Shown here: positions 1 to 64,000 of the stretch, one piece after another
Numbering within the stretch: the stretch's first letter is position 1
How the letters are laid out: each line of letters starts with the position of its first letter
Assembly (NCBI GenBank): GCA_910583685.1
Contig: CAJTXY010000001.1
Coordinates: forward strand, 4,755 to 68,754
Reading direction: 5' to 3'
From: an uncultured Bacilli bacterium
GTDB lineage: Bacteria; Bacillota_I; Bacilli_A; RF39; UBA660
DNA: 64,000 nucleotides
Translations under genes and position numbers: made by a program
The notes under the pieces: generated by a model
Told to the model about the DNA's origin: nothing
Databases searched by the model: none
Seen by the model: the letters and a program-made list of their open reading frames with translations, nothing else

Positions 1-661
1 CCACTAATAAGCCCTCTATTTGCATAAACTGATGAGAGTGTGTTGCATCATCATCATCTCGTCGATATGTTTTTCCTGGACAAATCATTCGTATAGGTAT
101 TTCTCCTTTTCCCTCTAACATTGTTCTTACTTGTACTGGGGAGGTTTGACTACGAAGTAGTATTTCTTCTCCTTCTAAATAAAAGGTATCTTGTGCATCT
201 CTTGCAGGATGGCCTTTTGGTATATTTAACATTTCGAAATTGTATTTGTCATACTCGATTTCTGGCCCATCTACTACATCATAGCCCATTGACATAAATA
301 CCTCTTCTACTTCTTCTATTAACTTTTCTAAAATGTTGGGAGATCCTGTTGGTATTTTTGTGGCAGGAAGATTAATATCTAGTGCTTCTTTCGCAAGTTT
401 TTCATTTAGGATTGCCTCTTCTAACTCATTCTTCTTCTCTTCATAAAACTCAGTAAAAAGATTTCTCACCTCATTTACTTTTTGTCCAAATTCACGCTTT
501 TCCTCGTTTGGAATATTACGAATTTCTGCATTCAACTCTGAAATAAGTCCTTTTTTTCCAAGGTATTTTACCTTTAAATCATTTACCTCTTTTAAATCAT
601 TAATGCTATTTTTATCAATTTCAATTAGCTGTTTAATTTCATCAAATTTCTTATTTTCCAC
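1..661 (-). CDS. pheS: Phenylalanine--tRNA ligase alpha subunit, N-terminal ~220 aa; the 3' end runs off the window
   Basis: Hand translation of the minus strand from GTG at 661-659 gives VENKKFDEIKQLIEID...MLNIPKGHPARDAQDTFYLEGEE...LRSQTSPVQVRTM..., which carries the PheS class II motifs. GGAGTG lies 7 nt upstream of the GTG. This ORF is absent from the supplied track because it has a non-ATG start and is truncated. Confidence 0.8.
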   Translation of the reverse strand, partial: MENKKFDEIKQLIEIDKNSINDLKEVNDLKVKYLGKKGLISELNAEIRNIPNEEKREFGQKVNEVRNLFTEFYEEKKNELEEAILNEKLAKEALDINLPATKIPTGSPNILEKLIEEVEEVFMSMGYDVVDGPEIEYDKYNFEMLNIPKGHPARDAQDTFYLEGEEILLRSQTSPVQVRTMLEGKGEIPIRMICPGKTYRRDDDDATHSHQFMQIEGLLV

Positions 662-930
662 AAGTTTTCACTCCTTTATCTTTCTATTTACTTCCTTTTG
701 CCCTTACAAATAGCAATTAAAAAAACTATAAATTTAAGGACGGATTTCTCCGCGGTACCACCTTAATTTATAGTTATTACTATACACTTAAATCTTTTAA
801 CGCAAGAATTACGCTTACTATTAATAAGGACTCCTAAGACGAATTCATAAACTATCTTTCCTTGTTTTCACCAGCCACAAGGTCTCTTAAAAAGAATTAT
901 TTACTACTACTTCTTAATCAACATCGATAT
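662..930 (-). promoter_or_regulatory. T-box riboswitch leader upstream of pheS
   Basis: The minus strand reads AATTAAGGTGGTACCGCGG at 768..751, a near-perfect T-box consensus (AGGGUGGNACCGCG). It is followed by a short hairpin (CGGAGAAATCCG) and a T-run (TTTATAGTTTTTTT) about 60 nt before the pheS start, consistent with a terminator/antiterminator. pheS/pheT are classic T-box-regulated genes in Firmicutes. Confidence 0.6.
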
Positions 931-934
931 GCTT

Positions 935-963
935 ATTTTAACATATTTTCTTTCTTTTGTCAT
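935..963 (-). promoter_or_regulatory. Putative sigma-A promoter for the T-box leader and pheS
   Basis: The minus strand reads ATGACA, then 17 nt, then TAAAAT, immediately downstream of the frr stop. Confidence 0.35.
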
Positions 964-969
964 TACTTT

Positions 970-1524
970 TTATACTGTTAATAAATCTTGTTCTTTTACT
1001 TTTAACATTTCTTCTATTTTTTTGTTATATGTATTTACTAGATCTTGAATTTCTTTTTCCATTCCTTTTTCTATGTCTTCTGGCAACTCTTCCTTTTCTA
1101 ATTTTTCAATGGCCTCATGACGAATATTACGAACGCTCACTTTTCCTTCTTCGCTCATTGCTTTTACTTGTTTTGTTAATTCTTTTCGTCTTTCTTCTGT
1201 TAATGGTGGGATGACAATTCTGATTGTTTCTCCATCATTACTAGGATTATATCCTAAATTTGCAGCAATGATTCCCTTTTCAATAGCAGCAAGACAACTT
1301 TTATCAAATGGCTTAATTAATAACTGATTTCCCTCTGGTACAGATATTGTAGTTAATTGTTTCAGTGGTGTCATACTTCCATAGTAATCTACCATAACAC
1401 CGTCAAGGCTTGATGGATTAGCACGTCCTGCACGCACCGTTGCAAATTTCTTTTCTAAAGCTTCTATTGTTTTATCAAATTTTTCAATACTTTCTGGAAT
1501 AATTTTATTTTCCATCGCATTCAC
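970..1524 (-). CDS. frr: Ribosome recycling factor
   Basis: Full-length RRF-like sequence (ATVRAGRANPSSLDGVMVDYYGSMTPLKQL...TEERRKELTKQVK), 184 aa. Confidence 0.9.
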   Translation of the reverse strand: MNAMENKIIPESIEKFDKTIEALEKKFATVRAGRANPSSLDGVMVDYYGSMTPLKQLTTISVPEGNQLLIKPFDKSCLAAIEKGIIAANLGYNPSNDGETIRIVIPPLTEERRKELTKQVKAMSEEGKVSVRNIRHEAIEKLEKEELPEDIEKGMEKEIQDLVNTYNKKIEEMLKVKEQDLLTV

Positions 1525-1582
1525 TCTCCCTTGTTATCATTATATTATAAGTTTATGAGAATGAAAAGAAATATTTTATTTT

Positions 1583-1614
1583 AAAGTAGAAAAGGAAGCT
1601 TAACTTGCTTCCTT
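1583..1614 (-). terminator. Putative intrinsic terminator overlapping the stop of the lipoprotein gene
   Basis: 8-bp stem AAGGAAGC/GCTTCCTT with a 7-nt loop. It is followed on the minus strand by TTTTCTACTTTAAAATAAAAT. Confidence 0.4.
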
Positions 1615-2145
1615 CTTTTGATATTTTTTTATTAATTCTATATATTTTTCTTGCAATTTCTTTCGTTCCTTTGCTGTAAATCCCTCTTCATTACCTTTGG
1701 TAATTTTCTCATAATCCAAGCTGTAAGAGACAATTTTCCCATCTCTTATAAAAAATAAAGCTGGTGTTTTTAAAGTCTCATCTTCTTTTAAAGCTGGTGT
1801 TATTTTCTTTATTAAATTCTTATATTTCTGAGGCTGCTTTTTTCTTGCTATCTTTAAATTAATGTAAGAAACTTTTTCTACTTTGGTCTTTTTTAGTGCT
1901 TCATTTAATACTTTCGCAGATAATCTTGACCATTCCTCATCTGGGTTTCCTAAAAAAAACATACCATTTCCCTCTGTAAAAATCGTAAGGGATTTTTCTA
2001 TTGAAATATAATGAAAAGGATTGTTTTTGCTTATGTTATACTCAATTGCAAATTTTTCGGCATCTGTTTGCTCCTCTATCTTTTGGATGGAGCAGCCTGT
2101 AATACAAAATGTCATTATTAGGAAAAGTACTGCTTTTTTCATCAC
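1600..2145 (-). CDS. Lipoprotein of unknown function, possibly a thioredoxin-like fold without a CXXC motif. It sits where pyrH normally lies between tsf and frr.
   Basis: Signal peptide plus lipobox (LIMTFCITGC|S). The C-terminal region (TPALFFIRDGKIV) resembles the thioredoxin-fold strand motif, but no catalytic cysteines are present. Confidence 0.45.
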   Translation of the reverse strand: MMKKAVLFLIMTFCITGCSIQKIEEQTDAEKFAIEYNISKNNPFHYISIEKSLTIFTEGNGMFFLGNPDEEWSRLSAKVLNEALKKTKVEKVSYINLKIARKKQPQKYKNLIKKITPALKEDETLKTPALFFIRDGKIVSYSLDYEKITKGNEEGFTAKERKKLQEKYIELIKKYQKKEAS

Positions 2146-2156
2146 TTCTCCAACAA

Positions 2157-3029
2157 TTAACCATTGATTTGATTCATCACTTCATCAGCAAAGTTTTCTT
2201 CTTTTTTCTCAATTCCTTCACCAACAGCGAAACGTGTCATAGATACGATTTCTCCGCCGTTATTCTTCACAAACTCACTAACAGTTACTGAAGTATCTTT
2301 GATAAACTCTTGTTCTTCTAAGCAAGATTCCTTATAGAATTTATTAATTCTTCCTGCAACCATTTTTTCGGCAATCTCTTCTGGTTTCCCTTCATTCATT
2401 ACTTGTTCTTTTATCACTTTCTTTTCATGCTCTAATACGTCTTCTGGCATTTCATCACGACGTGCACAAATTGGGTTCATTGCTGCAACGTGCATTGCAA
2501 CATCTTTGGCAACTTCTTCTGTTGCATTTTGTGTTACAACTAAAGTTGCAATTCTTCCTCCCATATGTAAGTATGGTCCAAATTGCTCGTTTTCTTGTTT
2601 TTGTACTTTTACAAAACGACGGAAACTGATTTTTTCTCCAATTTTTGCAGTAAGAGCCACTAATTTTTGCTCTAATGTCTCTCCAGCATCCTCTATTTTT
2701 AAAACTTCTTCTACTGTATTGGCATTGTTTTTTAAGATCAATGTTGCTAAATAATCTACAAAGTTTACAAATTCTTCATTTTTAGCTACAAAGTCTGTTT
2801 CAGAGTTTACTTCTAATACTACTGCTGTATTTTCTTCTGTTTTAATTGCACATAACCCTTCTGCTGCAATTCTTGACTCTTTTTTTGCTGCTTTGGCAAT
2901 TCCTTTTTCTCTTAACCAATCAATAGCAGCTTCCATTTGTCCTTCTGTTGCTTCCAATGCTTTTTTACAATCAAGCATTCCAGCCCCTGTTTTTTCTCTT
3001 AATTCTTTTACATCACTTGCTTTAAACAT
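2157..3029 (-). CDS. tsf: Elongation factor Ts
   Basis: The N-terminal MFKASDVKELREKTGAGMLDCKKAL is a classic EF-Ts UBA-like start. 290 aa. Confidence 0.9.
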   Translation of the reverse strand: MFKASDVKELREKTGAGMLDCKKALEATEGQMEAAIDWLREKGIAKAAKKESRIAAEGLCAIKTEENTAVVLEVNSETDFVAKNEEFVNFVDYLATLILKNNANTVEEVLKIEDAGETLEQKLVALTAKIGEKISFRRFVKVQKQENEQFGPYLHMGGRIATLVVTQNATEEVAKDVAMHVAAMNPICARRDEMPEDVLEHEKKVIKEQVMNEGKPEEIAEKMVAGRINKFYKESCLEEQEFIKDTSVTVSEFVKNNGGEIVSMTRFAVGEGIEKKEENFADEVMNQING

Positions 3030-3099
3030 AGTAATCCTCCTCTTTCATTTTCGTTTTCGTTTTATTCAAAAAAAGGGTGTATACCTACCACCCTCCTTT

Positions 3100-4035
3100 T
3101 TATCTTAATGCATCAATTAGTTCTTGCTTTTTCATTGTAGAGTATCCCTTAACTTCTTTTTCTTTTGCTATCTTTTTTAAATCTGCTAAAGTCATACTCT
3201 CTAAGTCAGTTGTTTCCTCTTTTACTTCTGCTGGTTCTTCTTTTTTTACTTCTTCTTTTGTTGTTTCTTGAGCTACTACTGCTTTTTCTTCCTTTTTTGC
3301 TTCTTTCTTAGTTGCTTTTTGTTTATCTTCTTCTGTTACATAGTCAATTACTTCATTTCCATTTACTTCGGCAATCGCATTTGTAAGAGAACCGATAATT
3401 AGTTTTACAGCACGAACCGCATCGTCATTTCCTGGAATTACATAATCTACTACATCAGGATCACAGTTTGTATCTACAATACCGAATACTGGAATTCCTA
3501 AAATATGTGCCTCTTTAATGGCGATATCTTCTTTTCTAGGATCTACAATTACTAATGCTTGAGGAAGTTTCTTCATTTCGCGAATTCCTCTTAAGTTACG
3601 ATTTAATTTTTCGTATTCTTTTTTAATTTTAATTACTTCTTTTTTAGGTAGTAAATCAAAAGTTCCGTCAGACTCCATTTTATCGATTTCATCCATTCTT
3701 CTAACACGAGAACGAATTGTTTTAAAGTTTGTTAGTGTTCCTCCTAACCATCTTTCGTTTACAAAATACATATTTGTTCTAACAGCGGCCTCTTCACAAG
3801 CTTCTTGTGCTTGTTTTTTTGTTCCAACAAATAGGAATTTACCACCATCTTCCGCAATTTTTTTCATTGCTTCATATGCTTCTTCTAGTTTTTTTACTGT
3901 TTTTTGTAAATCGATAATATAAATATCATCTCTAGTTGTATAGATGTATTCCTTCATTTTAGGATTCCATCTTCTTTTTTGGTGTCCAAAATGTACACCT
4001 GATTCTAATAAATAATTCATTGATACAATTGTCAT
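3100..4035 (-). CDS. rpsB: 30S ribosomal protein S2 with a roughly 100-aa Lys/Glu-rich C-terminal extension ending in a Rho_N-like module
   Basis: [27 protein letters not shown] is a canonical S2 N-terminus. The start is set at the ATG preceded by AAAGGAG (9-nt spacer). The track ORF begins 23 codons further upstream. The C-terminal tail reads ...[34 protein letters not shown]. Confidence 0.9.
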
Positions 4036-4125
4036 ATCTAAAATTCTCCTTTTCGTTTTTCTTCTATTAGCTTCTAATAAATGCCACCCGTAGGCACTAG
4101 GCATTTAAATTCACCAATATGTTTA

Positions 4126-4716
4126 TTATTTTAAAGCTTCAATTAATTCCGCTTTTTTCATTGTAGTTGCCCCTTTAATTCCTTGTGCTTTTGCTGCTTC
4201 TTTTAACTCGGCAACTGACATCTTGCTGTAATCAGTAGTTGTTGATTCTTTTTTTGCTGCTTTTTTGCTTTCTTTTTTATCATCCTTGATAGTCTCTTTT
4301 TTCGCACCACCTTGGATTGTTACTTCTGCTAATTGTGCAACTTCTTTTTTGCTAATTTTTCCTTCTTTTCCATCTTTTGCAATTTTTACAAATTCTGAAA
4401 ACATCTTTGGATCATTGATTGCAATTTCTGATAACATCTTACGGTTTACTTCCACACCTGCTTTTGTTAATCCTTCAATAAATCTAGAATAACTAATTCC
4501 GTTTTCACGGCATGCAGCGTTAATTCTAGTAATCCATAATTTTCTGAACTCTCTTTTCTTTTGTTTACGGTCACGATAAGCATATTGTCCTGAATGCATT
4601 AATTGTTCTTTTGCTGTTTTATATAGTCTATGCTTACTTCCAAAATAACCTTTGGCTTGTTTTAATACTTTTTTATGACGAGCTTTTGTAACTGCTCCAT
4701 TTTTTACTCTTGCCAT
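4126..4716 (-). CDS. rplT: 50S ribosomal protein L20 with a roughly 75-aa C-terminal extension ending in a Rho_N-like module
   Basis: [26 protein letters not shown]...RLYK is a canonical L20. The tail reads ...[35 protein letters not shown]. Confidence 0.9.
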
Positions 4717-4734
4717 TTTATACTCCTCCTTTTA

Positions 4735-4926
4735 TTATTTAATAATATTTTGTAAACGATTTTGATCTGCTTTACTTAAAGTAGACCCTTTTCTATTTTT
4801 ACGATTGATGGCACTTGATTTTTTACCTGTATTATGACGGCTACCTGGTCTACCAATACTGATGGTTCCACCTTTTCTCACCTTTAGAACTTTCTTTGTT
4901 CCTTTATGTGTTTTCATTTTTGGCAT
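4735..4926 (-). CDS. rpmI: 50S ribosomal protein L35
   Basis: MPKMKTHKGTKKVLKVRKGG..., 63 aa. Confidence 0.85.
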   Translation of the reverse strand: MPKMKTHKGTKKVLKVRKGGTISIGRPGSRHNTGKKSSAINRKNRKGSTLSKADQNRLQNIIK

Positions 4927-4941
4927 ACTTATTTCCTCCTA

Positions 4942-5475
4942 CTATTTTTCTTTTTTAGGCACTAATACACAAGACATTACTCTACCATCCAACTTTGGTT
5001 GCTGGTCAATATCGGCATAGTCTTTTGTTTTTTCAATAAAACGCATAATAACTTCACGACCTAATTCTGTATGAGCCATTTGTCGTCCTTTAAAGCGTAC
5101 AGTTAATTTAATGCGATCTCCTTTTTGCAAGTACTTTAGTGCATTTCTAAGCTTTGTCTCAAAATCTCCAATATCAATTGTCGGAGACAAACGATACTCT
5201 TTTAATTCAGACATATTGGCACGTTGACGTTTTAATGCCTCTTTTTCCTTTTTTTGCTTCTCATAACGATATTTGTTATAATCCATTACTTTACAAACAG
5301 GTGGCGTGGCATTCGGACTGATCAGAACTAAATCAAGAGATGCATATTGGGCTAATGTTAAGGCATCATTGATACTCTTGATACCAACTTGTTCTCCATT
5401 TGGTCCTATTACTAATACTTCTCTTGCTTTGATTTGCTCGTTAATCATCATGTTATTTTTATTGTTTGCGATAAT
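4942..5475 (-). CDS. infC: Translation initiation factor IF-3, with a probable non-canonical AUU/AUC start
   Basis: ...INEQIKAREVLVIGPNGEQVGIKSINDALTLAQYASLDLVLISPNATPPVCKVMDYNKYRYEKQKK is IF-3. The track ATG at 5487 is immediately followed by GGAGGTG (a strong SD) and then ATT (5475-5473) / ATC (5472-5470). This fits the conserved AUU-start autoregulation of infC. The 5' end is uncertain by about 15 nt. Confidence 0.8.
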   Translation of the reverse strand: MIANNKNNMMINEQIKAREVLVIGPNGEQVGIKSINDALTLAQYASLDLVLISPNATPPVCKVMDYNKYRYEKQKKEKEALKRQRANMSELKEYRLSPTIDIGDFETKLRNALKYLQKGDRIKLTVRFKGRQMAHTELGREVIMRFIEKTKDYADIDQQPKLDGRVMSCVLVPKKEK

Positions 5476-5680
5476 TAACACCTCCATAAATTAAGAAAAG
5501 TGAATACAATCATTATATCCACTTTAAAAACCAATATAAAATTTTATATTTTTTGGCTTTTAACCTACCACTATTCGCGGTCAGGTGGATATAAACATCT
5601 CTTTCCTTTTCTCGACTGTTATAAGTATATGAAAAAAACTTGAAAAAGTCAACTCTTTTTTTACTTATATAAATTTTTCT

Positions 5681-5710
5681 ATATAAAAAGTCTAAGAAAG
5701 CGTCTTAGAC
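5681..5710 (-). terminator. Leader terminator/attenuator hairpin in the infC 5' leader
   Basis: Perfect 8-bp stem GTCTAAGA/TCTTAGAC with a 5-nt loop. It is followed on the minus strand by TTTTTATATAG. It lies about 200 nt upstream of infC, as in the L20-regulated attenuator of Bacillus. Confidence 0.5.
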
Positions 5711-5840
5711 TAACGATAAAACCTGTCCTTACGTACAGGTGGGTGCCCCGTGATAAGCCTTTAGGATTCCTACGAACTGTAGGCGTTCAACACCAGCAAA
5801 TCATTCCCGGCTCCCTTATCGTCAATTTAGTCGGTTTTAT
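5711..5840 (-). promoter_or_regulatory. Structured GC-rich RNA leader, putative L20-binding leader of the infC-rpmI-rplT operon
   Basis: A GC-rich island in an AT-rich intergenic region with several nested helices (ACCTGT...ACAGGT, CCTAC...GTAGG, and long-range GATAAG...CTTATC). Position and orientation match the Firmicutes L20 leader. The primary sequence could not be matched to a covariance model by eye. Confidence 0.45.
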
Positions 5841-5972
5841 ATTAAGTCTGTTCGCATTTCTTAGACATTTTTAGTATACCATAACTATTATAAAAAATAC
5901 AATGATATTTTACAGTTTTATAAATTTACTTTCTAATGAACAGATCATTTGCTTTTACATAGATTACTATAG

Positions 5973-6740
5973 GTGATTGTTATGTATTATAAAAATAATG
6001 ATATGACTTTATACTATAGAAAATATGGTTGTGCAAAGGATGTTATTGTCATTCTACCTGGTTGGGGTGATACTAGACATACTTTTGATTTCTTGGTTTC
6101 TTATTTGGCAAAAGATTACACTGTTTACATTTTCGATTATCCTGGTTTTGGCAAAAGTACTTTCCCAGGAGAAGATCTTACTATTTATCATTATGGTATA
6201 TTCTTCCAAGATTTTCTAAAGGCTAAGAATATTAAAAATCCCATTATTATTGGCCACTCTTTTGGCGGTAGAATTGCTATTTTACTAGCAGGTCTTTACA
6301 AAGTGAATTGTAAAAAAATCATTTTGATAGATGCTGCTGGGATTAAACCTCATAAAGGTATTTTGAAACTTATTCGTCAAACTGTCTACAAAGTTCTCAA
6401 ACGTTTAAAATATCTACTTCCTAATAAGATAAGAGATCGTTATCAAAAATGGTTATTAAAAAAGTTTTCATCCGCAGATTATCAGGCCTTGCCACCACAA
6501 ATGATGAAGACATTTCGGAATATAATCCAAGAAGATTTAAAAGGGTATCTTAAAAGTGTGGAGGCAGAAGTTTTGCTAATTTGGGGGGAATATGATTGTG
6601 ATACTCCACTTTCTGATGGATGCTATATGGCAAAAAAAATTCCAGATGCTGCACTTATTTGTGTTCGCAAAGCTTCTCACTATAGCTATTTAGAACAGCC
6701 TCTTTACGTCTTGCGAATTATAAAGCAATTTATAAAATAA
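5973..6740 (+). CDS. Alpha/beta-hydrolase fold protein (esterase/lipase-like)
   Basis: Nucleophile-elbow motif GHSFGG and an alpha/beta-hydrolase-like length and layout. The start may be the internal Met (MTLYYRKYG). Confidence 0.6.
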   Translation: MIVMYYKNNDMTLYYRKYGCAKDVIVILPGWGDTRHTFDFLVSYLAKDYTVYIFDYPGFGKSTFPGEDLTIYHYGIFFQDFLKAKNIKNPIIIGHSFGGRIAILLAGLYKVNCKKIILIDAAGIKPHKGILKLIRQTVYKVLKRLKYLLPNKIRDRYQKWLLKKFSSADYQALPPQMMKTFRNIIQEDLKGYLKSVEAEVLLIWGEYDCDTPLSDGCYMAKKIPDAALICVRKASHYSYLEQPLYVLRIIKQFIK

Positions 6741-6762
6741 AAAAAGAGCTACTCTGCTCTTT
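6733..6762. terminator. Bidirectional intrinsic terminator between the convergent hydrolase gene and ftsZ
   Basis: 7-bp stem AAAGAGC/GCTCTTT with a 6-nt loop. An A-run lies on the plus side and a T-run (TTTTTATTTTA) on the minus side. It overlaps the ftsZ stop codon. Confidence 0.5.
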
Positions 6763-7903
6763 AGTAGTTCCTATCTCTTAGGAATGGTGGTAAGTCATAA
6801 TCTCCATCATTATCATCGTTTGTAGTATCTTCTACAACTTCGGTTGTTGTAACATAACTTGGTTCTGGTTCTACACGAGTTGCTCTTCGAGGTTGTTGAA
6901 CGTTAGAATATACTGGTTGTTGCACCGCTTCTGGTGCTTTTTGTTTAAGACGAGCATTTTTATCAAAACCAGTAGCAATTACTGTTACGATAACTTCGTC
7001 TGATAAGTTTTCATTGATTACAGATCCAAAAATTGTATTAATATCGGTATTGGATGCGGAACGAACTACTTCTGCTGCTTGTTCTGCTTCAAATAAAGTT
7101 AGGTTTACTCCTCCCGTAATATTAATAATAGCATCTGTGGCACCATTTATTGATGTTTCTAATAATGGTGATGATACTGCCTGTTTTGCTGCTTCTATGG
7201 CTCTATCTTCTCCCATTCCTATACCAATTCCAATAATAGCATTTCCAGAATCCTTCATTACCGCTTTTACATCGGCAAAGTCAAGGTTGACAAGTCCTAC
7301 TACTGCAATTAAATCAGAGATTGACTGTACACCACGTCGAAGTACATTATCTACTTCTTTAAAGGCTTCTAACATTGGTGTTGTTTTGTCAATAATTTCT
7401 CTTAGACGATCATTTGGAATAATAATCAATGTATCTACGTGTTTTCTTAGCTCATCAATTCCGGCAATTGCATTCTGCATTCTTTTCTTACCTTCAAATG
7501 AGAATGGCTTTGTAACAATTGCTACTGTAAGGGCTCCTAATGCTTGTGCAATCTCTGCAACAACTGGTGCTGCTCCTGTCCCAGTTCCTCCACCCATTCC
7601 ACAAGTAACAAATACCATATCTGCACCTGTTAGAGCATCTTCAATCTCTTTTTTTGATTCTAGGGCTGCTTCTTTTCCAATTTCTGGTTTTGCCCCTGCT
7701 CCAAGTCCATCTGTAAGTGATGCACCAATTTGGATTTTTACATCAGCTTTCGAATTATTTAAAACTTGCAAATCTGTATTTGCAACAATAAATTCTACTC
7801 CTTTTACACCTGATTCTACCATTCTATTTACGGCATTTCCACCGCCACCACCAAGGCCAATTACTTTAATTTTGGCTAATTGATCCATTTCTAATCCATT
7901 CAT
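6761..7903 (-). CDS. ftsZ: Cell division GTPase FtsZ
   Basis: Tubulin signature [24 protein letters not shown], and a C-terminal conserved peptide (DLPPFLR). Confidence 0.95.
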
Positions 7904-7916
7904 ACCTTAATCCTCC

Positions 7917-9143
7917 TTAATTGTCAAAAAAATGTCCAAACACTTTATTGATAATATGTTCATTTGAAATTTCTTGTTTTTTTTCTTTTAACAATAAATC
8001 AGCATCACTTTCTGTAAACATACTCTTATGTTTTCCACGCAAACGCAATTTATCATCATAATACTTTAATACGCCTAAAACACTAGAATACTTATTATGT
8101 CTTACTCCAATTGTCGAGATGTTACAAACTTTTGCACTTCTTTCTAAAATATCTTCTACTGCATATTGAAATCCCGCGAGTTCGCTAAGACCTCCTGTTA
8201 TAATTATATAACGGATTTCTCTATTTGTTAAGGCCTTTAACTCTTTTTTTACAAGTTTTAGGATTTCATAAACACGTGATTCTACTACTCTTGATAGTTC
8301 GGTTTGTTCTATTTCTTTTTTTTCATCATCCATTGTCAATTCGTAAACATCATTGCTGTCTGCGTATCGCATTACTGCTGTTGCAAATTCTTCCTTCAGT
8401 TTTTTTGCTGTATTTTCTTCTATTTTGTAGACATATGCAATATCTTTATCTACAAAGCAGCTTCCTACTGGAACTTTTGTACTTTTTATCATAATTCCCT
8501 TATTAAAAACAGATACCGTACTTATTTCTTTTCCAATATTTACGATCGCCCCTACTTCACTATCGATACGCTCACTTCTTACTTCGAAATAGTCTCCAGT
8601 TGTATGAAAGGCAACATCTACTGCTTCTAGACCTGCTAATTTTACAACTTCTAATAATCGATATAATGGTTCCTTGGGTACTGTTGTAATTACTGCTTTC
8701 ATTTCTAAGGTGTCTCCGCTTAAGCCTTTTGGATCCTTTACCATTTCTTCTCCCACAGTAAAATGAATTGGCATTGCTGTGATTAACTCTTGATCTTCTT
8801 CAATTTTTCCTAGCAAGGCATCTTTTAGCACACGGTTTACATCTTCCCCTGTTACTTTTTTTTCTGCAAGCTCTACCTTTCCAGTGACAATGGTAATTGT
8901 TAAATCTTCTTCTGGCACACACACAATTGCTTTTTTCAAAGTCGCACCCAACATCTCTTCTGTTTCTAAGATGCATTTTTTCAGACTAGCAACTGCATCT
9001 TTGGTGTTTACAATTTGCCTTTTTTTGATTCCTGATGATGGATGTGATGAGGCAGCTAAGATGTGAAATTTCTTGTTCAGTTTATCTGCAACAACAATTT
9101 TTATACTATCTGAGCCCAAATCAATTCCAGTATATATTGTCCT
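7917..9143 (-). CDS. ftsA: Cell division protein FtsA
   Basis: IYTGIDLGSDSIKIVVAD... is an actin-like ATPase. The start is set at the ATG preceded by GGAAGGAG. Confidence 0.9.
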   Translation of the reverse strand, partial: RTIYTGIDLGSDSIKIVVADKLNKKFHILAASSHPSSGIKKRQIVNTKDAVASLKKCILETEEMLGATLKKAIVCVPEEDLTITIVTGKVELAEKKVTGEDVNRVLKDALLGKIEEDQELITAMPIHFTVGEEMVKDPKGLSGDTLEMKAVITTVPKEPLYRLLEVVKLAGLEAVDVAFHTTGDYFEVRSERIDSEVGAIVNIGKEISTVSVFNKGIMIKSTKVPVGSCFVDKDIAYVYKIEENTAKKLKEEFATAVMRYADSNDVYELTMDDEKKEIEQTELSRVVESRVYEILKLVKKELKALTNREIRYIIITGGLSELAGFQYAVEDILERSAKVCNISTIGVRHNKYSSVLGVLKYYDDKLRLRGKHKSMFTESDADLLLKEKKQEISNEHIINKVFGHFFDN

Positions 9144-9215
9144 CATCTCATCTTCTCCTTCCCTACTATCATAATTCATTATACTATAACTTTTTTACTT
9201 TTCAAAGTTTTTTGA

Positions 9216-10541
9216 TTAATTTAGTTGATAAACGTCAAAATATAGGACCTTATCGACCCTTTTTCCGTTTTTTATTATGTATTTTAAGACCTCTTTGTCA
9301 GTTTGAGTTGAATAGTTTAATTCTTCTTTATTGATCAAAAATAATGTGCTTTTTTTCTTTTGAATTGCTTTTATCATTTTTTTAGTTCCGTCTTTTCCCC
9401 AATTCCCCCTATTGATTAAATCTAGTTTTTCAATTCTACGATGATTACTTAATTTAAAAATATAAGATGTACTAGATAAAATTATAATGTCCTCTTCCAA
9501 ATGATTGTCACTATATTCTTTTAGTGTTTCTGCATTATGGTATTCCATAGGATTTAAATAACGGTATTCATAATTTCTAATATGATTAGGGTAGACTCCT
9601 TTCGCATTTAAGGTTACCAGCATATTTCCTATTGGAAACAAGATGATCAGCCATAAGAAAAATTTTTCTAAGTGGTAATTAAACAAAAAATCACTATGTG
9701 CTATTATTGCCGTTAGTATTATAAATAATCCCAATAAAAAGTGTAATAAATCGAAGAGTGGAAAACATATAAAATAAAAGGCCACTGCGTAAATCCACTC
9801 TGTTTCATATTTTTGTTTTCTAAAATAAAATAGGAAGGCAATCCAAATTACAATTATAGAAATAGGCCTCCATATTGCTACTGATTCTCCATTTTTGGAA
9901 AACTCAAACATTCCTAAAAAACATTGATCTATGAAATCATTGAAATTTCCTGCTAATAAAAGATATGTAAAAATAAAGAACGTGGGAATTGCTACTCCTA
10001 AACATCTTTTCTTCAATCTTTCTTTATCATTCTTTACAAGATAGCATCCGCATAATAGGATCAAAAAACCAATCGATTGTTTTGTAAATAAAATGAGGCC
10101 TAACAGGAGGCCAATTTCTAGGTCTTTGGCCTTCCTTTTTTCTGCATAAATTAAAGCTAAAACGATGCAACAACAGAGCGTATTGTAAGTTGGCAGTCCA
10201 TTGACTATTGGTAATAATATAAGTAAAAAAATAAGAATTACCGATTTTTCTTTTGTTAACTTTTCTAATAAATAACAAATTACCACCATCAGCAGTGCTT
10301 GCTCAATATGAAACATTAAAATGCCCTTATAAAAGAAAAGTCCTATTGAAAATAGGAATGAAAATACAGGTGGTACAATCATATTAAAGTCTTGGTAAGG
10401 AACGAGTCCACTTGCAATATTATAGGAAAAGCCATAACTCCACGTTTCGTCTGCTGATACTTTTCTTAAAAACAAGTAAGAAATTAAAAAGGAAAAAAAG
10501 AAAAAGATATATTTGGTTTTACTTAAAATTTTGTCTCTCAT
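9216..10541 (-). CDS. Polytopic (about 10-12 TM) membrane protein with a roughly 110-aa C-terminal soluble domain. It is embedded in the dcw operon between divIB and ftsA. Function unknown; possibly a GT-C-like glycosyltransferase or O-antigen-ligase-like protein.
   Basis: Hydrophobic segments span the first ~330 aa. It is tightly packed (4-nt gap to divIB, 37-nt gap to ftsA) and co-oriented with the dcw genes. Confidence 0.45.
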   Translation of the reverse strand: MRDKILSKTKYIFFFFSFLISYLFLRKVSADETWSYGFSYNIASGLVPYQDFNMIVPPVFSFLFSIGLFFYKGILMFHIEQALLMVVICYLLEKLTKEKSVILIFLLILLPIVNGLPTYNTLCCCIVLALIYAEKRKAKDLEIGLLLGLILFTKQSIGFLILLCGCYLVKNDKERLKKRCLGVAIPTFFIFTYLLLAGNFNDFIDQCFLGMFEFSKNGESVAIWRPISIIVIWIAFLFYFRKQKYETEWIYAVAFYFICFPLFDLLHFLLGLFIILTAIIAHSDFLFNYHLEKFFLWLIILFPIGNMLVTLNAKGVYPNHIRNYEYRYLNPMEYHNAETLKEYSDNHLEEDIIILSSTSYIFKLSNHRRIEKLDLINRGNWGKDGTKKMIKAIQKKKSTLFLINKEELNYSTQTDKEVLKYIIKNGKRVDKVLYFDVYQLN

Positions 10542-10544
10542 TTG

Positions 10545-11225
10545 TTACTCCATAATCTTAAAATGATTTCCAGAATCTAGATAAAGGATCCCTTTTTTTC
10601 CTTCCAGCTGAGTTAGAACATCATTATAGTAATTTATCATATCAAATTTAGTTAATGTTAAATAGACACTGTTTCCGTCATCCATATATAATAAAAAGCG
10701 GTCTTTATCGTGTTCATTTGGTTGATACTGAACTTCCGAGACTTTTCCTAAGATGTCCTTATTAATTTTGGCCATTTTTTGAACGAATTTTTTATATTTT
10801 GTATTTGGTACATAATTCATTAAAGTCGGAATTCTAGTATTTTTATTTAATTCTATTTCCTTTTCATCATCTAGTACTACTTTATTATTTTCTTTTTTGA
10901 TAAATAATGGTTGATGTTCTTCTATTTCGATAGTTAAGATATGATAGAAGGAACGCTTTATCTTTATTTTTTTTACTAACGGATTTTTTGATAATTTTTT
11001 TGTAATTGATTTCTTTGTTGTCAAATAAAAGCTAGGGTAATCAAGCAGTTCTGCCTGCACCATTACTTCATCATCTGTTAGATAATTATTTCCTGTTATT
11101 ATAAGATTTTTAATTTTTGTATTGAGATATAAATAACCAGCAAAAAAAACCATTCCTAATAATATGATTATTAGAAGTAAGCGAAATACTCTTAGTTTTT
11201 TCTTTTTTACTATTTTTTTTGCCAC
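10545..11225 (-). CDS. divIB: Cell division protein DivIB/FtsQ (N-terminal TM plus POTRA-like domain)
   Basis: A short basic cytoplasmic N-terminus, one TM, and an extracellular domain. Conserved dcw position between murB and ftsA. Confidence 0.7.
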   Translation of the reverse strand: MAKKIVKKKKLRVFRLLLIIILLGMVFFAGYLYLNTKIKNLIITGNNYLTDDEVMVQAELLDYPSFYLTTKKSITKKLSKNPLVKKIKIKRSFYHILTIEIEEHQPLFIKKENNKVVLDDEKEIELNKNTRIPTLMNYVPNTKYKKFVQKMAKINKDILGKVSEVQYQPNEHDKDRFLLYMDDGNSVYLTLTKFDMINYYNDVLTQLEGKKGILYLDSGNHFKIME

Positions 11226-11232
11226 AATATCT

Positions 11233-12141
11233 CTACTCCCAATTTACAAATTCTTGTTCTACTTTTAGTTTAACTTTATAATGCTCTTCTATAGTTTGTT
11301 GGACAAACTCAATTAGACTTTTAATATCATCTGCGCTAGCGCCACCTGCGTTTATAATAAAGTTTGCATGTTTCGTACTAATTTGGGCTCCCCCTTTTGT
11401 TAGACCTTTTAGTCCCACATCTTCAATTAGTTTCCCTGCTGCTGGCATATTCTCTGGGTTTCTAAATACACTGCCTGCAGATGGAAAATCTAGGGGTTGC
11501 GTCTCTACTCTTCTTTTTTTTCTTTCATCCATCACTTCTTCAATTGCCTTTTTCTTTCCATATTTTAACCGAAGAGTTGCCTCTAAAATAATGTAGTCTT
11601 TATGTTTTTGAAAAAAGGAAGAACGATAATGGAAATCGAGTTCTGAATTTGTTAATTCAATAATACGCAAATCTGGTGTTAAAACTTTTACACTTGCTAC
11701 AATATAACCCATATCACTTTTGTAAGCTCCTGCGTTCATAAAGACTGCTCCCCCAATAGTTCCTGGGATCCCTGCAGCAAACTCTAGGCCTGTTAAAGAT
11801 TTCTTCATAGCATCTCTAGATAGACGCATCAACGAATAACCTGCTCCTACTGTTATCTTATTATTTATAATTTCAAGATGATTTAAGTTGCTTAGACTGA
11901 TTAGAACATCTTCATACTTTCGATCACTGAACAATAGATTCGAACCCTTGCCTAATATTTTATATTTTAATTGATACTTTTTAATTAGTTTTGTTAGGTC
12001 TACTAGTTTATCTATGTTTTTTGGGTATATAATGCAACTTGCTAGCCCCCCAACTTTATATGTTGTATAGTTACTTAAGAATACATCACTTTCTATTTTG
12101 CCAATATTTTGTTTTTCTACTTCATTTAAAAATTCTTTCAT
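11233..12141 (-). CDS. murB: UDP-N-acetylenolpyruvoylglucosamine reductase
   Basis: FAD-binding motifs: GGLASCIIYPKN and FAAGIPGTIGGAVFMNAGAY. Confidence 0.9.
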   Translation of the reverse strand: MKEFLNEVEKQNIGKIESDVFLSNYTTYKVGGLASCIIYPKNIDKLVDLTKLIKKYQLKYKILGKGSNLLFSDRKYEDVLISLSNLNHLEIINNKITVGAGYSLMRLSRDAMKKSLTGLEFAAGIPGTIGGAVFMNAGAYKSDMGYIVASVKVLTPDLRIIELTNSELDFHYRSSFFQKHKDYIILEATLRLKYGKKKAIEEVMDERKKRRVETQPLDFPSAGSVFRNPENMPAAGKLIEDVGLKGLTKGGAQISTKHANFIINAGGASADDIKSLIEFVQQTIEEHYKVKLKVEQEFVNWE

Positions 12142-12143
12142 AA

Positions 12144-13223
12144 CTACTCTCCAATTACCTTCTTGATTTCTTGATAAACTTTCGTTGCGGAATCGCTAAC
12201 TCCTAAACTTTTGGTGCTTAACTTCATACTTTTATATAAACCTGTATCGTTTAAAACTTCATCGATCATAGGGATTAATGTATCTTTTGAAAAATTCTTC
12301 TCCTCTAATATTTTAGCGGCATTTATTTTTTCTAATTCTTGGGCATTTTTCATTTGATGGTTTTCTGTTACATAAGGAGATGGTACTAAGATGGAAGGAA
12401 GTCCAATTGCTGTAATTTCTGCAATGGTTGATGCTCCTGCACGTGAAACTAATAAATCTGTCTTTTTTAAGAGTTCTATTAAATTATCTATATAAGGCAG
12501 GATGGCAACATTTGATGGTACCTTAATGTTTTCGTATTCTTTATAATAATTTTTACCTGTAATTAGCACTACTTGATAAGGTTTATTTGAAAAAGCGGGA
12601 ATTAACTCCTTTAGCTTTTCTGTCATCGTTGTACTTCCTAGTGATCCCATTACAATTACTACTAATTTACGAGACTCATCTAAACCAAATTTTCTTTTAT
12701 CAATTGCTTTGGTATCTAAAATTTGTTCACTTCTTGGATTTCCTGTATAGACTGCTTTATTCCCCTCAAACTTCGTAATGGTATCAGGAAGCGATACACA
12801 AACTCGATCTACATATTTAGAGATATAGCGATTGGAAACTCCTGGTGTAGAATTTTGTTCGTGGATTAGCGTTTTATACTTTAATTTATGAGCGGCAATA
12901 ATGACAGGAGCACTAATATAGCCTCCTACTCCGACTACAATATCTGGATGAAACTTTTCTATTTCTTCTTTCGCCTTTTTGATTGCTTTTTTAAAAGTAA
13001 AATACACTGAGATATTTTTGATCAGATTTTTTCTATTAATCCCTTTCATTTCAATTCCAACGTATGGAATTTTTAATTTGGGAACAATATCTGCTTCCAT
13101 TCTATCTGTTGTTCCAATATATAAAATTTCACTACCTGGTTCTTGTTCTTTTATTTTTTCTAATATGGCAAGAGCAGGATAGATATGGCCTCCTGTTCCG
13201 CCAGCTGTTATTACAATACGCAA
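12144..13223 (-). CDS. murG: UDP-GlcNAc:undecaprenyl-PP-MurNAc-pentapeptide GlcNAc transferase
   Basis: MRIVITAGGTGGHIYPALAI is a canonical MurG N-terminus. Confidence 0.9.
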   Translation of the reverse strand: MRIVITAGGTGGHIYPALAILEKIKEQEPGSEILYIGTTDRMEADIVPKLKIPYVGIEMKGINRKNLIKNISVYFTFKKAIKKAKEEIEKFHPDIVVGVGGYISAPVIIAAHKLKYKTLIHEQNSTPGVSNRYISKYVDRVCVSLPDTITKFEGNKAVYTGNPRSEQILDTKAIDKRKFGLDESRKLVVIVMGSLGSTTMTEKLKELIPAFSNKPYQVVLITGKNYYKEYENIKVPSNVAILPYIDNLIELLKKTDLLVSRAGASTIAEITAIGLPSILVPSPYVTENHQMKNAQELEKINAAKILEEKNFSKDTLIPMIDEVLNDTGLYKSMKLSTKSLGVSDSATKVYQEIKKVIGE

Positions 13224-13289
13224 AACTCATCACATCCTTATTAATTATATCGCTAAACAAAAAGATTTATGAAAAAAAGACCGTTCGGT

Positions 13290-13889
13290 CTATTCTCCAG
13301 TTTCATAGTTGGTATGACCTTCTTGTATTGCTTTTACTTTTATTCTTCCGTGAAAATGGGTTCCCATCACCTCATTTTGAGCAGTTTCTGAAATCCATAA
13401 TCTTAGTGTATATGTTGTTTTTTCATTTGGTGCTAATATGCTTGTGTCAAACACACCCTCATTGTCCTCTAATGTACCAATCAGTGGTGTTGCTCCATTT
13501 TTACTAAAAGAATAGCGAATTGACTGCCAAGGGAGCTTTTTGTCTAGACAATTGTCTGTGGTGTATTTATCTTCATCATTTTCTAGTACGATTTGATAAT
13601 TTGCTTTTAGGGTTCCTGTGTTTTCTACAGAAAATACATAAGGTGCATTAGCAAGACCATCCGCATCTGTTACTGGTACTGCATTTTCTAAAGTAATTCC
13701 ATTTGATGCAGACTCATCTAAAGTTAATACTAAGGTACCTGTTGAGATTTTGTTTTCCTTCGTTCCGTCTTTTGAAAAGGCAAAAACTGCATATGAGACA
13801 AATATAAACATCAAAATAGCACAAATTATAAAAAATCCATTTCTAATTATTTTTTTCTTACTTTCATCCATTTTATACACTCCCATCAT
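13290..13889 (-). CDS. TasA/camelysin-family secreted protein with a SipW-cognate-type signal peptide
   Basis: Signal anchor followed by YAVFAFSKDGTKENKISTGTLVLTLDESASNGITLENAVPVTD. This aligns with the TasA/CalY region AYFSDKEVSNNTFAAGTLDL...ENSASVNLSNLKPGD. Confidence 0.65.
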   Translation of the reverse strand: MMGVYKMDESKKKIIRNGFFIICAILMFIFVSYAVFAFSKDGTKENKISTGTLVLTLDESASNGITLENAVPVTDADGLANAPYVFSVENTGTLKANYQIVLENDEDKYTTDNCLDKKLPWQSIRYSFSKNGATPLIGTLEDNEGVFDTSILAPNEKTTYTLRLWISETAQNEVMGTHFHGRIKVKAIQEGHTNYETGE

Positions 13890-13943
13890 CTATATAAATT
13901 ATATCGTTATTTTAAAAAGATGTAAAGAAAAAAACAGCGAATC

Positions 13944-14555
13944 TTATTGTGAGATTGCTGTTGCGATGTCAACTCCATTTTCCACTACTTGAATTTTCCC
14001 GTGATAATGCATATCACTATCTAATGGCAAAGTGTTGTTGGTTGTCCAAAGACGAACTGTATAAGAGATACTCGCTTTTCCTTTTAATTTACGCGATAAA
14101 ACCGTTCCATCTTTTAAATCAGATAACATAAAGATTTTGTTTTCCTCTTTTTCTTTATGGATTGCCCCTTTGATAATACTTTGTGGAATCTGGTATTCAC
14201 CACATTCATCTTCTACTATTTTCTCATTGTCTTTTACTAGTTTAATACTATAGTTTACTGGTGTTTCTAAATTATTTTTTATCGTAAAAGTATAAGCATG
14301 AGAGCTTAGGCCAACAGAGTCTGATATGGATGTTACCTTTGTAAGAGTTATGCTATCTCCTGCTTTTTCGTGAAAAGTTACTTCCAGTGATTTTGAATTA
14401 TTAACCTGATTTCTCGTATCTTTAAATTTATAATATATATAATGAGTTGCTGTTAAGGCAAAGGTTAAAATGAAAGCGATTATTAGTCCACTTTTTATCA
14501 TTTGTTTTCTATAGTATGTTAACAAAATACCCCACTCCTGTCTAAATATAATCAT
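13944..14555 (-). CDS. TasA/camelysin-family paralogue, more divergent; start uncertain
   Basis: Shares the C-terminal block with the 13290 gene (TYTLRLW...HFHG.I.V vs SYTVRLW...HYHGKIQV) and an N-terminal YYKFKDTRNQVNNS motif. GGAGTGGGG lies inside the first codons of the track ORF, so a later TTG/ATG start is likely. Confidence 0.55.
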   Translation of the reverse strand: MIIFRQEWGILLTYYRKQMIKSGLIIAFILTFALTATHYIYYKFKDTRNQVNNSKSLEVTFHEKAGDSITLTKVTSISDSVGLSSHAYTFTIKNNLETPVNYSIKLVKDNEKIVEDECGEYQIPQSIIKGAIHKEKEENKIFMLSDLKDGTVLSRKLKGKASISYTVRLWTTNNTLPLDSDMHYHGKIQVVENGVDIATAISQ

Positions 14556-14626
14556 ATATCTAGTTTTAGGCAGAAGTCAACGAAAAAGAGTTTATTTTAC
14601 AGCAATATTGTAAAAGAAAAAAACGA

Positions 14627-15409
14627 TTATAGCTCTTTTGCTGCAATCGTTCTTGTTACTACATCTTTTACATTTGCTTCATTAAATGGTTTAGCAAGCA
14701 AATCTATTATTGCATATTGTTTTACCATATCAATGACTTCTTGTGTATAAGCCCCTGTAATTACTGAAACTGGGATTTTAGGAAATAGATTATGGCTTTT
14801 AAAATATTCTAATACTCCAAAACCATTTACATTTGGCATATAAATATCAAGCAACATACAACTAATTTTTCCGTTTATATCATTTTCAATTAGCTTTAAT
14901 GCTTCTGCTCCATCTTTGGCTGTTATTACATCATAGTCGTTATTAAATATTTTCTCAACAAAGGAGATTACTACTGAGGAATCATCTACTACTAAAATTT
15001 GTTTTTCTTTTGGTCCAATTACTTCAGGAGCAACAACGGGTGCTTGATCCTCTACTCCTAAATAAAGGCTTACCACTTTCATTACCCGAGAAACTTCAGC
15101 CATTAGAGAGTCAAAATTTGCATAAACGTAATTTGAATCATTCGCTTTACTTTTCATCTCATGATCATAGGCCATATCTCCTAGTCCCATAAACCCAAAA
15201 TATCTGGCATCACTTTTTAATGAATGTACAATTATGGCATAGTTTTGCATATCAGCAGATGCTTTATAGGCTTGTAATTGTCCTATTTTTTCTTTTAAAC
15301 CTGATAGGAAGTCAGGGAGTGTTGCATTATAAGTTTCCATATCTCCAAATAATTCTAGGCTTTTATTGACATCTGCCCCATTTGTGATTAAAAAATTTAC
15401 ATCTTTCAT
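14627..15409 (-). CDS. Phosphorelay protein with an N-terminal Hpt domain and a C-terminal receiver (REC) domain; no output domain
   Basis: Hpt-like helix with a conserved His (IIVHSLKSDARYFGFMGL). C-terminal REC: ILVVDDSSVVISF...D...LLDIYMP...K. Confidence 0.6.
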   Translation of the reverse strand: MKDVNFLITNGADVNKSLELFGDMETYNATLPDFLSGLKEKIGQLQAYKASADMQNYAIIVHSLKSDARYFGFMGLGDMAYDHEMKSKANDSNYVYANFDSLMAEVSRVMKVVSLYLGVEDQAPVVAPEVIGPKEKQILVVDDSSVVISFVEKIFNNDYDVITAKDGAEALKLIENDINGKISCMLLDIYMPNVNGFGVLEYFKSHNLFPKIPVSVITGAYTQEVIDMVKQYAIIDLLAKPFNEANVKDVVTRTIAAKEL

Positions 15410-15450
15410 TCTTACACCTCGCTACTTTCAAATTCATTATATCATAAAAA

Positions 15451-17262
15451 TTATGAGTTTAAATATTTTCTTATTACTTTTTCTAGTTCTACTTTATCAA
15501 TTGGTTTTGCTAAATAATCTTGAAAACCATCTTTCAAATATTTTTCTCTCATTCCAGAAATTGCGTTTGCTGTTAAAACAACGACAGGGGTTTCGAAACC
15601 TTCAATTCCTTTTAGTTTCTTTAAAGTCTCTACTCCACTCATCTTAGGCATCATATCGTCTAGTAGTATTAAATCATATTTTTCACCTGCTAGGACTTTG
15701 TCGATTGCCTCAAATCCACTTAAAGTTTGTGTAATAGCAAGGCCATACTTTCCAAGTAACATAGAAGCTACTTTTAAATTTAATTTATTGTCGTCTACTA
15801 GTAGAACCTTCTTACCAGAAACATTTAGTGGTATATCTATTTGTGTTTCGGTTGCAACTGCTTTTTCTGCAACGATCTTCTGATCAATAGCAACAGTAAA
15901 TTTAGAACCTTTTCCGTAGACACTTTGAGCAACAATTTTACCTTTCATTAATTCTACTAATCTTTTCGTAATGGCAAGACCCAACCCTGTTCCTTCAATA
16001 GTAATATTTTTTTCTAGATCTAATCGTTCGAATTTCATAAACAGTTTATCAATTTTATCTTGTTTAATACCAATGCCACTATCTTCAACGGCAATAATTA
16101 GTCTACAAGCTTTTCCGCTTTGAATCGTACTGATTTTAAAATCAATAAAACCTTCTTTGGTATATTTAGCGGCATTGGTTAAAAGATTTAAGATAATTTG
16201 TTTTAATCTGACATAATCTCCGTATAAAACCGCGGGGACACTTTCATCTAAATGTGTTCTAAATTCAATTGGCTTTTCCCCGATCCTAGCCTTGGTCAGT
16301 AGTACGAGTTCATCAAAGACTTTATGCAAATCATACTCTGTATTTACAATTTCTAACTTATTGGCCTCAATTTTGGAAATATCAAGGATTCCATTTACAA
16401 TTTCCAATAAGTTATCAGAAGCCATTAAAATATCTCTCGCTTTTTCTTTTGTACTATCTGGTAAATCCTCTTCCGATAAGCTTTGAGAAAATCCAACAAT
16501 AGCATTTAGTGGTGTTCTAATCTCGTGGGACATACTTGATAAAAAGTCGGTCTTAGCAGCATTAGCACGTTCTGCTTGATTACGAGCAAGTTCTAGTTCT
16601 GCAATCATCTTTAAATCAGGGTTTTCAATTGTAAAGTACATCAAAAATGTGGTAAATATTTGAACTGATTGAGTAAGTACTAATGTAGGTTTTATAATTT
16701 GAATAATTCCTGAAATTAAGAACAAAACGGCATATATTAAAACTGGTAAATACTTTTTTGTTAGCAATTCTTTGATATGTAGAAGCATACAAGCTATTGA
16801 AATTAATAGGAAGGAAATGGATACTATTTTTAGTAAATCGACACTCATTCCATAGGTGTAAGAATATAGGCTTTTAGTTGGTTCAAAGTAATACTGGATT
16901 GGTAATACTAAAAAACCTACTGAACATATGATGAAAATTAGAAAAACAATTAGGCTCAATTTTTTATGATACTTTTTGTTAAACGATATTACAATAGTAT
17001 AAACTAACAATAAGCTAATCCATAATAAAATATTCACTAAAAAGAGTCTAGAGGTTATAGCGTTAAGTAAGGGGATTTTCTCCATCACCATACATGTAAA
17101 TATTTGAGATATTTCTAAAACAACACCAGTTAGAGAGACGACAATTAAGCGTTGATAAATTCTATTTTCTAAAGTTTTAAGTCTTTTTTTTGAAAAAAAT
17201 ACAATCACCAAAAGGACAATATAAACTAGGCTAGTTAACGAAAAATATATATTATAATTCAC
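15451..17262 (-). CDS. Hybrid sensor histidine kinase (about 6 TM N-terminus, HisKA, HATPase_c, C-terminal REC)
   Basis: H-box MSHEIRTPLNAIVGFSQ; G-boxes DSGIGI/GTGLGLAI. C-terminal receiver: KKVLLVDDNKLN...LILLDDMMPKMSG...VVVLTANA. Confidence 0.8.
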   Translation of the reverse strand: MNYNIYFSLTSLVYIVLLVIVFFSKKRLKTLENRIYQRLIVVSLTGVVLEISQIFTCMVMEKIPLLNAITSRLFLVNILLWISLLLVYTIVISFNKKYHKKLSLIVFLIFIICSVGFLVLPIQYYFEPTKSLYSYTYGMSVDLLKIVSISFLLISIACMLLHIKELLTKKYLPVLIYAVLFLISGIIQIIKPTLVLTQSVQIFTTFLMYFTIENPDLKMIAELELARNQAERANAAKTDFLSSMSHEIRTPLNAIVGFSQSLSEEDLPDSTKEKARDILMASDNLLEIVNGILDISKIEANKLEIVNTEYDLHKVFDELVLLTKARIGEKPIEFRTHLDESVPAVLYGDYVRLKQIILNLLTNAAKYTKEGFIDFKISTIQSGKACRLIIAVEDSGIGIKQDKIDKLFMKFERLDLEKNITIEGTGLGLAITKRLVELMKGKIVAQSVYGKGSKFTVAIDQKIVAEKAVATETQIDIPLNVSGKKVLLVDDNKLNLKVASMLLGKYGLAITQTLSGFEAIDKVLAGEKYDLILLDDMMPKMSGVETLKKLKGIEGFETPVVVLTANAISGMREKYLKDGFQDYLAKPIDKVELEKVIRKYLNS

Positions 17263-17333
17263 AATATCACACTTCTTTATCTTTATATATTCAAATTATA
17301 CCACGCAAAAAAAAGTACTGCAACAAGTACTTT

Positions 17334-19208
17334 TTATCTCGACTTAGAAAAAGCTTTCGCTTGTTCCGTAATAATTCCTTTAGTAGCAACATAATCTCTT
17401 TGTAATGCCATTGTATCAATTTTTCCAACAGATGTAAGTGGCATAGAATCTTTGAAAACGATATCAACTGGGTAAGTATAATCGGGTAAATTTTCTTTAA
17501 TTAGTGAATATAATTCTTCTTTAATTGTTTCTTCCATCCCTTGATTACGATATTGTTCTTCTAAAACAGAAACAACAACAGGTGCATTTCCTTCTGTCAC
17601 ACTTGGTACTCCGATTGCAGAGCAACTTTGAACACAAGGGTATTTGCTTACTACATTTTCTAAAACAGATGGGAAAACTTTATAACCACTACGAATAATC
17701 ATACGTTTAATACGATCCTGATGATATACTTGTCCATCTTCTGCAACATAACCAATATCTTGCGAGTGAAGCCAAACTTTTCCATCTTTGTGAACTTTTA
17801 ACATATCGTCTGTTGCTTCTTGATTATTATAATAGCCTAGCATAACGGTTGGTCCAGTAATACATAATTCTCCTAATTCTCCATAACTTTTTTCCTCACC
17901 TGTTTCTGGGTCAAATGCAGAAACAGAATTTCGTGGAAGTGGTAACCCTACACTACCAATGCTATTAATAATATCACTGGAAACTGTTGCACAGGCAGCA
18001 CATTCTGTTAAACCATAACCTTTTTTTATAATACGACCATTATGCTTTAACATAAATCTGTCTAGTTCCAATTCTTTTTCTTTTTTCATAGCATCTCCAC
18101 CTACAATATAACTAACACCATATTCTAAATTGAGATTTTTCATAATTCTATTTTCCATCAAGGAATCAAAGTATGCAGGAACACCTAAACATATTTCTGG
18201 TTTTTCTTTGGCAATTAATTCTGGGAACTTTTCTTGATCCATTTTAGGAATTAGATTAGATACCCACCCTTTTGAAACTGCTGTATGAATTCCATTTACG
18301 GCACCATATGCAACAAATGGAACTAAAACATTTAAAAACTTACGATGTCTCTGTAAGTCAACGTGTACATAATCCAAACCATCAACCATAGCGTTCATAT
18401 TTTCGTTAGTTAGCATAACACCTTTTGGTGTTCCAGTTGTTCCACCAGTATGAACGATACAAGCAGGTTGATTAGCTTTAAACTCTGCATCTTCTACTTT
18501 CGAGATATCTCGTCCGGCTTTTATAAAATTATGCCAATTTATAAATGTATCATCATATTTTACAGATGGTATAGCACCCTTTTTTTGGTCTACATAATCT
18601 TTCAAGTTTTTTGCTTGCTTTAGGCCAAATGGAAGTGAATCATTTGGTGATAATACAACTACTTTTTCTATTTCAGTTTTTGGAATTGCATTCTTAACAA
18701 CATCATAACAAAGATTTAGCATTAGCATATATTTAGAATGCACTTCGTTTAAATAATCTGTCACTCCAATCTTTGTAGTTCTTGGGTCAATCATATTAGG
18801 AATTGCATTCATTTTGTTTAATGCATAAAATGAATAGATTAGTTCTGGACTATTAACAGACATAATCGTTACGATATCATTTTCTTTAACTCCTAGTTTA
18901 GAAAAAGCTTTTTGTGTTTCGTCAATTTTTTCAAAAAACTCTCTATAGGTGATATTTCTACCAAAATATTGTAAAACGATATCATTTAGATATGGCTGAT
19001 TTCTTTCTTTCATATATTGATAGGCATTAACTTTGGGTAATTCTGTTTCATACGATTCCTTTGGGAACCATCTTAAGTGTGGTTTGTCGATAGATGGCTT
19101 TCCTGTTAGTTTTTTACTTTCTTCGTGATTTACTACATATTTTTCTGAATCTTTCAATGTTGATTCATTTACTACTAATTCTTTCATTAGAACCTCCATA
19201 TTTTTCAA
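17334..19208 (-). CDS. AMP-dependent synthetase/ligase (acyl-CoA synthetase family)
   Basis: AMP-binding signature IVHTGGTTGTPKGVML, 624 aa. Confidence 0.8.
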   Translation of the reverse strand: MKNMEVLMKELVVNESTLKDSEKYVVNHEESKKLTGKPSIDKPHLRWFPKESYETELPKVNAYQYMKERNQPYLNDIVLQYFGRNITYREFFEKIDETQKAFSKLGVKENDIVTIMSVNSPELIYSFYALNKMNAIPNMIDPRTTKIGVTDYLNEVHSKYMLMLNLCYDVVKNAIPKTEIEKVVVLSPNDSLPFGLKQAKNLKDYVDQKKGAIPSVKYDDTFINWHNFIKAGRDISKVEDAEFKANQPACIVHTGGTTGTPKGVMLTNENMNAMVDGLDYVHVDLQRHRKFLNVLVPFVAYGAVNGIHTAVSKGWVSNLIPKMDQEKFPELIAKEKPEICLGVPAYFDSLMENRIMKNLNLEYGVSYIVGGDAMKKEKELELDRFMLKHNGRIIKKGYGLTECAACATVSSDIINSIGSVGLPLPRNSVSAFDPETGEEKSYGELGELCITGPTVMLGYYNNQEATDDMLKVHKDGKVWLHSQDIGYVAEDGQVYHQDRIKRMIIRSGYKVFPSVLENVVSKYPCVQSCSAIGVPSVTEGNAPVVVSVLEEQYRNQGMEETIKEELYSLIKENLPDYTYPVDIVFKDSMPLTSVGKIDTMALQRDYVATKGIITEQAKAFSKSR

Positions 19209-19538
19209 TTTATTTTTCCTATAAACTGCATCAGGAATTAATTATATTCTATACCAAAACGATAGGATAAGCAAATAAATTATGTAAAGCAAATAAGTAT
19301 AACATAAAGTTATATAGGCAATATAAGAAACAACACTTGATTTTCTTCGTTTTTTGGTACCTATATGAACACTTTATTTAATGAGTGAGAGAAATAAAAA
19401 ATGTAGAAAAAACTCAATATTATTTAGGAAAGAAATCGAGTATTTATTGATTTCTTTTCTTATATCAGAACATAGTATCCCTAATATTGACAAAAGTGTT
19501 GGTTTATAATTTAATAATTGCTAAAAAGGAGATACTTT

Positions 19539-20447
19539 ATGACTAATATTAATAAATCTATTGAAATTGCAAAGAATTTAATACTAACCGGCGAAGGCAA
19601 GGAAAAGTATATGCTATACCCTTATGCAACAGAAAATTTAGTTGGTCTATTTCATCAAATTGATGTATCTGGAAAAGACTGTCTTACTATTAATGGAAGT
19701 TTTGACCAAAGTCTAGATATGGCTTTGATGGGTGCTAAATCAGTTACAGCATTTGATATTAACCCATTATCTATTCCTTATGCTGAATTAAAAATGGCGC
19801 TTATTCTAACAGGCTACCGAAAAGAAATTTATTTTGGATTTTTAAATGGATACTATGATGTTTTAGAAAGTCTCGCCTTTCACCCAACAGTTTTTGAATA
19901 TATGAAGAAAAACATCTCTGAGTCTTCCCTAGTATTTTGGCAAGAAATGTTTCAAAACTTTGACAAGCGACAAATTTGTCAAAAACTTTTCTTTGATGGA
20001 TACCATTTTTCAGAGCAAAAAGATTTTGTAAATTATATGCAAGATGATAACTACACGAAATTACAAGGAATGTTACCCAATACCAATATCCAATTATTAG
20101 AATGTAATATTAGGGTATTACCAAATATGTTAAACAAAAGCTTCGACATTATACATTTTTCTAATATTATTGGATATCAAGATACAATGTATGAAGGAAA
20201 AAACAGAGAAGAAAAATTATATACTTACAAAGATTTGCTAGAAACTTATAGTCACTTTTTAAATAAAGACGGAAAAATTATTTCTTACATTTATGACCCT
20301 TTCAACAATCAAGGATGTGACGAGGTTCCAATTTTTGATAAAGACTTAAGAGATAAAATTTTTTCGGGAGACCAATATAGTTATATTTATTTTCCTGCAT
20401 ACTTTTCTGATGCAAAAGATGGATGTTTAATTTATACGAAAAAATAG
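19539..20447 (+). CDS. DUF3419 / BtaA-like SAM-binding protein
   Basis: DCLTINGSFDQSLDMALMGAKSVTAFDINPLSIPYAELKMALI matches the DUF3419 (BtaA-like) SAM-binding N-terminal block. The start is set at the ATG preceded by AAAGGAG rather than the track's TTG. Confidence 0.5.
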   Translation: MTNINKSIEIAKNLILTGEGKEKYMLYPYATENLVGLFHQIDVSGKDCLTINGSFDQSLDMALMGAKSVTAFDINPLSIPYAELKMALILTGYRKEIYFGFLNGYYDVLESLAFHPTVFEYMKKNISESSLVFWQEMFQNFDKRQICQKLFFDGYHFSEQKDFVNYMQDDNYTKLQGMLPNTNIQLLECNIRVLPNMLNKSFDIIHFSNIIGYQDTMYEGKNREEKLYTYKDLLETYSHFLNKDGKIISYIYDPFNNQGCDEVPIFDKDLRDKIFSGDQYSYIYFPAYFSDAKDGCLIYTKK

Positions 20448-20612
20448 AAATGGTAAAACTATCACTTCTATTTTCCTTATAATAATTGATTCGAAAAATT
20501 GTTCTTGAAATTCTGATAATGCTCTAATTTGTTCATCTGTATAATCTTTCTCACTAGGTGCCACTACTAACTTGTCATTATTATCATTTGTTCTATGAAT
20601 ATATGCAATCAC
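20427..20612 (-). CDS. Possible small protein (61 aa) whose start overlaps the Nudix stop
   Basis: 4-nt ATGA overlap with the upstream Nudix gene stop on the same strand. No homology recognised. It overlaps the 3' end of the convergent plus-strand gene. Confidence 0.25.
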   Translation of the reverse strand: MIAYIHRTNDNNDKLVVAPSEKDYTDEQIRALSEFQEQFFESIIIRKIEVIVLPFLFFRIN

Positions 20613-21055
20613 TTTTCATTTTCTATCTTCTTTAACTTTTCTATCACGTACCATAAAAGTGGTGAAGTATTTTCTCCTGTTAACTTGTCCATTTTAACCC
20701 ATACGGCGTCATCAGAATCGATACAGTCATCCCCACTTTTGATTCTAGACTCTTTTATTTCTACTTTATATAAAATGCCGATTCGTTGTAGGTCTTCTTG
20801 CGTAAATCTATTTATCTTCCACTTAACATTGACACTCGCCGTATCCCAAAGTTTTGCTTTTAACACCTCTGCCCCTAATTCTTCTTTACATTCTCTATAT
20901 AAAGCATCGATTGGATTTTCGTTATGTTCAATTCCACCACCTGGCAAATCATATTTTCCCTTGTCACCACCATACGCTTTTTTAATTAATGCTATTTTTT
21001 CTTCTTTTTCAATGATTGCATATGCACCAACTAATGTTTTTCTAACGATTCTCAT
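20609..21055 (-). CDS. NUDIX hydrolase
   Basis: Nudix box GGGIEHNENPIDALYRECKEELG. Confidence 0.8.
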   Translation of the reverse strand: MRIVRKTLVGAYAIIEKEEKIALIKKAYGGDKGKYDLPGGGIEHNENPIDALYRECKEELGAEVLKAKLWDTASVNVKWKINRFTQEDLQRIGILYKVEIKESRIKSGDDCIDSDDAVWVKMDKLTGENTSPLLWYVIEKLKKIENEK

Positions 21056-21963
21056 TTCTTCTCCTCCTCTGCTCCTTTAAAAATTTGTTTTATAATCTCT
21101 ACTCTTTTTTCATCAGGAATCCCAAAGCCACTTGCTTTTTTATGACCTCCACCCCCAAGGGTAGTTGCTAACTCCGCTAAATCTACATTATCCTTTTGTG
21201 TTCTAAGACTTACTCCTCCGCCAACATTTATCATTGCAATAAAATCAAGCTCTGGATGTGCATTTTGAAGCAGCATTCCAAGTTCACTGCGATAATTCTC
21301 TGCGAAAACAACACCGACTTTATAATTCTGATAAGTAAAAGTCAGCAATTGTTCATTTTTTCTTTCGAAGTATCGTTTGATTCTACTTTCCTCAATTTCC
21401 AAGATCTCTTCCTCTGTATTGGTGATTATAGGGACACCTTCATCATTTAAATTCTTAACAAAGTGATCAATATAGCCTAGATTCCCATATATTTCAAATA
21501 AGTCTCCTAATCTTTTGGCAGTAAAATCTTTCTTTGTAACCCAATGCCATAAATCAAGATTTTTTACACATTCTACATAATCATTTATTTTAGACGTGTT
21601 TAATTGTTCGTTGTTTGTTTTTAAATAATGATAAAACAAGGACGTTGCACATTCATTGATATCTAATGTAACAAATGGGTATTTAGAAGCATACTGCTGA
21701 CTAATATGATGGTCGAAGACACAAAATTTTTCTTTCCAGGATTGCTTTTCTATCCATTCATAAAGTTCTTCACTAAGAGATAAGTCTGTCACATAAATAT
21801 GTTCATAATTATCTAAATCTTCTTTAAGTAAAAGAGAAACTTTCTCTTCTACTTCTTCTATTTCTAATAAGTGAAAATCGACATCTCTTTTCAATAACTT
21901 TAATAAAATTACAGGACTTACCCCATCTACATCCTTTGCATGTGTTATGATCATATCTTTCAT
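21052..21963 (-). CDS. DHH/DHHA1 phosphoesterase (NrnA-like nanoRNase / pAp phosphatase family)
   Basis: Motifs DVDG, VTDLS, VFDHH and a C-terminal GGGGH (DHHA1). Confidence 0.7.
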   Translation of the reverse strand: MKDMIITHAKDVDGVSPVILLKLLKRDVDFHLLEIEEVEEKVSLLLKEDLDNYEHIYVTDLSLSEELYEWIEKQSWKEKFCVFDHHISQQYASKYPFVTLDINECATSLFYHYLKTNNEQLNTSKINDYVECVKNLDLWHWVTKKDFTAKRLGDLFEIYGNLGYIDHFVKNLNDEGVPIITNTEEEILEIEESRIKRYFERKNEQLLTFTYQNYKVGVVFAENYRSELGMLLQNAHPELDFIAMINVGGGVSLRTQKDNVDLAELATTLGGGGHKKASGFGIPDEKRVEIIKQIFKGAEEEKK

Positions 21964-22222
21964 CTTTTTACCTCTTTTCTTTTGATTTACTTATTTTTTT
22001 GACACCTACTTTTCCATCATAATCGTCATAATAGAAAAACCAATACTTTTTACCCTTTCTCTTATCCATATGTTATTTCCACTTTTTGTCTTATGTTCGT
22101 CATAAATAAAATACTCCCTACTTATTTATCTTCTATTTAGTATTATATCATACTGCAATCCTTTCTAAAAATTATTTTCTTACTTTATCAACTGCAATAA
22201 GTCTATTAAATATTTTTTATCA

Positions 22223-23311
22223 TTACTTGCTTTCCCTTGAAATATTAAGGAGAATCCCCATACTGACCATACTAATTAACAAGCTACTTCCGCCATAACT
22301 TAAAAATGGTAAAGTTACACCTGTTACAGGAATTAGTCCAACGACAACCATTAAGTTCATAAGGGACTGAAAAATGATTTGAAACACCATACCAAATGCT
22401 AGGTATTTCGGAAATTCCTCTTTTGCATTTAATGCAATTTTAATACCACGATATAAAAGGAGAACAAAAAGTCCACATACGATTACTACTCCCATCACAC
22501 CAAACTCCTCTGAAATGATAGAAAAAATAAAATCTGTCTGTGGTTCAGGCAAATAGAAATGTTTCTGAATGGAATTCAAATAACCATTTCCTAAAAGACC
22601 ACCTGGTCCTATTGCATAAAGAGACTGAATAATTTGAAATCCTGTTCCTAGTGCGTCACTCCAAGGATCTACGAATGAAGTAATTCTATCCATTCTATAA
22701 GGTGCAATGATGATTAAAATAACAATACCGATAATGCCTATTGCTCCACATCCCATAAAAAACTTCATATTCACTCCTGCAATAAAAAGAAGAGAAACGA
22801 TGGAAACCACTAAAATTACGCCTGTTCCTAGGTCTGGTTGTAGCATAATGAGGCCAAAGAAGAAAAGTGTTACTCCAAGTATGGGAAAGACACCGTCTTT
22901 TAAACTTTTTAAAAACTTATTACTCTTTTCTAGATACTTGCTTGTAAAAATAATAAGGCCTAATTTCGCAAACTCACTTGGCTGAATTCCTAAGGAACCA
23001 ATTCCAAACCAGCTTCTACTACCATTACGAATGCTACCAATTCCCGGAATTAGAACTAAAACCAAAAGGATCAAACAAATTAGCAAAATTAGATTGGATT
23101 TTTCTTTGTAAATAGAATAATGAATTTTGGAAATAGACATCATAATAAAAATACCCACCGCCAAAAAGATCGCCTGATACTTAATATAATGAAAACTATC
23201 ATGAAATTTATATTCTGCCCAAATACTAGAGGCAGAGTAGATCATAATCAGACCAAATACTGCTAATGTAATTACGGTTATAAATAAGGTTTTATCCAGT
23301 CCTCTTTTCAT
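22223..23311 (-). CDS. ftsW: SEDS-family peptidoglycan glycosyltransferase (FtsW/RodA/SpoVE)
   Basis: Ten TM helices, QPSEFAKL motif, and a C-terminal GGSSL-like block. Confidence 0.85.
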   Translation of the reverse strand: MKRGLDKTLFITVITLAVFGLIMIYSASSIWAEYKFHDSFHYIKYQAIFLAVGIFIMMSISKIHYSIYKEKSNLILLICLILLVLVLIPGIGSIRNGSRSWFGIGSLGIQPSEFAKLGLIIFTSKYLEKSNKFLKSLKDGVFPILGVTLFFFGLIMLQPDLGTGVILVVSIVSLLFIAGVNMKFFMGCGAIGIIGIVILIIIAPYRMDRITSFVDPWSDALGTGFQIIQSLYAIGPGGLLGNGYLNSIQKHFYLPEPQTDFIFSIISEEFGVMGVVIVCGLFVLLLYRGIKIALNAKEEFPKYLAFGMVFQIIFQSLMNLMVVVGLIPVTGVTLPFLSYGGSSLLISMVSMGILLNISRESK

Positions 23312-23339
23312 ATCATCACCCTATTAAATTATATTTTTT

Positions 23340-23385
23340 TATAACGAAAAAAGAACGAAAGAAAAAGGTATCATTCAATGATACC
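23340..23385 (-). terminator. Intrinsic terminator after the 725-aa surface protein gene
   Basis: 7-bp stem GGTATCA/TGATACC with a 5-nt loop, then TTTTTCTTTCGTTCTTTTTTCG on the minus strand, immediately after the stop. Confidence 0.5.
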
Positions 23386-23386
23386 C

Positions 23387-25564
23387 TTATATAATTACGG
23401 TTTGGATTGTTTTTGCAACAGATAACACAACTGAAGTTAATGCATCTGGAATTTCTGTTTTATCCCTTGAAGTGATGCCTCCATTTAATTCACTCTTAAT
23501 TTTGTCAATGTCAATATCAATCATAATATTTACACGATTACCATAACCATCTTTTAATCTTACAGTATCCATCATTGACTCCTCGTATATTTTAGAGAAA
23601 ATTTTGGAATTGCCTACTAATGTCCATCCCCTTGGTAAAAAGACACTTCGATTTGTTGTGATTGTTACTTTTACCTTGCCATCTTCTGTTAGACTATATT
23701 TAATATCAGAAATCTCTGGATTCTCTTTGTTGATATCAAACACTTCATATTCTACTTCTGCTATATTTCCAAGTTTATCTTGAACTTTTACTGTAGCCTT
23801 CGTATTTTCCGTAAACACTTTAGAGATTGATTTTTGATCATTTGATAAAGTCCATCCATTTTTCAAGTCTTCTAATTCTTCATCTGCCGATATCGTTACT
23901 ATTACATCCTTATTTGTTTTGATATGATCTGCATTACTAGTTGTAATTTTGATACCTGATACTTCACGATCTATATTAGAAACTATACATTCTACCTCTA
24001 TTTGATTTCCTGCTAGGTCCTCAATTGTTACTGTTTCTTCACCATTTTCTGTAAACAGCTTTGTAATTTCTGTCTTTGTAGTATTGTAATTCCAATCTTC
24101 ATTTCCTATTACCTTTATTTCTTCATCCGCAATAATTTTTCCAAGTACATCTTTATTGGTTTTTTGCATTGGACTAACCATAAAAATCGCCTTTGGTGGT
24201 GTTTTATCAATGTTATTTATTTCAATTGTAATATAGCCTGTATTTTGATAAGCGTCTGTCAGTTTTACTTTCTCTATCGTGTTTTTCTTATAGACTTTTC
24301 TAAAGACTGTTGAATTCTGCACCATTTGCCAGCCACTTGGAGCGAAAATAGATTTGTTCGTAGTGATAATAACTTCCACATCACCATTTGTAAGTTCTCT
24401 TGTACTATAAGTAATTCCATTTTCTACAATGGCTGGAATTTCTTTACTAATATCAAACACTTCGTAATTTGCCTTCACTGCATTTCCTGCTAAATCTTTT
24501 ATTTCTAGTTCTCCTGTAGTATTGGCAGCGAAAACTTTACTTAATTCTAAACCATTATCTGATAGTTTCCAACCTGAGACTGGTTGTAATTTCTCATTTG
24601 CTGTTATAAAAATAGTGACATCTTGATTCGTCTTTTCTCCATTATTACTACTTTTCACCGTAACAAGTGGTGCGGTTTTATCAATGGTAAATACTAGTGT
24701 TGCTTTTTGATAAGCACAATCTACCACCGTTACTTCGTATTTCCCCTCTGTTTGAAACGAAAGTGTCTTTTCTAAAGATACTGTTTTTCCATTTACCTGG
24801 ATCTCTTTTAGATTTTCTTCCTCAATTGTAAGAATAACATCATAGTTTACAATCGCGTTATTTGCTACTCCTGTTAATATAGGTTTTTTATTGTCATCTA
24901 AAATGATATTTAGGTTATCTAATTTTGATTTTAGTTCCAACTTTACCTTACTATCATCGATATTTTCAACTAAGGCATTTATATTTTGTTTATCTCTATA
25001 TTCTCTTGCCTCTAAAATTTCATCTCTGCTCTTTGCTGCATTTACTTTTTCCTGCAATGTTTCTACTAATTTTCTTATATCAGCATACGGATCTTTTTCA
25101 TCAGGAGAATCTGGATCTGTTGATCCTCCTGGCTTATCTGGTTTATCTGGAGTTTCTGGTTTATCTGGTTGATTTTCATTGTTATTATCAGGATCTGTAC
25201 TTTCTCCAGGTTTACCAGGTGTATCTGGATGGGTTATATTTCCTGAATCCGGATTTTGACTATTTTCATTTCCTGTAATCATATCTGCTACTGGCGGAAT
25301 TGTTACATTTTGATAGACAAAGTTTTGAATTCCTTTGGCATTATTTTGTTGTTTCCAGATATCTTGTGTCAAGTCAGTAGAAGAATTTTCTGTAAGCCCT
25401 TCTTTGGTTTCATTTTCAGAAATCGTTTTCCCTTCTTCTGGTATATATCTATTTTCTACTTCTTCTTCCAATTCTAAATACTCTTCATTTGGATTTGCAA
25501 ATACGAAAGTACCCAATCCTAAAAATAAAATAATCGCAATGATCCCTATTTTTTTCTTATTCAT
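23387..25564 (-). CDS. Large secreted/surface protein with a Pro/Asp-rich linker and at least 4 tandem Ig-like repeats (about 95 aa each)
   Basis: N-terminal signal LGLGTFVFANPNEEY resembles the SipW-cognate GGTFAYFSDKE motif. Low-complexity PDKPETPDKPDKPGG linker. Repeated blocks ...KTNKDV...WxLSxx...SKVFxxNT...ExxVxDISKExP. No LPXTG motif. Confidence 0.7.
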   Translation of the reverse strand: MNKKKIGIIAIILFLGLGTFVFANPNEEYLELEEEVENRYIPEEGKTISENETKEGLTENSSTDLTQDIWKQQNNAKGIQNFVYQNVTIPPVADMITGNENSQNPDSGNITHPDTPGKPGESTDPDNNNENQPDKPETPDKPDKPGGSTDPDSPDEKDPYADIRKLVETLQEKVNAAKSRDEILEAREYRDKQNINALVENIDDSKVKLELKSKLDNLNIILDDNKKPILTGVANNAIVNYDVILTIEEENLKEIQVNGKTVSLEKTLSFQTEGKYEVTVVDCAYQKATLVFTIDKTAPLVTVKSSNNGEKTNQDVTIFITANEKLQPVSGWKLSDNGLELSKVFAANTTGELEIKDLAGNAVKANYEVFDISKEIPAIVENGITYSTRELTNGDVEVIITTNKSIFAPSGWQMVQNSTVFRKVYKKNTIEKVKLTDAYQNTGYITIEINNIDKTPPKAIFMVSPMQKTNKDVLGKIIADEEIKVIGNEDWNYNTTKTEITKLFTENGEETVTIEDLAGNQIEVECIVSNIDREVSGIKITTSNADHIKTNKDVIVTISADEELEDLKNGWTLSNDQKSISKVFTENTKATVKVQDKLGNIAEVEYEVFDINKENPEISDIKYSLTEDGKVKVTITTNRSVFLPRGWTLVGNSKIFSKIYEESMMDTVRLKDGYGNRVNIMIDIDIDKIKSELNGGITSRDKTEIPDALTSVVLSVAKTIQTVII

Positions 25565-25597
25565 AACTCATACTCCCTACTATCCTATGTTATTCAA

Positions 25598-25640
25598 ATA
25601 TATCAAAAAAAAAGAGAAAATTCAATCTTTTTCTCTTTAA
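25598..25640 (-). terminator. Putative terminator between lepB and the 725-aa gene
   Basis: 10-bp stem AAAGAGAAAA/TTTTCTCTTT followed by a T9 run on the minus strand. Confidence 0.4.
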
Positions 25641-25695
25641 ATTTTCTAATTTCTACCATCTGTCTATAAATATGCTGTTATTTTATATAAATAAA

Positions 25696-26283
25696 TTATG
25701 ATATTAATTTGATACGGTTTATAGGAAAAATACGCAATGAGATTTTTCCTGTGATGTCACTTTTTTTAATAAGTCCTATTTTTCTACTGTCTAGGGAGTT
25801 TGTCCTATTATCGCCTAGTACTAAATACATATCTTTGGGTATTACATCATAGCCTATATCTTTTAAATGAAAATCTTTATATTTTAACTTTGTAGAAATA
25901 TACTTTTCTTGATATTTCTTACCGTTAATATGTAACTGGCTGTCTATGATATCGATATGCTCCCCTGGTAGTCCAATAATACGTTTGATTAAATATTTGG
26001 TATCTGCATACTTTAATGAGACTACATCCCCTCTTTCTATTTCAAAAAAGCGGTATCTCAGTTTATTTAAAATCAATACTTCTCCATCTTTTAATGTGGG
26101 ACTCATAGAGTCTCCTACTACTTGGGTGATGGATGCTACATAGAAAATAATAAACAAAATTAATATAATTACAATTGCATACTTTGCTATATCAAAGAAT
26201 AATTCCCGAATATCTAACCAATCCATATAATACTCCTTACTACTATCAGACATCATTATATACCAGCAATTCTTAGAATGCAA
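25696..26283 (-). CDS. lepB: Signal peptidase I (bacterial LepB/S26A type)
   Basis: SM/K catalytic boxes: VVGDSMSPTLKDGEVLI and YLVLGDNRTNSLDSR. Confidence 0.8.
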   Translation of the reverse strand: MHSKNCWYIMMSDSSKEYYMDWLDIRELFFDIAKYAIVIILILFIIFYVASITQVVGDSMSPTLKDGEVLILNKLRYRFFEIERGDVVSLKYADTKYLIKRIIGLPGEHIDIIDSQLHINGKKYQEKYISTKLKYKDFHLKDIGYDVIPKDMYLVLGDNRTNSLDSRKIGLIKKSDITGKISLRIFPINRIKLIS

Positions 26284-26296
26284 GAGTATTTAGTTA

Positions 26297-27898
26297 CTAT
26301 TCTATTTGTTGTTCTTCTGATGTTACGTGATCACTTATAATTTCCTGTTCTTGTGGTGGTACTGTTACATTCGTGGTGGAGTAATCGCTTACATTGCCAT
26401 TTTCTTCTGCTGGCGGCTCATTTATTACAGCAGGCGGCTCCTCTTCTTGTTTTTTTGTCACTTGAAAAGTAAGGTAACCATCTAATACTTGATAGGTATC
26501 ATTTTGTCTTTCCCAGGCAAATTTGTCACAGAGAGTGTTCATTAATGAAATTACATCCATTTGTGCAACATCTCGAGTGTCATAGTAAACTTGAATTTCA
26601 TAGGAATCCGTTTGTTCTATTATAGATACTGGCATAATAAAGGCTTCATTATAACCTTCTTTTAATACAATTTCTAACAGTATGCTACCGTTCTCATCCC
26701 CTACTACAAATTGTTTTTTATCACTAAGGGCGGCCTCATAAGTCATCGATACCCAATTTAAAATATCTTCCTGTTCTAGTAATTGTGCTTTTAGGGCATT
26801 AGAAAGAGTAGAATTCTGATTAATTGCTGTTTTAAAGAATTCTTTTTTCTTATCAGACTCTGGAGAATATAGTGTAACAGAAGAGTCCGTAACTAATTCA
26901 TATGCCTTTTCCATTAGACTCTCATCCAATACTAGTTTTCCTTCTGTTTTATCAAGAGTGATTCCTGGTACTACTATTTGTCCATTCCATAGTGCATAAA
27001 TACCATCTGTAGAGGCAATATAGTTAGAAATAAGATAGTAATTATCACGATTATTAAAACAATAATATTCTGCTAAATAGTATTCAAATGTCTCTTCAAT
27101 GGATGTTTTCTCATCTGTTGTAAAATACATAACATTTTTATCCACTTGGTTTATATTCTCATAATAGGTACGTGCGTAGCCAAGGAAGCTATCTAAAACG
27201 ACATAATTATAGTCATAATAATCACGGTAATCAATTTGAAGTCCTAAAATTTCATTTGGATTTTCGCAAGCTTTGATGTAACTTTCTATTTCCTCTTTAT
27301 AAGCATAAAGATATGGGTTATTTATCAACAAATTTTGAATTAGACTATCTTGAAATTGCAACATAGTTTCATCTGTGGTATCCTTCTCTTCTAATTCTAC
27401 AGATTTGGAAATAGGTTCTAAGTAGTGATATTCTTTATATAAAAAATATGCTTCATTCTCTATACTTTCCAATGCCGATACCGAAACATCCAACTTGCTT
27501 TCTTCTGTTATAATTTCACTTGTTTGTAAATTGCATATAAATTCTACTTTTATTTTTTCTTCTTCCTCAGGAATGATGAGGCTATTTTCAACTAAAGTCT
27601 CACAACCATTAGGAAGTACTAATTTATAGTTAGAGCTCTCATTTGTCATTACATTAGTACTGTCCTTAGGGATGAAAAGAGAGAATGTTGCTGTTTCTGT
27701 CTCAAGTTGTTCAAGGGTTATAGTGCCAACATCACTTTGTTTTTGAAAGGCTAATGTAGAATGATATTTTAAATAATCTGTTCTTTTTTCTTGATATTTT
27801 GCATTAGACTCAGGACAATGAAAAAGAAAGAAAGATACAAAGAATAAAAAGACAAGACAACTTGTTTGAATGGTACTTTTATATACTTTATTTTTCAT
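26297..27898 (-). CDS. Secreted protein of unknown function (533 aa, acidic, Tyr-rich)
   Basis: Signal peptide with an SNA|KY cleavage site. No recognised domains. Confidence 0.55.
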   Translation of the reverse strand: MKNKVYKSTIQTSCLVFLFFVSFFLFHCPESNAKYQEKRTDYLKYHSTLAFQKQSDVGTITLEQLETETATFSLFIPKDSTNVMTNESSNYKLVLPNGCETLVENSLIIPEEEEKIKVEFICNLQTSEIITEESKLDVSVSALESIENEAYFLYKEYHYLEPISKSVELEEKDTTDETMLQFQDSLIQNLLINNPYLYAYKEEIESYIKACENPNEILGLQIDYRDYYDYNYVVLDSFLGYARTYYENINQVDKNVMYFTTDEKTSIEETFEYYLAEYYCFNNRDNYYLISNYIASTDGIYALWNGQIVVPGITLDKTEGKLVLDESLMEKAYELVTDSSVTLYSPESDKKKEFFKTAINQNSTLSNALKAQLLEQEDILNWVSMTYEAALSDKKQFVVGDENGSILLEIVLKEGYNEAFIMPVSIIEQTDSYEIQVYYDTRDVAQMDVISLMNTLCDKFAWERQNDTYQVLDGYLTFQVTKKQEEEPPAVINEPPAEENGNVSDYSTTNVTVPPQEQEIISDHVTSEEQQIE

Positions 27899-27899
27899 A

Positions 27900-28508
27900 T
27901 TACTTTCCTCCTTTTAATTGTACTGCTGAATAATCAACGGTCACTACCTGTTTTGATATTTCATTTTTCTCTTGATATTCATAATAAGGAATTTCTTGAT
28001 TATGATAAACTAGATTATCTCCCTTATACTTCACAATCAGCTTATAATAGGTATTTTTTCCCTCATTAGGTGCTTTTACTGTTTCTAATTTTATTTCATT
28101 TAAAGTTCTTTTTCCCGTTAAGTCAATCTCTTCATAAGTGCCTTCTTCCCCGCTCTTAGCATATAAGCCAACGATTTCAAAATCAGTGGCAACTGAAATG
28201 GAAAGCACGAAGAAAACACTTACTTCAAATTCCGTAGAGGCTTTGAAATAATAAGGGATTTCAGTGGCTGGACGATAGTGTCCTGCCTCACAAATCTCCT
28301 CACCTTCTCCAGGATTACATCCATCTACATTAAAGTAGTCAATATCGATATTGAACTTTGCTACACGTGCTGAAGATTCGCTACTAAGCATAGAAACATA
28401 TTTAGAATAAGTTACTACTGTGGTAAATAGTAATAAAACTCCAATATACATTCCTAAATAACGATAGAATTTTCTTCTGAAATGTTCATTATGAAATAAA
28501 TTTTTCAC
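27900..28508 (-). CDS. Small secreted protein with a SipW-cognate-like N-terminal motif (TasA/camelysin-like substrate candidate)
   Basis: TM anchor, then YSKYVSMLSSESSARVAKFNIDI. It shares the [ST]YAKY...SARVA[KV][FW] motif with the 32125 gene. It sits immediately downstream of a sipW. Confidence 0.5.
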   Translation of the reverse strand: MKNLFHNEHFRRKFYRYLGMYIGVLLLFTTVVTYSKYVSMLSSESSARVAKFNIDIDYFNVDGCNPGEGEEICEAGHYRPATEIPYYFKASTEFEVSVFFVLSISVATDFEIVGLYAKSGEEGTYEEIDLTGKRTLNEIKLETVKAPNEGKNTYYKLIVKYKGDNLVYHNQEIPYYEYQEKNEISKQVVTVDYSAVQLKGGK

Positions 28509-28514
28509 AGATAA

Positions 28515-29174
28515 TCACCCTCTTCGTTGTTTTCTTTTGGCCCTCTTCTTTCTTTTTTTATTTTTTTTATTCTTTTTTATTGAAGTAGTTAGAATTTCCT
28601 TTTTTGCACTTATTTTCTTTCGGCTTTCATTTGGATTTTCTAAATACTTTAAAAACTCTTGATATTCTTTAGTATCCGCTAACACAACTTCTTCGTTTGG
28701 CATTGTCAAATAAGAAATGGTAGCTATGAGTGTAATTATTATAATCACGATCAGTGGATTTTTTAACAGAGCAATCACTTTCCCTGCTCCTCTTATATGA
28801 AAGATATATTTTCCAACAATTTTGTCCTTTTTTGTTTTGCCATCTTCTGTATGATTATGGTCTCCTTTTGTTATCACTGCTTCTTTTTCGGCGGCAACAA
28901 TACGATGGGTTACAAAACTTCCTTCCTTATCATAAAAAGTGATAATATCATCTTTTTTATACTTTTTGTCTTTCATATCAATAATGATATAATCACTTTT
29001 TTGCAAGGTCGGTTCCATAGAAGATGATACGACTTCTAACATTGCATAACCAAAAAATGGAGCAAGCGGTTTTTTCAATATCTTGAAACAGACAAAATTA
29101 TAAATATTTATTAAAATAATTAAAGTCAGGAAAAGGCCACTAAATATTACGGTTATTTTTCTGAATCTTTTCAT
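28515..29174 (-). CDS. sipW: SipW-type signal peptidase I (archaeal/ER Sec11-like, S26B) with a highly basic C-terminal tail
   Basis: FGYAMLEVVSSSMEPTLQKSDYIIID...THRIV...TKGDHN matches SipW/Sec11 catalytic boxes. C-terminal KKNKKNKKRKKRAKRKQRRG tail. Confidence 0.8.
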   Translation of the reverse strand: MKRFRKITVIFSGLFLTLIILINIYNFVCFKILKKPLAPFFGYAMLEVVSSSMEPTLQKSDYIIIDMKDKKYKKDDIITFYDKEGSFVTHRIVAAEKEAVITKGDHNHTEDGKTKKDKIVGKYIFHIRGAGKVIALLKNPLIVIIIITLIATISYLTMPNEEVVLADTKEYQEFLKYLENPNESRKKISAKKEILTTSIKKNKKNKKRKKRAKRKQRRG

Positions 29175-29183
29175 TTTTCCCTC

Positions 29184-32030
29184 CTACTTACAAAGTTTAT
29201 TTGTTTTAAAATGAAGGGCAACTGATAAAAAATAACGATCGTTTAAAGTTTCATCAAATTTTGCTTGTGCTGCTTGATTTCCAATTAGTGTATCTAATTT
29301 ATCGGACTCAGAATCCATCTCTACCCATTTCCAGAAAATCGTAATTGGTGCTTCTTCTCCTTTTTTAAGGGTAATTGGCTGATTGAAATTGATTTTCTTT
29401 CCTTTGTAATTAGGAAGAGTTGGATCTACATCATAATTTAGAACCTGATATTGATCTAGATTTCCATAATAGTAATAGGCTTCTTTTCCTAAGGCAGGAA
29501 TATGTCTTACAATATACCCCATATTCAAGCACCCTTTTTTAGGAATACAAATGGTATCTTCTAATAATGTCATTCCTGTAAGGGTAATGGAGTCTGCATA
29601 TTCATTTTTAAAGTTTGCAATGTAGTAGCCTTTGGCACCTGGGTAAATGACTTTATCTTTATGATATTGGTTGTAGTATTCCTCATTATGGAAAATCGGA
29701 ACATCTTTTAGCCATAAGACCTCTTCCAAAAGATCATCTGTTATGGGAATAGAAACCGAGTCATAAATTGCAAATAATTCTAAATCATCATCCAAGTTTT
29801 CAATTATTTTTTTATCTGACCGATTATATAGAATTGGTCCATCTATAGTCTTACTATAGCCAAGGAACTTATAATATTTACAGTGATCCTTCTCATCTAA
29901 CTTATATGGTTCATCATAGTCAGATAAGTCGATCTTTTCATCAGCAGAAATTTCGAATTGATAGTGATCTTCTGCTGCGTTGAATTGACCACCATTAGCA
30001 GAAAGAAAAACTGAATATTTACGAATTATTTCAATAGGAATCGATAAATTTTCAAATTCCTTTCCATTTAATACTCCACGAATAGTCAAAGTGGCTCCTC
30101 CAGGATTATTTCCATAAACCCCAATTGGTAAATAGCTTGGTGCTTCCTCAGAAGAGTCATAGGCAAGATATTCGATATTCTGATCGTTAGTAGAAACAAT
30201 GATACAAGTGTCTTGTTGCTTCAAAGAACATATTTTAATTTCCTTTTTATCATCACTTTCACTGACGGAAACTTTTCCTGTAAATATATTTGTATTTAGA
30301 ATAACATCTATATTTCCGCGAATATTTCCCGTTTCATCTTTAGAAACACTCATCTGGTATTTATCTTTTGAGGAATTTAAGTATGCTTTCACATCATCAA
30401 ATATAACTGTTGTTGTAGTAGAGGCATCTTGGTAATCTAGAGAGAGTTTTATACTCTGATTCAGAAATTTGTCCTTTAAAGTCTCGTCTGGTTTTAATAC
30501 TAAAACTCCCTTTTCAGGATTTTCCACTGAAATTACAGACGAAAATTTTTCGGAAATACTAGCACTAATTTTTGAATGATCATAATCAGTCGTTTCTATT
30601 CCATTCTTATATACTTTATATAAGATTGCAAAATCCAAGTTTTCTGTATACATCGAAAATTGGTATAAATTGCGATCAAATTTCAAAGTATATTTCGATT
30701 CCCTGTAAATATTAACAATGTAGTCTTTTAATGTTCCATCTTCAGCTCGAACTGTTATTACGACCTTGTTATCTCCATACTTTAAGTCTAAATCCTTTAA
30801 AGAAGATACTTTCTTTCCATTGTAGGTAATTTCTGCTTTGCTACTCTCGGCAATTGCTTTGATATCAATTTTATCTGTATTTGCATCTACTACTACCTTG
30901 TACTCTGTTTTCTCTTTTGAAAAATCGGGACTCAATTTACCTACACTTACTTGAATATCTTTCAAGTAGGCATTTGTATCTTTTTTCGCATCTTCCTTTT
31001 TCTCACGATGAATTGTAATGGTATAGCTTTTTGTTGAACCATCTTCCGCCCGAACTGTTATTACTACTGTGTTGTCACCATACTGAAGAGGAAAATCTTT
31101 TAGCGAAGATAGCTTCTTTCCATTATAGGTAATCACTGCGTTGCCACTTTCGGCAATTGCTCGTATATCGATTTTGTCAACACTGGATCCTACCTGTACA
31201 TAATAAGATGTACGATAAGGAGAGAATTTAGGAGACAAAGTTCCTGTACTTAGTTTAATATCTTTTAAGTTGCAATTTGCATCTTTATGTTTCTTTATTG
31301 TAATTTCATTTATTACTGTCAACAAGTATTTGGCCTTATATGTTTTGCCACGATAGCGAAGTGTTAATGTGATTGTTACTTTTCCTGTTTTAAATGCAGT
31401 AATTTTAAAATAACCATCTTTCAGCTCCACTTTTGCAATATGCTCATCACTAGAAGAAACCTTAGGACGGCCGCTTAGCCCAATAAATTGGTAGGTTACA
31501 AGCTTCTCATTCGTTTCTGCTAAGTTTATTGTCCCTTTTTGAGAAGATAGCTTAATAGAAGGTGCCACTTTTGTCTTTCCTACTTTAGCCAAAAGCGTCG
31601 CTTCATAGTGCATATGATTTGTTGTAGTTTGTAAGACTACTGTAACCGTTCCTTTTTTATGAGTATTGATTACAACATATTTTCCTACTACATAGCAGGT
31701 TGCTACAGAGGCATCACTTGTAGTACAAGAAAACTTTTGAGGTTTTATTTTTTTATATGAAAATCCTACTTTAGCTTTTTCTCCCACAGAAAGTTCCACG
31801 TAGTTTCTATCAAATTTTAACTCTTTATTTCGACGGGTTTCTAAATCTAGAATTTCTTTCTCAATGGTATAATCCCCTTGATTAAAGAACTCATCCCCAA
31901 TTTTGCCAAAAAACATAGAAGTACAACTGCAACTGGTAAGTAAAGTTATCAGAATAAGAATAATCATAATAGCATAGATGATAATATGTCTCATTCGGTT
32001 TTTGTCTTCTTGCTTTTCATCATGTATCAT
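29184..32030 (-). CDS. Giant surface lipoprotein (948 aa) with two cadherin-like beta-sandwich domains plus additional Ig-like domains
   Basis: Lipobox LLTSC. Two about 90-aa repeats: LKDI.LS.G.LSP.FS...T.Y.V.V.....KIDI.AIAES..A.ITYNGKK.SSLKD..L.YGDN.VVITVRAEDG..K.Y...I.RE, matching the cadherin-like domain pattern. Confidence 0.7.
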   Translation of the reverse strand: MIHDEKQEDKNRMRHIIIYAIMIILILITLLTSCSCTSMFFGKIGDEFFNQGDYTIEKEILDLETRRNKELKFDRNYVELSVGEKAKVGFSYKKIKPQKFSCTTSDASVATCYVVGKYVVINTHKKGTVTVVLQTTTNHMHYEATLLAKVGKTKVAPSIKLSSQKGTINLAETNEKLVTYQFIGLSGRPKVSSSDEHIAKVELKDGYFKITAFKTGKVTITLTLRYRGKTYKAKYLLTVINEITIKKHKDANCNLKDIKLSTGTLSPKFSPYRTSYYVQVGSSVDKIDIRAIAESGNAVITYNGKKLSSLKDFPLQYGDNTVVITVRAEDGSTKSYTITIHREKKEDAKKDTNAYLKDIQVSVGKLSPDFSKEKTEYKVVVDANTDKIDIKAIAESSKAEITYNGKKVSSLKDLDLKYGDNKVVITVRAEDGTLKDYIVNIYRESKYTLKFDRNLYQFSMYTENLDFAILYKVYKNGIETTDYDHSKISASISEKFSSVISVENPEKGVLVLKPDETLKDKFLNQSIKLSLDYQDASTTTTVIFDDVKAYLNSSKDKYQMSVSKDETGNIRGNIDVILNTNIFTGKVSVSESDDKKEIKICSLKQQDTCIIVSTNDQNIEYLAYDSSEEAPSYLPIGVYGNNPGGATLTIRGVLNGKEFENLSIPIEIIRKYSVFLSANGGQFNAAEDHYQFEISADEKIDLSDYDEPYKLDEKDHCKYYKFLGYSKTIDGPILYNRSDKKIIENLDDDLELFAIYDSVSIPITDDLLEEVLWLKDVPIFHNEEYYNQYHKDKVIYPGAKGYYIANFKNEYADSITLTGMTLLEDTICIPKKGCLNMGYIVRHIPALGKEAYYYYGNLDQYQVLNYDVDPTLPNYKGKKINFNQPITLKKGEEAPITIFWKWVEMDSESDKLDTLIGNQAAQAKFDETLNDRYFLSVALHFKTNKLCK

Positions 32031-32124
32031 TTTATTCGCATCCTTTCTTAATATTTAAGTTTCAAATAAACCTACGAGTTATTTTTCATAGGCTTATTTG
32101 GAAGTTAAATAAACTTCCACTTTA

Positions 32125-32835
32125 TTATTTAGTTGGTTTCTTTTCAGATTGAACAACATCAATCTTAACGCTAAGTGTAACATTTGCTTGTGCTCCTGTT
32201 GAACCATCTTTAGCAATACCATTTCCTAAATTAGTATCTTCTGCGTCATCACCATCGATAACCCATTCCCAACCGATTACATAAGTATGGTTAGGAGCAG
32301 TATTTGCTGCGTAAACTCCATTAAGCTCAGATCCAATTCCATTGATTAAGGCATTAATGTCGTTGTACTTTTCAGCATCAGTAAAGGCAAGAGATTGGAA
32401 TGTAGCTCCTGTTAGAGTTTGTCCAGTTACATCTCTTAGATAATATTTCATTTGACCATTACCTTTTGTAGTAATTTCATCAACTGAAGAATTATCGCTT
32501 ACTGTTAATTCATAGTTTGTTTCTGGTTTATTTTCACCTAAAGTGAATGTATAAATTCCAGAAGTACCTGGTGCTACCACTTTATCAGTACCATTTGCAG
32601 ATTCAACATCAACAGCATTATCTTGTCCTGCTAATGTAGTAGTATAAGATGCTGCAAATAAATTGATTTCGATTTCCTTATCGTTTTCAAATCCCCAAAC
32701 GGCAACACGTGCAGAATCAGTGAAAGAAAAATCTCCCACATATTTTGCATAAGTACCACTTACAGAATAACTAGTAATACCAACAAGTGCTAACAATGCA
32801 CAAAGAACTGTCATTTTCTTTTTCATCATTGTCAC
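32125..32835 (-). CDS. Secreted protein with a SipW-cognate-like N-terminal motif (TasA/camelysin-like substrate candidate)
   Basis: Signal then SGTYAKYVGDFSFTDSARVAVWGF, where GTYAKY resembles the GTFAYF motif of the SipW-cognate class. Immediately downstream of the second sipW. Confidence 0.55.
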   Translation of the reverse strand: MTMMKKKMTVLCALLALVGITSYSVSGTYAKYVGDFSFTDSARVAVWGFENDKEIEINLFAASYTTTLAGQDNAVDVESANGTDKVVAPGTSGIYTFTLGENKPETNYELTVSDNSSVDEITTKGNGQMKYYLRDVTGQTLTGATFQSLAFTDAEKYNDINALINGIGSELNGVYAANTAPNHTYVIGWEWVIDGDDAEDTNLGNGIAKDGSTGAQANVTLSVKIDVVQSEKKPTK

Positions 32836-32890
32836 CTCCTTTCTTAGATGTCATTTATATGTAAACCCTATAAAAGGTGTTTACCAGTAA

Positions 32891-33544
32891 TTATTTATTT
32901 TGCTTTGACTTTTTAGAATTCTTATTTTTTTCCTTTGTTTCTTGTTGTTCTCTCATTTTCTTAAATTCTAAAAACTCCTGACGTTCTCTTTCTCTTTCTT
33001 TTTTCGTAGAAATAGAAAAGCCAATTACAAATATTAAGGTAATTCCTAAAAATACTATAATAATAGTTGTTGGTTCTGCCAAACTATTCATAATAGAACC
33101 AATACTTGGAAATCTAGCAATATAAAGCCCTTCTACATCGCTAAATTCGACTAGATTTTTATCCTGTGCTGAGTTATTGTCACCTTTTGTAATAAAATAC
33201 TTCTCTCCATCTTCTTCTACAATATCAATGATACGATGGGTCGTAACAGTATTTTCAGCATCACGGAAAGCGATGACATCTTCCTTTTTTAGTGTTTTGG
33301 GATTTACCATTTTAGTTAGTACTAAATCACCTTTATGTATTTTGGTCTCCATTGAATTAGAAAGAACAATAAATGGTTTATACCCAAATACATTTGGCAC
33401 CTTGTCCTTGTTAATTTTTGACTGAACCATAATATATAAGTTCATAATTAAAATAGGCACCAATAGTAAGCATATTACAACAAAAATGATATTGCTTATT
33501 TTTTGATACCATACTTTTGATTTTTCATTTTCCATACTAATCAC
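32891..33544 (-). CDS. sipW: SipW-type signal peptidase I (second copy) with a charged C-terminal tail
   Basis: FGYKPFIVLSNSMETKIHKGDLVL...THRII...TKGDNN. C-terminal KKERERERQEFLEFKKMREQQETKEKNKNSKKSKQNK tail. Confidence 0.8.
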   Translation of the reverse strand: MISMENEKSKVWYQKISNIIFVVICLLLVPILIMNLYIMVQSKINKDKVPNVFGYKPFIVLSNSMETKIHKGDLVLTKMVNPKTLKKEDVIAFRDAENTVTTHRIIDIVEEDGEKYFITKGDNNSAQDKNLVEFSDVEGLYIARFPSIGSIMNSLAEPTTIIIVFLGITLIFVIGFSISTKKERERERQEFLEFKKMREQQETKEKNKNSKKSKQNK

Positions 33545-33863
33545 CTTTCCCTATTTTCATTCATTGAAAATTTTTAGACAAAATAATAAAACAATTGCAA
33601 TCTTTTCTTTTGCTATTTATTCAGTAGTAAAGGGATTAGATCATTGTTTTATTATTTCTTTTTATTCTTTTATTATAAAAGCTTTTTGGCTTTGCAAGTT
33701 CTATAATAACATAAAGTATTATTACTTCACAACAAAAAAATACATTTTTTTCACTTGCTATCTTTTTTTCAAGATTTAAGTATAATAAAAAGACCAATAT
33801 TCCTGGGATCATCAAACAAAATTTTTCTTACTTGTTTTTTTATAACCTATTGATCTTTTGCTT

Positions 33864-34256
33864 TTAAATTTCTGAACTCATCATTAGCTTATAAATTGCT
33901 TTGATGTTTTCTTTCTTATCGTGGTTCATTTCAATAAAGTTAAGATGTAGTTGATAGCCACTATCTAGGCTAAATAATAACTCTACCTTTCCTGGTTTAT
34001 AGTTAATTGCACTAGACGATATGGAACGATATGGAATAATATGAATTTTCTTGTAATATACACCTAGGGTATCTCTATCAAATAGAATCATCCTTTTGCT
34101 TGTAAAAACTACATAGTCTTTACTGTTCTTATAAGCAAAAACGAATTTTTCTTTTGCATCAATATATTCTCTTGCATATTCCTCTAACTCTTCTTCTTTT
34201 ACTTCATATTTAAAGTCAAAGTATTTTGCCAATTCTTTAAATTTAATGTATGCCAT
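33864..34256 (-). CDS. Small cytoplasmic protein, possibly a bacterial PH (YokE-like) domain
   Basis: Beta-rich pattern ...FVFAYKNSKDYVVFTSKRMILFD...KKIHIIPYRSISS...VELLFSL. Start set at MAYIKF; weak assignment. Confidence 0.35.
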   Translation of the reverse strand: MAYIKFKELAKYFDFKYEVKEEELEEYAREYIDAKEKFVFAYKNSKDYVVFTSKRMILFDRDTLGVYYKKIHIIPYRSISSSAINYKPGKVELLFSLDSGYQLHLNFIEMNHDKKENIKAIYKLMMSSEI

Positions 34257-34710
34257 ACACTCACCTCTTTTATTATCAAAGTTATTGTAACACACTTAAT
34301 TACAGAAGGAAAGCGCAATGTAAAATTAGACATTTTATTGACAGGAGCTATTTTCTGATATTTACATTTTGAATACATTATTATTTACGTTTTTTGTCAT
34401 ATTTTCGACATTTTTTGACGTTTTCGAATCCCTTTATTTTACTTTTCTATTTAACACTATATTTTTTATTGACACTATATTTGTACTCGGTTTTTACTGC
34501 TTTTCGTTTTGTCTCATAGATAGATTATTGAACACTACCGCCTTATTCCTATAAGTTTTTTTACAAATAAAAAGAGGAAAATAGATTGTATTTCTTCTGT
34601 CTTATTGTTATCATACTACAAGACTTCACGCACTTCCTCTTAGTGATCTATTGTACTCATTTTACCATTTTTTCTTCGAGTCATCCCCACATATTCTATC
34701 AATAAATTTC

Positions 34711-34737
34711 TAATAAAAAAAGGCGTTTTTGCGCCTT
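34711..34737 (-). terminator. Intrinsic terminator after mraY
   Basis: Stem AAGGCG/CGCCTT with a TTTTTG loop, followed on the minus strand by TTTTTTTATTAG, directly after the mraY stop. Confidence 0.6.
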
Positions 34738-34739
34738 AT

Positions 34740-35720
34740 TTATAACCATACTCCAAAGATAATTCCACTCATTGCTAGGATCAAACCGCCTACCCAAAAT
34801 AGCTTTACAATATCAGTTTCTGCCCATCCTAACTTTTCAAAATGATGATGAAGCGGTGTCATTAAAAATAATTTTTTGTGTAATACCTGTACCCAAAATG
34901 TCTGTATGATAACACTTAATGTCTCAATTACGAAGACACCTGCTACTACTAGCAACGTAAGCTCTCTATGCGTAAGAATAGCAATCGCAGCCATTGCCCC
35001 TCCTAGGGCAAGGGAACCTGTATCACCCATAAATACTTTTGCAGGATGCGTATTATAGATCAAAAATCCTATTAAACTTCCCACCAAAATTAAGCAAAAT
35101 AGACCAATGTCCTCGAAACCGACCATCAGAGATATTAGACTAAAAGCAATAAAGGCAATCGCAGAAAGACCACCTGCTAAGCCGTCTAAACCATCTGTTA
35201 AATTAACTGCATTCGAAGCTCCCACTAATACAAAGAGAATAAACAAACCATAAAGCCAGCCCATTTCAATATCAATATTTAATGTGCCAACAACCCAGGA
35301 AGTTTGCCCCCCACTACGCATATATATGTAGAAAAAGCCAATTGCAATTAAGACTTGCATAAATAGCTTTTGATAGGTAGTAAGTCCCTCATTATTTTTC
35401 TTTCGAATCGATAAAAAATCATCTAAAAAGCCAATTACAGCATACCCTACAAATACTAAAAGTACAATTCCTAGATTCGATGAGTATGAAACCTTATTGG
35501 TTAATAGTAAGCCCAAAGTAGTAATTACAGTTGGGGCAATAAAAATCAGTCCTCCCATCGTCGGCGTTCCCGATTTTTTTCTATGGTTTTCTCCTACAAA
35601 TATACTGATCGTTTGCCCTATTTTTAATCTTTTCAAAATTGGTACTAAAATAAGGCCTAAAACCGCTGAGGTTAAAAATCCAATCATAATTGCAAATACA
35701 GCTTTTGTTAAAAGCAACAT
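34740..35720 (-). CDS. mraY: Phospho-N-acetylmuramoyl-pentapeptide transferase
   Basis: TPTMGG and NAVNLTDGLDGLA motifs, 10 TM. Confidence 0.9.
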   Translation of the reverse strand: MLLLTKAVFAIMIGFLTSAVLGLILVPILKRLKIGQTISIFVGENHRKKSGTPTMGGLIFIAPTVITTLGLLLTNKVSYSSNLGIVLLVFVGYAVIGFLDDFLSIRKKNNEGLTTYQKLFMQVLIAIGFFYIYMRSGGQTSWVVGTLNIDIEMGWLYGLFILFVLVGASNAVNLTDGLDGLAGGLSAIAFIAFSLISLMVGFEDIGLFCLILVGSLIGFLIYNTHPAKVFMGDTGSLALGGAMAAIAILTHRELTLLVVAGVFVIETLSVIIQTFWVQVLHKKLFLMTPLHHHFEKLGWAETDIVKLFWVGGLILAMSGIIFGVWL

Positions 35721-35811
35721 TATTCTTCACTCCATTTCTTCGTAAGTATTATACCACATAAATTTACTCTATATTAGAAAACCCCTAATTTTAGACAAAA
35801 CTTTACATTCG

Positions 35812-37716
35812 TTAGTTTAGTAACAATCGAACAGTCCCACCTTCTGCTAATTTTTCACCAGCTTCTGGCGATTGTGAGATGACTTTTTCACCAGTTCCAG
35901 AATACTCAACAGTAAAGTTTTCTAACCTTTTTTTAGCCTCTTTTACATCCTTTCCAACTACATTTGGTACTTTGTAAGTAATTTTATCAGTCCATTCCAA
36001 GTCTTTTGCCATCTCTCCATCTTGCTTTTCAATCCCTAAGGCATCGATAATATCTAAGAGTATTTTTCTTGCTACTGGTGTAGTAGTATAGCTAGAAAGT
36101 TGAGCTGTATTTTTAGGATTATCAATCGCAATATATAAAACAGCTTCTGGATCATTTGAGGGAACGATTCCTACAAATGACATTATATAATTATTCACCA
36201 GATATCTACCATCTTCTACCTTTTGTGCTGTACCCGTTTTTCCGCCGATCCGGTAGCCTTCAATAAAAGCAGCCTTTCCTCCCCCTTTTGCAACGACACT
36301 TTCTAGGGCTCTTCTCATAATCTTAGATGTTTTTTTGCTAATTGTTTTTCTTACGACTTTTGGGTCTGTTTTTTGGATCACATTCCCGGTTTCTTTCTCC
36401 ATTACATTTTTCACAACATATGGTTGATATAAATTCCCTCCATTTAAAACGGCAGATACTGCTGTTACCTGTTGGATCGGCGTGACACTTACTCCTTGTC
36501 CAAAAGCAGTGGTTGCTAATTCTACATTTCCTACTTGATCTAAGTTAAAAATAATCCCCTTTCCTTCTCCATTTAAATCAATCCCTGTTTTTTCACCAAA
36601 TCCAAATAAGTCTAGATAGGAAAATAGCTTTTCCTTCCCAAGGAGTTGCCCCATTTTTACAAAACCTGGGTTGCAAGAGTTTTGGAGGACTTGTAAAAAG
36701 GTTTGATGCCCATGGCCTCCCGCTTTCCAACATTTGATACGGGCAGTATCCACCTGAACAGATCCAGAGTCAAAAAACTCATCTTTGTCCAAGTCAATTA
36801 ATCCTTCTTCTACTACAGCTGATGTCGTAATAATTTTAAAGGTGGATCCTGGTTCATAAGATGCCCAAATAGGTAAGTTTCTAGAAAGTTCTTCTGTTGA
36901 ATAGTTTTGATAGTTATTAGGATCGAAGTTTGGTCTACTACTCATTCCTAAGATTTCTCCTGTCTTAGGATTCATCACTACAGCTAAGGCCATTTCTGGT
37001 GAAAACATATCCACTACATTGTCCAGTTCTCGTTCTAATGATTTTTGAATATTAATATCAATTGTTAGTTGAATATTTAATCCATCTTGAGGCGCTACAT
37101 AAACGTCTGATAGGTTCAAGCGATTTCCCTTGGCATCTGAAAAGTATTTGATTGCTCCAGCTTCTCCAGTTAAGTATTTGTCATACTCTAATTCTAGCCC
37201 TGAGAGGCCCTGATTATCAATTCCAACATATCCTAAAACGTGCGAAAGTAAGTTGCCATACGGATAATACCTCTTAGCCTCTTTTACTAAATACACCCCT
37301 TCTAACTCTAATGCTGAAATCTTATCTGCTATCTCAAATGAAAGTCTTCTTCCTTCTGGGTGAACTCTTTCAATAGAAGTTTGTTTGCTCACGTGTGCAT
37401 ACATCTCTTTATAACTCACATTCAGAATGTCAGCAAGTTTCTTTGCTACTTCTTCTTTATTTTTGATTTGGTTGGGAATTAATACAAGTGAAGTTGTAGT
37501 TAGATTATCGGCAAGCACAACCCCATTTCTGTCCAATATTAGCCCACGACTTGCTTCAATTGGCAGATCTCTACTCCATAAATCTTTTGCAAGTGCAGAA
37601 AGTTTTTTGTAATCAAACACTTGAATATAGAAAACTTTAAATACGACTAAAAAGAATAATAAAGTAAAAATTAGAAATGTAATACGAATTCTAGCATCAA
37701 TCTTTTTTACAAACAT
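35812..37716 (-). CDS. Class B penicillin-binding protein (FtsI/PBP2B-like transpeptidase) with one C-terminal PASTA domain
   Basis: STFK, SCN and KTGT motifs. C-terminal PASTA-like VPNVVGKDVKEAKKRLE...ISQSPEAGEKL. Confidence 0.85.
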   Translation of the reverse strand: MFVKKIDARIRITFLIFTLLFFLVVFKVFYIQVFDYKKLSALAKDLWSRDLPIEASRGLILDRNGVVLADNLTTTSLVLIPNQIKNKEEVAKKLADILNVSYKEMYAHVSKQTSIERVHPEGRRLSFEIADKISALELEGVYLVKEAKRYYPYGNLLSHVLGYVGIDNQGLSGLELEYDKYLTGEAGAIKYFSDAKGNRLNLSDVYVAPQDGLNIQLTIDINIQKSLERELDNVVDMFSPEMALAVVMNPKTGEILGMSSRPNFDPNNYQNYSTEELSRNLPIWASYEPGSTFKIITTSAVVEEGLIDLDKDEFFDSGSVQVDTARIKCWKAGGHGHQTFLQVLQNSCNPGFVKMGQLLGKEKLFSYLDLFGFGEKTGIDLNGEGKGIIFNLDQVGNVELATTAFGQGVSVTPIQQVTAVSAVLNGGNLYQPYVVKNVMEKETGNVIQKTDPKVVRKTISKKTSKIMRRALESVVAKGGGKAAFIEGYRIGGKTGTAQKVEDGRYLVNNYIMSFVGIVPSNDPEAVLYIAIDNPKNTAQLSSYTTTPVARKILLDIIDALGIEKQDGEMAKDLEWTDKITYKVPNVVGKDVKEAKKRLENFTVEYSGTGEKVISQSPEAGEKLAEGGTVRLLLN

Positions 37717-37820
37717 AATATCACCTACACTACTTTATGAGCATAACGAAAAAACATGTCCACTTTTAAAACAAGGCATAAACCACATTTGTCTTTTCAT
37801 ATACTTTTCTAGGTGATAGT

Positions 37821-38543
37821 ATGAAAATCTTTTCATTAAAAAATAATCAATATAATAATTCTTCATTTATAGAAACGGTCTATAATGATAAAAACGTAGA
37901 AGGATTAGTACTGGATATCATTATGACTTTAGATCATAAAATTATTGTATTTCCAGAATCTACGAGTACATCTGTCGGTCTTGAATCTGTTCAAAAGAAA
38001 ACTTTAAAGGAGATTAAAGATTCTGAGATAGAGCTTTTGGAGACTTATTTAAAACAGCTTACTAATTTTAAAAAACGAATTATTCTTAATATTATACCAA
38101 TGGAACAACCTATTTTAACTGATTATACTGCTGAATCTATTTATAAGCAGAATTGTTTCTATATCGATCAAATATTAGAAATTGTTACACGTTACAAAGA
38201 ATGCGTTATTAGTATGATGAGTATTAGTACTTCACTTCTTAATATTTTAAAATCTAAAAAATTAGATTATAAATTAGGTTGGGTTATTGCTACAGAGAAT
38301 ACCAATTATATTGATCTTGATATGTACATTTTTGCAAGCAGCGTGCTTGATAATGCTGTTTTAATGCAGCAGATTGACCATAACAAAGAGATTATGGTTT
38401 ATGCTGTAGATGGCTATAGCATTAATAATGTTTTAAACTTTTTTAAAAGTAGAGAAAAAAGTTCTATTAAGAAAAAAATATTCAGTGAAATTTTTGTCAT
38501 CACCTATTATCCTGACATTTTCACTAATACTTATTTAAATTAA
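37821..38543 (+). CDS. Hypothetical protein, possibly a degenerate GDPD-like TIM-barrel
   Basis: EGLVLDIIMTLDHKIIVF weakly resembles the GDPD E.D...T.DG..V..HD motif. No other signal. Confidence 0.3.
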   Translation: MKIFSLKNNQYNNSSFIETVYNDKNVEGLVLDIIMTLDHKIIVFPESTSTSVGLESVQKKTLKEIKDSEIELLETYLKQLTNFKKRIILNIIPMEQPILTDYTAESIYKQNCFYIDQILEIVTRYKECVISMMSISTSLLNILKSKKLDYKLGWVIATENTNYIDLDMYIFASSVLDNAVLMQQIDHNKEIMVYAVDGYSINNVLNFFKSREKSSIKKKIFSEIFVITYYPDIFTNTYLN

Positions 38544-38565
38544 CCACCATAAAAAAAGAGTATCT

Positions 38566-38997
38566 CTACTCCAGTTCCAAAACTTCTATTTCGTCAACAA
38601 CAGCTAGCTGTTGTTCAATAATAAGCTTTAATTTTCTTTTAAATATTTTCATATTTTTCTCTATAACTTCTCGATTTACTTCGATTTTTTCTGCTTTTAG
38701 TAATGCTTCATTCACGATGCGATCTGCATTATGTTTTGCATTATCTATAATCATAGCAGATTCTTCTTTGGCTGTATTTTTTATGTTTTCGCCATTTATT
38801 TCAGCATTTCTTACAGCCTGTTTTAATGTTTCCTCTATTCTGCGATAATGCTCTAATTCACTTTTTAGCCGATCGATTTCTAGTTCTTGATGTCTGCATT
38901 TATTGACAATGTCTTCTGTTTGTGTAATAACATCATTAATAAATCGATTTACTTCATTGCGATTATATCCATTTGCCTCATAATTAAATTTTTCCAT
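38566..38997 (-). CDS. DivIVA-domain protein lacking the canonical N-terminal membrane-binding segment
   Basis: FNYEANGYNRNEVNRFINDVI matches the DivIVA motif F...RGY...EVD.FLD.V, followed by a coiled coil. An upstream in-frame TAG precludes a longer N-terminus. Confidence 0.5.
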   Translation of the reverse strand: MEKFNYEANGYNRNEVNRFINDVITQTEDIVNKCRHQELEIDRLKSELEHYRRIEETLKQAVRNAEINGENIKNTAKEESAMIIDNAKHNADRIVNEALLKAEKIEVNREVIEKNMKIFKRKLKLIIEQQLAVVDEIEVLELE

Positions 38998-39021
38998 ATA
39001 ATCACCCCTATAGGAAAAGTA

Positions 39022-39456
39022 TTACCAATTAAAATCGTCATCTTCCTTTTCTTTTTTGCTGCGACTAGTTTTTGGTGCTGCAGCTTCCTTATCATCACTA
39101 ATTTTTCCTTCAACATTAATATTGTTAGGAGTACATAGGAAAATACCACCACCTAGTTTTTGTAAATCACCACCAATTGCATATAGGGTTCCACTAAGGA
39201 AATCTACAATTCTCTTTCCCTGATCAGGTGTTACTCTTTTTAAATTCACTACTACTGCGTTACGTGCCTTTAAATAATCTGCAATTTGCTGAGACTCTGA
39301 ATATGCCCTAGGTTCTAATAGCATCATTTTAGATCCTGCCATTCCATTCTCATCATGATATTCTTCCCTCGATGTTGAATAGAATTCTTCTTCTACTACA
39401 TCCTCACTTACCTCTTCTTCTGGTCCAAATAATCCTTTTAATTTATCTAAAGCCAT
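39022..39456 (-). CDS. sepF: Cell division protein SepF
   Basis: [66 protein letters not shown] is a SepF core. Start set at MALDKL. Confidence 0.8.
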
Positions 39457-39552
39457 TTTATTTCCTCCATTCAAGCCTATCTTATCTTAACTATCTATCA
39501 TTGTAGCATATTTTTTTTATTTATAAAAGTATAAATTTGAAAATTTAATTAC

Positions 39553-41400
39553 CTATAGTGGGTCACTTGTATTCCCAACTCGTTCAATCGGTGTTACGGT
39601 AGTTTGGGTTGTTACTGGTGTTTGCATTTGTGTATAATGATACCAAATATTGTTTACATCTACATTGTTGCTTAATGGTGTAGGATTTGGTTTGTCTACA
39701 TACATAAATACTGGTACTTTGAAGGCATTTCCAAAAGCTACACAGTTACCAGGTTTTAGGCTTTTTAACTGCACTATTATTTCCTGCGATACGTTTGGTA
39801 CCATATTTTTAATATAATCTAAATCTTTTGGATGCAATGTTCTCAATATTACGAAATTTGAGCATTGAGATATCGCAGTATCAGAAAGCTCTGATGGTCT
39901 TTGCGTAATAAGACCTAGAATTACTCCATATTTTCTTCCCTCTTTTGTAATTCTATCAAAAATATTATAGCCTAAAATTTCTGTATCTGTATCTTTTTGA
40001 ACATAGCGATGTGCTTCTTCTATCAAAATATGAAATGGCATACTACCACGAACTGAATTTTCTACAGCCATATTAAATAACATTTTTGATAAAATTTTAG
40101 TAATCACTTTCGCAAGACGGTCATCAATATAGTTAATATTGAAATTTACAATTTGACATTTACTGTTACTCATTGGATCTGTCAATAATTTTTGGATATA
40201 ACCTGCTCGTGATACATACTCTGGGTAATCAAAATATGCTTTCGCTTCACTATTTGCTAATGTATGAAGTCTAACACTTAATACATTGGCATAGTCGAAT
40301 ACTTTATCACTTTTTAGAATTCCTTCAGAAATCAAGGCAAAGTCCATTGCTTGTTCTAAATCAGATAATGTATAGTAGACTGGTTGGTCTTGTGTTTTAT
40401 TTAAAGAGAGACTATCGTCTATAAAGCCTTTTACGAATTCAACGATTAACTCCATTTCTTGCATTTTGCCCATTTTATCAATTAATAAGCATTGTTTAAA
40501 CGTTCTAACATAACCAGGTTGGGCAATAGTAGACTCTAAGTTTAATTCTTCTGTATTAAATTTTGTAAGAACTGCTACTACTTGATCTCGAATTTTTGTA
40601 GCCTCGTGACCGCTTAGTAGAATATCTTCTAAGGCTCTTGCTATAATATCATTTTTATGTTTGATTACATCAGGAGAATTTCCTGCCAAGATTGGCACTA
40701 GTTTCAGCATTTTTTCAATGATTGGTAATTGATTTAGCGTTGTTACATCTAATAGTAATGCTAAGTCATCTACCCCTAGTAACCATACTGGTATTTTTAT
40801 AATATCAGTATCGGCAAATTTGGTGTTTGTTGTATAGGTTTTATAATGGATCATAGGATTGTGCTTATTTAAATCTTTAAAGGCACTTGTATACTCTCCA
40901 TAGGCATCAAACATAAAAATATTAGCACCTATAGGAGCATCTTTTCTCGAGTGGAAAAGCTTCTGTATTAGACTTGATACCGTAAAACTTTTTCCCGCTC
41001 CACTATTTCCTAAAATTGCAAAATGATTACTAAAAAAGTCATTTACAGGAACATTGATCTTATAATTTTTATATACATTGGAATAGCCAAAGAAGGTATA
41101 GCCATCTGTTGTTTCTTGTTTTCCTAAAAATACTTCTAGCTCTTCCATTTTTATCATTCGCACTAGAGATTTAAAAGCAGGTTTGGAAGAGACTCCTGGA
41201 GTAAAAGAGGCTCCTTTTAATTCACCAACAATATTAATAAGCATTTTTTTTTGATCTACATTTGCAATCTCTCCCACAATCTTTTCCTCGCCACTTTCAA
41301 AAACAACGTGAAGATTTACAAGATTGGGCTGCTTATTAATATCAATAGCGAGTTCTACAATGACACTGTTTTCTAATATTTCAATGATTTTCCCTAGCAT
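39553..41400 (-). CDS. HerA-family (DUF87) ATPase with an N-terminal HAS-barrel
   Basis: Walker A ILGNSGAGKS; FMFDAYGEY; Walker B HILIEEAHRYV; GLITQRPSELSDTAISQCSNFVILR (HerA/FtsK-type TQRP motif). N-terminal beta-barrel-like region. Confidence 0.7.
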   Translation of the reverse strand: MLGKIIEILENSVIVELAIDINKQPNLVNLHVVFESGEEKIVGEIANVDQKKMLINIVGELKGASFTPGVSSKPAFKSLVRMIKMEELEVFLGKQETTDGYTFFGYSNVYKNYKINVPVNDFFSNHFAILGNSGAGKSFTVSSLIQKLFHSRKDAPIGANIFMFDAYGEYTSAFKDLNKHNPMIHYKTYTTNTKFADTDIIKIPVWLLGVDDLALLLDVTTLNQLPIIEKMLKLVPILAGNSPDVIKHKNDIIARALEDILLSGHEATKIRDQVVAVLTKFNTEELNLESTIAQPGYVRTFKQCLLIDKMGKMQEMELIVEFVKGFIDDSLSLNKTQDQPVYYTLSDLEQAMDFALISEGILKSDKVFDYANVLSVRLHTLANSEAKAYFDYPEYVSRAGYIQKLLTDPMSNSKCQIVNFNINYIDDRLAKVITKILSKMLFNMAVENSVRGSMPFHILIEEAHRYVQKDTDTEILGYNIFDRITKEGRKYGVILGLITQRPSELSDTAISQCSNFVILRTLHPKDLDYIKNMVPNVSQEIIVQLKSLKPGNCVAFGNAFKVPVFMYVDKPNPTPLSNNVDVNNIWYHYTQMQTPVTTQTTVTPIERVGNTSDPL

Positions 41401-41470
41401 ACAAACACCCTCTTATTCTGTTAATATTATAACGAAAAAAAAATGAAAAGTCTAGTATCAGTTTTTCATT

Positions 41471-41953
41471 TTAGTTTAATTTAATGAACAATATATCATT
41501 ATCGTGTTCTGTAATCATCTTCTTAACATTATCGAAATCTAGAAAAACAGTGGCTGTGTTCGTATTTGGATGAAAACCAACATTCTGTTTCCCGATTAGC
41601 TCTTTATCAAAGAGAACTATTACACTTTTTGTCTCATCATTTAAGATGCCAAATGGTGAAACATAACCATTTTCCAACTTCAAGTATTTATCTAATCGTT
41701 CACTAGAAGCAAAACTAAGTCTTGTACTCCCAATTTTTTTAGCAATTTCATCTAGTTTTATCTCTTTCGAATGATGGCAACATAAAAGGAAGTGCATTTT
41801 CCCGTTTGCATTACGTAAAAATAAATTTTTACATACGTAACCCTTATCTAAAAGTCCCTCTTTTTCCATATCTTCAATAGTATGAACTTCTTTATGCTCT
41901 ACCAAGTTATATTTTATGTTTTTTGAATCCAAATAATCTAAAACTTCTTTCAT
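41471..41953 (-). CDS. ybaK: YbaK/ProX-family aminoacyl-tRNA deacylase (trans-editing of mischarged tRNA-Pro)
   Basis: HFLLCCHHSKEIKLDEIAKKIGSTRLSFASSERLDKYLKLENGYVSPFG resembles the YbaK core. Confidence 0.65.
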   Translation of the reverse strand: MKEVLDYLDSKNIKYNLVEHKEVHTIEDMEKEGLLDKGYVCKNLFLRNANGKMHFLLCCHHSKEIKLDEIAKKIGSTRLSFASSERLDKYLKLENGYVSPFGILNDETKSVIVLFDKELIGKQNVGFHPNTNTATVFLDFDNVKKMITEHDNDILFIKLN

Positions 41954-41963
41954 ACTTTCACCT

Positions 41964-42575
41964 CTATAAATCTATTTCATTTGCAATACTACACATTGCA
42001 GCAAGGGCAATACTTGCAAATTCTTCTAAATCAATTCCACATTTTTCTATTGCTAACATATAACTACGATTCGCTCCTCTTGCAAAGCGAGTTTCTTTAA
42101 ATCTTTTTAAGATAGAAGATACCTTTACACTGTTTACTTTTTTGTCAGGATAACCTCTAGCAATAGCCGAGATAAAGCCACTCATTGGATCTGCAGCTAA
42201 AAGTGCATACTCTATTTTTGTTTTTGCACGATACCCACATTTTGGATTATGGGCCATAATTGCATTATATAACGTGTCATCCCCGAAGCCTTCCTCTACT
42301 AAAATTTCCTTTGACTTCGGTCCATGTACTGCCATATTTTCCTGCCAAGGGCAAGACTCCTCATCTAAATCATGCAACAGTCCTGCAATTCCCCACTCTT
42401 CTATATGTTCTGAATCCAATTTTTCGGCAAGAGATCTCATAATTGCTTCTACTGCTAAAGAATGTTTAATATAAAAGTCCTCTTTCACATACTTATTTAA
42501 AATTTCAAAAGCTTGTTGTCTTTTTTCCATCAAATCACCTAAAATGAGTCTATCACATCCCTTATATAAAGTCAA
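41964..42575 (-). CDS. HD-domain phosphohydrolase
   Basis: H...(28)...HD motif: IKHSLAVE...GLLHDLDEE. The start is probably the internal MEKRQQ. Confidence 0.55.
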   Translation of the reverse strand: MTLYKGCDRLILGDLMEKRQQAFEILNKYVKEDFYIKHSLAVEAIMRSLAEKLDSEHIEEWGIAGLLHDLDEESCPWQENMAVHGPKSKEILVEEGFGDDTLYNAIMAHNPKCGYRAKTKIEYALLAADPMSGFISAIARGYPDKKVNSVKVSSILKRFKETRFARGANRSYMLAIEKCGIDLEEFASIALAAMCSIANEIDL

Positions 42576-42610
42576 AATTCAAAAGAAATAAACTTTTTTC
42601 TAAAAAATAG

Positions 42611-42640
42611 TTGACAAGTGCTCTTCTTTTATTGTATGAT
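42611..42640 (+). promoter_or_regulatory. Sigma-A-type promoter for tRNA-Pro
   Basis: TTGACA, then 18 nt, then TATGAT, 11 nt upstream of the tRNA 5' end. Confidence 0.5.
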
Positions 42641-42651
42641 TTAGTTGTCGC

Positions 42652-42728
42652 CGGGAAGTGGCTCAACTTGGTAGAGCACTTGGTTTGGGACCAAGGGGTT
42701 GCAGGTTCAAATCCTGTCTTCCCGACCA
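42652..42728 (+). tRNA. tRNA-Pro (anticodon UGG)
   Basis: Cloverleaf read by hand: acceptor CGGGAAG/CTTCCCG, anticodon stem CTTGG/CCAAG with loop TTTGGGA, T-loop GGTTCAAATCC, encoded CCA. Confidence 0.85.
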
Positions 42729-42822
42729 TTATTTAGAATTTGACTTATATCTGATAATGATATGAGTTTTTTTGTGCCTGCAATTCCCCGGTCCCTCCAA
42801 GTGCCATTATCAAATACTTATA

Positions 42823-43557
42823 TTATATTTGGTAAAACAAACTTTTTAAATCCCTTTTCTTTATTCGAAAAGCAGTTCCGTGATCGTGGATCTTGCCTTT
42901 TTTGGATCCCGTTCTAAAAACTCCAATTGTAAAGCATATTGTTATCTTTCCCTTCTCTATTGATTTTAAAAAGCACGAAAAGTTTCGTAAATGATATAGT
43001 TTAAGTGAAGTATATTGAAAATATTTTTCAGTACCTACTCTTTTTTCTTTGGCATCAATATAAGCCAGAATCGTAAGCTTTCTTTCTAACTTTTCCTTTA
43101 GCAAGCGAAAAGTCCAAAAGGTTTCCTTATCAATTAATTGTGAATTTCTGTAAATACATAAATATATTTTTTCTTCAAGGTAGTCTATTTCTAGTTTATA
43201 TGAATACCAAAGTCCTATTTTTTGCTTTTCTATAGCATTTACTTCTCCTTTTAATACCTTGCAATATTTCAAAATACGATCAGGATACCCATACATTTGT
43301 TGTAATCTTTTAATTTCAAATAAATATCTTCCATCGGGTGTTGCATTAAATAATGTTGTATAAGACTTACTATATTTTTTGTGGGTTTTTAACTCAATTC
43401 CTAAGTAATCGGGAAATTCAAAATTTTCTTTTTCTTTTCCTAATAATTTTTCAAGAGTAAGTCCTATACTCCCCTTTCCTTCATTCACACTTTTTACCCA
43501 TCCTAACTTTTTTACTTTTTTAAATTCTTTTTGTAATTGTTGCATTTCTTTTTTCAT
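42823..43557 (-). CDS. MvaI/BcnI-family type II restriction endonuclease homologue (no adjacent methyltransferase)
   Basis: KGSIGLTLEKLLGKEKENFEFPDYLGIELKTHKK parallels the BcnI/MvaI catalytic region (G..G..LE...G....N.....D.GE.ELK; PD-(D/E)XK). Confidence 0.55.
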   Translation of the reverse strand: MKKEMQQLQKEFKKVKKLGWVKSVNEGKGSIGLTLEKLLGKEKENFEFPDYLGIELKTHKKYSKSYTTLFNATPDGRYLFEIKRLQQMYGYPDRILKYCKVLKGEVNAIEKQKIGLWYSYKLEIDYLEEKIYLCIYRNSQLIDKETFWTFRLLKEKLERKLTILAYIDAKEKRVGTEKYFQYTSLKLYHLRNFSCFLKSIEKGKITICFTIGVFRTGSKKGKIHDHGTAFRIKKRDLKSLFYQI

Positions 43558-43982
43558 TCTATTTCCTCCTACTTTATTATTAGAAAAAAAAGAAGATTTT
43601 CGATATTATTTGAAAAAAACAAGAAAAATATATCATTCCAAGTTGTATATAAGTCTAAGCATTGATCGTTCTATAACTTTCATAGTCAACTAAGGCAAGT
43701 ACTTTTATATAACTGATTTCTATCTTTTAATCTCCATACAATGTGTTGTTTCAATTGTAATTTGTTTCCCCATTTCTAAATTAAAAATATTGAAAAGCAA
43801 TTTTAAACTTGAGTTACTGTATTTAATAGCCAATTTTTCTCAATAGCACTTTTCCTTCTTGGTTGTAATTTGAGCTTTATCACTTTTCTATATTTTATAT
43901 GAGACTACGCCTATTTCTCATTGCAGGATATACCTATTTATGGTAAAATACTAGCAGATAGCAATTTGAAGGAGGAGAAATT

Positions 43983-45425
43983 ATGTCAAAGACAGACAAA
44001 TATGTAAAAGCTATAACATCACAAAATGATGATTTTGCACAATGGTATACAGATGTTGTTAAAGAGGCAAAACTTTGTGATTATTCTGGTGTAAAAGGAT
44101 GCTTAAACTACTTACCGAATGGTTATGCCCTTTGGGAAAATATTCAAAAAGACTTAGATCAAAGATTTAAAGATACAGGAGTTGAAAATGTTTACTTGCC
44201 AGTTTTGATTCCTGAGAGTCTAATGGAAAAAGAAGGAGATCATATTGAAGGATTCGCTCCAGAAGTTGCTTGGGTTACACACGGTGGAATTGAACGCCTT
44301 GAAGAAAGGTTCTGTATTCGTCCAACCTCTGAAACACTATTCTGTGATCACTGGCAAAAGACAGTAAAGTCATACCGTGATTTACCAAAAGTATGGAATC
44401 AATGGAACTCTGTATTACGTTGGGAAAAAACAACAAGACCATTTTTACGTTCTCGTGAATTCTTATGGCAAGAAGGTCACACTTTACACGCAACAGCAGA
44501 AGAGGCTCGCGAGAGAACACAAATGATGCTAGATGTTTATTATGATTTTGTAACAGAAGATTTGGCAATTCCACTTATTAAAGGAAGAAAAACGGAAAGC
44601 GAAAAATTTGCAGGTGCTGAAGAGACTTATACGATTGAGTCTATGATGAAAGATGGAAAGGCACTACAATCTGGTACCAGTCATTTCTTTGGTCACGGAT
44701 TCCCAGATGCTTTTGATATTAAATATTTAGATCAAAATAACCAACTTCACAGTGCATATGAAACATCGTGGGGGCTTTCTACTCGTATTATTGGTGCCAT
44801 CATTATGGTTCATGGTGATGACTCAGGACTTGTACTGCCACCAAGAATAGCACCTACACAAGCAATGATTATTCCTATTGCACAACATAAGGAAGGTGTA
44901 TTAGAGAAAGCAGAAGAACTTTTAACATCTTTAAAAAATGCTAATATTCGTACAAAAATAGATGATAGTGAAAAAACGCCTGGTTATAAGTTTGCACAAC
45001 AGGAAGTTCTTGGAATTCCAGTTCGTATTGAAATAGGTCCTAAAGATATTGAAGAAAATCAAGTGGTAGTCGTACGCCGCGATAACCACGAAAAAATCAC
45101 TATTAAAATTGATGAGGTTACAGTAAAACTTCCAGAGATTTTTGAAACTATTCAAAAAGATATGTACCGTCGGGCTAAAGAGTTTTTGGACTCTCATTTA
45201 GATAGTGCAACTACAATGGAGGAAATGGTAGAAAAATTTAAAACCAATCGTGGATTTATCAAGGCGATGTGGTGTGGAGATGAAGTTTGTGAGGGAGAGA
45301 TCAAATATGAAACAGGCGGTGCCGGTTCTCGTTGTATTCCTTTTGATAGCAAACACCTATCTGATAAGTGTATCTATTGTGGTAAAGAAGCAAAGCATAT
45401 GGTTATTTGGGGAAAATCATATTAA
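43983..45425 (+). CDS. proS: Proline--tRNA ligase, archaeal/eukaryote-like type (no INS editing domain)
   Basis: N-terminus ...FAQWYTDVVKEAKLCDYSGVKGCLNYLPNGYALWE and a C-terminal Zn-binding CxxC...CxxC tail, typical of archaeal-type ProRS. 480 aa. RBS GGAGGAG. Confidence 0.9.
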   Translation: MSKTDKYVKAITSQNDDFAQWYTDVVKEAKLCDYSGVKGCLNYLPNGYALWENIQKDLDQRFKDTGVENVYLPVLIPESLMEKEGDHIEGFAPEVAWVTHGGIERLEERFCIRPTSETLFCDHWQKTVKSYRDLPKVWNQWNSVLRWEKTTRPFLRSREFLWQEGHTLHATAEEARERTQMMLDVYYDFVTEDLAIPLIKGRKTESEKFAGAEETYTIESMMKDGKALQSGTSHFFGHGFPDAFDIKYLDQNNQLHSAYETSWGLSTRIIGAIIMVHGDDSGLVLPPRIAPTQAMIIPIAQHKEGVLEKAEELLTSLKNANIRTKIDDSEKTPGYKFAQQEVLGIPVRIEIGPKDIEENQVVVVRRDNHEKITIKIDEVTVKLPEIFETIQKDMYRRAKEFLDSHLDSATTMEEMVEKFKTNRGFIKAMWCGDEVCEGEIKYETGGAGSRCIPFDSKHLSDKCIYCGKEAKHMVIWGKSY

Positions 45426-45431
45426 AAATAA

Positions 45432-45468
45432 AAGAACATTTCAAAATGAATTGTTCTTTTTTATTTTG
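45432..45468. terminator. Bidirectional intrinsic terminator between convergent proS and the 45461 gene
   Basis: 7-bp stem AAGAACA/TGTTCTT, flanked by an A-run and a T-run. Confidence 0.5.
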
Positions 45469-46213
45469 TACTTAAATACCATTCTTTAATTGCGGTGCTA
45501 CCTTCCTTTGCAAGGCCTGCAATAAGTGAAAACGATATTTTGAAACTATTTTTCATTGTCTTAAAGTCTTCCCTTGCCTGATGGCAAACATCTTCATAGT
45601 TTGTACAAATTTTATTGGTTGTTTCTAAATATGTTACGATAATTTTGGATTTCAAGTTAGAAGTTTCTTGTTTAAGGTATTCCTTATAATTTGGAAAGTG
45701 TTGGTCAATCTTGGAATCAATAGAAAGAGCAATTTTTAATGCTTGAAGTTTCGCACTACTACTTAACTCTTTAAATGTTTTTCCATAAATTGTTCCTCCA
45801 TGAAATAGGAACTGGTATATTGTACTTACACCATTTTTTAGATGTTCTCGAAGAGACGAATCTTGTTCTGAGTTAGAAGCATAACGTTCTTGTTCTAAAA
45901 AGTAGTTTACAATTTCACTATCACTAGCAGAAGTACTTTCTTGATTCGTATTAACATCAGGGTTAGAGTGATTGGTAGAATTTTCTATTTTTTGATTTTC
46001 TTTAACCTCTTCTTCCCTTTTTTGCTCTTCTTTCTCTATTATCTTTCCTGCGTTTGTAATACTTCTTGTAACTTCTTTTCCATCTATCTTTACCTCTTTA
46101 TAGTCCTGTTCTTGCATTATAAAAACAATAAGTCCTATACTAAGGAGCGCAATGAAAACACCACTGAAAAAAATTATAATATATTTTTTATTTAATGATT
46201 CTTTTACTTGCAT
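45461..46213 (-). CDS. Membrane-anchored hypothetical protein with an extracytoplasmic acidic linker plus a C-terminal domain
   Basis: Single N-terminal TM, Glu/Lys-rich linker. No recognised domain. Confidence 0.4.
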   Translation of the reverse strand: MQVKESLNKKYIIIFFSGVFIALLSIGLIVFIMQEQDYKEVKIDGKEVTRSITNAGKIIEKEEQKREEEVKENQKIENSTNHSNPDVNTNQESTSASDSEIVNYFLEQERYASNSEQDSSLREHLKNGVSTIYQFLFHGGTIYGKTFKELSSSAKLQALKIALSIDSKIDQHFPNYKEYLKQETSNLKSKIIVTYLETTNKICTNYEDVCHQAREDFKTMKNSFKISFSLIAGLAKEGSTAIKEWYLSTK

Positions 46214-46230
46214 TTATATATCACCTACTT

Positions 46231-46998
46231 CTATTGTACGATATTCTCCTTCATTTGTATACCAACGGGACAATGATCACTTCCATAAACAGAAGAATAT
46301 ATATGAACATCCTCTACTTTTTTTATCCATCTTTTTGAAATTAAAAAGTAATCAATACGCCACCCTATATTCCTTTCTCTAACTCCTTTCATATAACTCC
46401 ACCACGTATAGGCCTCTAATTTATCTGGGTAAAAGTTGCGATAGATATCAACTAGGCCTAAATTCAACAGGTTTGTAAATGCTAGTCTTTCTTCGTCTGT
46501 AAATCCTGCATTTCCACGATTTTGTTTTGCATTTTTAATGTCCATTTCTGTATGTGCAACATTGAAGTCTCCACAAATAATTACTGGTTTTTCTTTATCT
46601 AGTTTTCTTATATATCTCCGAAACTCCTTTTCCCATTCAATTCTAAATTCCATTCTAGCTAGAGTTCTTTGTACATTTGGAACATAAACGTTTACTAAAT
46701 AGAATTCTTTATATTCCAATGTCAACAGTCGTCCTTCACAGTCAAAGGCTTTCTTTCCTATTCCATAAGTTACTGTTAACGGTTCTTGTTTTGTATAAAT
46801 TAACACCCCTGAATACCCTTTTCTTTCAGCTGCATTTAAATACTCATAATAATTTTGTGGGTGAAAATCATATTGCTCTTTGGTTGCCTTTACTTCTTGT
46901 AAGCAGACAATATCGGCATCTGTCTGTTCAAAAAAAATGCGGAAGCCTTTTCTTAGACAGGCACGGAATCCTGCTACATTCCAAGAGACTATTTTCAT
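46231..46998 (-). CDS. xth: Exodeoxyribonuclease III (AP endonuclease)
   Basis: MKIVSWNVAGFRA..., C-terminal SDHCPV. Confidence 0.85.
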   Translation of the reverse strand: MKIVSWNVAGFRACLRKGFRIFFEQTDADIVCLQEVKATKEQYDFHPQNYYEYLNAAERKGYSGVLIYTKQEPLTVTYGIGKKAFDCEGRLLTLEYKEFYLVNVYVPNVQRTLARMEFRIEWEKEFRRYIRKLDKEKPVIICGDFNVAHTEMDIKNAKQNRGNAGFTDEERLAFTNLLNLGLVDIYRNFYPDKLEAYTWWSYMKGVRERNIGWRIDYFLISKRWIKKVEDVHIYSSVYGSDHCPVGIQMKENIVQ

Positions 46999-48050
46999 TT
47001 TTTCACCTCATTTATTACTATTTCTAGAAATGGTTGAAATGCACTTGGAAGTGCATATTTTTTTATAATCGTATCTAAGTCTAACCAAAGATAGTCTTTA
47101 GACTCTTCTTCTACTTTTATGATGAAACTTTCCATTTGCCATTTTAAATGAGTGAAGATATGTGTATAAGAACCACTTGGTTTTATTGAGGTTACAGTCA
47201 TAGAGCAATCTAACAAATATTGTTTTACCTCTTCTTTAGTATAAGTACCTAAAAGATTGGGAAACTCCCATAAATTTTTAAGCAGGCCCGAATCCTTTCT
47301 TTTATGAAGGGCAACTTTGTTACCGCATAACAGAAGGAGTACTACATACTTTTGGTTTTTCTTTTCCCTTTTCTCTTTGCGAACGGGAATGTTCATAAAT
47401 GTATGCTTTTCTTTTGCTTTACAGAAATCTTTTAACGGACAGAGATTACATTTAGGTATCCCATTTGGAATACAGATTACTTCGCCAAGTTCCATTAAGG
47501 CTTCATTAAACATTCCTGATTCTTTGGGTACAATTTTCATAAGACTTTCCCGCACACTTTTCCGTACTTTCACTTCATCAATGTTTTCCTTACTATTTTT
47601 AAGTCTTGAGTAGACTCTGAGTACATTTCCATCGATTGTAACTTCTTTTAATGAAAAGCAAATGGAAGCAATGGCACTGGCAGTATATTCCCCAATGCCT
47701 GGAAGTGCAATGATATCTTCAAACTTATCAGGGAATCTACCATTAAACTTTTCTTCTATTTCTATCGCTGCTTTTTTTAGATTCCTTGCTCTGTTATAAT
47801 AGCCCAGTCCTTCCCAGAGCTTCATCAGTTTATCATCTTCTACTCGTGCTAAAGCAGAAATGGTTGGTAGTTCACTCATAAAGCGTTCATAATAGGGAAT
47901 GACTGCTTCAATTCTTGTCTGTTGTAACATCACCTCAGAGATCCAGATGTGATAAGGATTTTTATTCAGTCTCCAAGGAAGAACTCTTCTTGTTTTTTGA
48001 TACCAATTTAATAAAGGGTCTACTATTCTTTTCATATACTTCTTCTCCAC
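46995..48050 (-). CDS. mutY: A/G-specific adenine DNA glycosylase
   Basis: HhH-GPD with PWR...PY.IW.SE.MLQQT and a C-terminal Nudix-like domain. 4-nt overlap with xth. Confidence 0.85.
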   Translation of the reverse strand: MEKKYMKRIVDPLLNWYQKTRRVLPWRLNKNPYHIWISEVMLQQTRIEAVIPYYERFMSELPTISALARVEDDKLMKLWEGLGYYNRARNLKKAAIEIEEKFNGRFPDKFEDIIALPGIGEYTASAIASICFSLKEVTIDGNVLRVYSRLKNSKENIDEVKVRKSVRESLMKIVPKESGMFNEALMELGEVICIPNGIPKCNLCPLKDFCKAKEKHTFMNIPVRKEKREKKNQKYVVLLLLCGNKVALHKRKDSGLLKNLWEFPNLLGTYTKEEVKQYLLDCSMTVTSIKPSGSYTHIFTHLKWQMESFIIKVEEESKDYLWLDLDTIIKKYALPSAFQPFLEIVINEVKK

Positions 48051-48128
48051 TCAAATCATATCATATTTTGACAAAAGAAAAAAGAACTATACTACTGTTC
48101 TAATTTTTTCTATGTTTTTTTAAATAGT

Positions 48129-49604
48129 CTATTTATATTTAATATCCCTAACACTTGGTCCTTTTATGCATTCACCATCTATTGTAAATCTGGAACTGTG
48201 GCATGGACAATCCCAAGTTTTTTCCTCCTTGTTAAAAATTAGGCTGCATCCTAAGTGCGGACACTTATTATAAACAATATGCTTTTGGCCTTGTTCATCT
48301 ATATAAATGCCTAGGCTTGTTCCATCCTCCCTATCAAACGTAAGGGTTTGTGGGTACCATATTTTCTTTTTGGCTAGTTTGGCCCCCAAAAAGGATTTTG
48401 TTTGTCCAAATAAATAATAAGGCATTTTTAAATAGAATGACGAGTTTCTCCTTCGTGGATCCAATAAGTTTTTGAATTCGTTTTCTTGATACTTTATTAG
48501 ATCTGATAGTATTTTTCCTGCTAAAACCCCATTAGTCATTCCCCAAGTGTTATACCCTACTCCTATATACATATTGTGCTTTACTTTTCCAATATAGGGC
48601 AGATGGTCTGGAGTCATAATATCGATATTACTATATTTTTCTATTATATTCTTCTCTTCGAGTCCAAAAATATCTTTTACACGTTGAAAATGCCTTTCAT
48701 CATTTTGATTGAATGCTATATTATGACTTTCGGCAAGACAGATCTGATAGATTTTTCCTTTATCTTCATAAAATCTGGTAGAATAAGTAGGATTACTTGA
48801 ACTGATGCAACTATATCCACCATCTTTTTCTACTTCACTTACTATGATATAGGACTTTTCTATCCATGAATGAACTGGCAAAAAGAAAGAAGAAAAGAGT
48901 GGTGGGTAGTGACAAGCAAAAATTACTCTTTTCGCCTTTATCTTTGCATTTTTACTATAGCAGTTATAGTAGTCATCCTGCTGTTTTATCTCTATAATTG
49001 GACTGTTTTCATAAATTGGCACTTTACTACTTTTTAAAATATCATACAGTGCACTTAAATATTTTAAAGGATGAAAAGTATAGGTATCTTCGATGCAGTA
49101 GGAGTTATATGTTGTTATCTTTTCTGGCAACTTTTTAGGAACTACATCGACTCCTTGTTCTTTCAAAAATGATATTTCTCTATTTAATGGCTCTATTTCT
49201 TTTTCTGTATTTGCAAATACAAAAGATGGGGTCTTTTTGAAATCACAAATAATATTTTCGCATTTGATGATTTCTTTTAAATAGGAAATTGCTTCTTTTT
49301 GGGACTTTAAATACATTTGAGCACTTTCTTTATTTAGTGCATTTTCTATTTGGGTATAGATTCTTTGTTGAAAATAGGTTACTTTTGCAGTTGTGTTTAA
49401 AGTAACTCCATAGCCAAAATTAGAGGCATCTACTACTGCTATACTGGGATGATCTTTTAGGTAATAAGCTGTTGTTAAACCTGTAATTCCTGCTCCAACA
49501 ATTAAAACATCTACTGTTATGTCCTCTTTTAATTCTACTGCTTTTCTTGTTTTTACTGTTTTATTCCATATACTCATATTATTCACCATTATTAGTATTG
49601 GCAA
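48129..49604 (-). CDS. FAD-dependent oxidoreductase with a C-terminal Rieske [2Fe-2S] domain
   Basis: N-terminal VDVLIVGAGITGLTTAY (GxGxxG); C-terminal CPHLGC...CPCHSS Rieske boxes. Confidence 0.7.
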   Translation of the reverse strand: MPILIMVNNMSIWNKTVKTRKAVELKEDITVDVLIVGAGITGLTTAYYLKDHPSIAVVDASNFGYGVTLNTTAKVTYFQQRIYTQIENALNKESAQMYLKSQKEAISYLKEIIKCENIICDFKKTPSFVFANTEKEIEPLNREISFLKEQGVDVVPKKLPEKITTYNSYCIEDTYTFHPLKYLSALYDILKSSKVPIYENSPIIEIKQQDDYYNCYSKNAKIKAKRVIFACHYPPLFSSFFLPVHSWIEKSYIIVSEVEKDGGYSCISSSNPTYSTRFYEDKGKIYQICLAESHNIAFNQNDERHFQRVKDIFGLEEKNIIEKYSNIDIMTPDHLPYIGKVKHNMYIGVGYNTWGMTNGVLAGKILSDLIKYQENEFKNLLDPRRRNSSFYLKMPYYLFGQTKSFLGAKLAKKKIWYPQTLTFDREDGTSLGIYIDEQGQKHIVYNKCPHLGCSLIFNKEEKTWDCPCHSSRFTIDGECIKGPSVRDIKYK

Positions 49605-49641
49605 ACTTTCTATTTTTAGACTTAAAATTTATTTTGTAGGC

Positions 49642-50532
49642 TTATTTTTCTTCTTCATCTATTACTATTAATTCATAGTTTCTAGTTCCCACATTTTGCT
49701 TTTCGGCACTTTCAATTGTAAGTAGACCATTTCGCGATTCAATTCTTTCTATTAAGTGATCTTTTCCTTTATCTTCTGCGTTGTAGACTAAATCGATACA
49801 AGCCTGGTCTAGTGCAACAGGATCTGTGGATGCTAGAAGTCCAATATCCTTCATACAAGGGTCTTCTGCTACAGCACAACAATCACAATCCACTGACATA
49901 TTTACCATAGCATTAAGGTAGACTATTTTACCTTGATAAAAATCTGTAATTGTTTTGGCTGCATCTGCCATTGATTTTAAAAATAAGTTATGATCTACTT
50001 GAAACATATCTTCATAGCTTGCATTTTCCTTCCCACCTGTATGAATATATCTTTTTCCTGCAGATGAGGCTAGGCCTATCGAAATATTTTTAATTGCTCC
50101 TCCGAAGCCACCCATAGGATGTCCTTTAAAATGTGATAATACTATCATAGCATCATAGTCTTTCATTTTAGCACCAACAAAGTTTTTCTGGATTACTTCT
50201 CCGCTTTTATTTTCTAAAGTCATATCTTCCTCACTGTCTAAGATATCAACTTCAAAATATTTGCTCCATCCGTGTTTTTCTAGCAGTTCTTTGTGCTTTT
50301 CTGTTGTATTTCTTGCACCTTCATAAGCAGTATTACATTCTACTACAACACCTCCTATTGCGTCCATCATTGGCTTTACAAATTCTGGTTTCATATAGTT
50401 TTGATTTCCTTCCTCACCAGAATGCAACTTCACAGCAATGCGTCCAGATAGATTGGTATTTAATTTTCGATACAATTTTATTAATCCCTCACCACTAATT
50501 TCTTTGGTAAAATATACTTTTGCTTTTTCCAT
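49642..50532 (-). CDS. DUF362-family protein
   Basis: KVYFT..., LSHFKGHPMGGFGGAIKNISIGLASSAGK matches the DUF362 core. Confidence 0.55.
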   Translation of the reverse strand: MEKAKVYFTKEISGEGLIKLYRKLNTNLSGRIAVKLHSGEEGNQNYMKPEFVKPMMDAIGGVVVECNTAYEGARNTTEKHKELLEKHGWSKYFEVDILDSEEDMTLENKSGEVIQKNFVGAKMKDYDAMIVLSHFKGHPMGGFGGAIKNISIGLASSAGKRYIHTGGKENASYEDMFQVDHNLFLKSMADAAKTITDFYQGKIVYLNAMVNMSVDCDCCAVAEDPCMKDIGLLASTDPVALDQACIDLVYNAEDKGKDHLIERIESRNGLLTIESAEKQNVGTRNYELIVIDEEEK

Positions 50533-50630
50533 ATATTTATTTCCTCCTATTTCTATTTATTTTACCATACTTATGTCAATTTTAAAATCAAGTAATAAAA
50601 ACACCAAATACTTATTTTCTATTTGATGCT

Positions 50631-52496
50631 TTATCTATAAATTGTAAACGGATTTTCTTTTGTTCCATTGCCACCTGTAATTTTGACATCTGATTTTAAG
50701 TAAAAGGCTGGTTTTATTCCCATTGTTTCTACATAATTTGGTGATATCGGTAAATGGATTAAAGCTCTTTGTTCCACCATTCTTACAGCATCAGCACCAT
50801 TATAAGGGAACTTAGTTATTAGCCAGTAGTTGGAATTTAAATTTGTAAAGTCTCCTCGATAATACTCCTCCTGTTGAGTAGCAAGCGGTTCCCCAAACCT
50901 CAACAATCCAATACTGGCAGTAGTTTGTGGAGCATAGTTTATTTTTTGTCTTTCTTGATATTTTGCTAAAAGATAACTTGCCTCTGGTCCCACAGTGCCA
51001 AGGTACCAAGTGGAATTTGGAAGAATCATTTCTACTTGCTCTTCTGTTAAATAACCATTTGCTGGATTTAGAAAATCGTTATTTAGAAAACTACCAAGGG
51101 TAGAATTTTTCGAATACTCATTTGTAGTACCAAATGCCATAGTTTTATATTGTCCATTTTCTCTTAATGGTTCTTTACTTGTAAGTTTAGCTGTTCCATT
51201 TTCGATATATACAATTTGATATAAGTTATTTTCTCCAGTTCCGAACCTTACATATTCACCACTGTATCTTGTGTTTAAGAGAGTATTTTCTAAATTTTTA
51301 TCATTGTCTCCTTTTAAACGGTACGGATTTTCTTTGCTTCCATCTCCACTTACTACTTCGACACTAGACTTTATATTAATACTGGGACGAATTCCATAGC
51401 CAGTAGTTGGATGAGAGAAATTATAATTCCCTTCATAACTAACATAGCCAAAAAAACTATTGGTAGAATTTGGTGTAATTAGATTCCACTCAACTCCATT
51501 ATTTAGATAACTTTTAGTAGATGATGATAAGTTTTTGTGACTCATTGTGAACTCATATATATTTAAAAGACCTACTGCATTTTGTAACATTACTGTTTTA
51601 GGTGGTTTATCAGCCTGTTCCGTTGGTGTTGCATTCCACATACTCTTTGTCTCTATAAACTTATCAGGTTCTCTCAAAGTTCCCAAGAAGCCGTCAATCG
51701 TTGGATCGTTTAACCACTCTTCTACATAACTACCTCTAAAGTCTCCTTTTGCCTCTCCCTCACTATAGGAGATTGAAGTAACTGGCCATTGAGTTATTAC
51801 TTTTACCGAGTTATTGGCAGGATCTTTTGATACTGCTCTCCAAAGTTTTCCAGAATACCATATATAATTTTTCGGGTCCTCTCCTGTTATAAAAATTTGT
51901 TCTTCATCACTGGTATCGAAAGCTCCTTTATCTCCCAGGCTATTACTCTCCTCAAATATTTTTTGATATAAAGGAAGACTATAGCGTTCAATTACTTTTT
52001 TCCTTTCATCAAATGATAAACTTTTATTATAAATTCCAACATCACTTCCGAAAGTTATTTTTTGAGAAGCCACAGTGTTATTTTCTATTCTAATGGTATA
52101 TGTTTTTACATCATTTTGTTTAATCACATACCCTTGTTTTGTGGGAGGTACATCACGGCTATTATCATATTTTGCTTCTACTCCTTCTATAGGGTCATAC
52201 CATAAATTAAATTTGGCATCTACTGCATTGATATTTTTTAATTGTATGGTGATTATTTTTACTTCTTTACTATTAATTATAATGCTATTGTTAGTATCTA
52301 AATCCTCACTTTCTATTAAAGAATAAAGATTTGCTGTTACGATATTTAGACTTCCTCTACTTTCTGTAGATGTTGTAAAAAGGGCAAAGGAAAAGCCGCC
52401 TATTAATAAAAATAGACTAACCATTCCAATTAGTATAAGGTAACCATCTTCTATACCAAATTTCTTTTTTAACTGATATTTGATTTTCCCTAACAT
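50631..52496 (-). CDS. Large secreted protein with a SipW-cognate-like N-terminal motif and two C-terminal G.G(S/T)KENP(Y/F) repeats
   Basis: IGGFSFALFTTSTESRGSLNIVTANLYSL aligns with the CalY/TasA signal region IGGGTFAYFSDKEVSNNTFAAGTLDLTL. C-terminal VVSGDGSKENPYRLKG / KITGGNGTKENPFTIYR. Confidence 0.5.
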   Translation of the reverse strand: MLGKIKYQLKKKFGIEDGYLILIGMVSLFLLIGGFSFALFTTSTESRGSLNIVTANLYSLIESEDLDTNNSIIINSKEVKIITIQLKNINAVDAKFNLWYDPIEGVEAKYDNSRDVPPTKQGYVIKQNDVKTYTIRIENNTVASQKITFGSDVGIYNKSLSFDERKKVIERYSLPLYQKIFEESNSLGDKGAFDTSDEEQIFITGEDPKNYIWYSGKLWRAVSKDPANNSVKVITQWPVTSISYSEGEAKGDFRGSYVEEWLNDPTIDGFLGTLREPDKFIETKSMWNATPTEQADKPPKTVMLQNAVGLLNIYEFTMSHKNLSSSTKSYLNNGVEWNLITPNSTNSFFGYVSYEGNYNFSHPTTGYGIRPSINIKSSVEVVSGDGSKENPYRLKGDNDKNLENTLLNTRYSGEYVRFGTGENNLYQIVYIENGTAKLTSKEPLRENGQYKTMAFGTTNEYSKNSTLGSFLNNDFLNPANGYLTEEQVEMILPNSTWYLGTVGPEASYLLAKYQERQKINYAPQTTASIGLLRFGEPLATQQEEYYRGDFTNLNSNYWLITKFPYNGADAVRMVEQRALIHLPISPNYVETMGIKPAFYLKSDVKITGGNGTKENPFTIYR

Positions 52497-52578
52497 ACAG
52501 CACCTCTATTATCGTTTTAAGTTTATCACTTATTACCTTCTTTGTAAAGATTGCTATCTTTCTATTCCTTATTCTACC

Positions 52579-52600
52579 AAAAAAAAAAAAAAAAAAAAAA
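52579..52600. repeat. Homopolymeric A22 tract (T22 on the minus strand) in the promoter region of the 50631..52496 gene
   Basis: 22 consecutive A on the plus strand, about 85 nt upstream (minus sense) of the ATG. It is flanked (minus strand) by TTGC..., then the T-tract, then GG TAGAAT. Confidence 0.9.
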
Positions 52601-52685
52601 GCAAGAATTTGCGTTTAAAAACTCAGGTGAGATGCTCTACTTGGTCTCCCATGTAAAGCAATTTCATTATACCTCTTTTTTTCTT

Positions 52686-54329
52686 TTATTTCAAGTGATT
52701 TTCAAAAAATTCTACTCTTTTTTTTAAATTTTCTTTTCCTAAGATAGAAAGAAGTTGATAAAGGTCTGGTGTCTTCGTTCTTCCTGTTAGGCAAAAACGA
52801 ATCATCTCACAAATATTTCCTACATGACCTTTATAGTTTTCTGGATTTTCTTTGTATGCTTTTACTTCACTTGCATAGTGATTTCTACTAGCAAAATCTT
52901 TCACCCTTTGGTACCACTCTTCATAGGAATCATTTTCATTAAATTCTTCACTATATGCTTTCAATAGATCGATATCATAGTTTTGCCCTTCAGAACTTTT
53001 ATATGTTTCGTTACTATCTTTAAAAAAGTATTCATCTATCATATAGGTGCTTTCTTCTTTTAAATCTTTTAGAGTAGCAATATCTTTTCGTGGTCTTTTT
53101 GCATCTCTTTCAATGTTTAAAAATGCGATTAATCTTTCTTCATTTTCCTTCATTATATGAGCAAAATCTTTATCGTATTTTAGATTATACTCAAGTGAGT
53201 CATCATATATTTGTTTTGCAGATAATCTTGAAAAATAGGTGCGACAAATATTGTTTAATTTTTCCATATCGAAGAGGGTTCCACCTACTGGCATTTTTTT
53301 ATAACTAAATGTAAAATCTTCTAAAGTTTTATCCTTGTTTTGTAAATACCACTCTTCAAAGTTTGTATTTGTTAAGGTTGCTAAATATAATCTCACTGCT
53401 TCTGCTGGAATTCCTGCTTCTTGGTAGTAGCTTACGGAAAACTCTGGATCTTTTCTTTTACTTAGTTTTCGTACCTTTCCATCTTCTTTTTTTGTAAGTG
53501 GTGCATGGTGTGCATATTTTGGCGACTTCCAACCTAGTAGTTGAAATAATTGTAAGTGTTTTGGGTAACTAGGCACCCATTCATCACCACGAATTACGTG
53601 TGTTGTTTTCATTAGATGATCGTCTACTACGTGTGCAAAATGATAGGTTGGGATTCCATCTTTTTTTAGAATTACCTCATCTATTATATTTTCAGGGAGA
53701 AGAATATCTCCTTTGATTAAATCGTGAAGGACAATTTGCTTGTTTGCATCTCCTGGAGACTTAATCCGGATAACAAAATGGTCTTTTTTTTCTAAATGCT
53801 TTTTTACCTCTTCTATTGATAAATCTCTATCTACTGCATAATGGCCATAAATACCTGTAATTTCTTTTCGAAGCTCTTGTCCTTCCCTTATTTCTTGCAG
53901 TTCAGATTCTGTCATAAAACAAGGATAAGCTTTTCCCTCTTCTACTAAGGCCTTGGCAAATACTTGATAAATTTCTTTACGTTCACTTTGAACATATGGC
54001 CCATAGTTTCCTTCTTTTCCATATCCTTCATTATAGGGGATAGAAAAGTGTTTTAATGAATTTAGTATTAATTCATTTGCTCCTTCTACTTGACGCTTGC
54101 TATCAGTATCTTCTAATCGCAAATACATTATTCCACCAGTTTGATGTGCCATTACAGAGTCAAGAAAGGCTCCACACAAATTTCCGATGTGCATAAATCC
54201 AGTTGGAGATGGCCCGAATCTGGTTACCATTGCCCCTTCTTTTAGATTTCTTTCTGGAAACATTTTTTCTATATCTTCTCTTGTTTTTTTTATATCTGGA
54301 AATAATAATTCCGCTAATTCGTGATTCAT
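52686..54329 (-). CDS. gltX: Glutamate--tRNA ligase (probably non-discriminating)
   Basis: TRFGPSPTGFMHIGN (HIGH), LEDTDSKRQ, KLSKRK (KMSKS). 547 aa. Confidence 0.8.
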   Translation of the reverse strand: MNHELAELLFPDIKKTREDIEKMFPERNLKEGAMVTRFGPSPTGFMHIGNLCGAFLDSVMAHQTGGIMYLRLEDTDSKRQVEGANELILNSLKHFSIPYNEGYGKEGNYGPYVQSERKEIYQVFAKALVEEGKAYPCFMTESELQEIREGQELRKEITGIYGHYAVDRDLSIEEVKKHLEKKDHFVIRIKSPGDANKQIVLHDLIKGDILLPENIIDEVILKKDGIPTYHFAHVVDDHLMKTTHVIRGDEWVPSYPKHLQLFQLLGWKSPKYAHHAPLTKKEDGKVRKLSKRKDPEFSVSYYQEAGIPAEAVRLYLATLTNTNFEEWYLQNKDKTLEDFTFSYKKMPVGGTLFDMEKLNNICRTYFSRLSAKQIYDDSLEYNLKYDKDFAHIMKENEERLIAFLNIERDAKRPRKDIATLKDLKEESTYMIDEYFFKDSNETYKSSEGQNYDIDLLKAYSEEFNENDSYEEWYQRVKDFASRNHYASEVKAYKENPENYKGHVGNICEMIRFCLTGRTKTPDLYQLLSILGKENLKKRVEFFENHLK

Positions 54330-54357
54330 AATTTCACTCCTTATAATAAAAAATATA

Positions 54358-54432
54358 TGGCTGCCCCGGCTAGATTCGAACTAGCGCATAAAGCGGTCAG
54401 AGCGCTCTGCCTTACCACTTGGCTACGGGGCA
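54358..54432 (-). tRNA. tRNA-Gln (anticodon CUG)
   Basis: Cloverleaf read by hand: acceptor TGCCCCG/CGGGGCA, anticodon stem GAGCG/CGCTT with loop CTCTGAC, T-arm GCTAG-TTCGAAT-CTAGC, encoded CCA. Confidence 0.7.
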
Positions 54433-54499
54433 ATTCATACATTAGTATTTTATAATAAATTCTTTAAAATAGCAAGAAAAAAGCCTAATTTTTATTATT

Positions 54500-55111
54500 T
54501 TAGGCCTTTTTTCTTTTTACTGCTATTTTTATTACTTCATCATTACATTCTTTGCTTTTTAAATAATCTGTAATTCCTAGTTGTCTTAAATTATAGTACT
54601 GAATTGCTCCTCGTAAATTATTTTCATAATTTAAGTAATTCTCTATATTCTTTTGTTTTATGAGACTTTGTTCTAGTTCATATAGTGGAAGGTTGGTAAC
54701 AAATTGAATTGCCTCCTGATTTTCTTCAAACTCCTCATTAATTTTCATTAGAGAAGTTTTAAATACACTCATATTTCTTTCTGATAAACGAAAATCCATT
54801 TTTAACATATTTTTTAACGAGATCTGTCCATCATTGGCTTCTCTTTCTTCCACTACTTCCTCTATATATTCTTTTAATTTTTCATCTCCAATTATTGGCC
54901 AAATACCATTGCACTGTCTTCTTCGTTCTAGAGCATTTCTTAAAATTGCCATATGCATTTTACTAAAATTATAACTAATGACATATGAAGAAAGAGTACC
55001 TTCTATTTGTGCTAATTGCTCAGAAGAGATTTGTGATGGATCTTCTGTAATTTCTAATGCTTGTGCAATATATTTAACAAATGGATTAGTAAAATCAACT
55101 TTTGGCTTCAT
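54500..55111 (-). CDS. Hypothetical cytoplasmic protein (203 aa)
   Basis: ORF with reasonable codon usage. No recognised motif. Confidence 0.4.
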   Translation of the reverse strand: MKPKVDFTNPFVKYIAQALEITEDPSQISSEQLAQIEGTLSSYVISYNFSKMHMAILRNALERRRQCNGIWPIIGDEKLKEYIEEVVEEREANDGQISLKNMLKMDFRLSERNMSVFKTSLMKINEEFEENQEAIQFVTNLPLYELEQSLIKQKNIENYLNYENNLRGAIQYYNLRQLGITDYLKSKECNDEVIKIAVKRKKA

Positions 55112-55328
55112 ATAAATCCCCCTTTAAATTCTTGCATATTATACTATAAATTTGTAATTTTGTCAATATTTCTATGTATTTTCTTCTTTTCTCCTTATAT
55201 AATATGATTAAATATAAAATAAAGATACTGCAATTTGATTTACTGTTTATTATTAAGTTTTATGTAAATTCCTGTCTTATTCATTATAATATAAAAACGA
55301 CTTATCAATGAGTCGTTTGATATCAATA

Positions 55329-55405
55329 TGGTAGCGACGGAGGGAATCGAACCCCCGACCTTTCGGGTATGAACCGAACGCTCTAGCCAGCTGAGCTACA
55401 TCGCC
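55329..55405 (-). tRNA. tRNA-Met (anticodon CAU), elongator-like
   Basis: GGCGATGTAGCTCAGCTGGCTAGAGCGTTCGGTTCATACCCGAAAGGTCGGGGGTTCGATTCCCTCCGTCGCTACCA is nearly identical to the Bacillus elongator tRNA-Met. Confidence 0.8.
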
Positions 55406-55474
55406 ATTTCGTCTTAGCAAACTAATTATAACAAAAGAAGTTCTTTTTGACAATGTTTTTTGTAAAATTTCTTC

Positions 55475-56251
55475 TCATCTAATAAATATCAGGAAAAATT
55501 TTGCCATAATGACTTGTAAAAGTGGTGTGCGTATTTTAAACTTTGGATTTTCCCTTTCTATCTCCCTTACTACCTTTTTAACTATAGACGATAAAGATTT
55601 TTTCTCTATTAATGAGAACAGATTTCTTTGTAGACGTGTTATATTATCTTCATCTTTCATACCCCATAATCTTTTTCCTTTTTTGTCAATCATCACTTGG
55701 TTAAATCCGGTTTGATAGGCCCCTGGTTCAATTAGAGAAATGGTGATATTAGGGTTTAATACCTTTAATTCCCTTTGAATGGTAAATACAAGCATAGAGA
55801 TCGCTGCTTTTGAGGATGTATAGCATCCCAAATATGGAAATGGTAAAATGCTTGCTAGACTAGACGTTACAAATATCTTGCCTTTTTTATTTTTTTCTTG
55901 CATATGATGATAAATTTCTTGAAGCAGGCGGAAATTCCCAAAGATATTAACATCATAAACCCTTTTTAGCGAAACCATATCTATTTCTAAAAGACTTCCG
56001 CTTTCTCCTACTCCTGCGTGACTTAAGAAACAATCAAAATCTATTTTTGCTACTTTCAAAATATCTTTTTCCTCTGTTACATCAAGTTTTAGGCATATTG
56101 CTTTCAGTCCTTCTTTTTCCAATTTTTGTTTTAAGCTTTCACATTGACCCTTTGTATGTGTGCCTAAATAGAGACTATGTCCTCTTCTAATTAATTCTCT
56201 TGCCACATTGTAGGCAATTCCACTTGTTGCTCCTGTTATCAGTATTTTCAT
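55475..56251 (-). CDS. Short-chain dehydrogenase/reductase (SDR) family oxidoreductase
   Basis: MKILITGATSGIAYNVAREL (TGxxxGIG), and the catalytic YTSSK. Start set at the ATG after GGTGA, which also avoids overlapping the HK gene. Confidence 0.75.
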   Translation of the reverse strand: MKILITGATSGIAYNVARELIRRGHSLYLGTHTKGQCESLKQKLEKEGLKAICLKLDVTEEKDILKVAKIDFDCFLSHAGVGESGSLLEIDMVSLKRVYDVNIFGNFRLLQEIYHHMQEKNKKGKIFVTSSLASILPFPYLGCYTSSKAAISMLVFTIQRELKVLNPNITISLIEPGAYQTGFNQVMIDKKGKRLWGMKDEDNITRLQRNLFSLIEKKSLSSIVKKVVREIERENPKFKIRTPLLQVIMAKFFLIFIR

Positions 56252-56288
56252 ACTATCACCTTTTTTAGCATAACCAAAAAAAGGAATT

Positions 56289-57566
56289 TTATTTATGAAT
56301 TCCTTTTGTGATAACAAATGATACACCTTTTTTCTCATTTTTAATGATAATATCATAACCCATCATATTTAAAGTCTTTTTGACAATGGACAATCCTAGG
56401 CCAAATTCGCCTTTGATCCCTTTACGGAACGGAGTAAAAATTCCATTAAGTAAATCATCATCGATATTAGCACCATCATTATATAATATAATTTTATTAT
56501 ATTTAGCAGTTATTTTAATAGTCGTATTTGCATATCTCATAAAATTCCCAAGCAAATTGTCCAGTATTGTTTCCCAGTGTTCATCGGTTCCATAATACTT
56601 TGATCTTTTATCCATATCAAGAATAAATTTAATATCTTTTCTTTGAAACTTGAACTTAGAAACCTCGTCTTCTAAAATTTTTTTCATATCTACTAAAACA
56701 ATATTTAAATCTTTAGAATTCTTGAGATAATCTAGTTTATTTAAGTAAAGAAGTGAGTGTACTTTCTGTTCTAATTTATTTGTTTGCTCTCCAATGACCT
56801 TTAGAGCGGTATCTTTTTCTTCTACTCCGTCTTGGACAGCTTCCACATAAGATTTTATAACGGTGAGAGGTGTCTTAAAATCATGGGATATATTTTGATA
56901 CATTTGATTGCGGTACTCTTCCTGGTTCTTAAGAGATATCCGCATATCTTCAATAGCAAGTGCTAAAGACCGCATTTCATCATCCACTTCAAAATCTACT
57001 TTATGGTTATAGTCATCATTATCAATATTGTCAATTTTATTTTTGAGTTTTTCTATTTTTCTTACAATAAAGCCACTCCATATAATTAGTATTAAGGATA
57101 TTGAAAGAAAGGTTATTAGAACAATTGGTAGAATTGCTCCTAATATCTTTGCTTTTGTATGGTTAATATAAGTGTCATTACTAATTGCCACTTTTATAAC
57201 CGCATTTTTTCTAATTGTATAATAATAGTAAGTGTTATGTTGATATACAAATTTACCATAGTCATCTGTTAATTTTTTGACAAGAACTTTAGGATCTCTA
57301 ATATGTACAATATCATAAATATTTTCACTGGCAACAATAGAATCATTGACGATATATAAATATCCTACTTCTGTATTTAACAGATCTGTCTTTGTATTTG
57401 ACTCGATTAACTCTAATGGTTCTCTTAGATAATTATAAATATTTTCTTCTGCAACTGGCATAAGTACCTTAGGAATTATCACACCAAGAGCAATGAAGAT
57501 AATGGCAAAGGTGGCAACAATCAAGCATAAAAGTTGCCTCGATAGTTTAGATGTCATTGTCTTCAT
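56289..57566 (-). CDS. Sensor histidine kinase (2 TM, HisKA plus HATPase_c)
   Basis: H-box ISHDFKTPLTVIKSYVEAV; G-box GLGLSIVK. Confidence 0.8.
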   Translation of the reverse strand: MKTMTSKLSRQLLCLIVATFAIIFIALGVIIPKVLMPVAEENIYNYLREPLELIESNTKTDLLNTEVGYLYIVNDSIVASENIYDIVHIRDPKVLVKKLTDDYGKFVYQHNTYYYYTIRKNAVIKVAISNDTYINHTKAKILGAILPIVLITFLSISLILIIWSGFIVRKIEKLKNKIDNIDNDDYNHKVDFEVDDEMRSLALAIEDMRISLKNQEEYRNQMYQNISHDFKTPLTVIKSYVEAVQDGVEEKDTALKVIGEQTNKLEQKVHSLLYLNKLDYLKNSKDLNIVLVDMKKILEDEVSKFKFQRKDIKFILDMDKRSKYYGTDEHWETILDNLLGNFMRYANTTIKITAKYNKIILYNDGANIDDDLLNGIFTPFRKGIKGEFGLGLSIVKKTLNMMGYDIIIKNEKKGVSFVITKGIHK

Positions 57567-58216
57567 AGGCGATACCCATAACCATAGATTGCAGAAATAT
57601 TAAGTTTCGGCATTTTCTTGCGAAGTCTTCTAACCAAATCATCTACGACTCTATCTGAGCCAAAATAGTCATCTCCCCATACAGAGTTTAGAATTTCTTC
57701 CCTTGAAAAGCTCTTTCGTTCATTTTTGATAAAAAGTAATAGCAAATCGAATTCTAAAGTGGTAAGAATAATATCTTTTGTTTTGTCCTTTACTATTCGT
57801 TCTTCTACATCGATTGCATAATCTTTATAAGTAATAAGTGTATTTGAATTTTTATAAACTCGTTTAATAATATTATTCACTCTTAAAACGAGTTCTTTAC
57901 TAGAATAAGGTTTTGTAATGTAATCATCGCTTCCTAGTTCTAAACCTAAGATTTTATCCAAGTCTTGGTCTCTTGCTGATGTGAAAATTACAGGTATATG
58001 TGAGTCCTTTTCTCGGATTGCCTTGATTACATCATATCCACTGATATCATCTCCTAACATAATATCTAAGATCCATAAATGGCAAGGGCTTCCAATATAG
58101 GTAATCGCATCCCCTCCTTTTTCGAAAGTTATGACATTATAGCCTTCTTTCTCTAAATAAACCTTAATTAAATTGGATAAGTCCTTCTCATCTTCTACTA
58201 AACAAATTGTATACAT
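57563..58216 (-). CDS. OmpR-family response regulator
   Basis: REC (VEDEKDL...LDIMLGDD...) plus a winged-helix C-terminus (GYGYRL). 4-nt overlap with the kinase. Confidence 0.85.
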   Translation of the reverse strand: MYTICLVEDEKDLSNLIKVYLEKEGYNVITFEKGGDAITYIGSPCHLWILDIMLGDDISGYDVIKAIREKDSHIPVIFTSARDQDLDKILGLELGSDDYITKPYSSKELVLRVNNIIKRVYKNSNTLITYKDYAIDVEERIVKDKTKDIILTTLEFDLLLLFIKNERKSFSREEILNSVWGDDYFGSDRVVDDLVRRLRKKMPKLNISAIYGYGYRL

Positions 58217-58500
58217 CCTACTTCACCCACTAATAGTATATCACTATTTTCATATTTTTCTAACCCCTTATAGGCAGTCCCTCCTTTCCTATAATTTATA
58301 TAAAGGTTATTTTGGTCATTTTGTTATTTTAGAAAATATTATTATCTTATAGGCATCTCCTCCTTTTGATGTATTCATTGTAACAATCAATTATCAGAGA
58401 ATTATCAAATAATTATGGGAAATTATGGGAAATTTTATTTTATTTTCTTTTATTTATTATTATGTTAGAATAAGTAGCAATTTAGAGGAGGAGATATTGG

Positions 58501-59322
58501 ATGGAAAAAGCAAAATTCAAAGATTTAGATATTAGCTCTTTAGAAAAATTTAAATATCAGGGTGGCAGCAGTACTTTATTTCAAGATGGAGATATGCTTA
58601 TTAAAGTATTAGATAGGTTTTCTGATGCTGAAAAAAAAGAACTTTTAAAAAAGGCATTAAAAATGGATGGTGTTTCTCTTAAACAAGTTTTACTTCCTAA
58701 AACTCTATACACAACGGATGGTAAGTTAGAAGCCTATTCTATTGATAATTATTTAGATTCCAAGACACTTTTTGACTTTTATAATGATTGCTCCTATATA
58801 CATTGCCAAAGTCTGTTTGCTCCAGTAAGAGATGCTAGTTTTATCCTGCGAGATATTCATAAAAATGGCTTTTGTTGTAACGATGTATCCTTTGATAATA
58901 TTTTGATTAATAATAAAGGAGAAGTAAAATATACCGATTTTTTTGATAACTGTACTTTTGGCTCTTTTTCTTCTTATCATATGTCTAGATATTTTTTCCG
59001 TTTTATGTTTTTTTATCGAAGAGAACATATAGGCCCTGGCTGTAGCAACTCTGATAAGATTACTTTTCTTTTAAATTTTTATGAGTTGCTATATCAAAAA
59101 GGAATTCATAATATATCTCAAAAACAGTATCAGGCACTAGAAGAGTCATCTTTAACACTTCAAAATGCAAAAAAATATGTGGATTTATTGTTAGACAAAA
59201 GTAAGATGCTTCCTGAGATTCCTTATATGGATGAATTGATTGATAATTATGATGATTTTATAATTGATCGTAGTAGGCAATGTCCTCTTTTTACAAAAAC
59301 GATATCAAAATATAAAAAATAG
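58501..59322 (+). CDS. Protein-kinase-like fold protein (APH/CotS-like), atypical catalytic loop
   Basis: ILRDIHKNGFCCNDVSFDNILINNKGEVKYTDFFDN resembles the kinase catalytic loop H.D....N plus DFG, with Cys-Asn in place of His-Gly. RBS GGAGGAG. Confidence 0.4.
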   Translation: MEKAKFKDLDISSLEKFKYQGGSSTLFQDGDMLIKVLDRFSDAEKKELLKKALKMDGVSLKQVLLPKTLYTTDGKLEAYSIDNYLDSKTLFDFYNDCSYIHCQSLFAPVRDASFILRDIHKNGFCCNDVSFDNILINNKGEVKYTDFFDNCTFGSFSSYHMSRYFFRFMFFYRREHIGPGCSNSDKITFLLNFYELLYQKGIHNISQKQYQALEESSLTLQNAKKYVDLLLDKSKMLPEIPYMDELIDNYDDFIIDRSRQCPLFTKTISKYKK

Positions 59323-59356
59323 AAAAATAATTTTACATATTTTTCTATTTTCTTTT

Positions 59357-59674
59357 CTAGCCATTTAAATCAGAAAGCTCTACTCCTAGTGTCTGTGCTT
59401 TGGTATCAATTTTTGTACTCTCTGCTTTTTCTAACTTGTACCAGCCTTTTTGGAATGATAGTTCGAATACTTCTCTTTGCATTTGAGCAATGTTTAAAAA
59501 CATACTTTTATAGCTTTCATATAAATGTTCATTGCTTGCTTCTGTCATTGCTACTACATAATCTTTTTCCATACATTTTAAACAAGATAATAAATCTCCA
59601 AGATGATCTTTATCATTTAACTGCATTCCCTTTGGTACTTCTACTTTTGGATTTGATATTTCGTTATTATTCAT
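59357..59674 (-). CDS. Spore coat protein F (Coat_F domain)-like
   Basis: LNDKDHLGDLLSCLKCMEKDYVVAMTEASNEHLYESYKSMF...QKGWY resembles the CotF-domain pattern. Confidence 0.45.
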   Translation of the reverse strand: MNNNEISNPKVEVPKGMQLNDKDHLGDLLSCLKCMEKDYVVAMTEASNEHLYESYKSMFLNIAQMQREVFELSFQKGWYKLEKAESTKIDTKAQTLGVELSDLNG

Positions 59675-59894
59675 TAGTGCCTCCTTGATTTAATATATTT
59701 AGTATGGTCTGTGTATTGTTATGAAACATTTCACTGGCACGTCTTATTATATCTTTGATGTCATTTTCTTTCACTTGCTCTAGACAATTACTTAATTTTT
59801 TATAGGCAGAAAGGTTCCAGTTGAACATATCTGATAAATAGTCTAAGTCTTTTCCTGTAATGATATTTGGTACTTCGTTATAACTTTCTTGCAT
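59667..59894 (-). CDS. Small Coat_F-like partner protein
   Basis: ITGKDLDYLSDMFNWNLSAYKKLSNCLEQ. Start set at the ATG after AAAGGAG. 8-nt overlap with the downstream CotF-like gene. Confidence 0.35.
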   Translation of the reverse strand: MQESYNEVPNIITGKDLDYLSDMFNWNLSAYKKLSNCLEQVKENDIKDIIRRASEMFHNNTQTILNILNQGGTNE

Positions 59895-59975
59895 AAATTC
59901 ATCTCCTTTATTTTTATTATGCCTCAGAAAGTATTTATTCATACAAAAAAGAACCAACAATGCTAGTTCTTATTT

Positions 59976-60824
59976 CTAAATTACTTGAATGATAAAATAT
60001 ACAACGACTGCTAATATGGCCAGTAATAATAATATTAATACTACTTTTATTGGTGTTGAAATTTTTCTTCTATATTCATCTTCTTCATCGTCAAGACCGA
60101 AATCTTTGTCCGATAAGTCCATTGATCTTGTATAGAACGATTTATCCATATCATCTAATTCACTGTTTTTTTCTTCTTTTGCTTTTTCAAGAGGATCTTT
60201 ATCTACAATTTCTTTACTTAAATTTATATCTTCTAACTTTACGCGATCAGTGGCACTTGTTGCCATTAAATCACTTAATAGATCAACGCTCGTTGCCTTG
60301 TCAATCTCCCCACATAAGGTTTTAGAAGTAATCGTATCAATTAGATCTCTTAATTCTTCAGGATCTGGTTTTGTGCTCTTTTGTTTTTCCATACGATACT
60401 TTTCTAATTCTTCAGGATCTAGACTGGCTAATATATTATAATTTGTATTTTTTAATTTTCTTTTCTTTTCCAATTCATCTTTTTCTTCACGATGTTCTCT
60501 TGCTTCTTTTAATACACTATTAATATCATACACTCTATTCTCGTGGTCTTGATATAAATAGTTAAATTCATCTAACTCTCTTTTAACCTTTGGTTTTTCG
60601 AGAAGTTCACTGTAATCTTTAATTTGATGATACCCTTCTCTAGTTCGATAGCTTTTTGTTGCAGCATCTAAGTCGATGGCATTAGCGTTACTAACATCAG
60701 TAAAATTTGTATACTTTGTATTTCTTCCAAGATCTTGATATAACTGTTGATTTTTATCTGATCTCGATGTTCTTATATCTTGTGTTGTTTCTTCTTGATG
60801 GTAGCGTTCCATTCTACTGCGCAT
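59976..60824 (-). CDS. Highly charged protein with a single C-terminal TM anchor (tail-anchored), function unknown
   Basis: Glu/Asp/Lys-rich with a C-terminal IKVVLILLLLAILAVVVYFIIQVI. Confidence 0.4.
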   Translation of the reverse strand: MRSRMERYHQEETTQDIRTSRSDKNQQLYQDLGRNTKYTNFTDVSNANAIDLDAATKSYRTREGYHQIKDYSELLEKPKVKRELDEFNYLYQDHENRVYDINSVLKEAREHREEKDELEKKRKLKNTNYNILASLDPEELEKYRMEKQKSTKPDPEELRDLIDTITSKTLCGEIDKATSVDLLSDLMATSATDRVKLEDINLSKEIVDKDPLEKAKEEKNSELDDMDKSFYTRSMDLSDKDFGLDDEEDEYRRKISTPIKVVLILLLLAILAVVVYFIIQVI

Positions 60825-60943
60825 ATCTTCACCTTCTTACTATTTCCATTCTATCATAAGCTTTCTTAAAACAAAAGAAGTATAAGTTTTTCTTTACGTA
60901 AACATAGAATATTAGTATAATAGAATTGTAAAGGAGAAAAATT

Positions 60944-61132
60944 ATGAAAGTAAATGTTAATAAAGATGCTTGTATTGGTTGTGGGGCTTGTGCTGCCATC
61001 TGTCCTGATGTTTTCGAAATGGATGATGCGGGACTATCTACTGTTATTACAGAAGAAGTGCATTCTTCTTTAGTAGATGATGCAAAGGAAGCAATTGAGT
61101 CTTGCCCAACAAGTGCAATTGTTGAAGAATAA
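60944..61132 (+). CDS. Ferredoxin (single [4Fe-4S] cluster)
   Basis: CIGCGACAAICP ... CP motif in 62 aa. RBS AAAGGAG. Confidence 0.75.
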   Translation: MKVNVNKDACIGCGACAAICPDVFEMDDAGLSTVITEEVHSSLVDDAKEAIESCPTSAIVEE

Positions 61133-61154
61133 AAAGATGGTGTCAATATAGACA

Positions 61155-61871
61155 TCATCTTTTTTCTAGGCTATATATAATTTGAACTTCTTTTGGTGTT
61201 AATCTTCTATACTCCCCGCTTTTCAAGTTGTCTATCGTAAAGATTCCAATGCGTTTTCTTTTTAATTTCAATACTTCATACCCAACTGCGGCAAACATAT
61301 TTTTCACTTGATGGTTGTGACCTTCATGAATCGTTAATTCTACTATTGATGTATTGGTAGTAGCATCGCTTTTTCGTAGTTTCACTTTAGATGCTTGCAT
61401 TTTTCTACCCTCTACAATCATTCCCTCTTTTAGTTTTTTAATACTGTCTCCCTTTATTAAGCCTCTGATTTTAGCAATATAAACTTTATCAATTTCATAT
61501 TGAGGATGCATTATGATATTAGCGAATGTCCCATCATTGGTTAATAAAATAGCACCCGTTGTATCATAGTCTAGCCGTCCTACTGGGTAAATTCTAGTTT
61601 CTGTCTCAATTAAGTCTACTACTGTTTTTCTTTTTTTATCATCTTCTACAGAAGAAATGACACCTCTTGGTTTATTTAATAAAAAATATACGTGATCTTT
61701 TTTACTAATTAGAATATCGTCTACTTCAACTTTATCTTTTGTCGATACTTTTACTCCCAGTTCTTTGACCTTAATTCCATTTACCTTTACTCTTCCTTCT
61801 TGGATCATTACTTCGGCTTTTCTACGCGATGTTATGCCACTATTTGCAATTACTTTTTGAAGTCGTTCCAC
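61155..61871 (-). CDS. rRNA pseudouridine synthase (RsuA/RluB family) with an N-terminal S4 domain
   Basis: S4 (RLQKVIANSGITSRRKAEVMI) plus catalytic VGRLDYDTTGAILLTNDG. Confidence 0.8.
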   Translation of the reverse strand: MERLQKVIANSGITSRRKAEVMIQEGRVKVNGIKVKELGVKVSTKDKVEVDDILISKKDHVYFLLNKPRGVISSVEDDKKRKTVVDLIETETRIYPVGRLDYDTTGAILLTNDGTFANIIMHPQYEIDKVYIAKIRGLIKGDSIKKLKEGMIVEGRKMQASKVKLRKSDATTNTSIVELTIHEGHNHQVKNMFAAVGYEVLKLKRKRIGIFTIDNLKSGEYRRLTPKEVQIIYSLEKR

Positions 61872-61920
61872 TTTATCACCTCTATTTTTATTCTATCTTA
61901 ATATGTTGAAAAAGGAAATC

Positions 61921-64000
61921 CTATTTTTTCCTCTTTACAAAAGAAAATTCATTATTTCCGTTTAAGATATTTCTTACAGCTACTAGCTCTTCTATTTGTC
62001 TTTCATCGTCTGTTGGTAAAACCATCTCTTCCACACTACCATCTTTTTTAATTGCGATATACCAATCTTGTCCTTTATAGACCTCTTCATATTCAAAGAG
62101 GTAAGCGTTATCAAAGTTGTTTTCTCTTTCCAATCTTTTATGCTCTTTTTTATCCATTATTACTTTTAAGGCTCTTATCTTATTAATATCTTCCATCGAT
62201 AAGTCTTCTTTTGTTGAGATTTTATCTCTTGTTTGTCTATAAAGCATCGTTGGAGTATTTTCTTCTAAAACCATTCTGTTTTCATTTCCACCAATTAGAT
62301 AATTACTAGCTAACCAATCAACGTGTGGGAGAGAGTCTATAATTTTAGGGTTCATTACCAAGGTATAATCTTCTAAATCAATTCTGGCATCTTTTGTTAA
62401 AAAGACATAGTCAATTTTGTCACCTGCCTTTTGTGCTTTTAATAACAGTTCATTAGAAATTTGTGATAAAAATTCTTTTTTATAAAGATCCTGATATAGG
62501 CCACTTTCTCCAATAATGGATGAGCATACTATATAATTGCCTTTCCTGAAAAAAAGCATACGAGCAATAAATTCTCCTTTTATTCCTTTTATCATTAAAA
62601 CATCTGCATTTTTCTTTGTTAGTGTTTCTGTAAATGCCTCTTTTCCTTCTCCACCTGGTCCAAGGCAACTATAACTACAATTACATCCCATTAAAAGACG
62701 CATTATGTCATACATATTTCCACTTTCATATGTATACTCTTGGTAAGTTCCCAAAAGAGGTGGAATTTCCTTTTTTGTCGTCTTTAGCATTTCTAGATAG
62801 ATATCTACGTATTCTTTTGGATCATTACTTTTCTTTGCTTTATTATAACATAATATTTTTTCTATAGTCTCTTCTCCTAAAATGCTTCTTATTTCTTCTG
62901 TGGTATGACTATAAATTGTAGATAACTTTAATACCTGATGAAATCTACTTAAAATACTTTTAAGGCTCCCATCAAAATTAGGGTTCTCTTCTTTTAGGCG
63001 TTTTATAATCTGGTTTGAATATTTAAGTATATTCATCATCTCTCTTGTTTTAAATTCCTCTACTAAATTAACAATGGGTAGTAGTTCTAACCATACTTGA
63101 CTGCTTTCTTCTTCAAAAATTTCTAGGCCTGTATTTTCCTTTTTACATAATGTTAAAAGCTCTTGTAAATTTTTTTGATACCATAAATTATCACCAATTA
63201 ATAAATGGTTATAGTTATACTCTATTTTTTCTCTAAGAAGCTCTTCCTTTAACGTAAGACGTTCAGCAATTATTGGCAGCATTTTTTTATTGTACTCATT
63301 TCTAATTTCTTTTACTTCGTTTTCTGATAGAAAAAGATTACAACTTTCTTCTATATGTTCCTTTGTAAGTTTTCCTGTAAAGAATAACTTTCCTACATCA
63401 AAAAGTATCTCTTCTGGTAAATCAGATATGTTCTTTTTTAAATGCTTTTTACTTATTACTTGTTTTGATACTTCTTCTATTATTTTTATAATATCTTTAG
63501 TAGTTAATCCGAAGTCCTCCTGCTTTTTCTCTTGAAATAAAGCATTCATCTGTTTTAAGGCCATAGTTCTTTTTCGCTTTGCCTCTTGTTTGGGTGTTAG
63601 TCGAAGTGTTTGTTTCAAATCCGCTTTTATGCCTGCTTTTTCCCATCTACAAAATTCATCCTGTTGTTTATTTAGAATTTCATTAAAAAATGGGGTCGTT
63701 AATTCTTTCGATAATGTTTTATATTTCCTATAAAACATATAGAACTGAGCTAGAGTTTGTTTATAATAAGGCAATTCCTCTTTTTTATTTGTCGCCTTAT
63801 ATATTTGAATGGCCAGTTTTTCAATTTTCTCTTTCTCATTAAATCTATTCATCGCTTCAAAAGTGGCAAGAGTCGTATCACAAAGGTAGGCAATAGATGC
63901 AAAACGTTTATTTTCACTATTATTTTTATAACGTAGTAAAACACAGGCGTCCATTATTTTATCGAGCATATAAAAATAATACTCTTGAACATCTGCATTT
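61921..64000 (-). CDS. Large hypothetical protein (at least 693 aa). The reading frame stays open to the window edge, so the N-terminus may lie outside the window.
   Basis: The track ORF starts at 63969, but the frame has no stop between there and position 64000. No recognised domain. Confidence 0.45.
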   Translation of the reverse strand, partial: NADVQEYYFYMLDKIMDACVLLRYKNNSENKRFASIAYLCDTTLATFEAMNRFNEKEKIEKLAIQIYKATNKKEELPYYKQTLAQFYMFYRKYKTLSKELTTPFFNEILNKQQDEFCRWEKAGIKADLKQTLRLTPKQEAKRKRTMALKQMNALFQEKKQEDFGLTTKDIIKIIEEVSKQVISKKHLKKNISDLPEEILFDVGKLFFTGKLTKEHIEESCNLFLSENEVKEIRNEYNKKMLPIIAERLTLKEELLREKIEYNYNHLLIGDNLWYQKNLQELLTLCKKENTGLEIFEEESSQVWLELLPIVNLVEEFKTREMMNILKYSNQIIKRLKEENPNFDGSLKSILSRFHQVLKLSTIYSHTTEEIRSILGEETIEKILCYNKAKKSNDPKEYVDIYLEMLKTTKKEIPPLLGTYQEYTYESGNMYDIMRLLMGCNCSYSCLGPGGEGKEAFTETLTKKNADVLMIKGIKGEFIARMLFFRKGNYIVCSSIIGESGLYQDLYKKEFLSQISNELLLKAQKAGDKIDYVFLTKDARIDLEDYTLVMNPKIIDSLPHVDWLASNYLIGGNENRMVLEENTPTMLYRQTRDKISTKEDLSMEDINKIRALKVIMDKKEHKRLERENNFDNAYLFEYEEVYKGQDWYIAIKKDGSVEEMVLPTDDERQIEELVAVRNILNGNNEFSFVKRKK

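Follow-up and report, generated by a model that had tools for sequence, protein, structure and literature searches.

Restriction endonucleases are usually viewed as mobile toxic genes that are unable to outlive their methyltransferase. How, then, can the gene of an MvaI-type endonuclease be kept on the chromosome of an uncultured Bacilli bacterium with no methyltransferase beside it, and what does its position at the end of a tRNA-Pro gene mean? We addressed these questions in a 64-kb stretch of DNA (64,000 nucleotides, henceforth the window) and in related loci. The first-pass annotation had placed the nuclease gene immediately downstream of tRNA-Pro; the two are indeed adjacent, but downstream in coordinates only, as the genes are convergent, lying tail-to-tail on opposite strands with 94 nt between the nuclease stop codon and the tRNA. 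The wider flanks had been named correctly: the locus lies between proS and two other genes, one coding for an HD-domain protein and one ybaK-like. The features of the locus are the following:

42611..42640, plus strand: promoter-like site of tRNA-Pro, TTGACA-18-TATGAT (11/12 matches)
42652..42728, plus strand: tRNA-Pro(UGG), convergent with the nuclease gene
42744..42773, plus strand: AT-rich hairpin CTTATATC / GATATGAG followed by T7, read from the sequence
42774..42814, minus strand: decayed partial tRNA-Pro copy (about positions 17-60), inverted with respect to the real tRNA-Pro
42823..43557, minus strand: solitary MvaI-branch PD-(D/E)XK nuclease gene, 244 aa, ATG start
43558..43982, no strand: variable spacer separating the nuclease gene from proS, with a weak remnant of a 336-aa gene (its N-terminus)
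43565..43570, minus strand: Shine-Dalgarno AGGAGG, 7 nt before the nuclease ATG, read from the sequence
about 43577-43583, minus strand: -10 box (TAATAAT/TATAAT-like) just upstream of the Shine-Dalgarno sequence

A solitary clade of MvaI-type nucleases

The ORF at 42823..43557 matched the Pfam family PF15515 (MvaI_BcnI) along positions 2-227 of the 227-position profile with a score of 160 bits (cut-off 25; E 1.2e-46), the R.MvaI chain 2oa9 (E 8.7e-36, with 31-32% identity to MvaI) and the PADLOC model REase_II PDLC03521 (E 2.6e-36). The MvaI catalytic residues E36, D50, E55 and K57, as assigned by Kaus-Drobek et al. 2007 (PMC1874612), are all found at identical numbers in the window protein ('FPDYLGIELK'), and the HDH motif is retained as H224-D225-H226 (MvaI H223-D224-H225). 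An AlphaFold (AF2) model of the protein (pLDDT 92.7) has the two-lobed MvaI fold and aligned with the MvaI-DNA complex 2oaa at a TM of 0.91 and an rmsd of 2.0 A (Foldseek); the monomer state is predicted. We conclude from sequence and model together that the product of the ORF is an intact, two-lobed PD-(D/E)XK protein of the MvaI type, predicted to be active as a metal-dependent DNA endonuclease. The close parallel to both MvaI and BcnI that had been claimed for the catalytic region thus holds for MvaI, but extends to BcnI in fold only (TM about 0.7 at 20% identity).

No methyltransferase was detected in the 64-kb window by motif regular expressions, precomputed Pfam assignments, Pfam searches of selected ORFs or tblastn, and the earlier statement that none lies in the flanking region therefore holds for the whole window as tested. 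Specifically, no ORF of at least 100 aa carried [DNS]PP[YFWH] or PCQxFS save one at 20571..21077, which was set aside as spurious by eye and left out of the family scan. Precomputed Pfam assignments gave no methyltransferase within +-10 kb of the nuclease gene, and neither did a Pfam search of ten ORFs beyond +-10 kb that could not be recognised by eye (the ORF at 19518-20444 had a weak, sub-threshold match to DUF3419 only); tblastn of three M.MvaI-type methyltransferases against the window gave no match.

The same picture was obtained across related loci, all of which in the solitary clade are metagenome-assembled contigs. In 58 related loci, no methyltransferase motif was found in flanks of up to +-10 kb where the contig reaches, and tblastn of three M.MvaI-type and three C-type (controller) proteins against 1.72 Mb gave no clade-locus match. 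Neither a nearby methyltransferase nor a nearby controller gene was thus found in any of the relatives from 45 species of uncultured gut Bacilli. Both the methyltransferase regular expressions and tblastn were validated on canonical MvaI relatives, which served as positive controls and yielded a methyltransferase in 4/4 cases and a small C-like ORF in 3/4: relatives P0272, P0305 and P0373 each adjoin an N6_N4_Mtase gene (~450 aa) and a small ORF (~105 aa), and P0112 adjoins a 411-aa N6_N4_Mtase. The controller-like ORFs, expected directly upstream of the endonuclease gene in MvaI-type systems, measure ~105-110 aa in loci L139, L140 and L141; no homologue was found by tblastn in the window or the clade loci, and upstream of the window's nuclease gene there is only a 425-bp spacer. 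We conclude that the clade descends from MvaI-type restriction enzymes and has lost the methyltransferase and controller genes.

A genome scan built on an 11-sequence alignment identified members of this solitary clade in no fewer than 45 species, all uncultured gut Bacilli. The nuclease gene is under purifying selection, with a dN/dS of 0.06-0.12 against its closest orthologues (synonymous sites being saturated), and its pairwise identities follow those of flanking genes, with rho 0.81 for HerA/DUF87 (105 pairs) and 0.80 for SepF. Searches of 72,556 plasmids and 50,697 phages found no clade members. The gene has therefore been inherited vertically at the 3' end of tRNA-Pro with occasional losses: in three related species (L074, L075 and L090) the tRNA-Pro end is an empty site without the nuclease gene, and because it is missing from these relatives the gene must be dispensable.

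These observations bear on the simplest account of a lone endonuclease gene, namely that it is an inactive, decaying relic of a restriction-modification (R-M) system after loss of the methyltransferase. The gene is solitary, and its GC content (26-29%) is slightly lower than that of the surrounding DNA (31.6%), as might be expected of such a relic. However, mutated catalytic D/E/K residues, which would have fitted decay, were found nowhere: E36, D50, E55 and K57 are invariant in all 49 clade members examined, the reading frame is full-length, dN/dS is about 0.1 with saturated dS, the gene is retained in 45 species and its fold is confidently predicted. We regard this explanation as effectively refuted by conservation, with next to no probability left to it.

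Base-reading residues and host DNA

Unlike the active site, the residues with which MvaI reads CCWGG have been released from constraint in the solitary clade. In the canonical set, R25, N45, D207, R209, H223, D224 and R230 were kept in 119/119 proteins, while in the solitary clade D207 is retained in 0/49, R209 in 10/49, R230 in 11/49 and R25 in 15/49. The window protein has N25, K28, E105 (for T102), C208 (for D207) and T210 (for R209) at the MvaI contacts and retains N45, T68, the HDH motif and R231. Across the clade, constraint is lifted or the residue is replaced at R230, R25, T102 and N28, and likewise at three contacts to phosphates (K72, R85 and H100). The mean picture is captured by the entropy at 12 base-contact positions, which is 1.88 bits in the solitary clade vs 0.25 bits in the canonical set, although the overall variability of both lobes is equal in the two sets; in the clade, these positions differ between lineages and are as variable as average positions. 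The loss is pertinent to protection, in that MvaI D207 and R209 recognise the inner G:C pair and, within it, the N4 marked by protective methylation, and both are lost in the window protein. We conclude that the clade no longer conserves its CCWGG-reading residues and that the four catalytic residues are invariant. Other residues are conserved specifically within the clade (Y at MvaI position 90, A at 72, N at 100, F46 and E47); as a modification-sensing pocket they are only suggestive.

We also asked how often the canonical site occurs in host DNA. CCWGG was observed 40 times in the window vs 41-48 expected, and 81 times vs 97 expected in the closest lineage (132 kb), where no 4-6-mer was eliminated and CCSGG and CCNGG were likewise present. 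CCGG, CATG and GCGC were moderately under-represented in this lineage, which suggests that other R-M activity is probably present.

An R-M system whose parts have become separated, i.e., one that still cuts a defined short site, with host protection supplied in each genome by an unlinked cognate methyltransferase, should be considered in this light. Precedents are documented (PMC3488263), the search covered linked flanks, the catalytic residues and HDH motif are retained, and the under-represented words point to some R-M activity in these hosts. Against this, no methyltransferase was found within up to +-10 kb in the 45 species and no M.MvaI-type sequence in 1.72 Mb, canonical relatives keep theirs adjacent, and neither CCWGG nor CCSGG is avoided. 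Moreover, since the base-contact positions vary by lineage, each lineage would need an unlinked methyltransferase changing in step with its nuclease. We therefore hold a separated system to be distinctly unlikely.

The gene appears equipped for expression. The Shine-Dalgarno sequence and -10 box listed above are conserved, with similar -10-like boxes seen in most orthologues (40+ upstream regions, inspected by eye and unscored); a promoter-like match at 43603..43576 was weak, and no LexA/Cheo box was found upstream of the gene. Given its own -10 box, a strong ribosome-binding site and a host rich in CCWGG and in all short words, harmlessness must come from the choice of substrate. The explanation we favour, at a probability of roughly one half, is that the clade consists of domesticated, methylase-independent nucleases or nickases with altered substrate choice, probably defensive, and not of leftover restriction systems; the earlier suggestion that the nuclease had been repurposed fits a clade without methyltransferase and controller genes that has lost its CCWGG-reading residues and kept its active site. 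Under this domestication reading, the nuclease would be harmless to the unmodified host through what it accepts as substrate instead of through protective methylation. Its working mode is most likely that of a monomer nicking DNA or cutting single strands in turn, like MvaI, BcnI and MutH. By exclusion, its action would be limited to DNA bearing a feature absent from the host chromosome, which might be a base modification (cf. Type IV/IIM enzymes and the m5C-directed nicking by MvaI) or a particular DNA structure, and its role would probably be that of an accessory defence nuclease.

The tRNA-Pro junction and the neighbourhood

The persistence of the tRNA-Pro linkage is left unexplained by a plain defence-nuclease model. 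The nuclease gene abuts the 3' end of tRNA-Pro in 36/45 species, and tRNA-Pro is its only conserved neighbour, convergent and 16-140 nt away in most species; the linkage is kept while the other flank varies, even where tRNA-Pro has been parted from tRNA-Arg. The tRNA itself is 91-100% identical among hosts, and in more distant relatives it ends a 12-tRNA array (Val-Thr-Tyr-Gln-Lys-Leu-Ser-Met-Asp-Phe-Arg-Pro). In L014, an inverted tRNA-Pro is preceded by a promoter-like sequence identical to the TTGACA-18-TATGAT site of the window. No T-box or other Rfam element was found at the locus.

A tRNA gene next to a lone endonuclease gene had been taken as a hint of a decayed integrated element, for which a direct repeat of the tRNA-Pro 3' end would serve as an att site. 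A search for the terminal 22 nt of tRNA-Pro that tolerated up to 3 mismatches gave a single occurrence in the window, a generic repeat search around the locus returned AT-rich chance pairs only, and no integrase lies within +-10 kb of the nuclease gene. Together with the co-divergence and purifying selection described above, this led us to reject both an integrase-borne island at the tRNA and its decayed remnant. A real integration at tRNA-Pro is seen in L034, where a Rep gene and a tyrosine integrase are flanked by direct repeats of 22 nt from the tRNA 3' end.

Several neighbouring genes were considered as partners and rejected. The spacer between the nuclease gene and proS holds a relic (tblastn: 30 aa at 40% identity, E 0.002; blastn blocks at 73-80% identity) of a 336-aa gene that is intact at the same place in the 79%-identical orthologous locus L002; this gene has no Pfam or PADLOC match, is lineage-confined and is a relic in the window, and was dismissed both as partner and as methyltransferase. 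The DUF87 gene matches HerA strongly (PADLOC E 1.6e-112) and in about 12 species is found close to the nuclease gene, which recalls HerA-nuclease pairs such as DUF4297-HerA. There is no obligate pairing, however: most of 80 related loci have HerA/DUF87 but no nuclease gene, and HerA/DUF87 stands beside the tRNA array at the empty site L075, so the adjacency reflects synteny. The window lineage, like several others, has MutY and ExoIII genes close by, but as linked partners of the nuclease they fail, since the linkage is limited to some lineages and ExoIII does not co-diverge with the nuclease (identity rho 0.12, no correlation). In general, clade neighbours are mostly housekeeping and not defence genes, the exceptions being an AbiD/Abi_2 gene in L014 and the integrative element in L034, and a defence role is thus without support from context.

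Such a neighbourhood is in keeping with a housekeeping enzyme of repair or recombination, i.e., a MutH-like nickase directed by a partner to lesions or structures, for which a sequence readout of its own would be unnecessary. MutH is itself a solitary latent nickase and a structural cousin (PMC1874612; Foldseek probability 0.95), and vertical inheritance, purifying selection and the proximity of MutY and ExoIII in some lineages all agree with this idea. We nevertheless consider it unlikely, as the empty sites in L074, L075 and L090 mark the gene as dispensable, the MutY/ExoIII adjacency is patchy, no conserved partner gene was found and the MutH equivalog model scores the protein at 13 bits vs 243.

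Constant location next to one tRNA may also bring to mind a selfish, homing-like nuclease with its target in or next to tRNA-Pro, and both free-standing and PD-(D/E)XK homing endonucleases tied to tRNA genes are known (T4 SegB, I-Ssp6803I). A target at tRNA-Pro would account for the constant location and for gene conversion between the tRNA and its inverted copy (see below); the linkage to tRNA-Pro outlasts that to the other flank, the site varies in presence and absence, and the inverted copy evolves in concert with the tRNA. Yet co-divergence with flanking genes (rho 0.8) argues against frequent transfer, the base-contact residues vary although tRNA-Pro hardly does, the clade was not seen on plasmids or phages, and an inverted internal tRNA fragment is unlike the trace of a homing insertion. 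The probability we would give to homing is very small.

Between the two genes lie a hairpin and a fragment of the tRNA itself. The hairpin at 42744..42773 is oriented as a putative intrinsic terminator of tRNA-Pro; seen from the nuclease strand it has A7 before it and no U-tract after it. It is too AT-rich for a terminator consensus scan, and the arrangement of A-run and hairpin recurs in nearly all orthologous spacers. The partial copy at 42774..42814 covers the 3' side of the D arm, the anticodon arm, the variable loop and the T-stem, and its window score of 28-36 was reached by 0/200 shuffles. It shares the orientation of the nuclease gene and, together with tRNA-Pro, makes up an imperfect inverted repeat (about 35 bp) enclosing the terminator, for which the predicted RNA fold has -60.9 kcal/mol (z -5.3). 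Inverted partial copies were found at 24/42 terminal tRNA-Pro genes vs 0/40 other terminal tRNAs, and where the resident tRNA carries substitutions the copy tracks them (15 cases with its own variant, 3 with the consensus and 0 with neither). The copy is absent from about 14/38 short-spacer carriers, in which the nuclease gene is without signs of decay, and in L028 it has travelled with the tRNA block, off the 3' end of the nuclease gene. Most likely, the copy would be a hairpin-forming insulator or 3'-end element separating two convergent transcription units, and its similarity to the tRNA may be maintained by gene conversion or by selection for pairing. A tRNA copy co-evolving with its neighbour would be unusual, whether it reflects concerted evolution or an insulator function where a tRNA gene and an mRNA gene converge.

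This arrangement invites a regulatory explanation, in which the protein is a toxin-like or abortive-infection nuclease of low sequence specificity and the tRNA operon, convergent and strongly transcribed, gates its expression through RNA, similar to the 3'-overlapping type I toxin-antitoxin pairs of Firmicutes, with a duplex formed by the inverted copy controlling the 3' end of the mRNA. Because the hairpin is oriented as a terminator for the tRNA, nuclease transcripts should read into antisense tRNA, and it is with this stretch that the partial copy would pair in the fold given above. That the only conserved neighbour is a closely spaced convergent tRNA-Pro, that the copy co-varies with the resident tRNA and that a relaxed base readout suits a non-specific nuclease all speak for gating, whereas copy-less carriers with undecayed genes, the displaced copy in L028 and the Shine-Dalgarno and -10 elements (which, as read from the DNA, suggest plain constitutive expression) speak against it. 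On balance we find this explanation doubtful, though it deserves some weight.

A related proposal, which we would call rather improbable, is that nuclease gene, convergent tRNA-Pro and inverted copy form one functional module, by either of two routes. By the first, the mRNA of a low-specificity toxin or abortive-infection effector would be controlled both by transcription of the tRNA operon and by the duplex derived from the tRNA; the 'antitoxin' would be the output of a housekeeping tRNA operon, and the toxin would be released when host transcription collapses. By the second, the nuclease would act on the inverted repeat itself and thereby drive gene conversion. Either route, if true, would be new for the MvaI/BcnI family.

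Proposed domestication and known systems

If the domestication reading is right, an MvaI-type enzyme has been kept for an evolutionarily long time by a whole lineage without a methyltransferase, with its active site intact and its reading residues freed, which would make the clade a testable case of restriction enzyme domestication. The annotation 'MvaI/BcnI restriction endonuclease' and a CCWGG specificity inferred by homology would then mislead for the clade. Its members are natural variants of a well-understood monomeric scaffold, and could give nicking, modification-dependent or structure-specific enzymes.

BcnI is partnered by methyltransferases in an R-M system. The nuclease resembles BcnI (CC/SGG; 2ODH, 2ODI) in fold and family (Foldseek E about 1e-10, TM 0.68-0.72) and differs from it in sequence, with no phmmer match at E<=1. 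BcnI is a monomer that nicks both strands sequentially (PMC3203586, PMC3089477). With R.MvaI, a CC/WGG cutter (PDB 2OA9, 2OAA; Kaus-Drobek et al. 2007, PMC1874612), the window protein shares the PF15515 family, length, two-lobe architecture, E36/D50/E55/K57, HDH and T68. Unlike MvaI relatives, which adjoin an N4-cytosine methyltransferase (SPPY motif), it has neither methyltransferase nor controller ORF, and genes of its type are chromosomal, vertically inherited and tRNA-Pro-linked, whereas the canonical relatives are on plasmids or in defence islands.

MutH, the structural cousin of MvaI and BcnI, is likewise a two-lobed PD-(D/E)XK monomer and a solitary latent nickase (PMC1874612): its gene lies away from that of its methyltransferase (Dam), and it nicks a single strand and does the host no harm. 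Despite a Foldseek probability of 0.9-0.95, its TM to the nuclease model is 0.35, and the NCBIfam MutH equivalog NF003458 reached 13.3 bits vs a cut-off of 243, with residues 20-58 only aligned. MutH reads GATC and requires MutL/MutS; the window-type nuclease has no conserved partner gene and is dispensable in relatives.

With Type IV and IIM enzymes the nuclease shares being solitary, free of a methyltransferase and harmless to unmodified host DNA, modification dependence being, in our case, a candidate property; as a single MvaI-like domain, it differs from them in having no SRA, winged helix or similar reader. A precedent within the family is the m5C-directed nicking by MvaI at CCGGG/CCCGG (Stier and Kiss 2010, PMC3001055). 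Finally, Ershova et al. 2012 (PMC3488263) described solitary Type II endonuclease genes with no methyltransferase within several kb and considered a separated system, methyl-directed activity and inactivity as candidate explanations; their solitary enzymes without a candidate methyltransferase belong to orthologous groups that include annotated R-M enzymes, and MvaI/BcnI is unmentioned. The present case differs in that the solitary state extends to an entire clade (45 species), which is syntenic and under purifying selection and has lost the readout residues of its family.

Identity and surroundings of the nuclease gene

The first-pass annotation had placed an MvaI/BcnI-family nuclease gene beside, and downstream of, tRNA-Pro. 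We found the family assignment and the adjacency to be well founded. Specifically, Pfam PF15515 (MvaI_BcnI) spans its entire profile in the nuclease ORF (E = 1.2e-46), R.MvaI was the only match among all PDB sequences (E = 8.7e-36), and the active-site residues taken from the MvaI structure paper (E36, D50, E55 and K57; PMC1874612) are all found at the same numbers in the window protein. Its AlphaFold model (pLDDT 92.7) superposes on the MvaI-DNA complex with a TM score of 0.91 and an rmsd of 2.0 Å, compared with TM ~0.7 against BcnI and merely 0.35 against MutH; of the two enzymes originally invoked, MvaI is thus the closer relative. The two genes do adjoin, but they are convergent, with 94 nt between the tRNA 3' end and the stop codon. 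An AGGAGG motif lies 7 nt ahead of the nuclease ATG.

Features at the window locus
41471..41953, YbaK-type aminoacyl-tRNA editing protein
42652..42728, plus strand, tRNA-Pro(UGG) (ARAGORN; Rfam 68.5 bits)
42774..42814, minus strand (nuclease orientation), decayed partial copy of tRNA-Pro (tRNA positions ~20-55), just past the terminator
42823..43557, minus strand, nuclease ORF, 244 aa (ORF and Pfam match)
43983..45425, proS, archaeal-type ProRS

The nuclease gene lies in the middle of a proline-tRNA metabolism cluster (window 41471..45425) that the window lineage has built from the archaeal-type ProRS, tRNA-Pro(UGG) and the YbaK-type editing protein, with an HD-domain protein between them. The proS-nuclease spacer (window 43558..43982) is a variable spot: locus L002 carries there a 336-aa gene (6933..7943) with no Pfam or PADLOC match, of which a weak N-terminal relic is all that survives in the window, and locus L015 a 536-aa gene (8238..9845) with no Pfam match. 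In the 76%-identical orthologous locus L014, the tRNA-Pro unit is inverted together with its promoter, and an Abi_2/AbiD abortive-infection gene (2807..3769; Pfam E = 2e-41, PADLOC AbiD E = 6e-55) lies just beyond tRNA-Pro. A 615-aa DUF87 protein (window 39553..41400, minus strand) matches the PADLOC HerA model PDLC04102 (E = 1.6e-112); it sits amid the conserved cell-division genes SepF-DivIVA-PBP-MraY, is 51-90% identical over more than 80 related contigs, and looks more like the lineage's housekeeping HerA-like ATPase than a defence gene. An Rfam scan placed a T-box leader (127.6 bits) and a 6S RNA gene (51.7 bits) at window 733..930 and 5685..5870 (minus strand), respectively, and detected no T-box ahead of proS; translated ORFs suggest that the leader lies upstream of a pheS-like gene at the window start.

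Methyltransferase search and base-reading residues

The question put to the locus was whether it is truly without a METHYLTRANSFERASE. The earlier statement that the flanks hold no methyltransferase was borne out. On MAG contig CATLHO010000001.1, from which the window derives, precomputed Pfam families within ±10 kb of the nuclease (GluRS, MutY, ExoIII, ProRS, HD protein, YbaK, DUF87/HerA, SepF, DivIVA, PBP and MraY) include none. Across the 64 kb, an amino- or C5-methyltransferase catalytic motif occurred in a single ORF of at least 100 aa (20571..21077), called spurious by eye, and ten ORFs beyond ±10 kb that were unrecognisable by eye contained no methyltransferase family. True MvaI relatives from a Macrococcus plasmid, from Erysipelothrix near BREX and from Lacticaseibacillus near transposases served as positive controls; in all three, a divergent N6_N4_Mtase of ~450 aa (SPPY motif) and an ORF of ~105 aa lie immediately upstream of the nuclease gene. 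In P0112, which is related to MvaI as well as to the window protein, the adjoining gene is a convergent N6_N4_Mtase of 411 aa. A tblastn comparison of these three methyltransferases of ~450 aa, together with their small upstream ORFs, against the window and 142 loci (1.72 Mb) gave self matches only. The window nuclease belongs to a solitary clade: 58 loci, taken with flanks of up to ±10 kb, yielded no methyltransferase-like ORF.

We aligned MvaI with 119 MvaI-type relatives (canonical set) and 49 tRNA-Pro-linked clade members (solitary set), and tabulated the base contacts of the crystal structure. In the canonical set, R25, N45, D207, R209, H223, D224 and R230 (MvaI numbering) were kept in 119 of 119 proteins at a mean pairwise identity of only 49%. 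In the solitary set (mean pairwise identity 44%), the catalytic residues were kept in 49 of 49, D207 in none, R209 in 10, R230 in 11 and R25 in 15. Mean entropy over 12 base-contact positions was 1.88 bits in the solitary set versus 0.25 bits in the canonical set, with each lobe, taken whole, about as variable in one set as in the other (ratios 1.06-1.18). The phosphate contacts K72, R85 and H100, conserved in canonical enzymes, are replaced in the solitary set, where position 90 is a conserved Tyr. In the window protein, T68, the HDH motif and R230 are unchanged. D207 and R209, with which MvaI reads the inner G:C pair and, within it, the cytosine N4 marked by protective methylation, are replaced by Cys and Thr, respectively. 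That contact residues change between lineages weakens the idea of a separated restriction-modification system, with its methyltransferase elsewhere, which we consider quite unlikely.

CCWGG occurs 40 times in the window against 41-48 expected (CCSGG: 6 against 4.5-12.5), and over 132 kb of the closest lineage its count is 81 for an expected 97, with no 4-6-mer eliminated. This absence of CCWGG avoidance in host DNA is consistent with a loss of CCWGG readout in the clade. Separately, CCGG, CATG and GCGC were under-represented (observed/expected 0.46, 0.49 and 0.57; maximal-order Markov model, 132 kb of window, L002, L006, L014, L015 and L016), a sign that the lineage may have further restriction systems or methylation.

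Vertical inheritance at the tRNA-Pro end

We found 138 relatives in the protein database (all of at least 40% identity and ~245 aa among the 120 matches listed), and 160 representative clusters in an exhaustive profile-free search (E ≤ 1e-30). We also scanned a single genome for each species with two peptide patterns, so that only the clade around the query was sampled; 45 species carried the gene, almost all of them MAGs of uncultured gut 'Bacilli' or 'Tenericutes'. All sequences are from metagenome assemblies. Two carriers, L036 and L030, are titled 'uncultured Muribaculaceae' (Bacteroidota MAGs); outside these two, the gene and its relatives occur only in Bacilli, and the label is probably due to mis-binning.

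The most unexpected result was the linkage to tRNA-Pro. tRNA-Pro(UGG) is the next feature past the nuclease stop in 36 of 45 species loci and in 4 of 4 metagenomic contexts examined, usually at 35-140 nt and on the opposite strand. In 8 of the remaining 9 the contig runs out 125-497 nt past the stop, leaving L036 as the only species locus with ~1.9 kb of downstream sequence yet no tRNA-Pro. In clade loci, tRNA-Pro closes a Val-Thr-Tyr-Gln-Lys-Leu-Ser-Met-Asp-Phe-Arg-Pro array and the gene's other flank is variable; in the window lineage the array is broken up, and tRNA-Pro alone is still beside the nuclease gene.

A decayed integrated element had been proposed, with a direct repeat of the tRNA-Pro 3' end as its trace, and no such att-type repeat was found in the window. 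By contrast, locus L034 (10753..14056) has a textbook att signature: a Rep (ORF2/G2P type) and a tyrosine integrase are inserted in the tRNA-Pro 3' end, between tRNA and nuclease gene, and are flanked by the 22-nt tRNA 3' end in direct repeat (copy at 10953..10974). Clade members numbered 0 among 72,556 plasmids and 0 among 50,697 phages; the 11 plasmid matches were all at most 34% identical, which is where canonical MvaI/BcnI-type enzymes fall. Clade gene neighbours are mostly housekeeping genes. The window and its 62-80%-identical orthologues share the order MutY .. ProRS .. nuclease .. tRNA-Pro .. DUF87-SepF-DivIVA, and 41-48%-identical orthologues adjoin DUF87-SepF-DivIVA or MutY-ExoIII. 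Nuclease pairwise identity tracks that of the flanking DUF87/HerA (Spearman 0.81, 105 pairs) and SepF (0.80), with p-values inflated because the pairs are not independent. In three related species (L074; L075 with duplicates; L090) the tRNA array ends in tRNA-Pro and a terminator, followed directly by the next gene; the nuclease gene is dispensable. Such empty sites might recall a homing-like element, which we regard as very unlikely. A dead relic is scarcely credible: dN/dS is 0.06-0.12 against the closest orthologues, at saturated synonymous sites (pS 0.57-0.73).

The inverted tRNA-Pro copy and candidate functions

Between nuclease and tRNA-Pro, a hairpin has its A-run on the nuclease side and its T-run on the tRNA side, and is therefore the terminator of the tRNA operon; it separates the real tRNA-Pro from the partial copy, which is inverted. 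We found this inverted copy in ~24 of 38 species spacers (0 of 200 shuffles reached the score) and, by the same test, no copy in the opposite orientation. Equivalent copies occur in L002, L006, L009, L016, L018, L019, L021, L023, L024 and L026, and in L033, L035, L040, L047, L049, L052, L055, L056 and L057. An inverted copy lies within 160 nt of the terminal tRNA-Pro in 24 of 42 cases versus 0 of 40 other terminal tRNAs on the same contigs, and is absent at 3 of 3 empty sites. Given that even the closest orthologues have diverged to saturation at synonymous sites, a neutral relic would no longer be recognisable. At 18 aligned positions where the resident tRNA-Pro deviates from the clade consensus, the copy followed the resident in 15, the consensus in 3 and neither in 0, which implies gene conversion or else selection that preserves pairing. 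The RNA fold predicted for the nuclease strand has the copy paired with the antisense tRNA, and the terminator hairpin enclosed between them (-60.9 kcal/mol, z = -5.3). Beside this fold, a toxin-like nuclease gated at the RNA level deserves mention, unlikely as it is; ~14 carriers with very short spacers lack the copy, which is thus not essential to the nuclease gene. Every case would fit a role of the copy as an insulator, or as a 3'-end structure, separating the two convergent transcription units. This includes L028, in which tRNA-Arg, tRNA-Pro, the terminator and the copy are inverted together, as one block that once more faces a convergent gene.

The window gene encodes an intact, selected, vertically inherited, methyltransferase-less MvaI-type derivative at a tRNA-Pro end, with unconstrained base-reading positions. 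Our search of the literature turned up no account of an MvaI/BcnI clade that is solitary or linked to a tRNA, and a survey of solitary restriction enzymes (PMC3488263) makes no mention of the family. The protein should interest restriction-enzyme and defence-system specialists, and is directly testable with one protein preparation.

Upstream of most orthologues lie a good -10 box and a strong SD, with no LexA box, so the nuclease is probably made constitutively. If so, it would have to spare host DNA through substrate choice. The family offers two precedents: MutH, which is harmless in this way, and MvaI itself, which nicks CCGGG/CCCGG in an m5C-directed manner (PMC3001055). A repair nickase directed by a partner is rather unlikely. 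On the strength of the two precedents, our preferred reading is a nickase or endonuclease that depends on DNA modification or structure and most probably has an accessory defence function (confidence about 0.5).

Follow-up and report, generated by a model that had tools for sequence, protein, structure and literature searches.

A length-polymorphic T tract between a terminator-like hairpin and a predicted promoter upstream of a DUF6273 gene in an uncultured Bacilli bacterium

Whether the length of a single homopolymer could set the expression of a surface-protein gene is the question raised by a short intergenic region on the minus strand of the 64,000-nt stretch of DNA analyzed here (the window), in which gltX is followed by a tract of 22 T residues and then by a gene whose product of 621 aa carries DUF6273 regions. 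A sequence-only reading of this DNA had taken the tract, preceding a gene for a surface protein, as a candidate phase-variation switch located in a promoter spacer. The tract is indeed there, in the arrangement TTGC-T22-GG-TAGAAT followed by 74 nt to the ATG, and we regard it as a credible but unproven candidate expression switch.

The tract and the gltX–DUF6273 junction

Read on the minus strand, the region has the order AAACGCAAATTCTTGC-T22-GG-TAGAAT-AAGG, with the tract at 52600..52579 (A22 at 52579..52600 on the plus strand), TAGAAT at 52576..52571, and the ATG of the 621-aa ORF at 52496; we annotate the tract as a putative terminator U-tail, promoter spacer, and hypermutable element. A count of all homopolymers found no other in the 64 kb that exceeds 9 nt, the next-longest A/T runs being of 9 nt (three cases) and 8 nt (19 cases), and with independent, identically distributed bases the expected number of runs of at least 22 in the window is 4e-5 for T and 1e-7 for A. 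Its 22 units are well above the approximately 8 or more at which slipped-strand mispairing is considered. The T22 is a genuine and probably mutationally unstable homopolymer within a compact, putative terminator–promoter junction. An origin as a eukaryotic poly-A or retroelement scar was rejected, since in five assemblies the genes on either side of the tract are bacterial and collinear.

Upstream of the tract is gltX, coding for glutamate–tRNA ligase (52686..54329, minus strand; TIGR00464, 312.7 bits against a cut-off of 289.95), whose product is, at 547 aa, a long GluRS. A tRNA-Gln(CUG) gene (54358-54432, minus strand) is situated 28 nt upstream of gltX behind its own promoter, TTGCTA-17-TAAAAT, and for that reason the two are probably co-transcribed. 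The neighboring genes are all on the minus strand, the downstream one being a DUF362 gene with an extended -10 promoter of its own. At 86 nt past the gltX stop codon and directly 5' of the T run there is a terminator-like hairpin (AAACGCAA-ATTC-TTGC(T)TTT, 52597..52616, minus strand), the folding energy of which is -7.7 kcal/mol in two other assemblies of the species that carry TTGCG (L016 and L022) and -7.8 kcal/mol in an assembly of another species (L126), while in the window allele a G>T change (TTGCG>TTGCT) weakens it to -2.7 kcal/mol. Both species preserve this hairpin, each with a different inner stem and loop. The features of an intrinsic terminator, namely a stable hairpin and then U16-22 downstream of the co-directional gltX, are all found, and in L016, L022, and L126 the hairpin with its T run is, as far as sequence can tell, a standard intrinsic terminator, at which the gltX transcript would end; no terminator was called at T22 in the window by a simple scan. 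Junctions of the same composition, in which a hairpin, a T run, and a -10 box follow one another, are common elsewhere (position 17303 of the window and, in related genomes, L109, L094, and L113) and have tails of T7-9, and no other terminator tail in the 64 kb is longer than 9 nt.

The sequence TGgTAGAAT (52571..52579, minus strand) forms the extended -10 element of a predicted promoter, P2, a feature absent from the sequence-only reading; its TG, one base before TAGAAT, is made up of the final T of the tract and the G that follows, and GGTAGAATAAGG is identical in L126. The -35-like hexamer TTGCTT (52599..52604, minus strand), which reads TTGCGT in L016, L022, and L126, coincides with the 3' arm of the hairpin. 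The tract is thereby placed between a conserved -10 with its upstream TG and the -35-like TTGC(G)T, with another candidate promoter, P1, further upstream. In the predicted 5' UTR of the P2 transcript (52497..52570, minus strand), the ribosome-binding site GAGGTG lies at 52506..52501, and the start of this UTR (AAGGA.A..GATAG.AA..TTACAAA) is shared in part with L126; TAGAATAAGG is found also at the diversity-generating retroelement (DGR) locus of three paralogue-bearing contigs (L065, L070, and L097).

With TTGCTT as the -35, the spacer is made of 20 T plus GG, i.e., 22 nt; the return to 17 nt, for which the loss of "a few" T had been thought sufficient, needs the loss of five. Boxes with a -35 at 17 nt are used elsewhere in this organism (positions 55166, 55453, and 54475), as in TTGACA-17-TATAAT at 55166, TTGTCA-17-TATAAT before tRNA-Met, and the aforementioned promoter of tRNA-Gln. 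Extended -10 promoters, on the other hand, can function without a -35, and boxes of the form TGnTAnAAT are a common promoter form 5' of genes in the window; as P2 has such an element, the -35, and hence the length of the spacer, may matter less than had been assumed. P2 is probably the active promoter of the DUF6273 gene, the hairpin arm that resembles a -35 may contribute to it, and changes in tract length may alter its expression.

Tract length in other assemblies

The same locus was found in other samples by exact-protein look-ups, and the lengths reported here are those of the assembly consensus of metagenomes, which is error-prone at long homopolymers. The window has TTGC 5' of the tract, T22, and a spacer of 22 nt. 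In L001 (GCA_949948905.1) the bases 5' of the tract are TTGG, the tract is T20, and TTGGTT is separated from TAGAAT by 20 nt; L016 (ERZ14865206; 99.3% identical) has TTGCG, being otherwise as the window, with T17 (G+T17) and a spacer of 18 nt; and L022 (Logan SRR17684624; 98.7% identical), also with TTGCG, has T22 (G+T22) and a spacer of 22 nt. The contig of another species, L126, starts with GAAAACGCGCATTGCG-T16-GGTAGAATAAGG, in which TTGCGT is exactly 17 nt from TAGAAT; it encodes the closest homologue (P0002, 49% amino acid identity), whose ATG lies approximately 62 nt past GGTAGAATAAGG. The tract is thus of 16-22 nt in every assembly of two species, and its consensus length differs between assemblies (T22, T20, T17, and T22, with T16 in the sister species). 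The sequence-only reading had proposed a look at other isolates as one of its checks, and between these assemblies the consensus length is not invariant. Among the four alleles of the species, the spacer is of 18, 20, 22, and 22 nt, and never of 17.

Over 7.8 kb, L001 departs from the window only by six substitutions and a 2-nt indel, all of them confined to the 26 nt immediately 5' of the tract (window 52599-52624 vs L001:2873-2900). Because both L016 and L022 match the window at the bases substituted in L001, these substitutions look like miscalls made after a homopolymer, and the L001 differences are probably of this nature; less probably, they mark a local hypermutation hotspot. The L022 contig ends 8 nt past the tract (about 52570 of the window) and the L126 contig begins beside it, and no paralogue or repeat that could account for contig breaks was found in the window. 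Contig ends at the T tract and at the poly-G leaders of paralogues, which are described below, are suggestive, being consistent with length heterogeneity or with repeat collapse; the ends of L111, L115, L116, L118, and L122-L125 lie at or within approximately 130 nt of such leaders. As to further strains, a scan of JGI metagenomes with the downstream flank gave no match, and neither did a first genome scan with a single protein as the query. Another homopolymer that differs between samples is an A8/A9 run at approximately 4850 of L002-L011, in ORF-A of an IS3-type transposase (146 vs 128 aa), which is the usual, ordinary frameshift site of these elements.

Possible roles of the tract

The reading that we favor, and whose truth we hold to be evenly balanced, is that the tract is at once a terminator tail and a promoter spacer whose length modulates P2. 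On the RNA, the T run would be the U-tail of an intrinsic terminator (AAACGCAA-AUUC-UUGCG) ending the gltX transcript, and on the DNA it would be the spacer from the 3' arm of the hairpin (TTGCGT) to the TGgTAGAAT of the promoter of the DUF6273 gene. Since the spacer must be of about 17 bp, the terminator tail would be longer, at 15-16 T's, than the 7-9 that are usual; so long a run would slip in replication, so that strains would vary in its length and hence in the distance between -35 and -10 (17, 18, 20, 22, and 22), and the longer spacers would weaken or silence P2, with heritable and reversible expression of the surface protein, either on/off or graded, as the outcome.

The main argument for a function is the conservation of a long uninterrupted tract in two species, because its being kept at 49% amino acid identity argues for selection, and the sister species adds the exact 17-nt spacing. 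The reading as a dual element also draws on the T7-9 of ordinary terminator–promoter junctions, on the -35 boxes at 17 nt that the organism uses, on the fact that the gene family is targeted by other hypervariation devices (DGR and G8-11 leaders), and on the established status of homopolymer-in-promoter switches (vlp and sabA). It is weakened by the lack of a 17-nt allele among the four of the species, by the extended -10, by P1, which could be the real promoter, by the T9, T10, and T19 tails of the DGR junctions, by lengths that are those of a consensus only, and by the apparently miscalled bases of L001. The phase-variation switch of the sequence-only reading is therefore upheld in part: the tract, the placement of the -35-like and -10 elements, and the length polymorphism speak for it, but the extended -10, the function as a terminator U-tail, P1, and the missing 17-nt allele in the same species speak against it.

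A possible though on balance unlikely alternative is that the tract is a neutral by-product, i.e., a U-tail lying beside an extended -10 that is independent of a -35, expanded by slippage and drifting in length without consequence. Termination would already be saturated past approximately 8 U's and the promoter would have no need of a -35, while extended -10 boxes are common in the window and the succession of hairpin, T run, and -10 is routine with T7-9. The DGR loci of paralogues also point in this direction, since between the template repeat (TR) and the first small ORF they have a hairpin (CGTCAA..TTGACG) followed by Tn and TAGAATAAGG, where n is 10 (L097) and 9 (L065) in two genomes and 19 in a third (L070), with flanks approximately 99% identical, which looks like a recent expansion; the spacers at these junctions (11, 12, and 22 nt) are all non-functional, and terminator tails can thus expand without an evident -35 logic. 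In addition, the spacers of the species (18-22 nt) are not centered on 17. Nevertheless, the tract has 16-22 nt in all assemblies of two species that share just 49% identity in the protein, a divergence over which a neutral, uninterrupted homopolymer this long would be expected to shorten or to be broken up. The optimal 17-nt spacing to TTGCGT in the sister species also counts against drift, as does the limit of 9 nt on all other terminator tails of the window.

Improbable, in our judgment, is a third explanation, by which P1 is the real promoter and the hairpin with its U run is a leader attenuator or the terminator of a small RNA of approximately 85 nt, so that tract length and the TTGCG/TTGCT difference would tune read-through and not initiation. 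P1 is a near-consensus sigma-A-type promoter (TTGAAA-17-TATAAT, 52666..52694, minus strand; 11/12 match) that overlaps the gltX stop codon and lies 66 nt upstream of the tract, and it is the best promoter match in a region of 4.3 kb; the coding strand of the window has only six that reach 11/12 or more, P1 included, and of the remaining five two directly precede genes. Between P1 and the terminator hairpin there is a stable hairpin, UGCUUUAC..GUAGAGCA (52633..52660, minus strand; -14.4 kcal/mol), and P1, this hairpin, and the terminator hairpin (52633-52694) could encode the small RNA or a leader. An upstream ORF, MKLLYMGDQVEHLT* (ATG at 52667), was dropped as not conserved, because its ATG is ATA in L016 and L022. 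In favor of P1 count its match and the two hairpins that follow it, the weakening of the terminator hairpin in the window allele (-7.7 to -2.7 kcal/mol), which would raise read-through, and the attenuator that precedes the gene in the leaders of paralogues. However, L126 conserves both GGTAGAATAAGG and the first part of the UTR, which fits a promoter with its transcription start at P2; the enrichment of matches with 11/12 or more over shuffles is only about twofold (9 in the window vs 4.5 +/- 2); and a search of Rfam at E<=1 over 50000..55500 found two tRNAs only, with no family match for the region. Nor should termination become more or less efficient from U16 to U22. The contig of L126 stops short of the P1 position.

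We consider it very improbable that the tract arose in sequencing or assembly and that the differences between assemblies are technical. All the sources are short-read metagenome assemblies, the L001 differences lie all beside the tract, a pattern typical of miscalled bases past a homopolymer, and two contigs (L022 and L126) end at or beside it. Against an artefact, five independent assemblies, obtained from different samples and pipelines and covering two species, show a T run of 16 or more in the same place, flanked by collinear genes; the 5-nt differences (17 vs 22) exceed usual consensus errors, and the occurrence of the long run with the same flanks in three other assemblies of the species and in the sister species argues that it is no artefact.

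If the tract is the dual element that we favor, it is akin to several known arrangements without being the same as any of them. It resembles an ordinary terminator abutting the next promoter in its succession of hairpin, T run, and -10 box (17303, L109, and L094) but differs from these junctions, which have T7-9, in its T16-22 of polymorphic length. In Neisseria porA and opc and Haemophilus hifA/B, a repeat between -35 and -10 sets the length of the spacer, 16-18 bp being on and other lengths low or off; promoter-spacer repeats of the hifA/B kind were reportedly described by van Ham and others in 1993 (cited in PMC11868660). The tract would be like these in setting a spacer length from within, whereas theirs are poly-G, poly-C, or TA repeats, in Proteobacteria, and have no terminator function.

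Closer in base composition is the poly-A tract in the promoter region of the vlp genes of Mycoplasma hyorhinis (Citti and Wise 1995, as summarized in PMC10502178). Shared with vlp are a long A/T homopolymer, its position at a surface-protein promoter, a small-genome, low-GC organism of the Bacilli/Mollicutes type, a promoter geometry that slippage would alter, and a gene that belongs to a multigene family of surface proteins. Unlike vlp, the tract described here doubles as the U-tail of the terminator of the upstream gene, has the 3' arm of a hairpin as its -35 and an extended -10, and occurs as a single copy in conserved context and not in a vlp-like cluster, in a locus known from sequence alone. 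In Helicobacter pylori, the T tract of sabA acts as a "rheostat" adjacent to the -35 element (PMC4081817). The two loci have in common a variable intergenic T tract beside the core promoter elements of the gene for a lectin-like adhesin, a length that is highly variable between isolates, and an output that may be graded and not on/off, but here the tract lies downstream of the -35-like hexamer and inside the spacer, and it does not belong to the sabA type as described there.

Switches based on a homopolymer within a promoter spacer are classical (vlp, porA, opc, hif, and, as a variant, sabA), and what would be new here is the unstudied commensal lineage and the sharing of the tract with a terminator tail. 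Should tract length set expression, the region would act as a contingency locus for a lineage of uncultured gut commensals; reduced-genome Bacilli would be able to vary a lectin-like surface protein without dedicated regulators, and one sequence would serve two purposes, those of terminator tail and promoter spacer.

The DUF6273 family and its poly-G leaders

The protein encoded downstream of the tract (621 aa; 50631..52496, minus strand) has a K-rich N-terminus, one hydrophobic helix, a beta-sandwich, and DUF6273 (C-type-lectin-like) regions, the Pfam DUF6273 match having an E value of 8e-8. DUF6273 is a C-type-lectin-like domain that is a target of diversity-generating retroelements (PMC10743442, PMC11792537). 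The AlphaFold model of the protein is poor (mean pLDDT 47.9) except for the beta-sandwich at residues ~56-170, and Foldseek with this model returned generic Ig-like/MG domains only. The whole protein had no hit in NCBIfam and none among PDB sequences. That it bears an N-terminal signal or anchor agrees with the sequence-only reading, which had also supposed a variable surface antigen, and it belongs to a paralogue-rich family that is hypervariable elsewhere (DGR in L070 and more than 50 poly-G leaders). The label of a SipW-cognate, TasA-class protein is without support: the first 92 residues had no hit in NCBIfam at E<=10, a search in which HMMER filters can hide very weak matches; the window has no signal peptidase of the SipW type (ER/archaeal type), its sole signal peptidase I motif being P-type (GDSMSPT, ~26115, minus strand); and the confidently modeled N-terminal domain is a generic beta-sandwich. 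The gene of the window is without a VR/TR pair, where VR is the variable repeat, and a convincing reverse transcriptase motif is absent from the window; repetition inside the gene is limited to three weak matches of 51-64 nt (69-73% identity), two of which link its two DUF6273-like regions.

In a profile scan of GTDB representative genomes the family had at least 577 members, in uncultured Bacilli and "Tenericutes" MAGs ("Ca. Onthousia", CAG-451, and a circular MAG of 1.52 Mb), with copies that are often many per genome and frequently in tandem. Single-copy members were repeatedly found directly 3' of an aminoacyl-tRNA synthetase gene (L101-L104 and L108; homologues P0103 and P0196), the synthetase being of class Ib in "Ca. 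Onthousia" and encoded by gltX in the window (52497-52685).

Outside the window, a DGR has a DUF6273-family gene as its target at L070:1988-5837, and likewise in L097 and L065. In L070, the VR at the 3' end of the gene (~3657-3743) and the downstream TR (~3912-3998) differ solely at TR adenines, and 3' of the TR come ORFs of 111 aa and 114 aa and then a reverse transcriptase of 316 aa with a YMDD motif. A second kind of element is a G8-11 tract in a conserved leader, present at more than 50 paralogue loci (L023-L125; for example L027:2273-2502, L045:194-422/2243-2472/4293-4522, and L109:150-403). From its 5' end, this leader has a box similar to an extended -10, the ribosome-binding site GAAAGAAGGTA, a short ORF ending in ...LQxVTWGG..., and the G tract, which is followed by a variable hairpin, TACTTTCTTTC, a terminator-like hairpin with a T run, and finally the main gene's own ribosome-binding site and ATG. 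The stem of the leader terminator shows a compensatory exchange of U-A to C-G (24 and 15 sequences, respectively), and 85.9% of its cells are paired, a value reached by 0/500 shuffles. Past the G tract, two of the frames stop within 23 nt, and the third is open and stops inside the terminator hairpin in 49/54 distinct leaders; in 44 of the 54, the spacing between G tract and CU-rich box is divisible by 3 despite the varying length of the insert, and the assembled length of the G tract leads to a short frame in 51 of them.

These features suggest that the poly-G leader is a phase-variable, translation-gated attenuator, in which the number of G's would select the frame and only a ribosome in the long frame would enter the terminator and prevent termination. 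The G tract is presumably hypermutable; no pair of strains with a different number of G's at the same locus was found, and Rfam had no match on five homologue loci. A search of the window by nhmmer with a profile of 45 leaders found no copy of the leader, its best hit (E 0.046) being a generic terminator elsewhere. As a candidate for a new type of phase-variable attenuator, the poly-G leader may be a more novel lead than the T tract itself.

With the DGR, the poly-G leaders, and the T tract, several independent diversification mechanisms would act on one family, which marks the DUF6273 proteins as a likely key interface with the host, phage, or other microbes. A still broader proposal, which we consider doubtful, is that the T tract is one of a lineage-wide set of selected hypermutation devices controlling DUF6273 surface proteins in small-genome gut Bacilli, dual-purpose and conserved across species here and taking the form of a DGR or a poly-G switch in paralogues; under it, the T run would both shield the gene from read-through out of gltX and gate the gene's own promoter. 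The leader ORFs of L025, L050, L061, L076, L078, L112, and L113 are lengthened by one to three tandem units of approximately 24 nt located 5' of the poly-G (GGTAAAnTAATTCGTCAATyT, peptide GKxIRQ..), and the number of these units could vary too.
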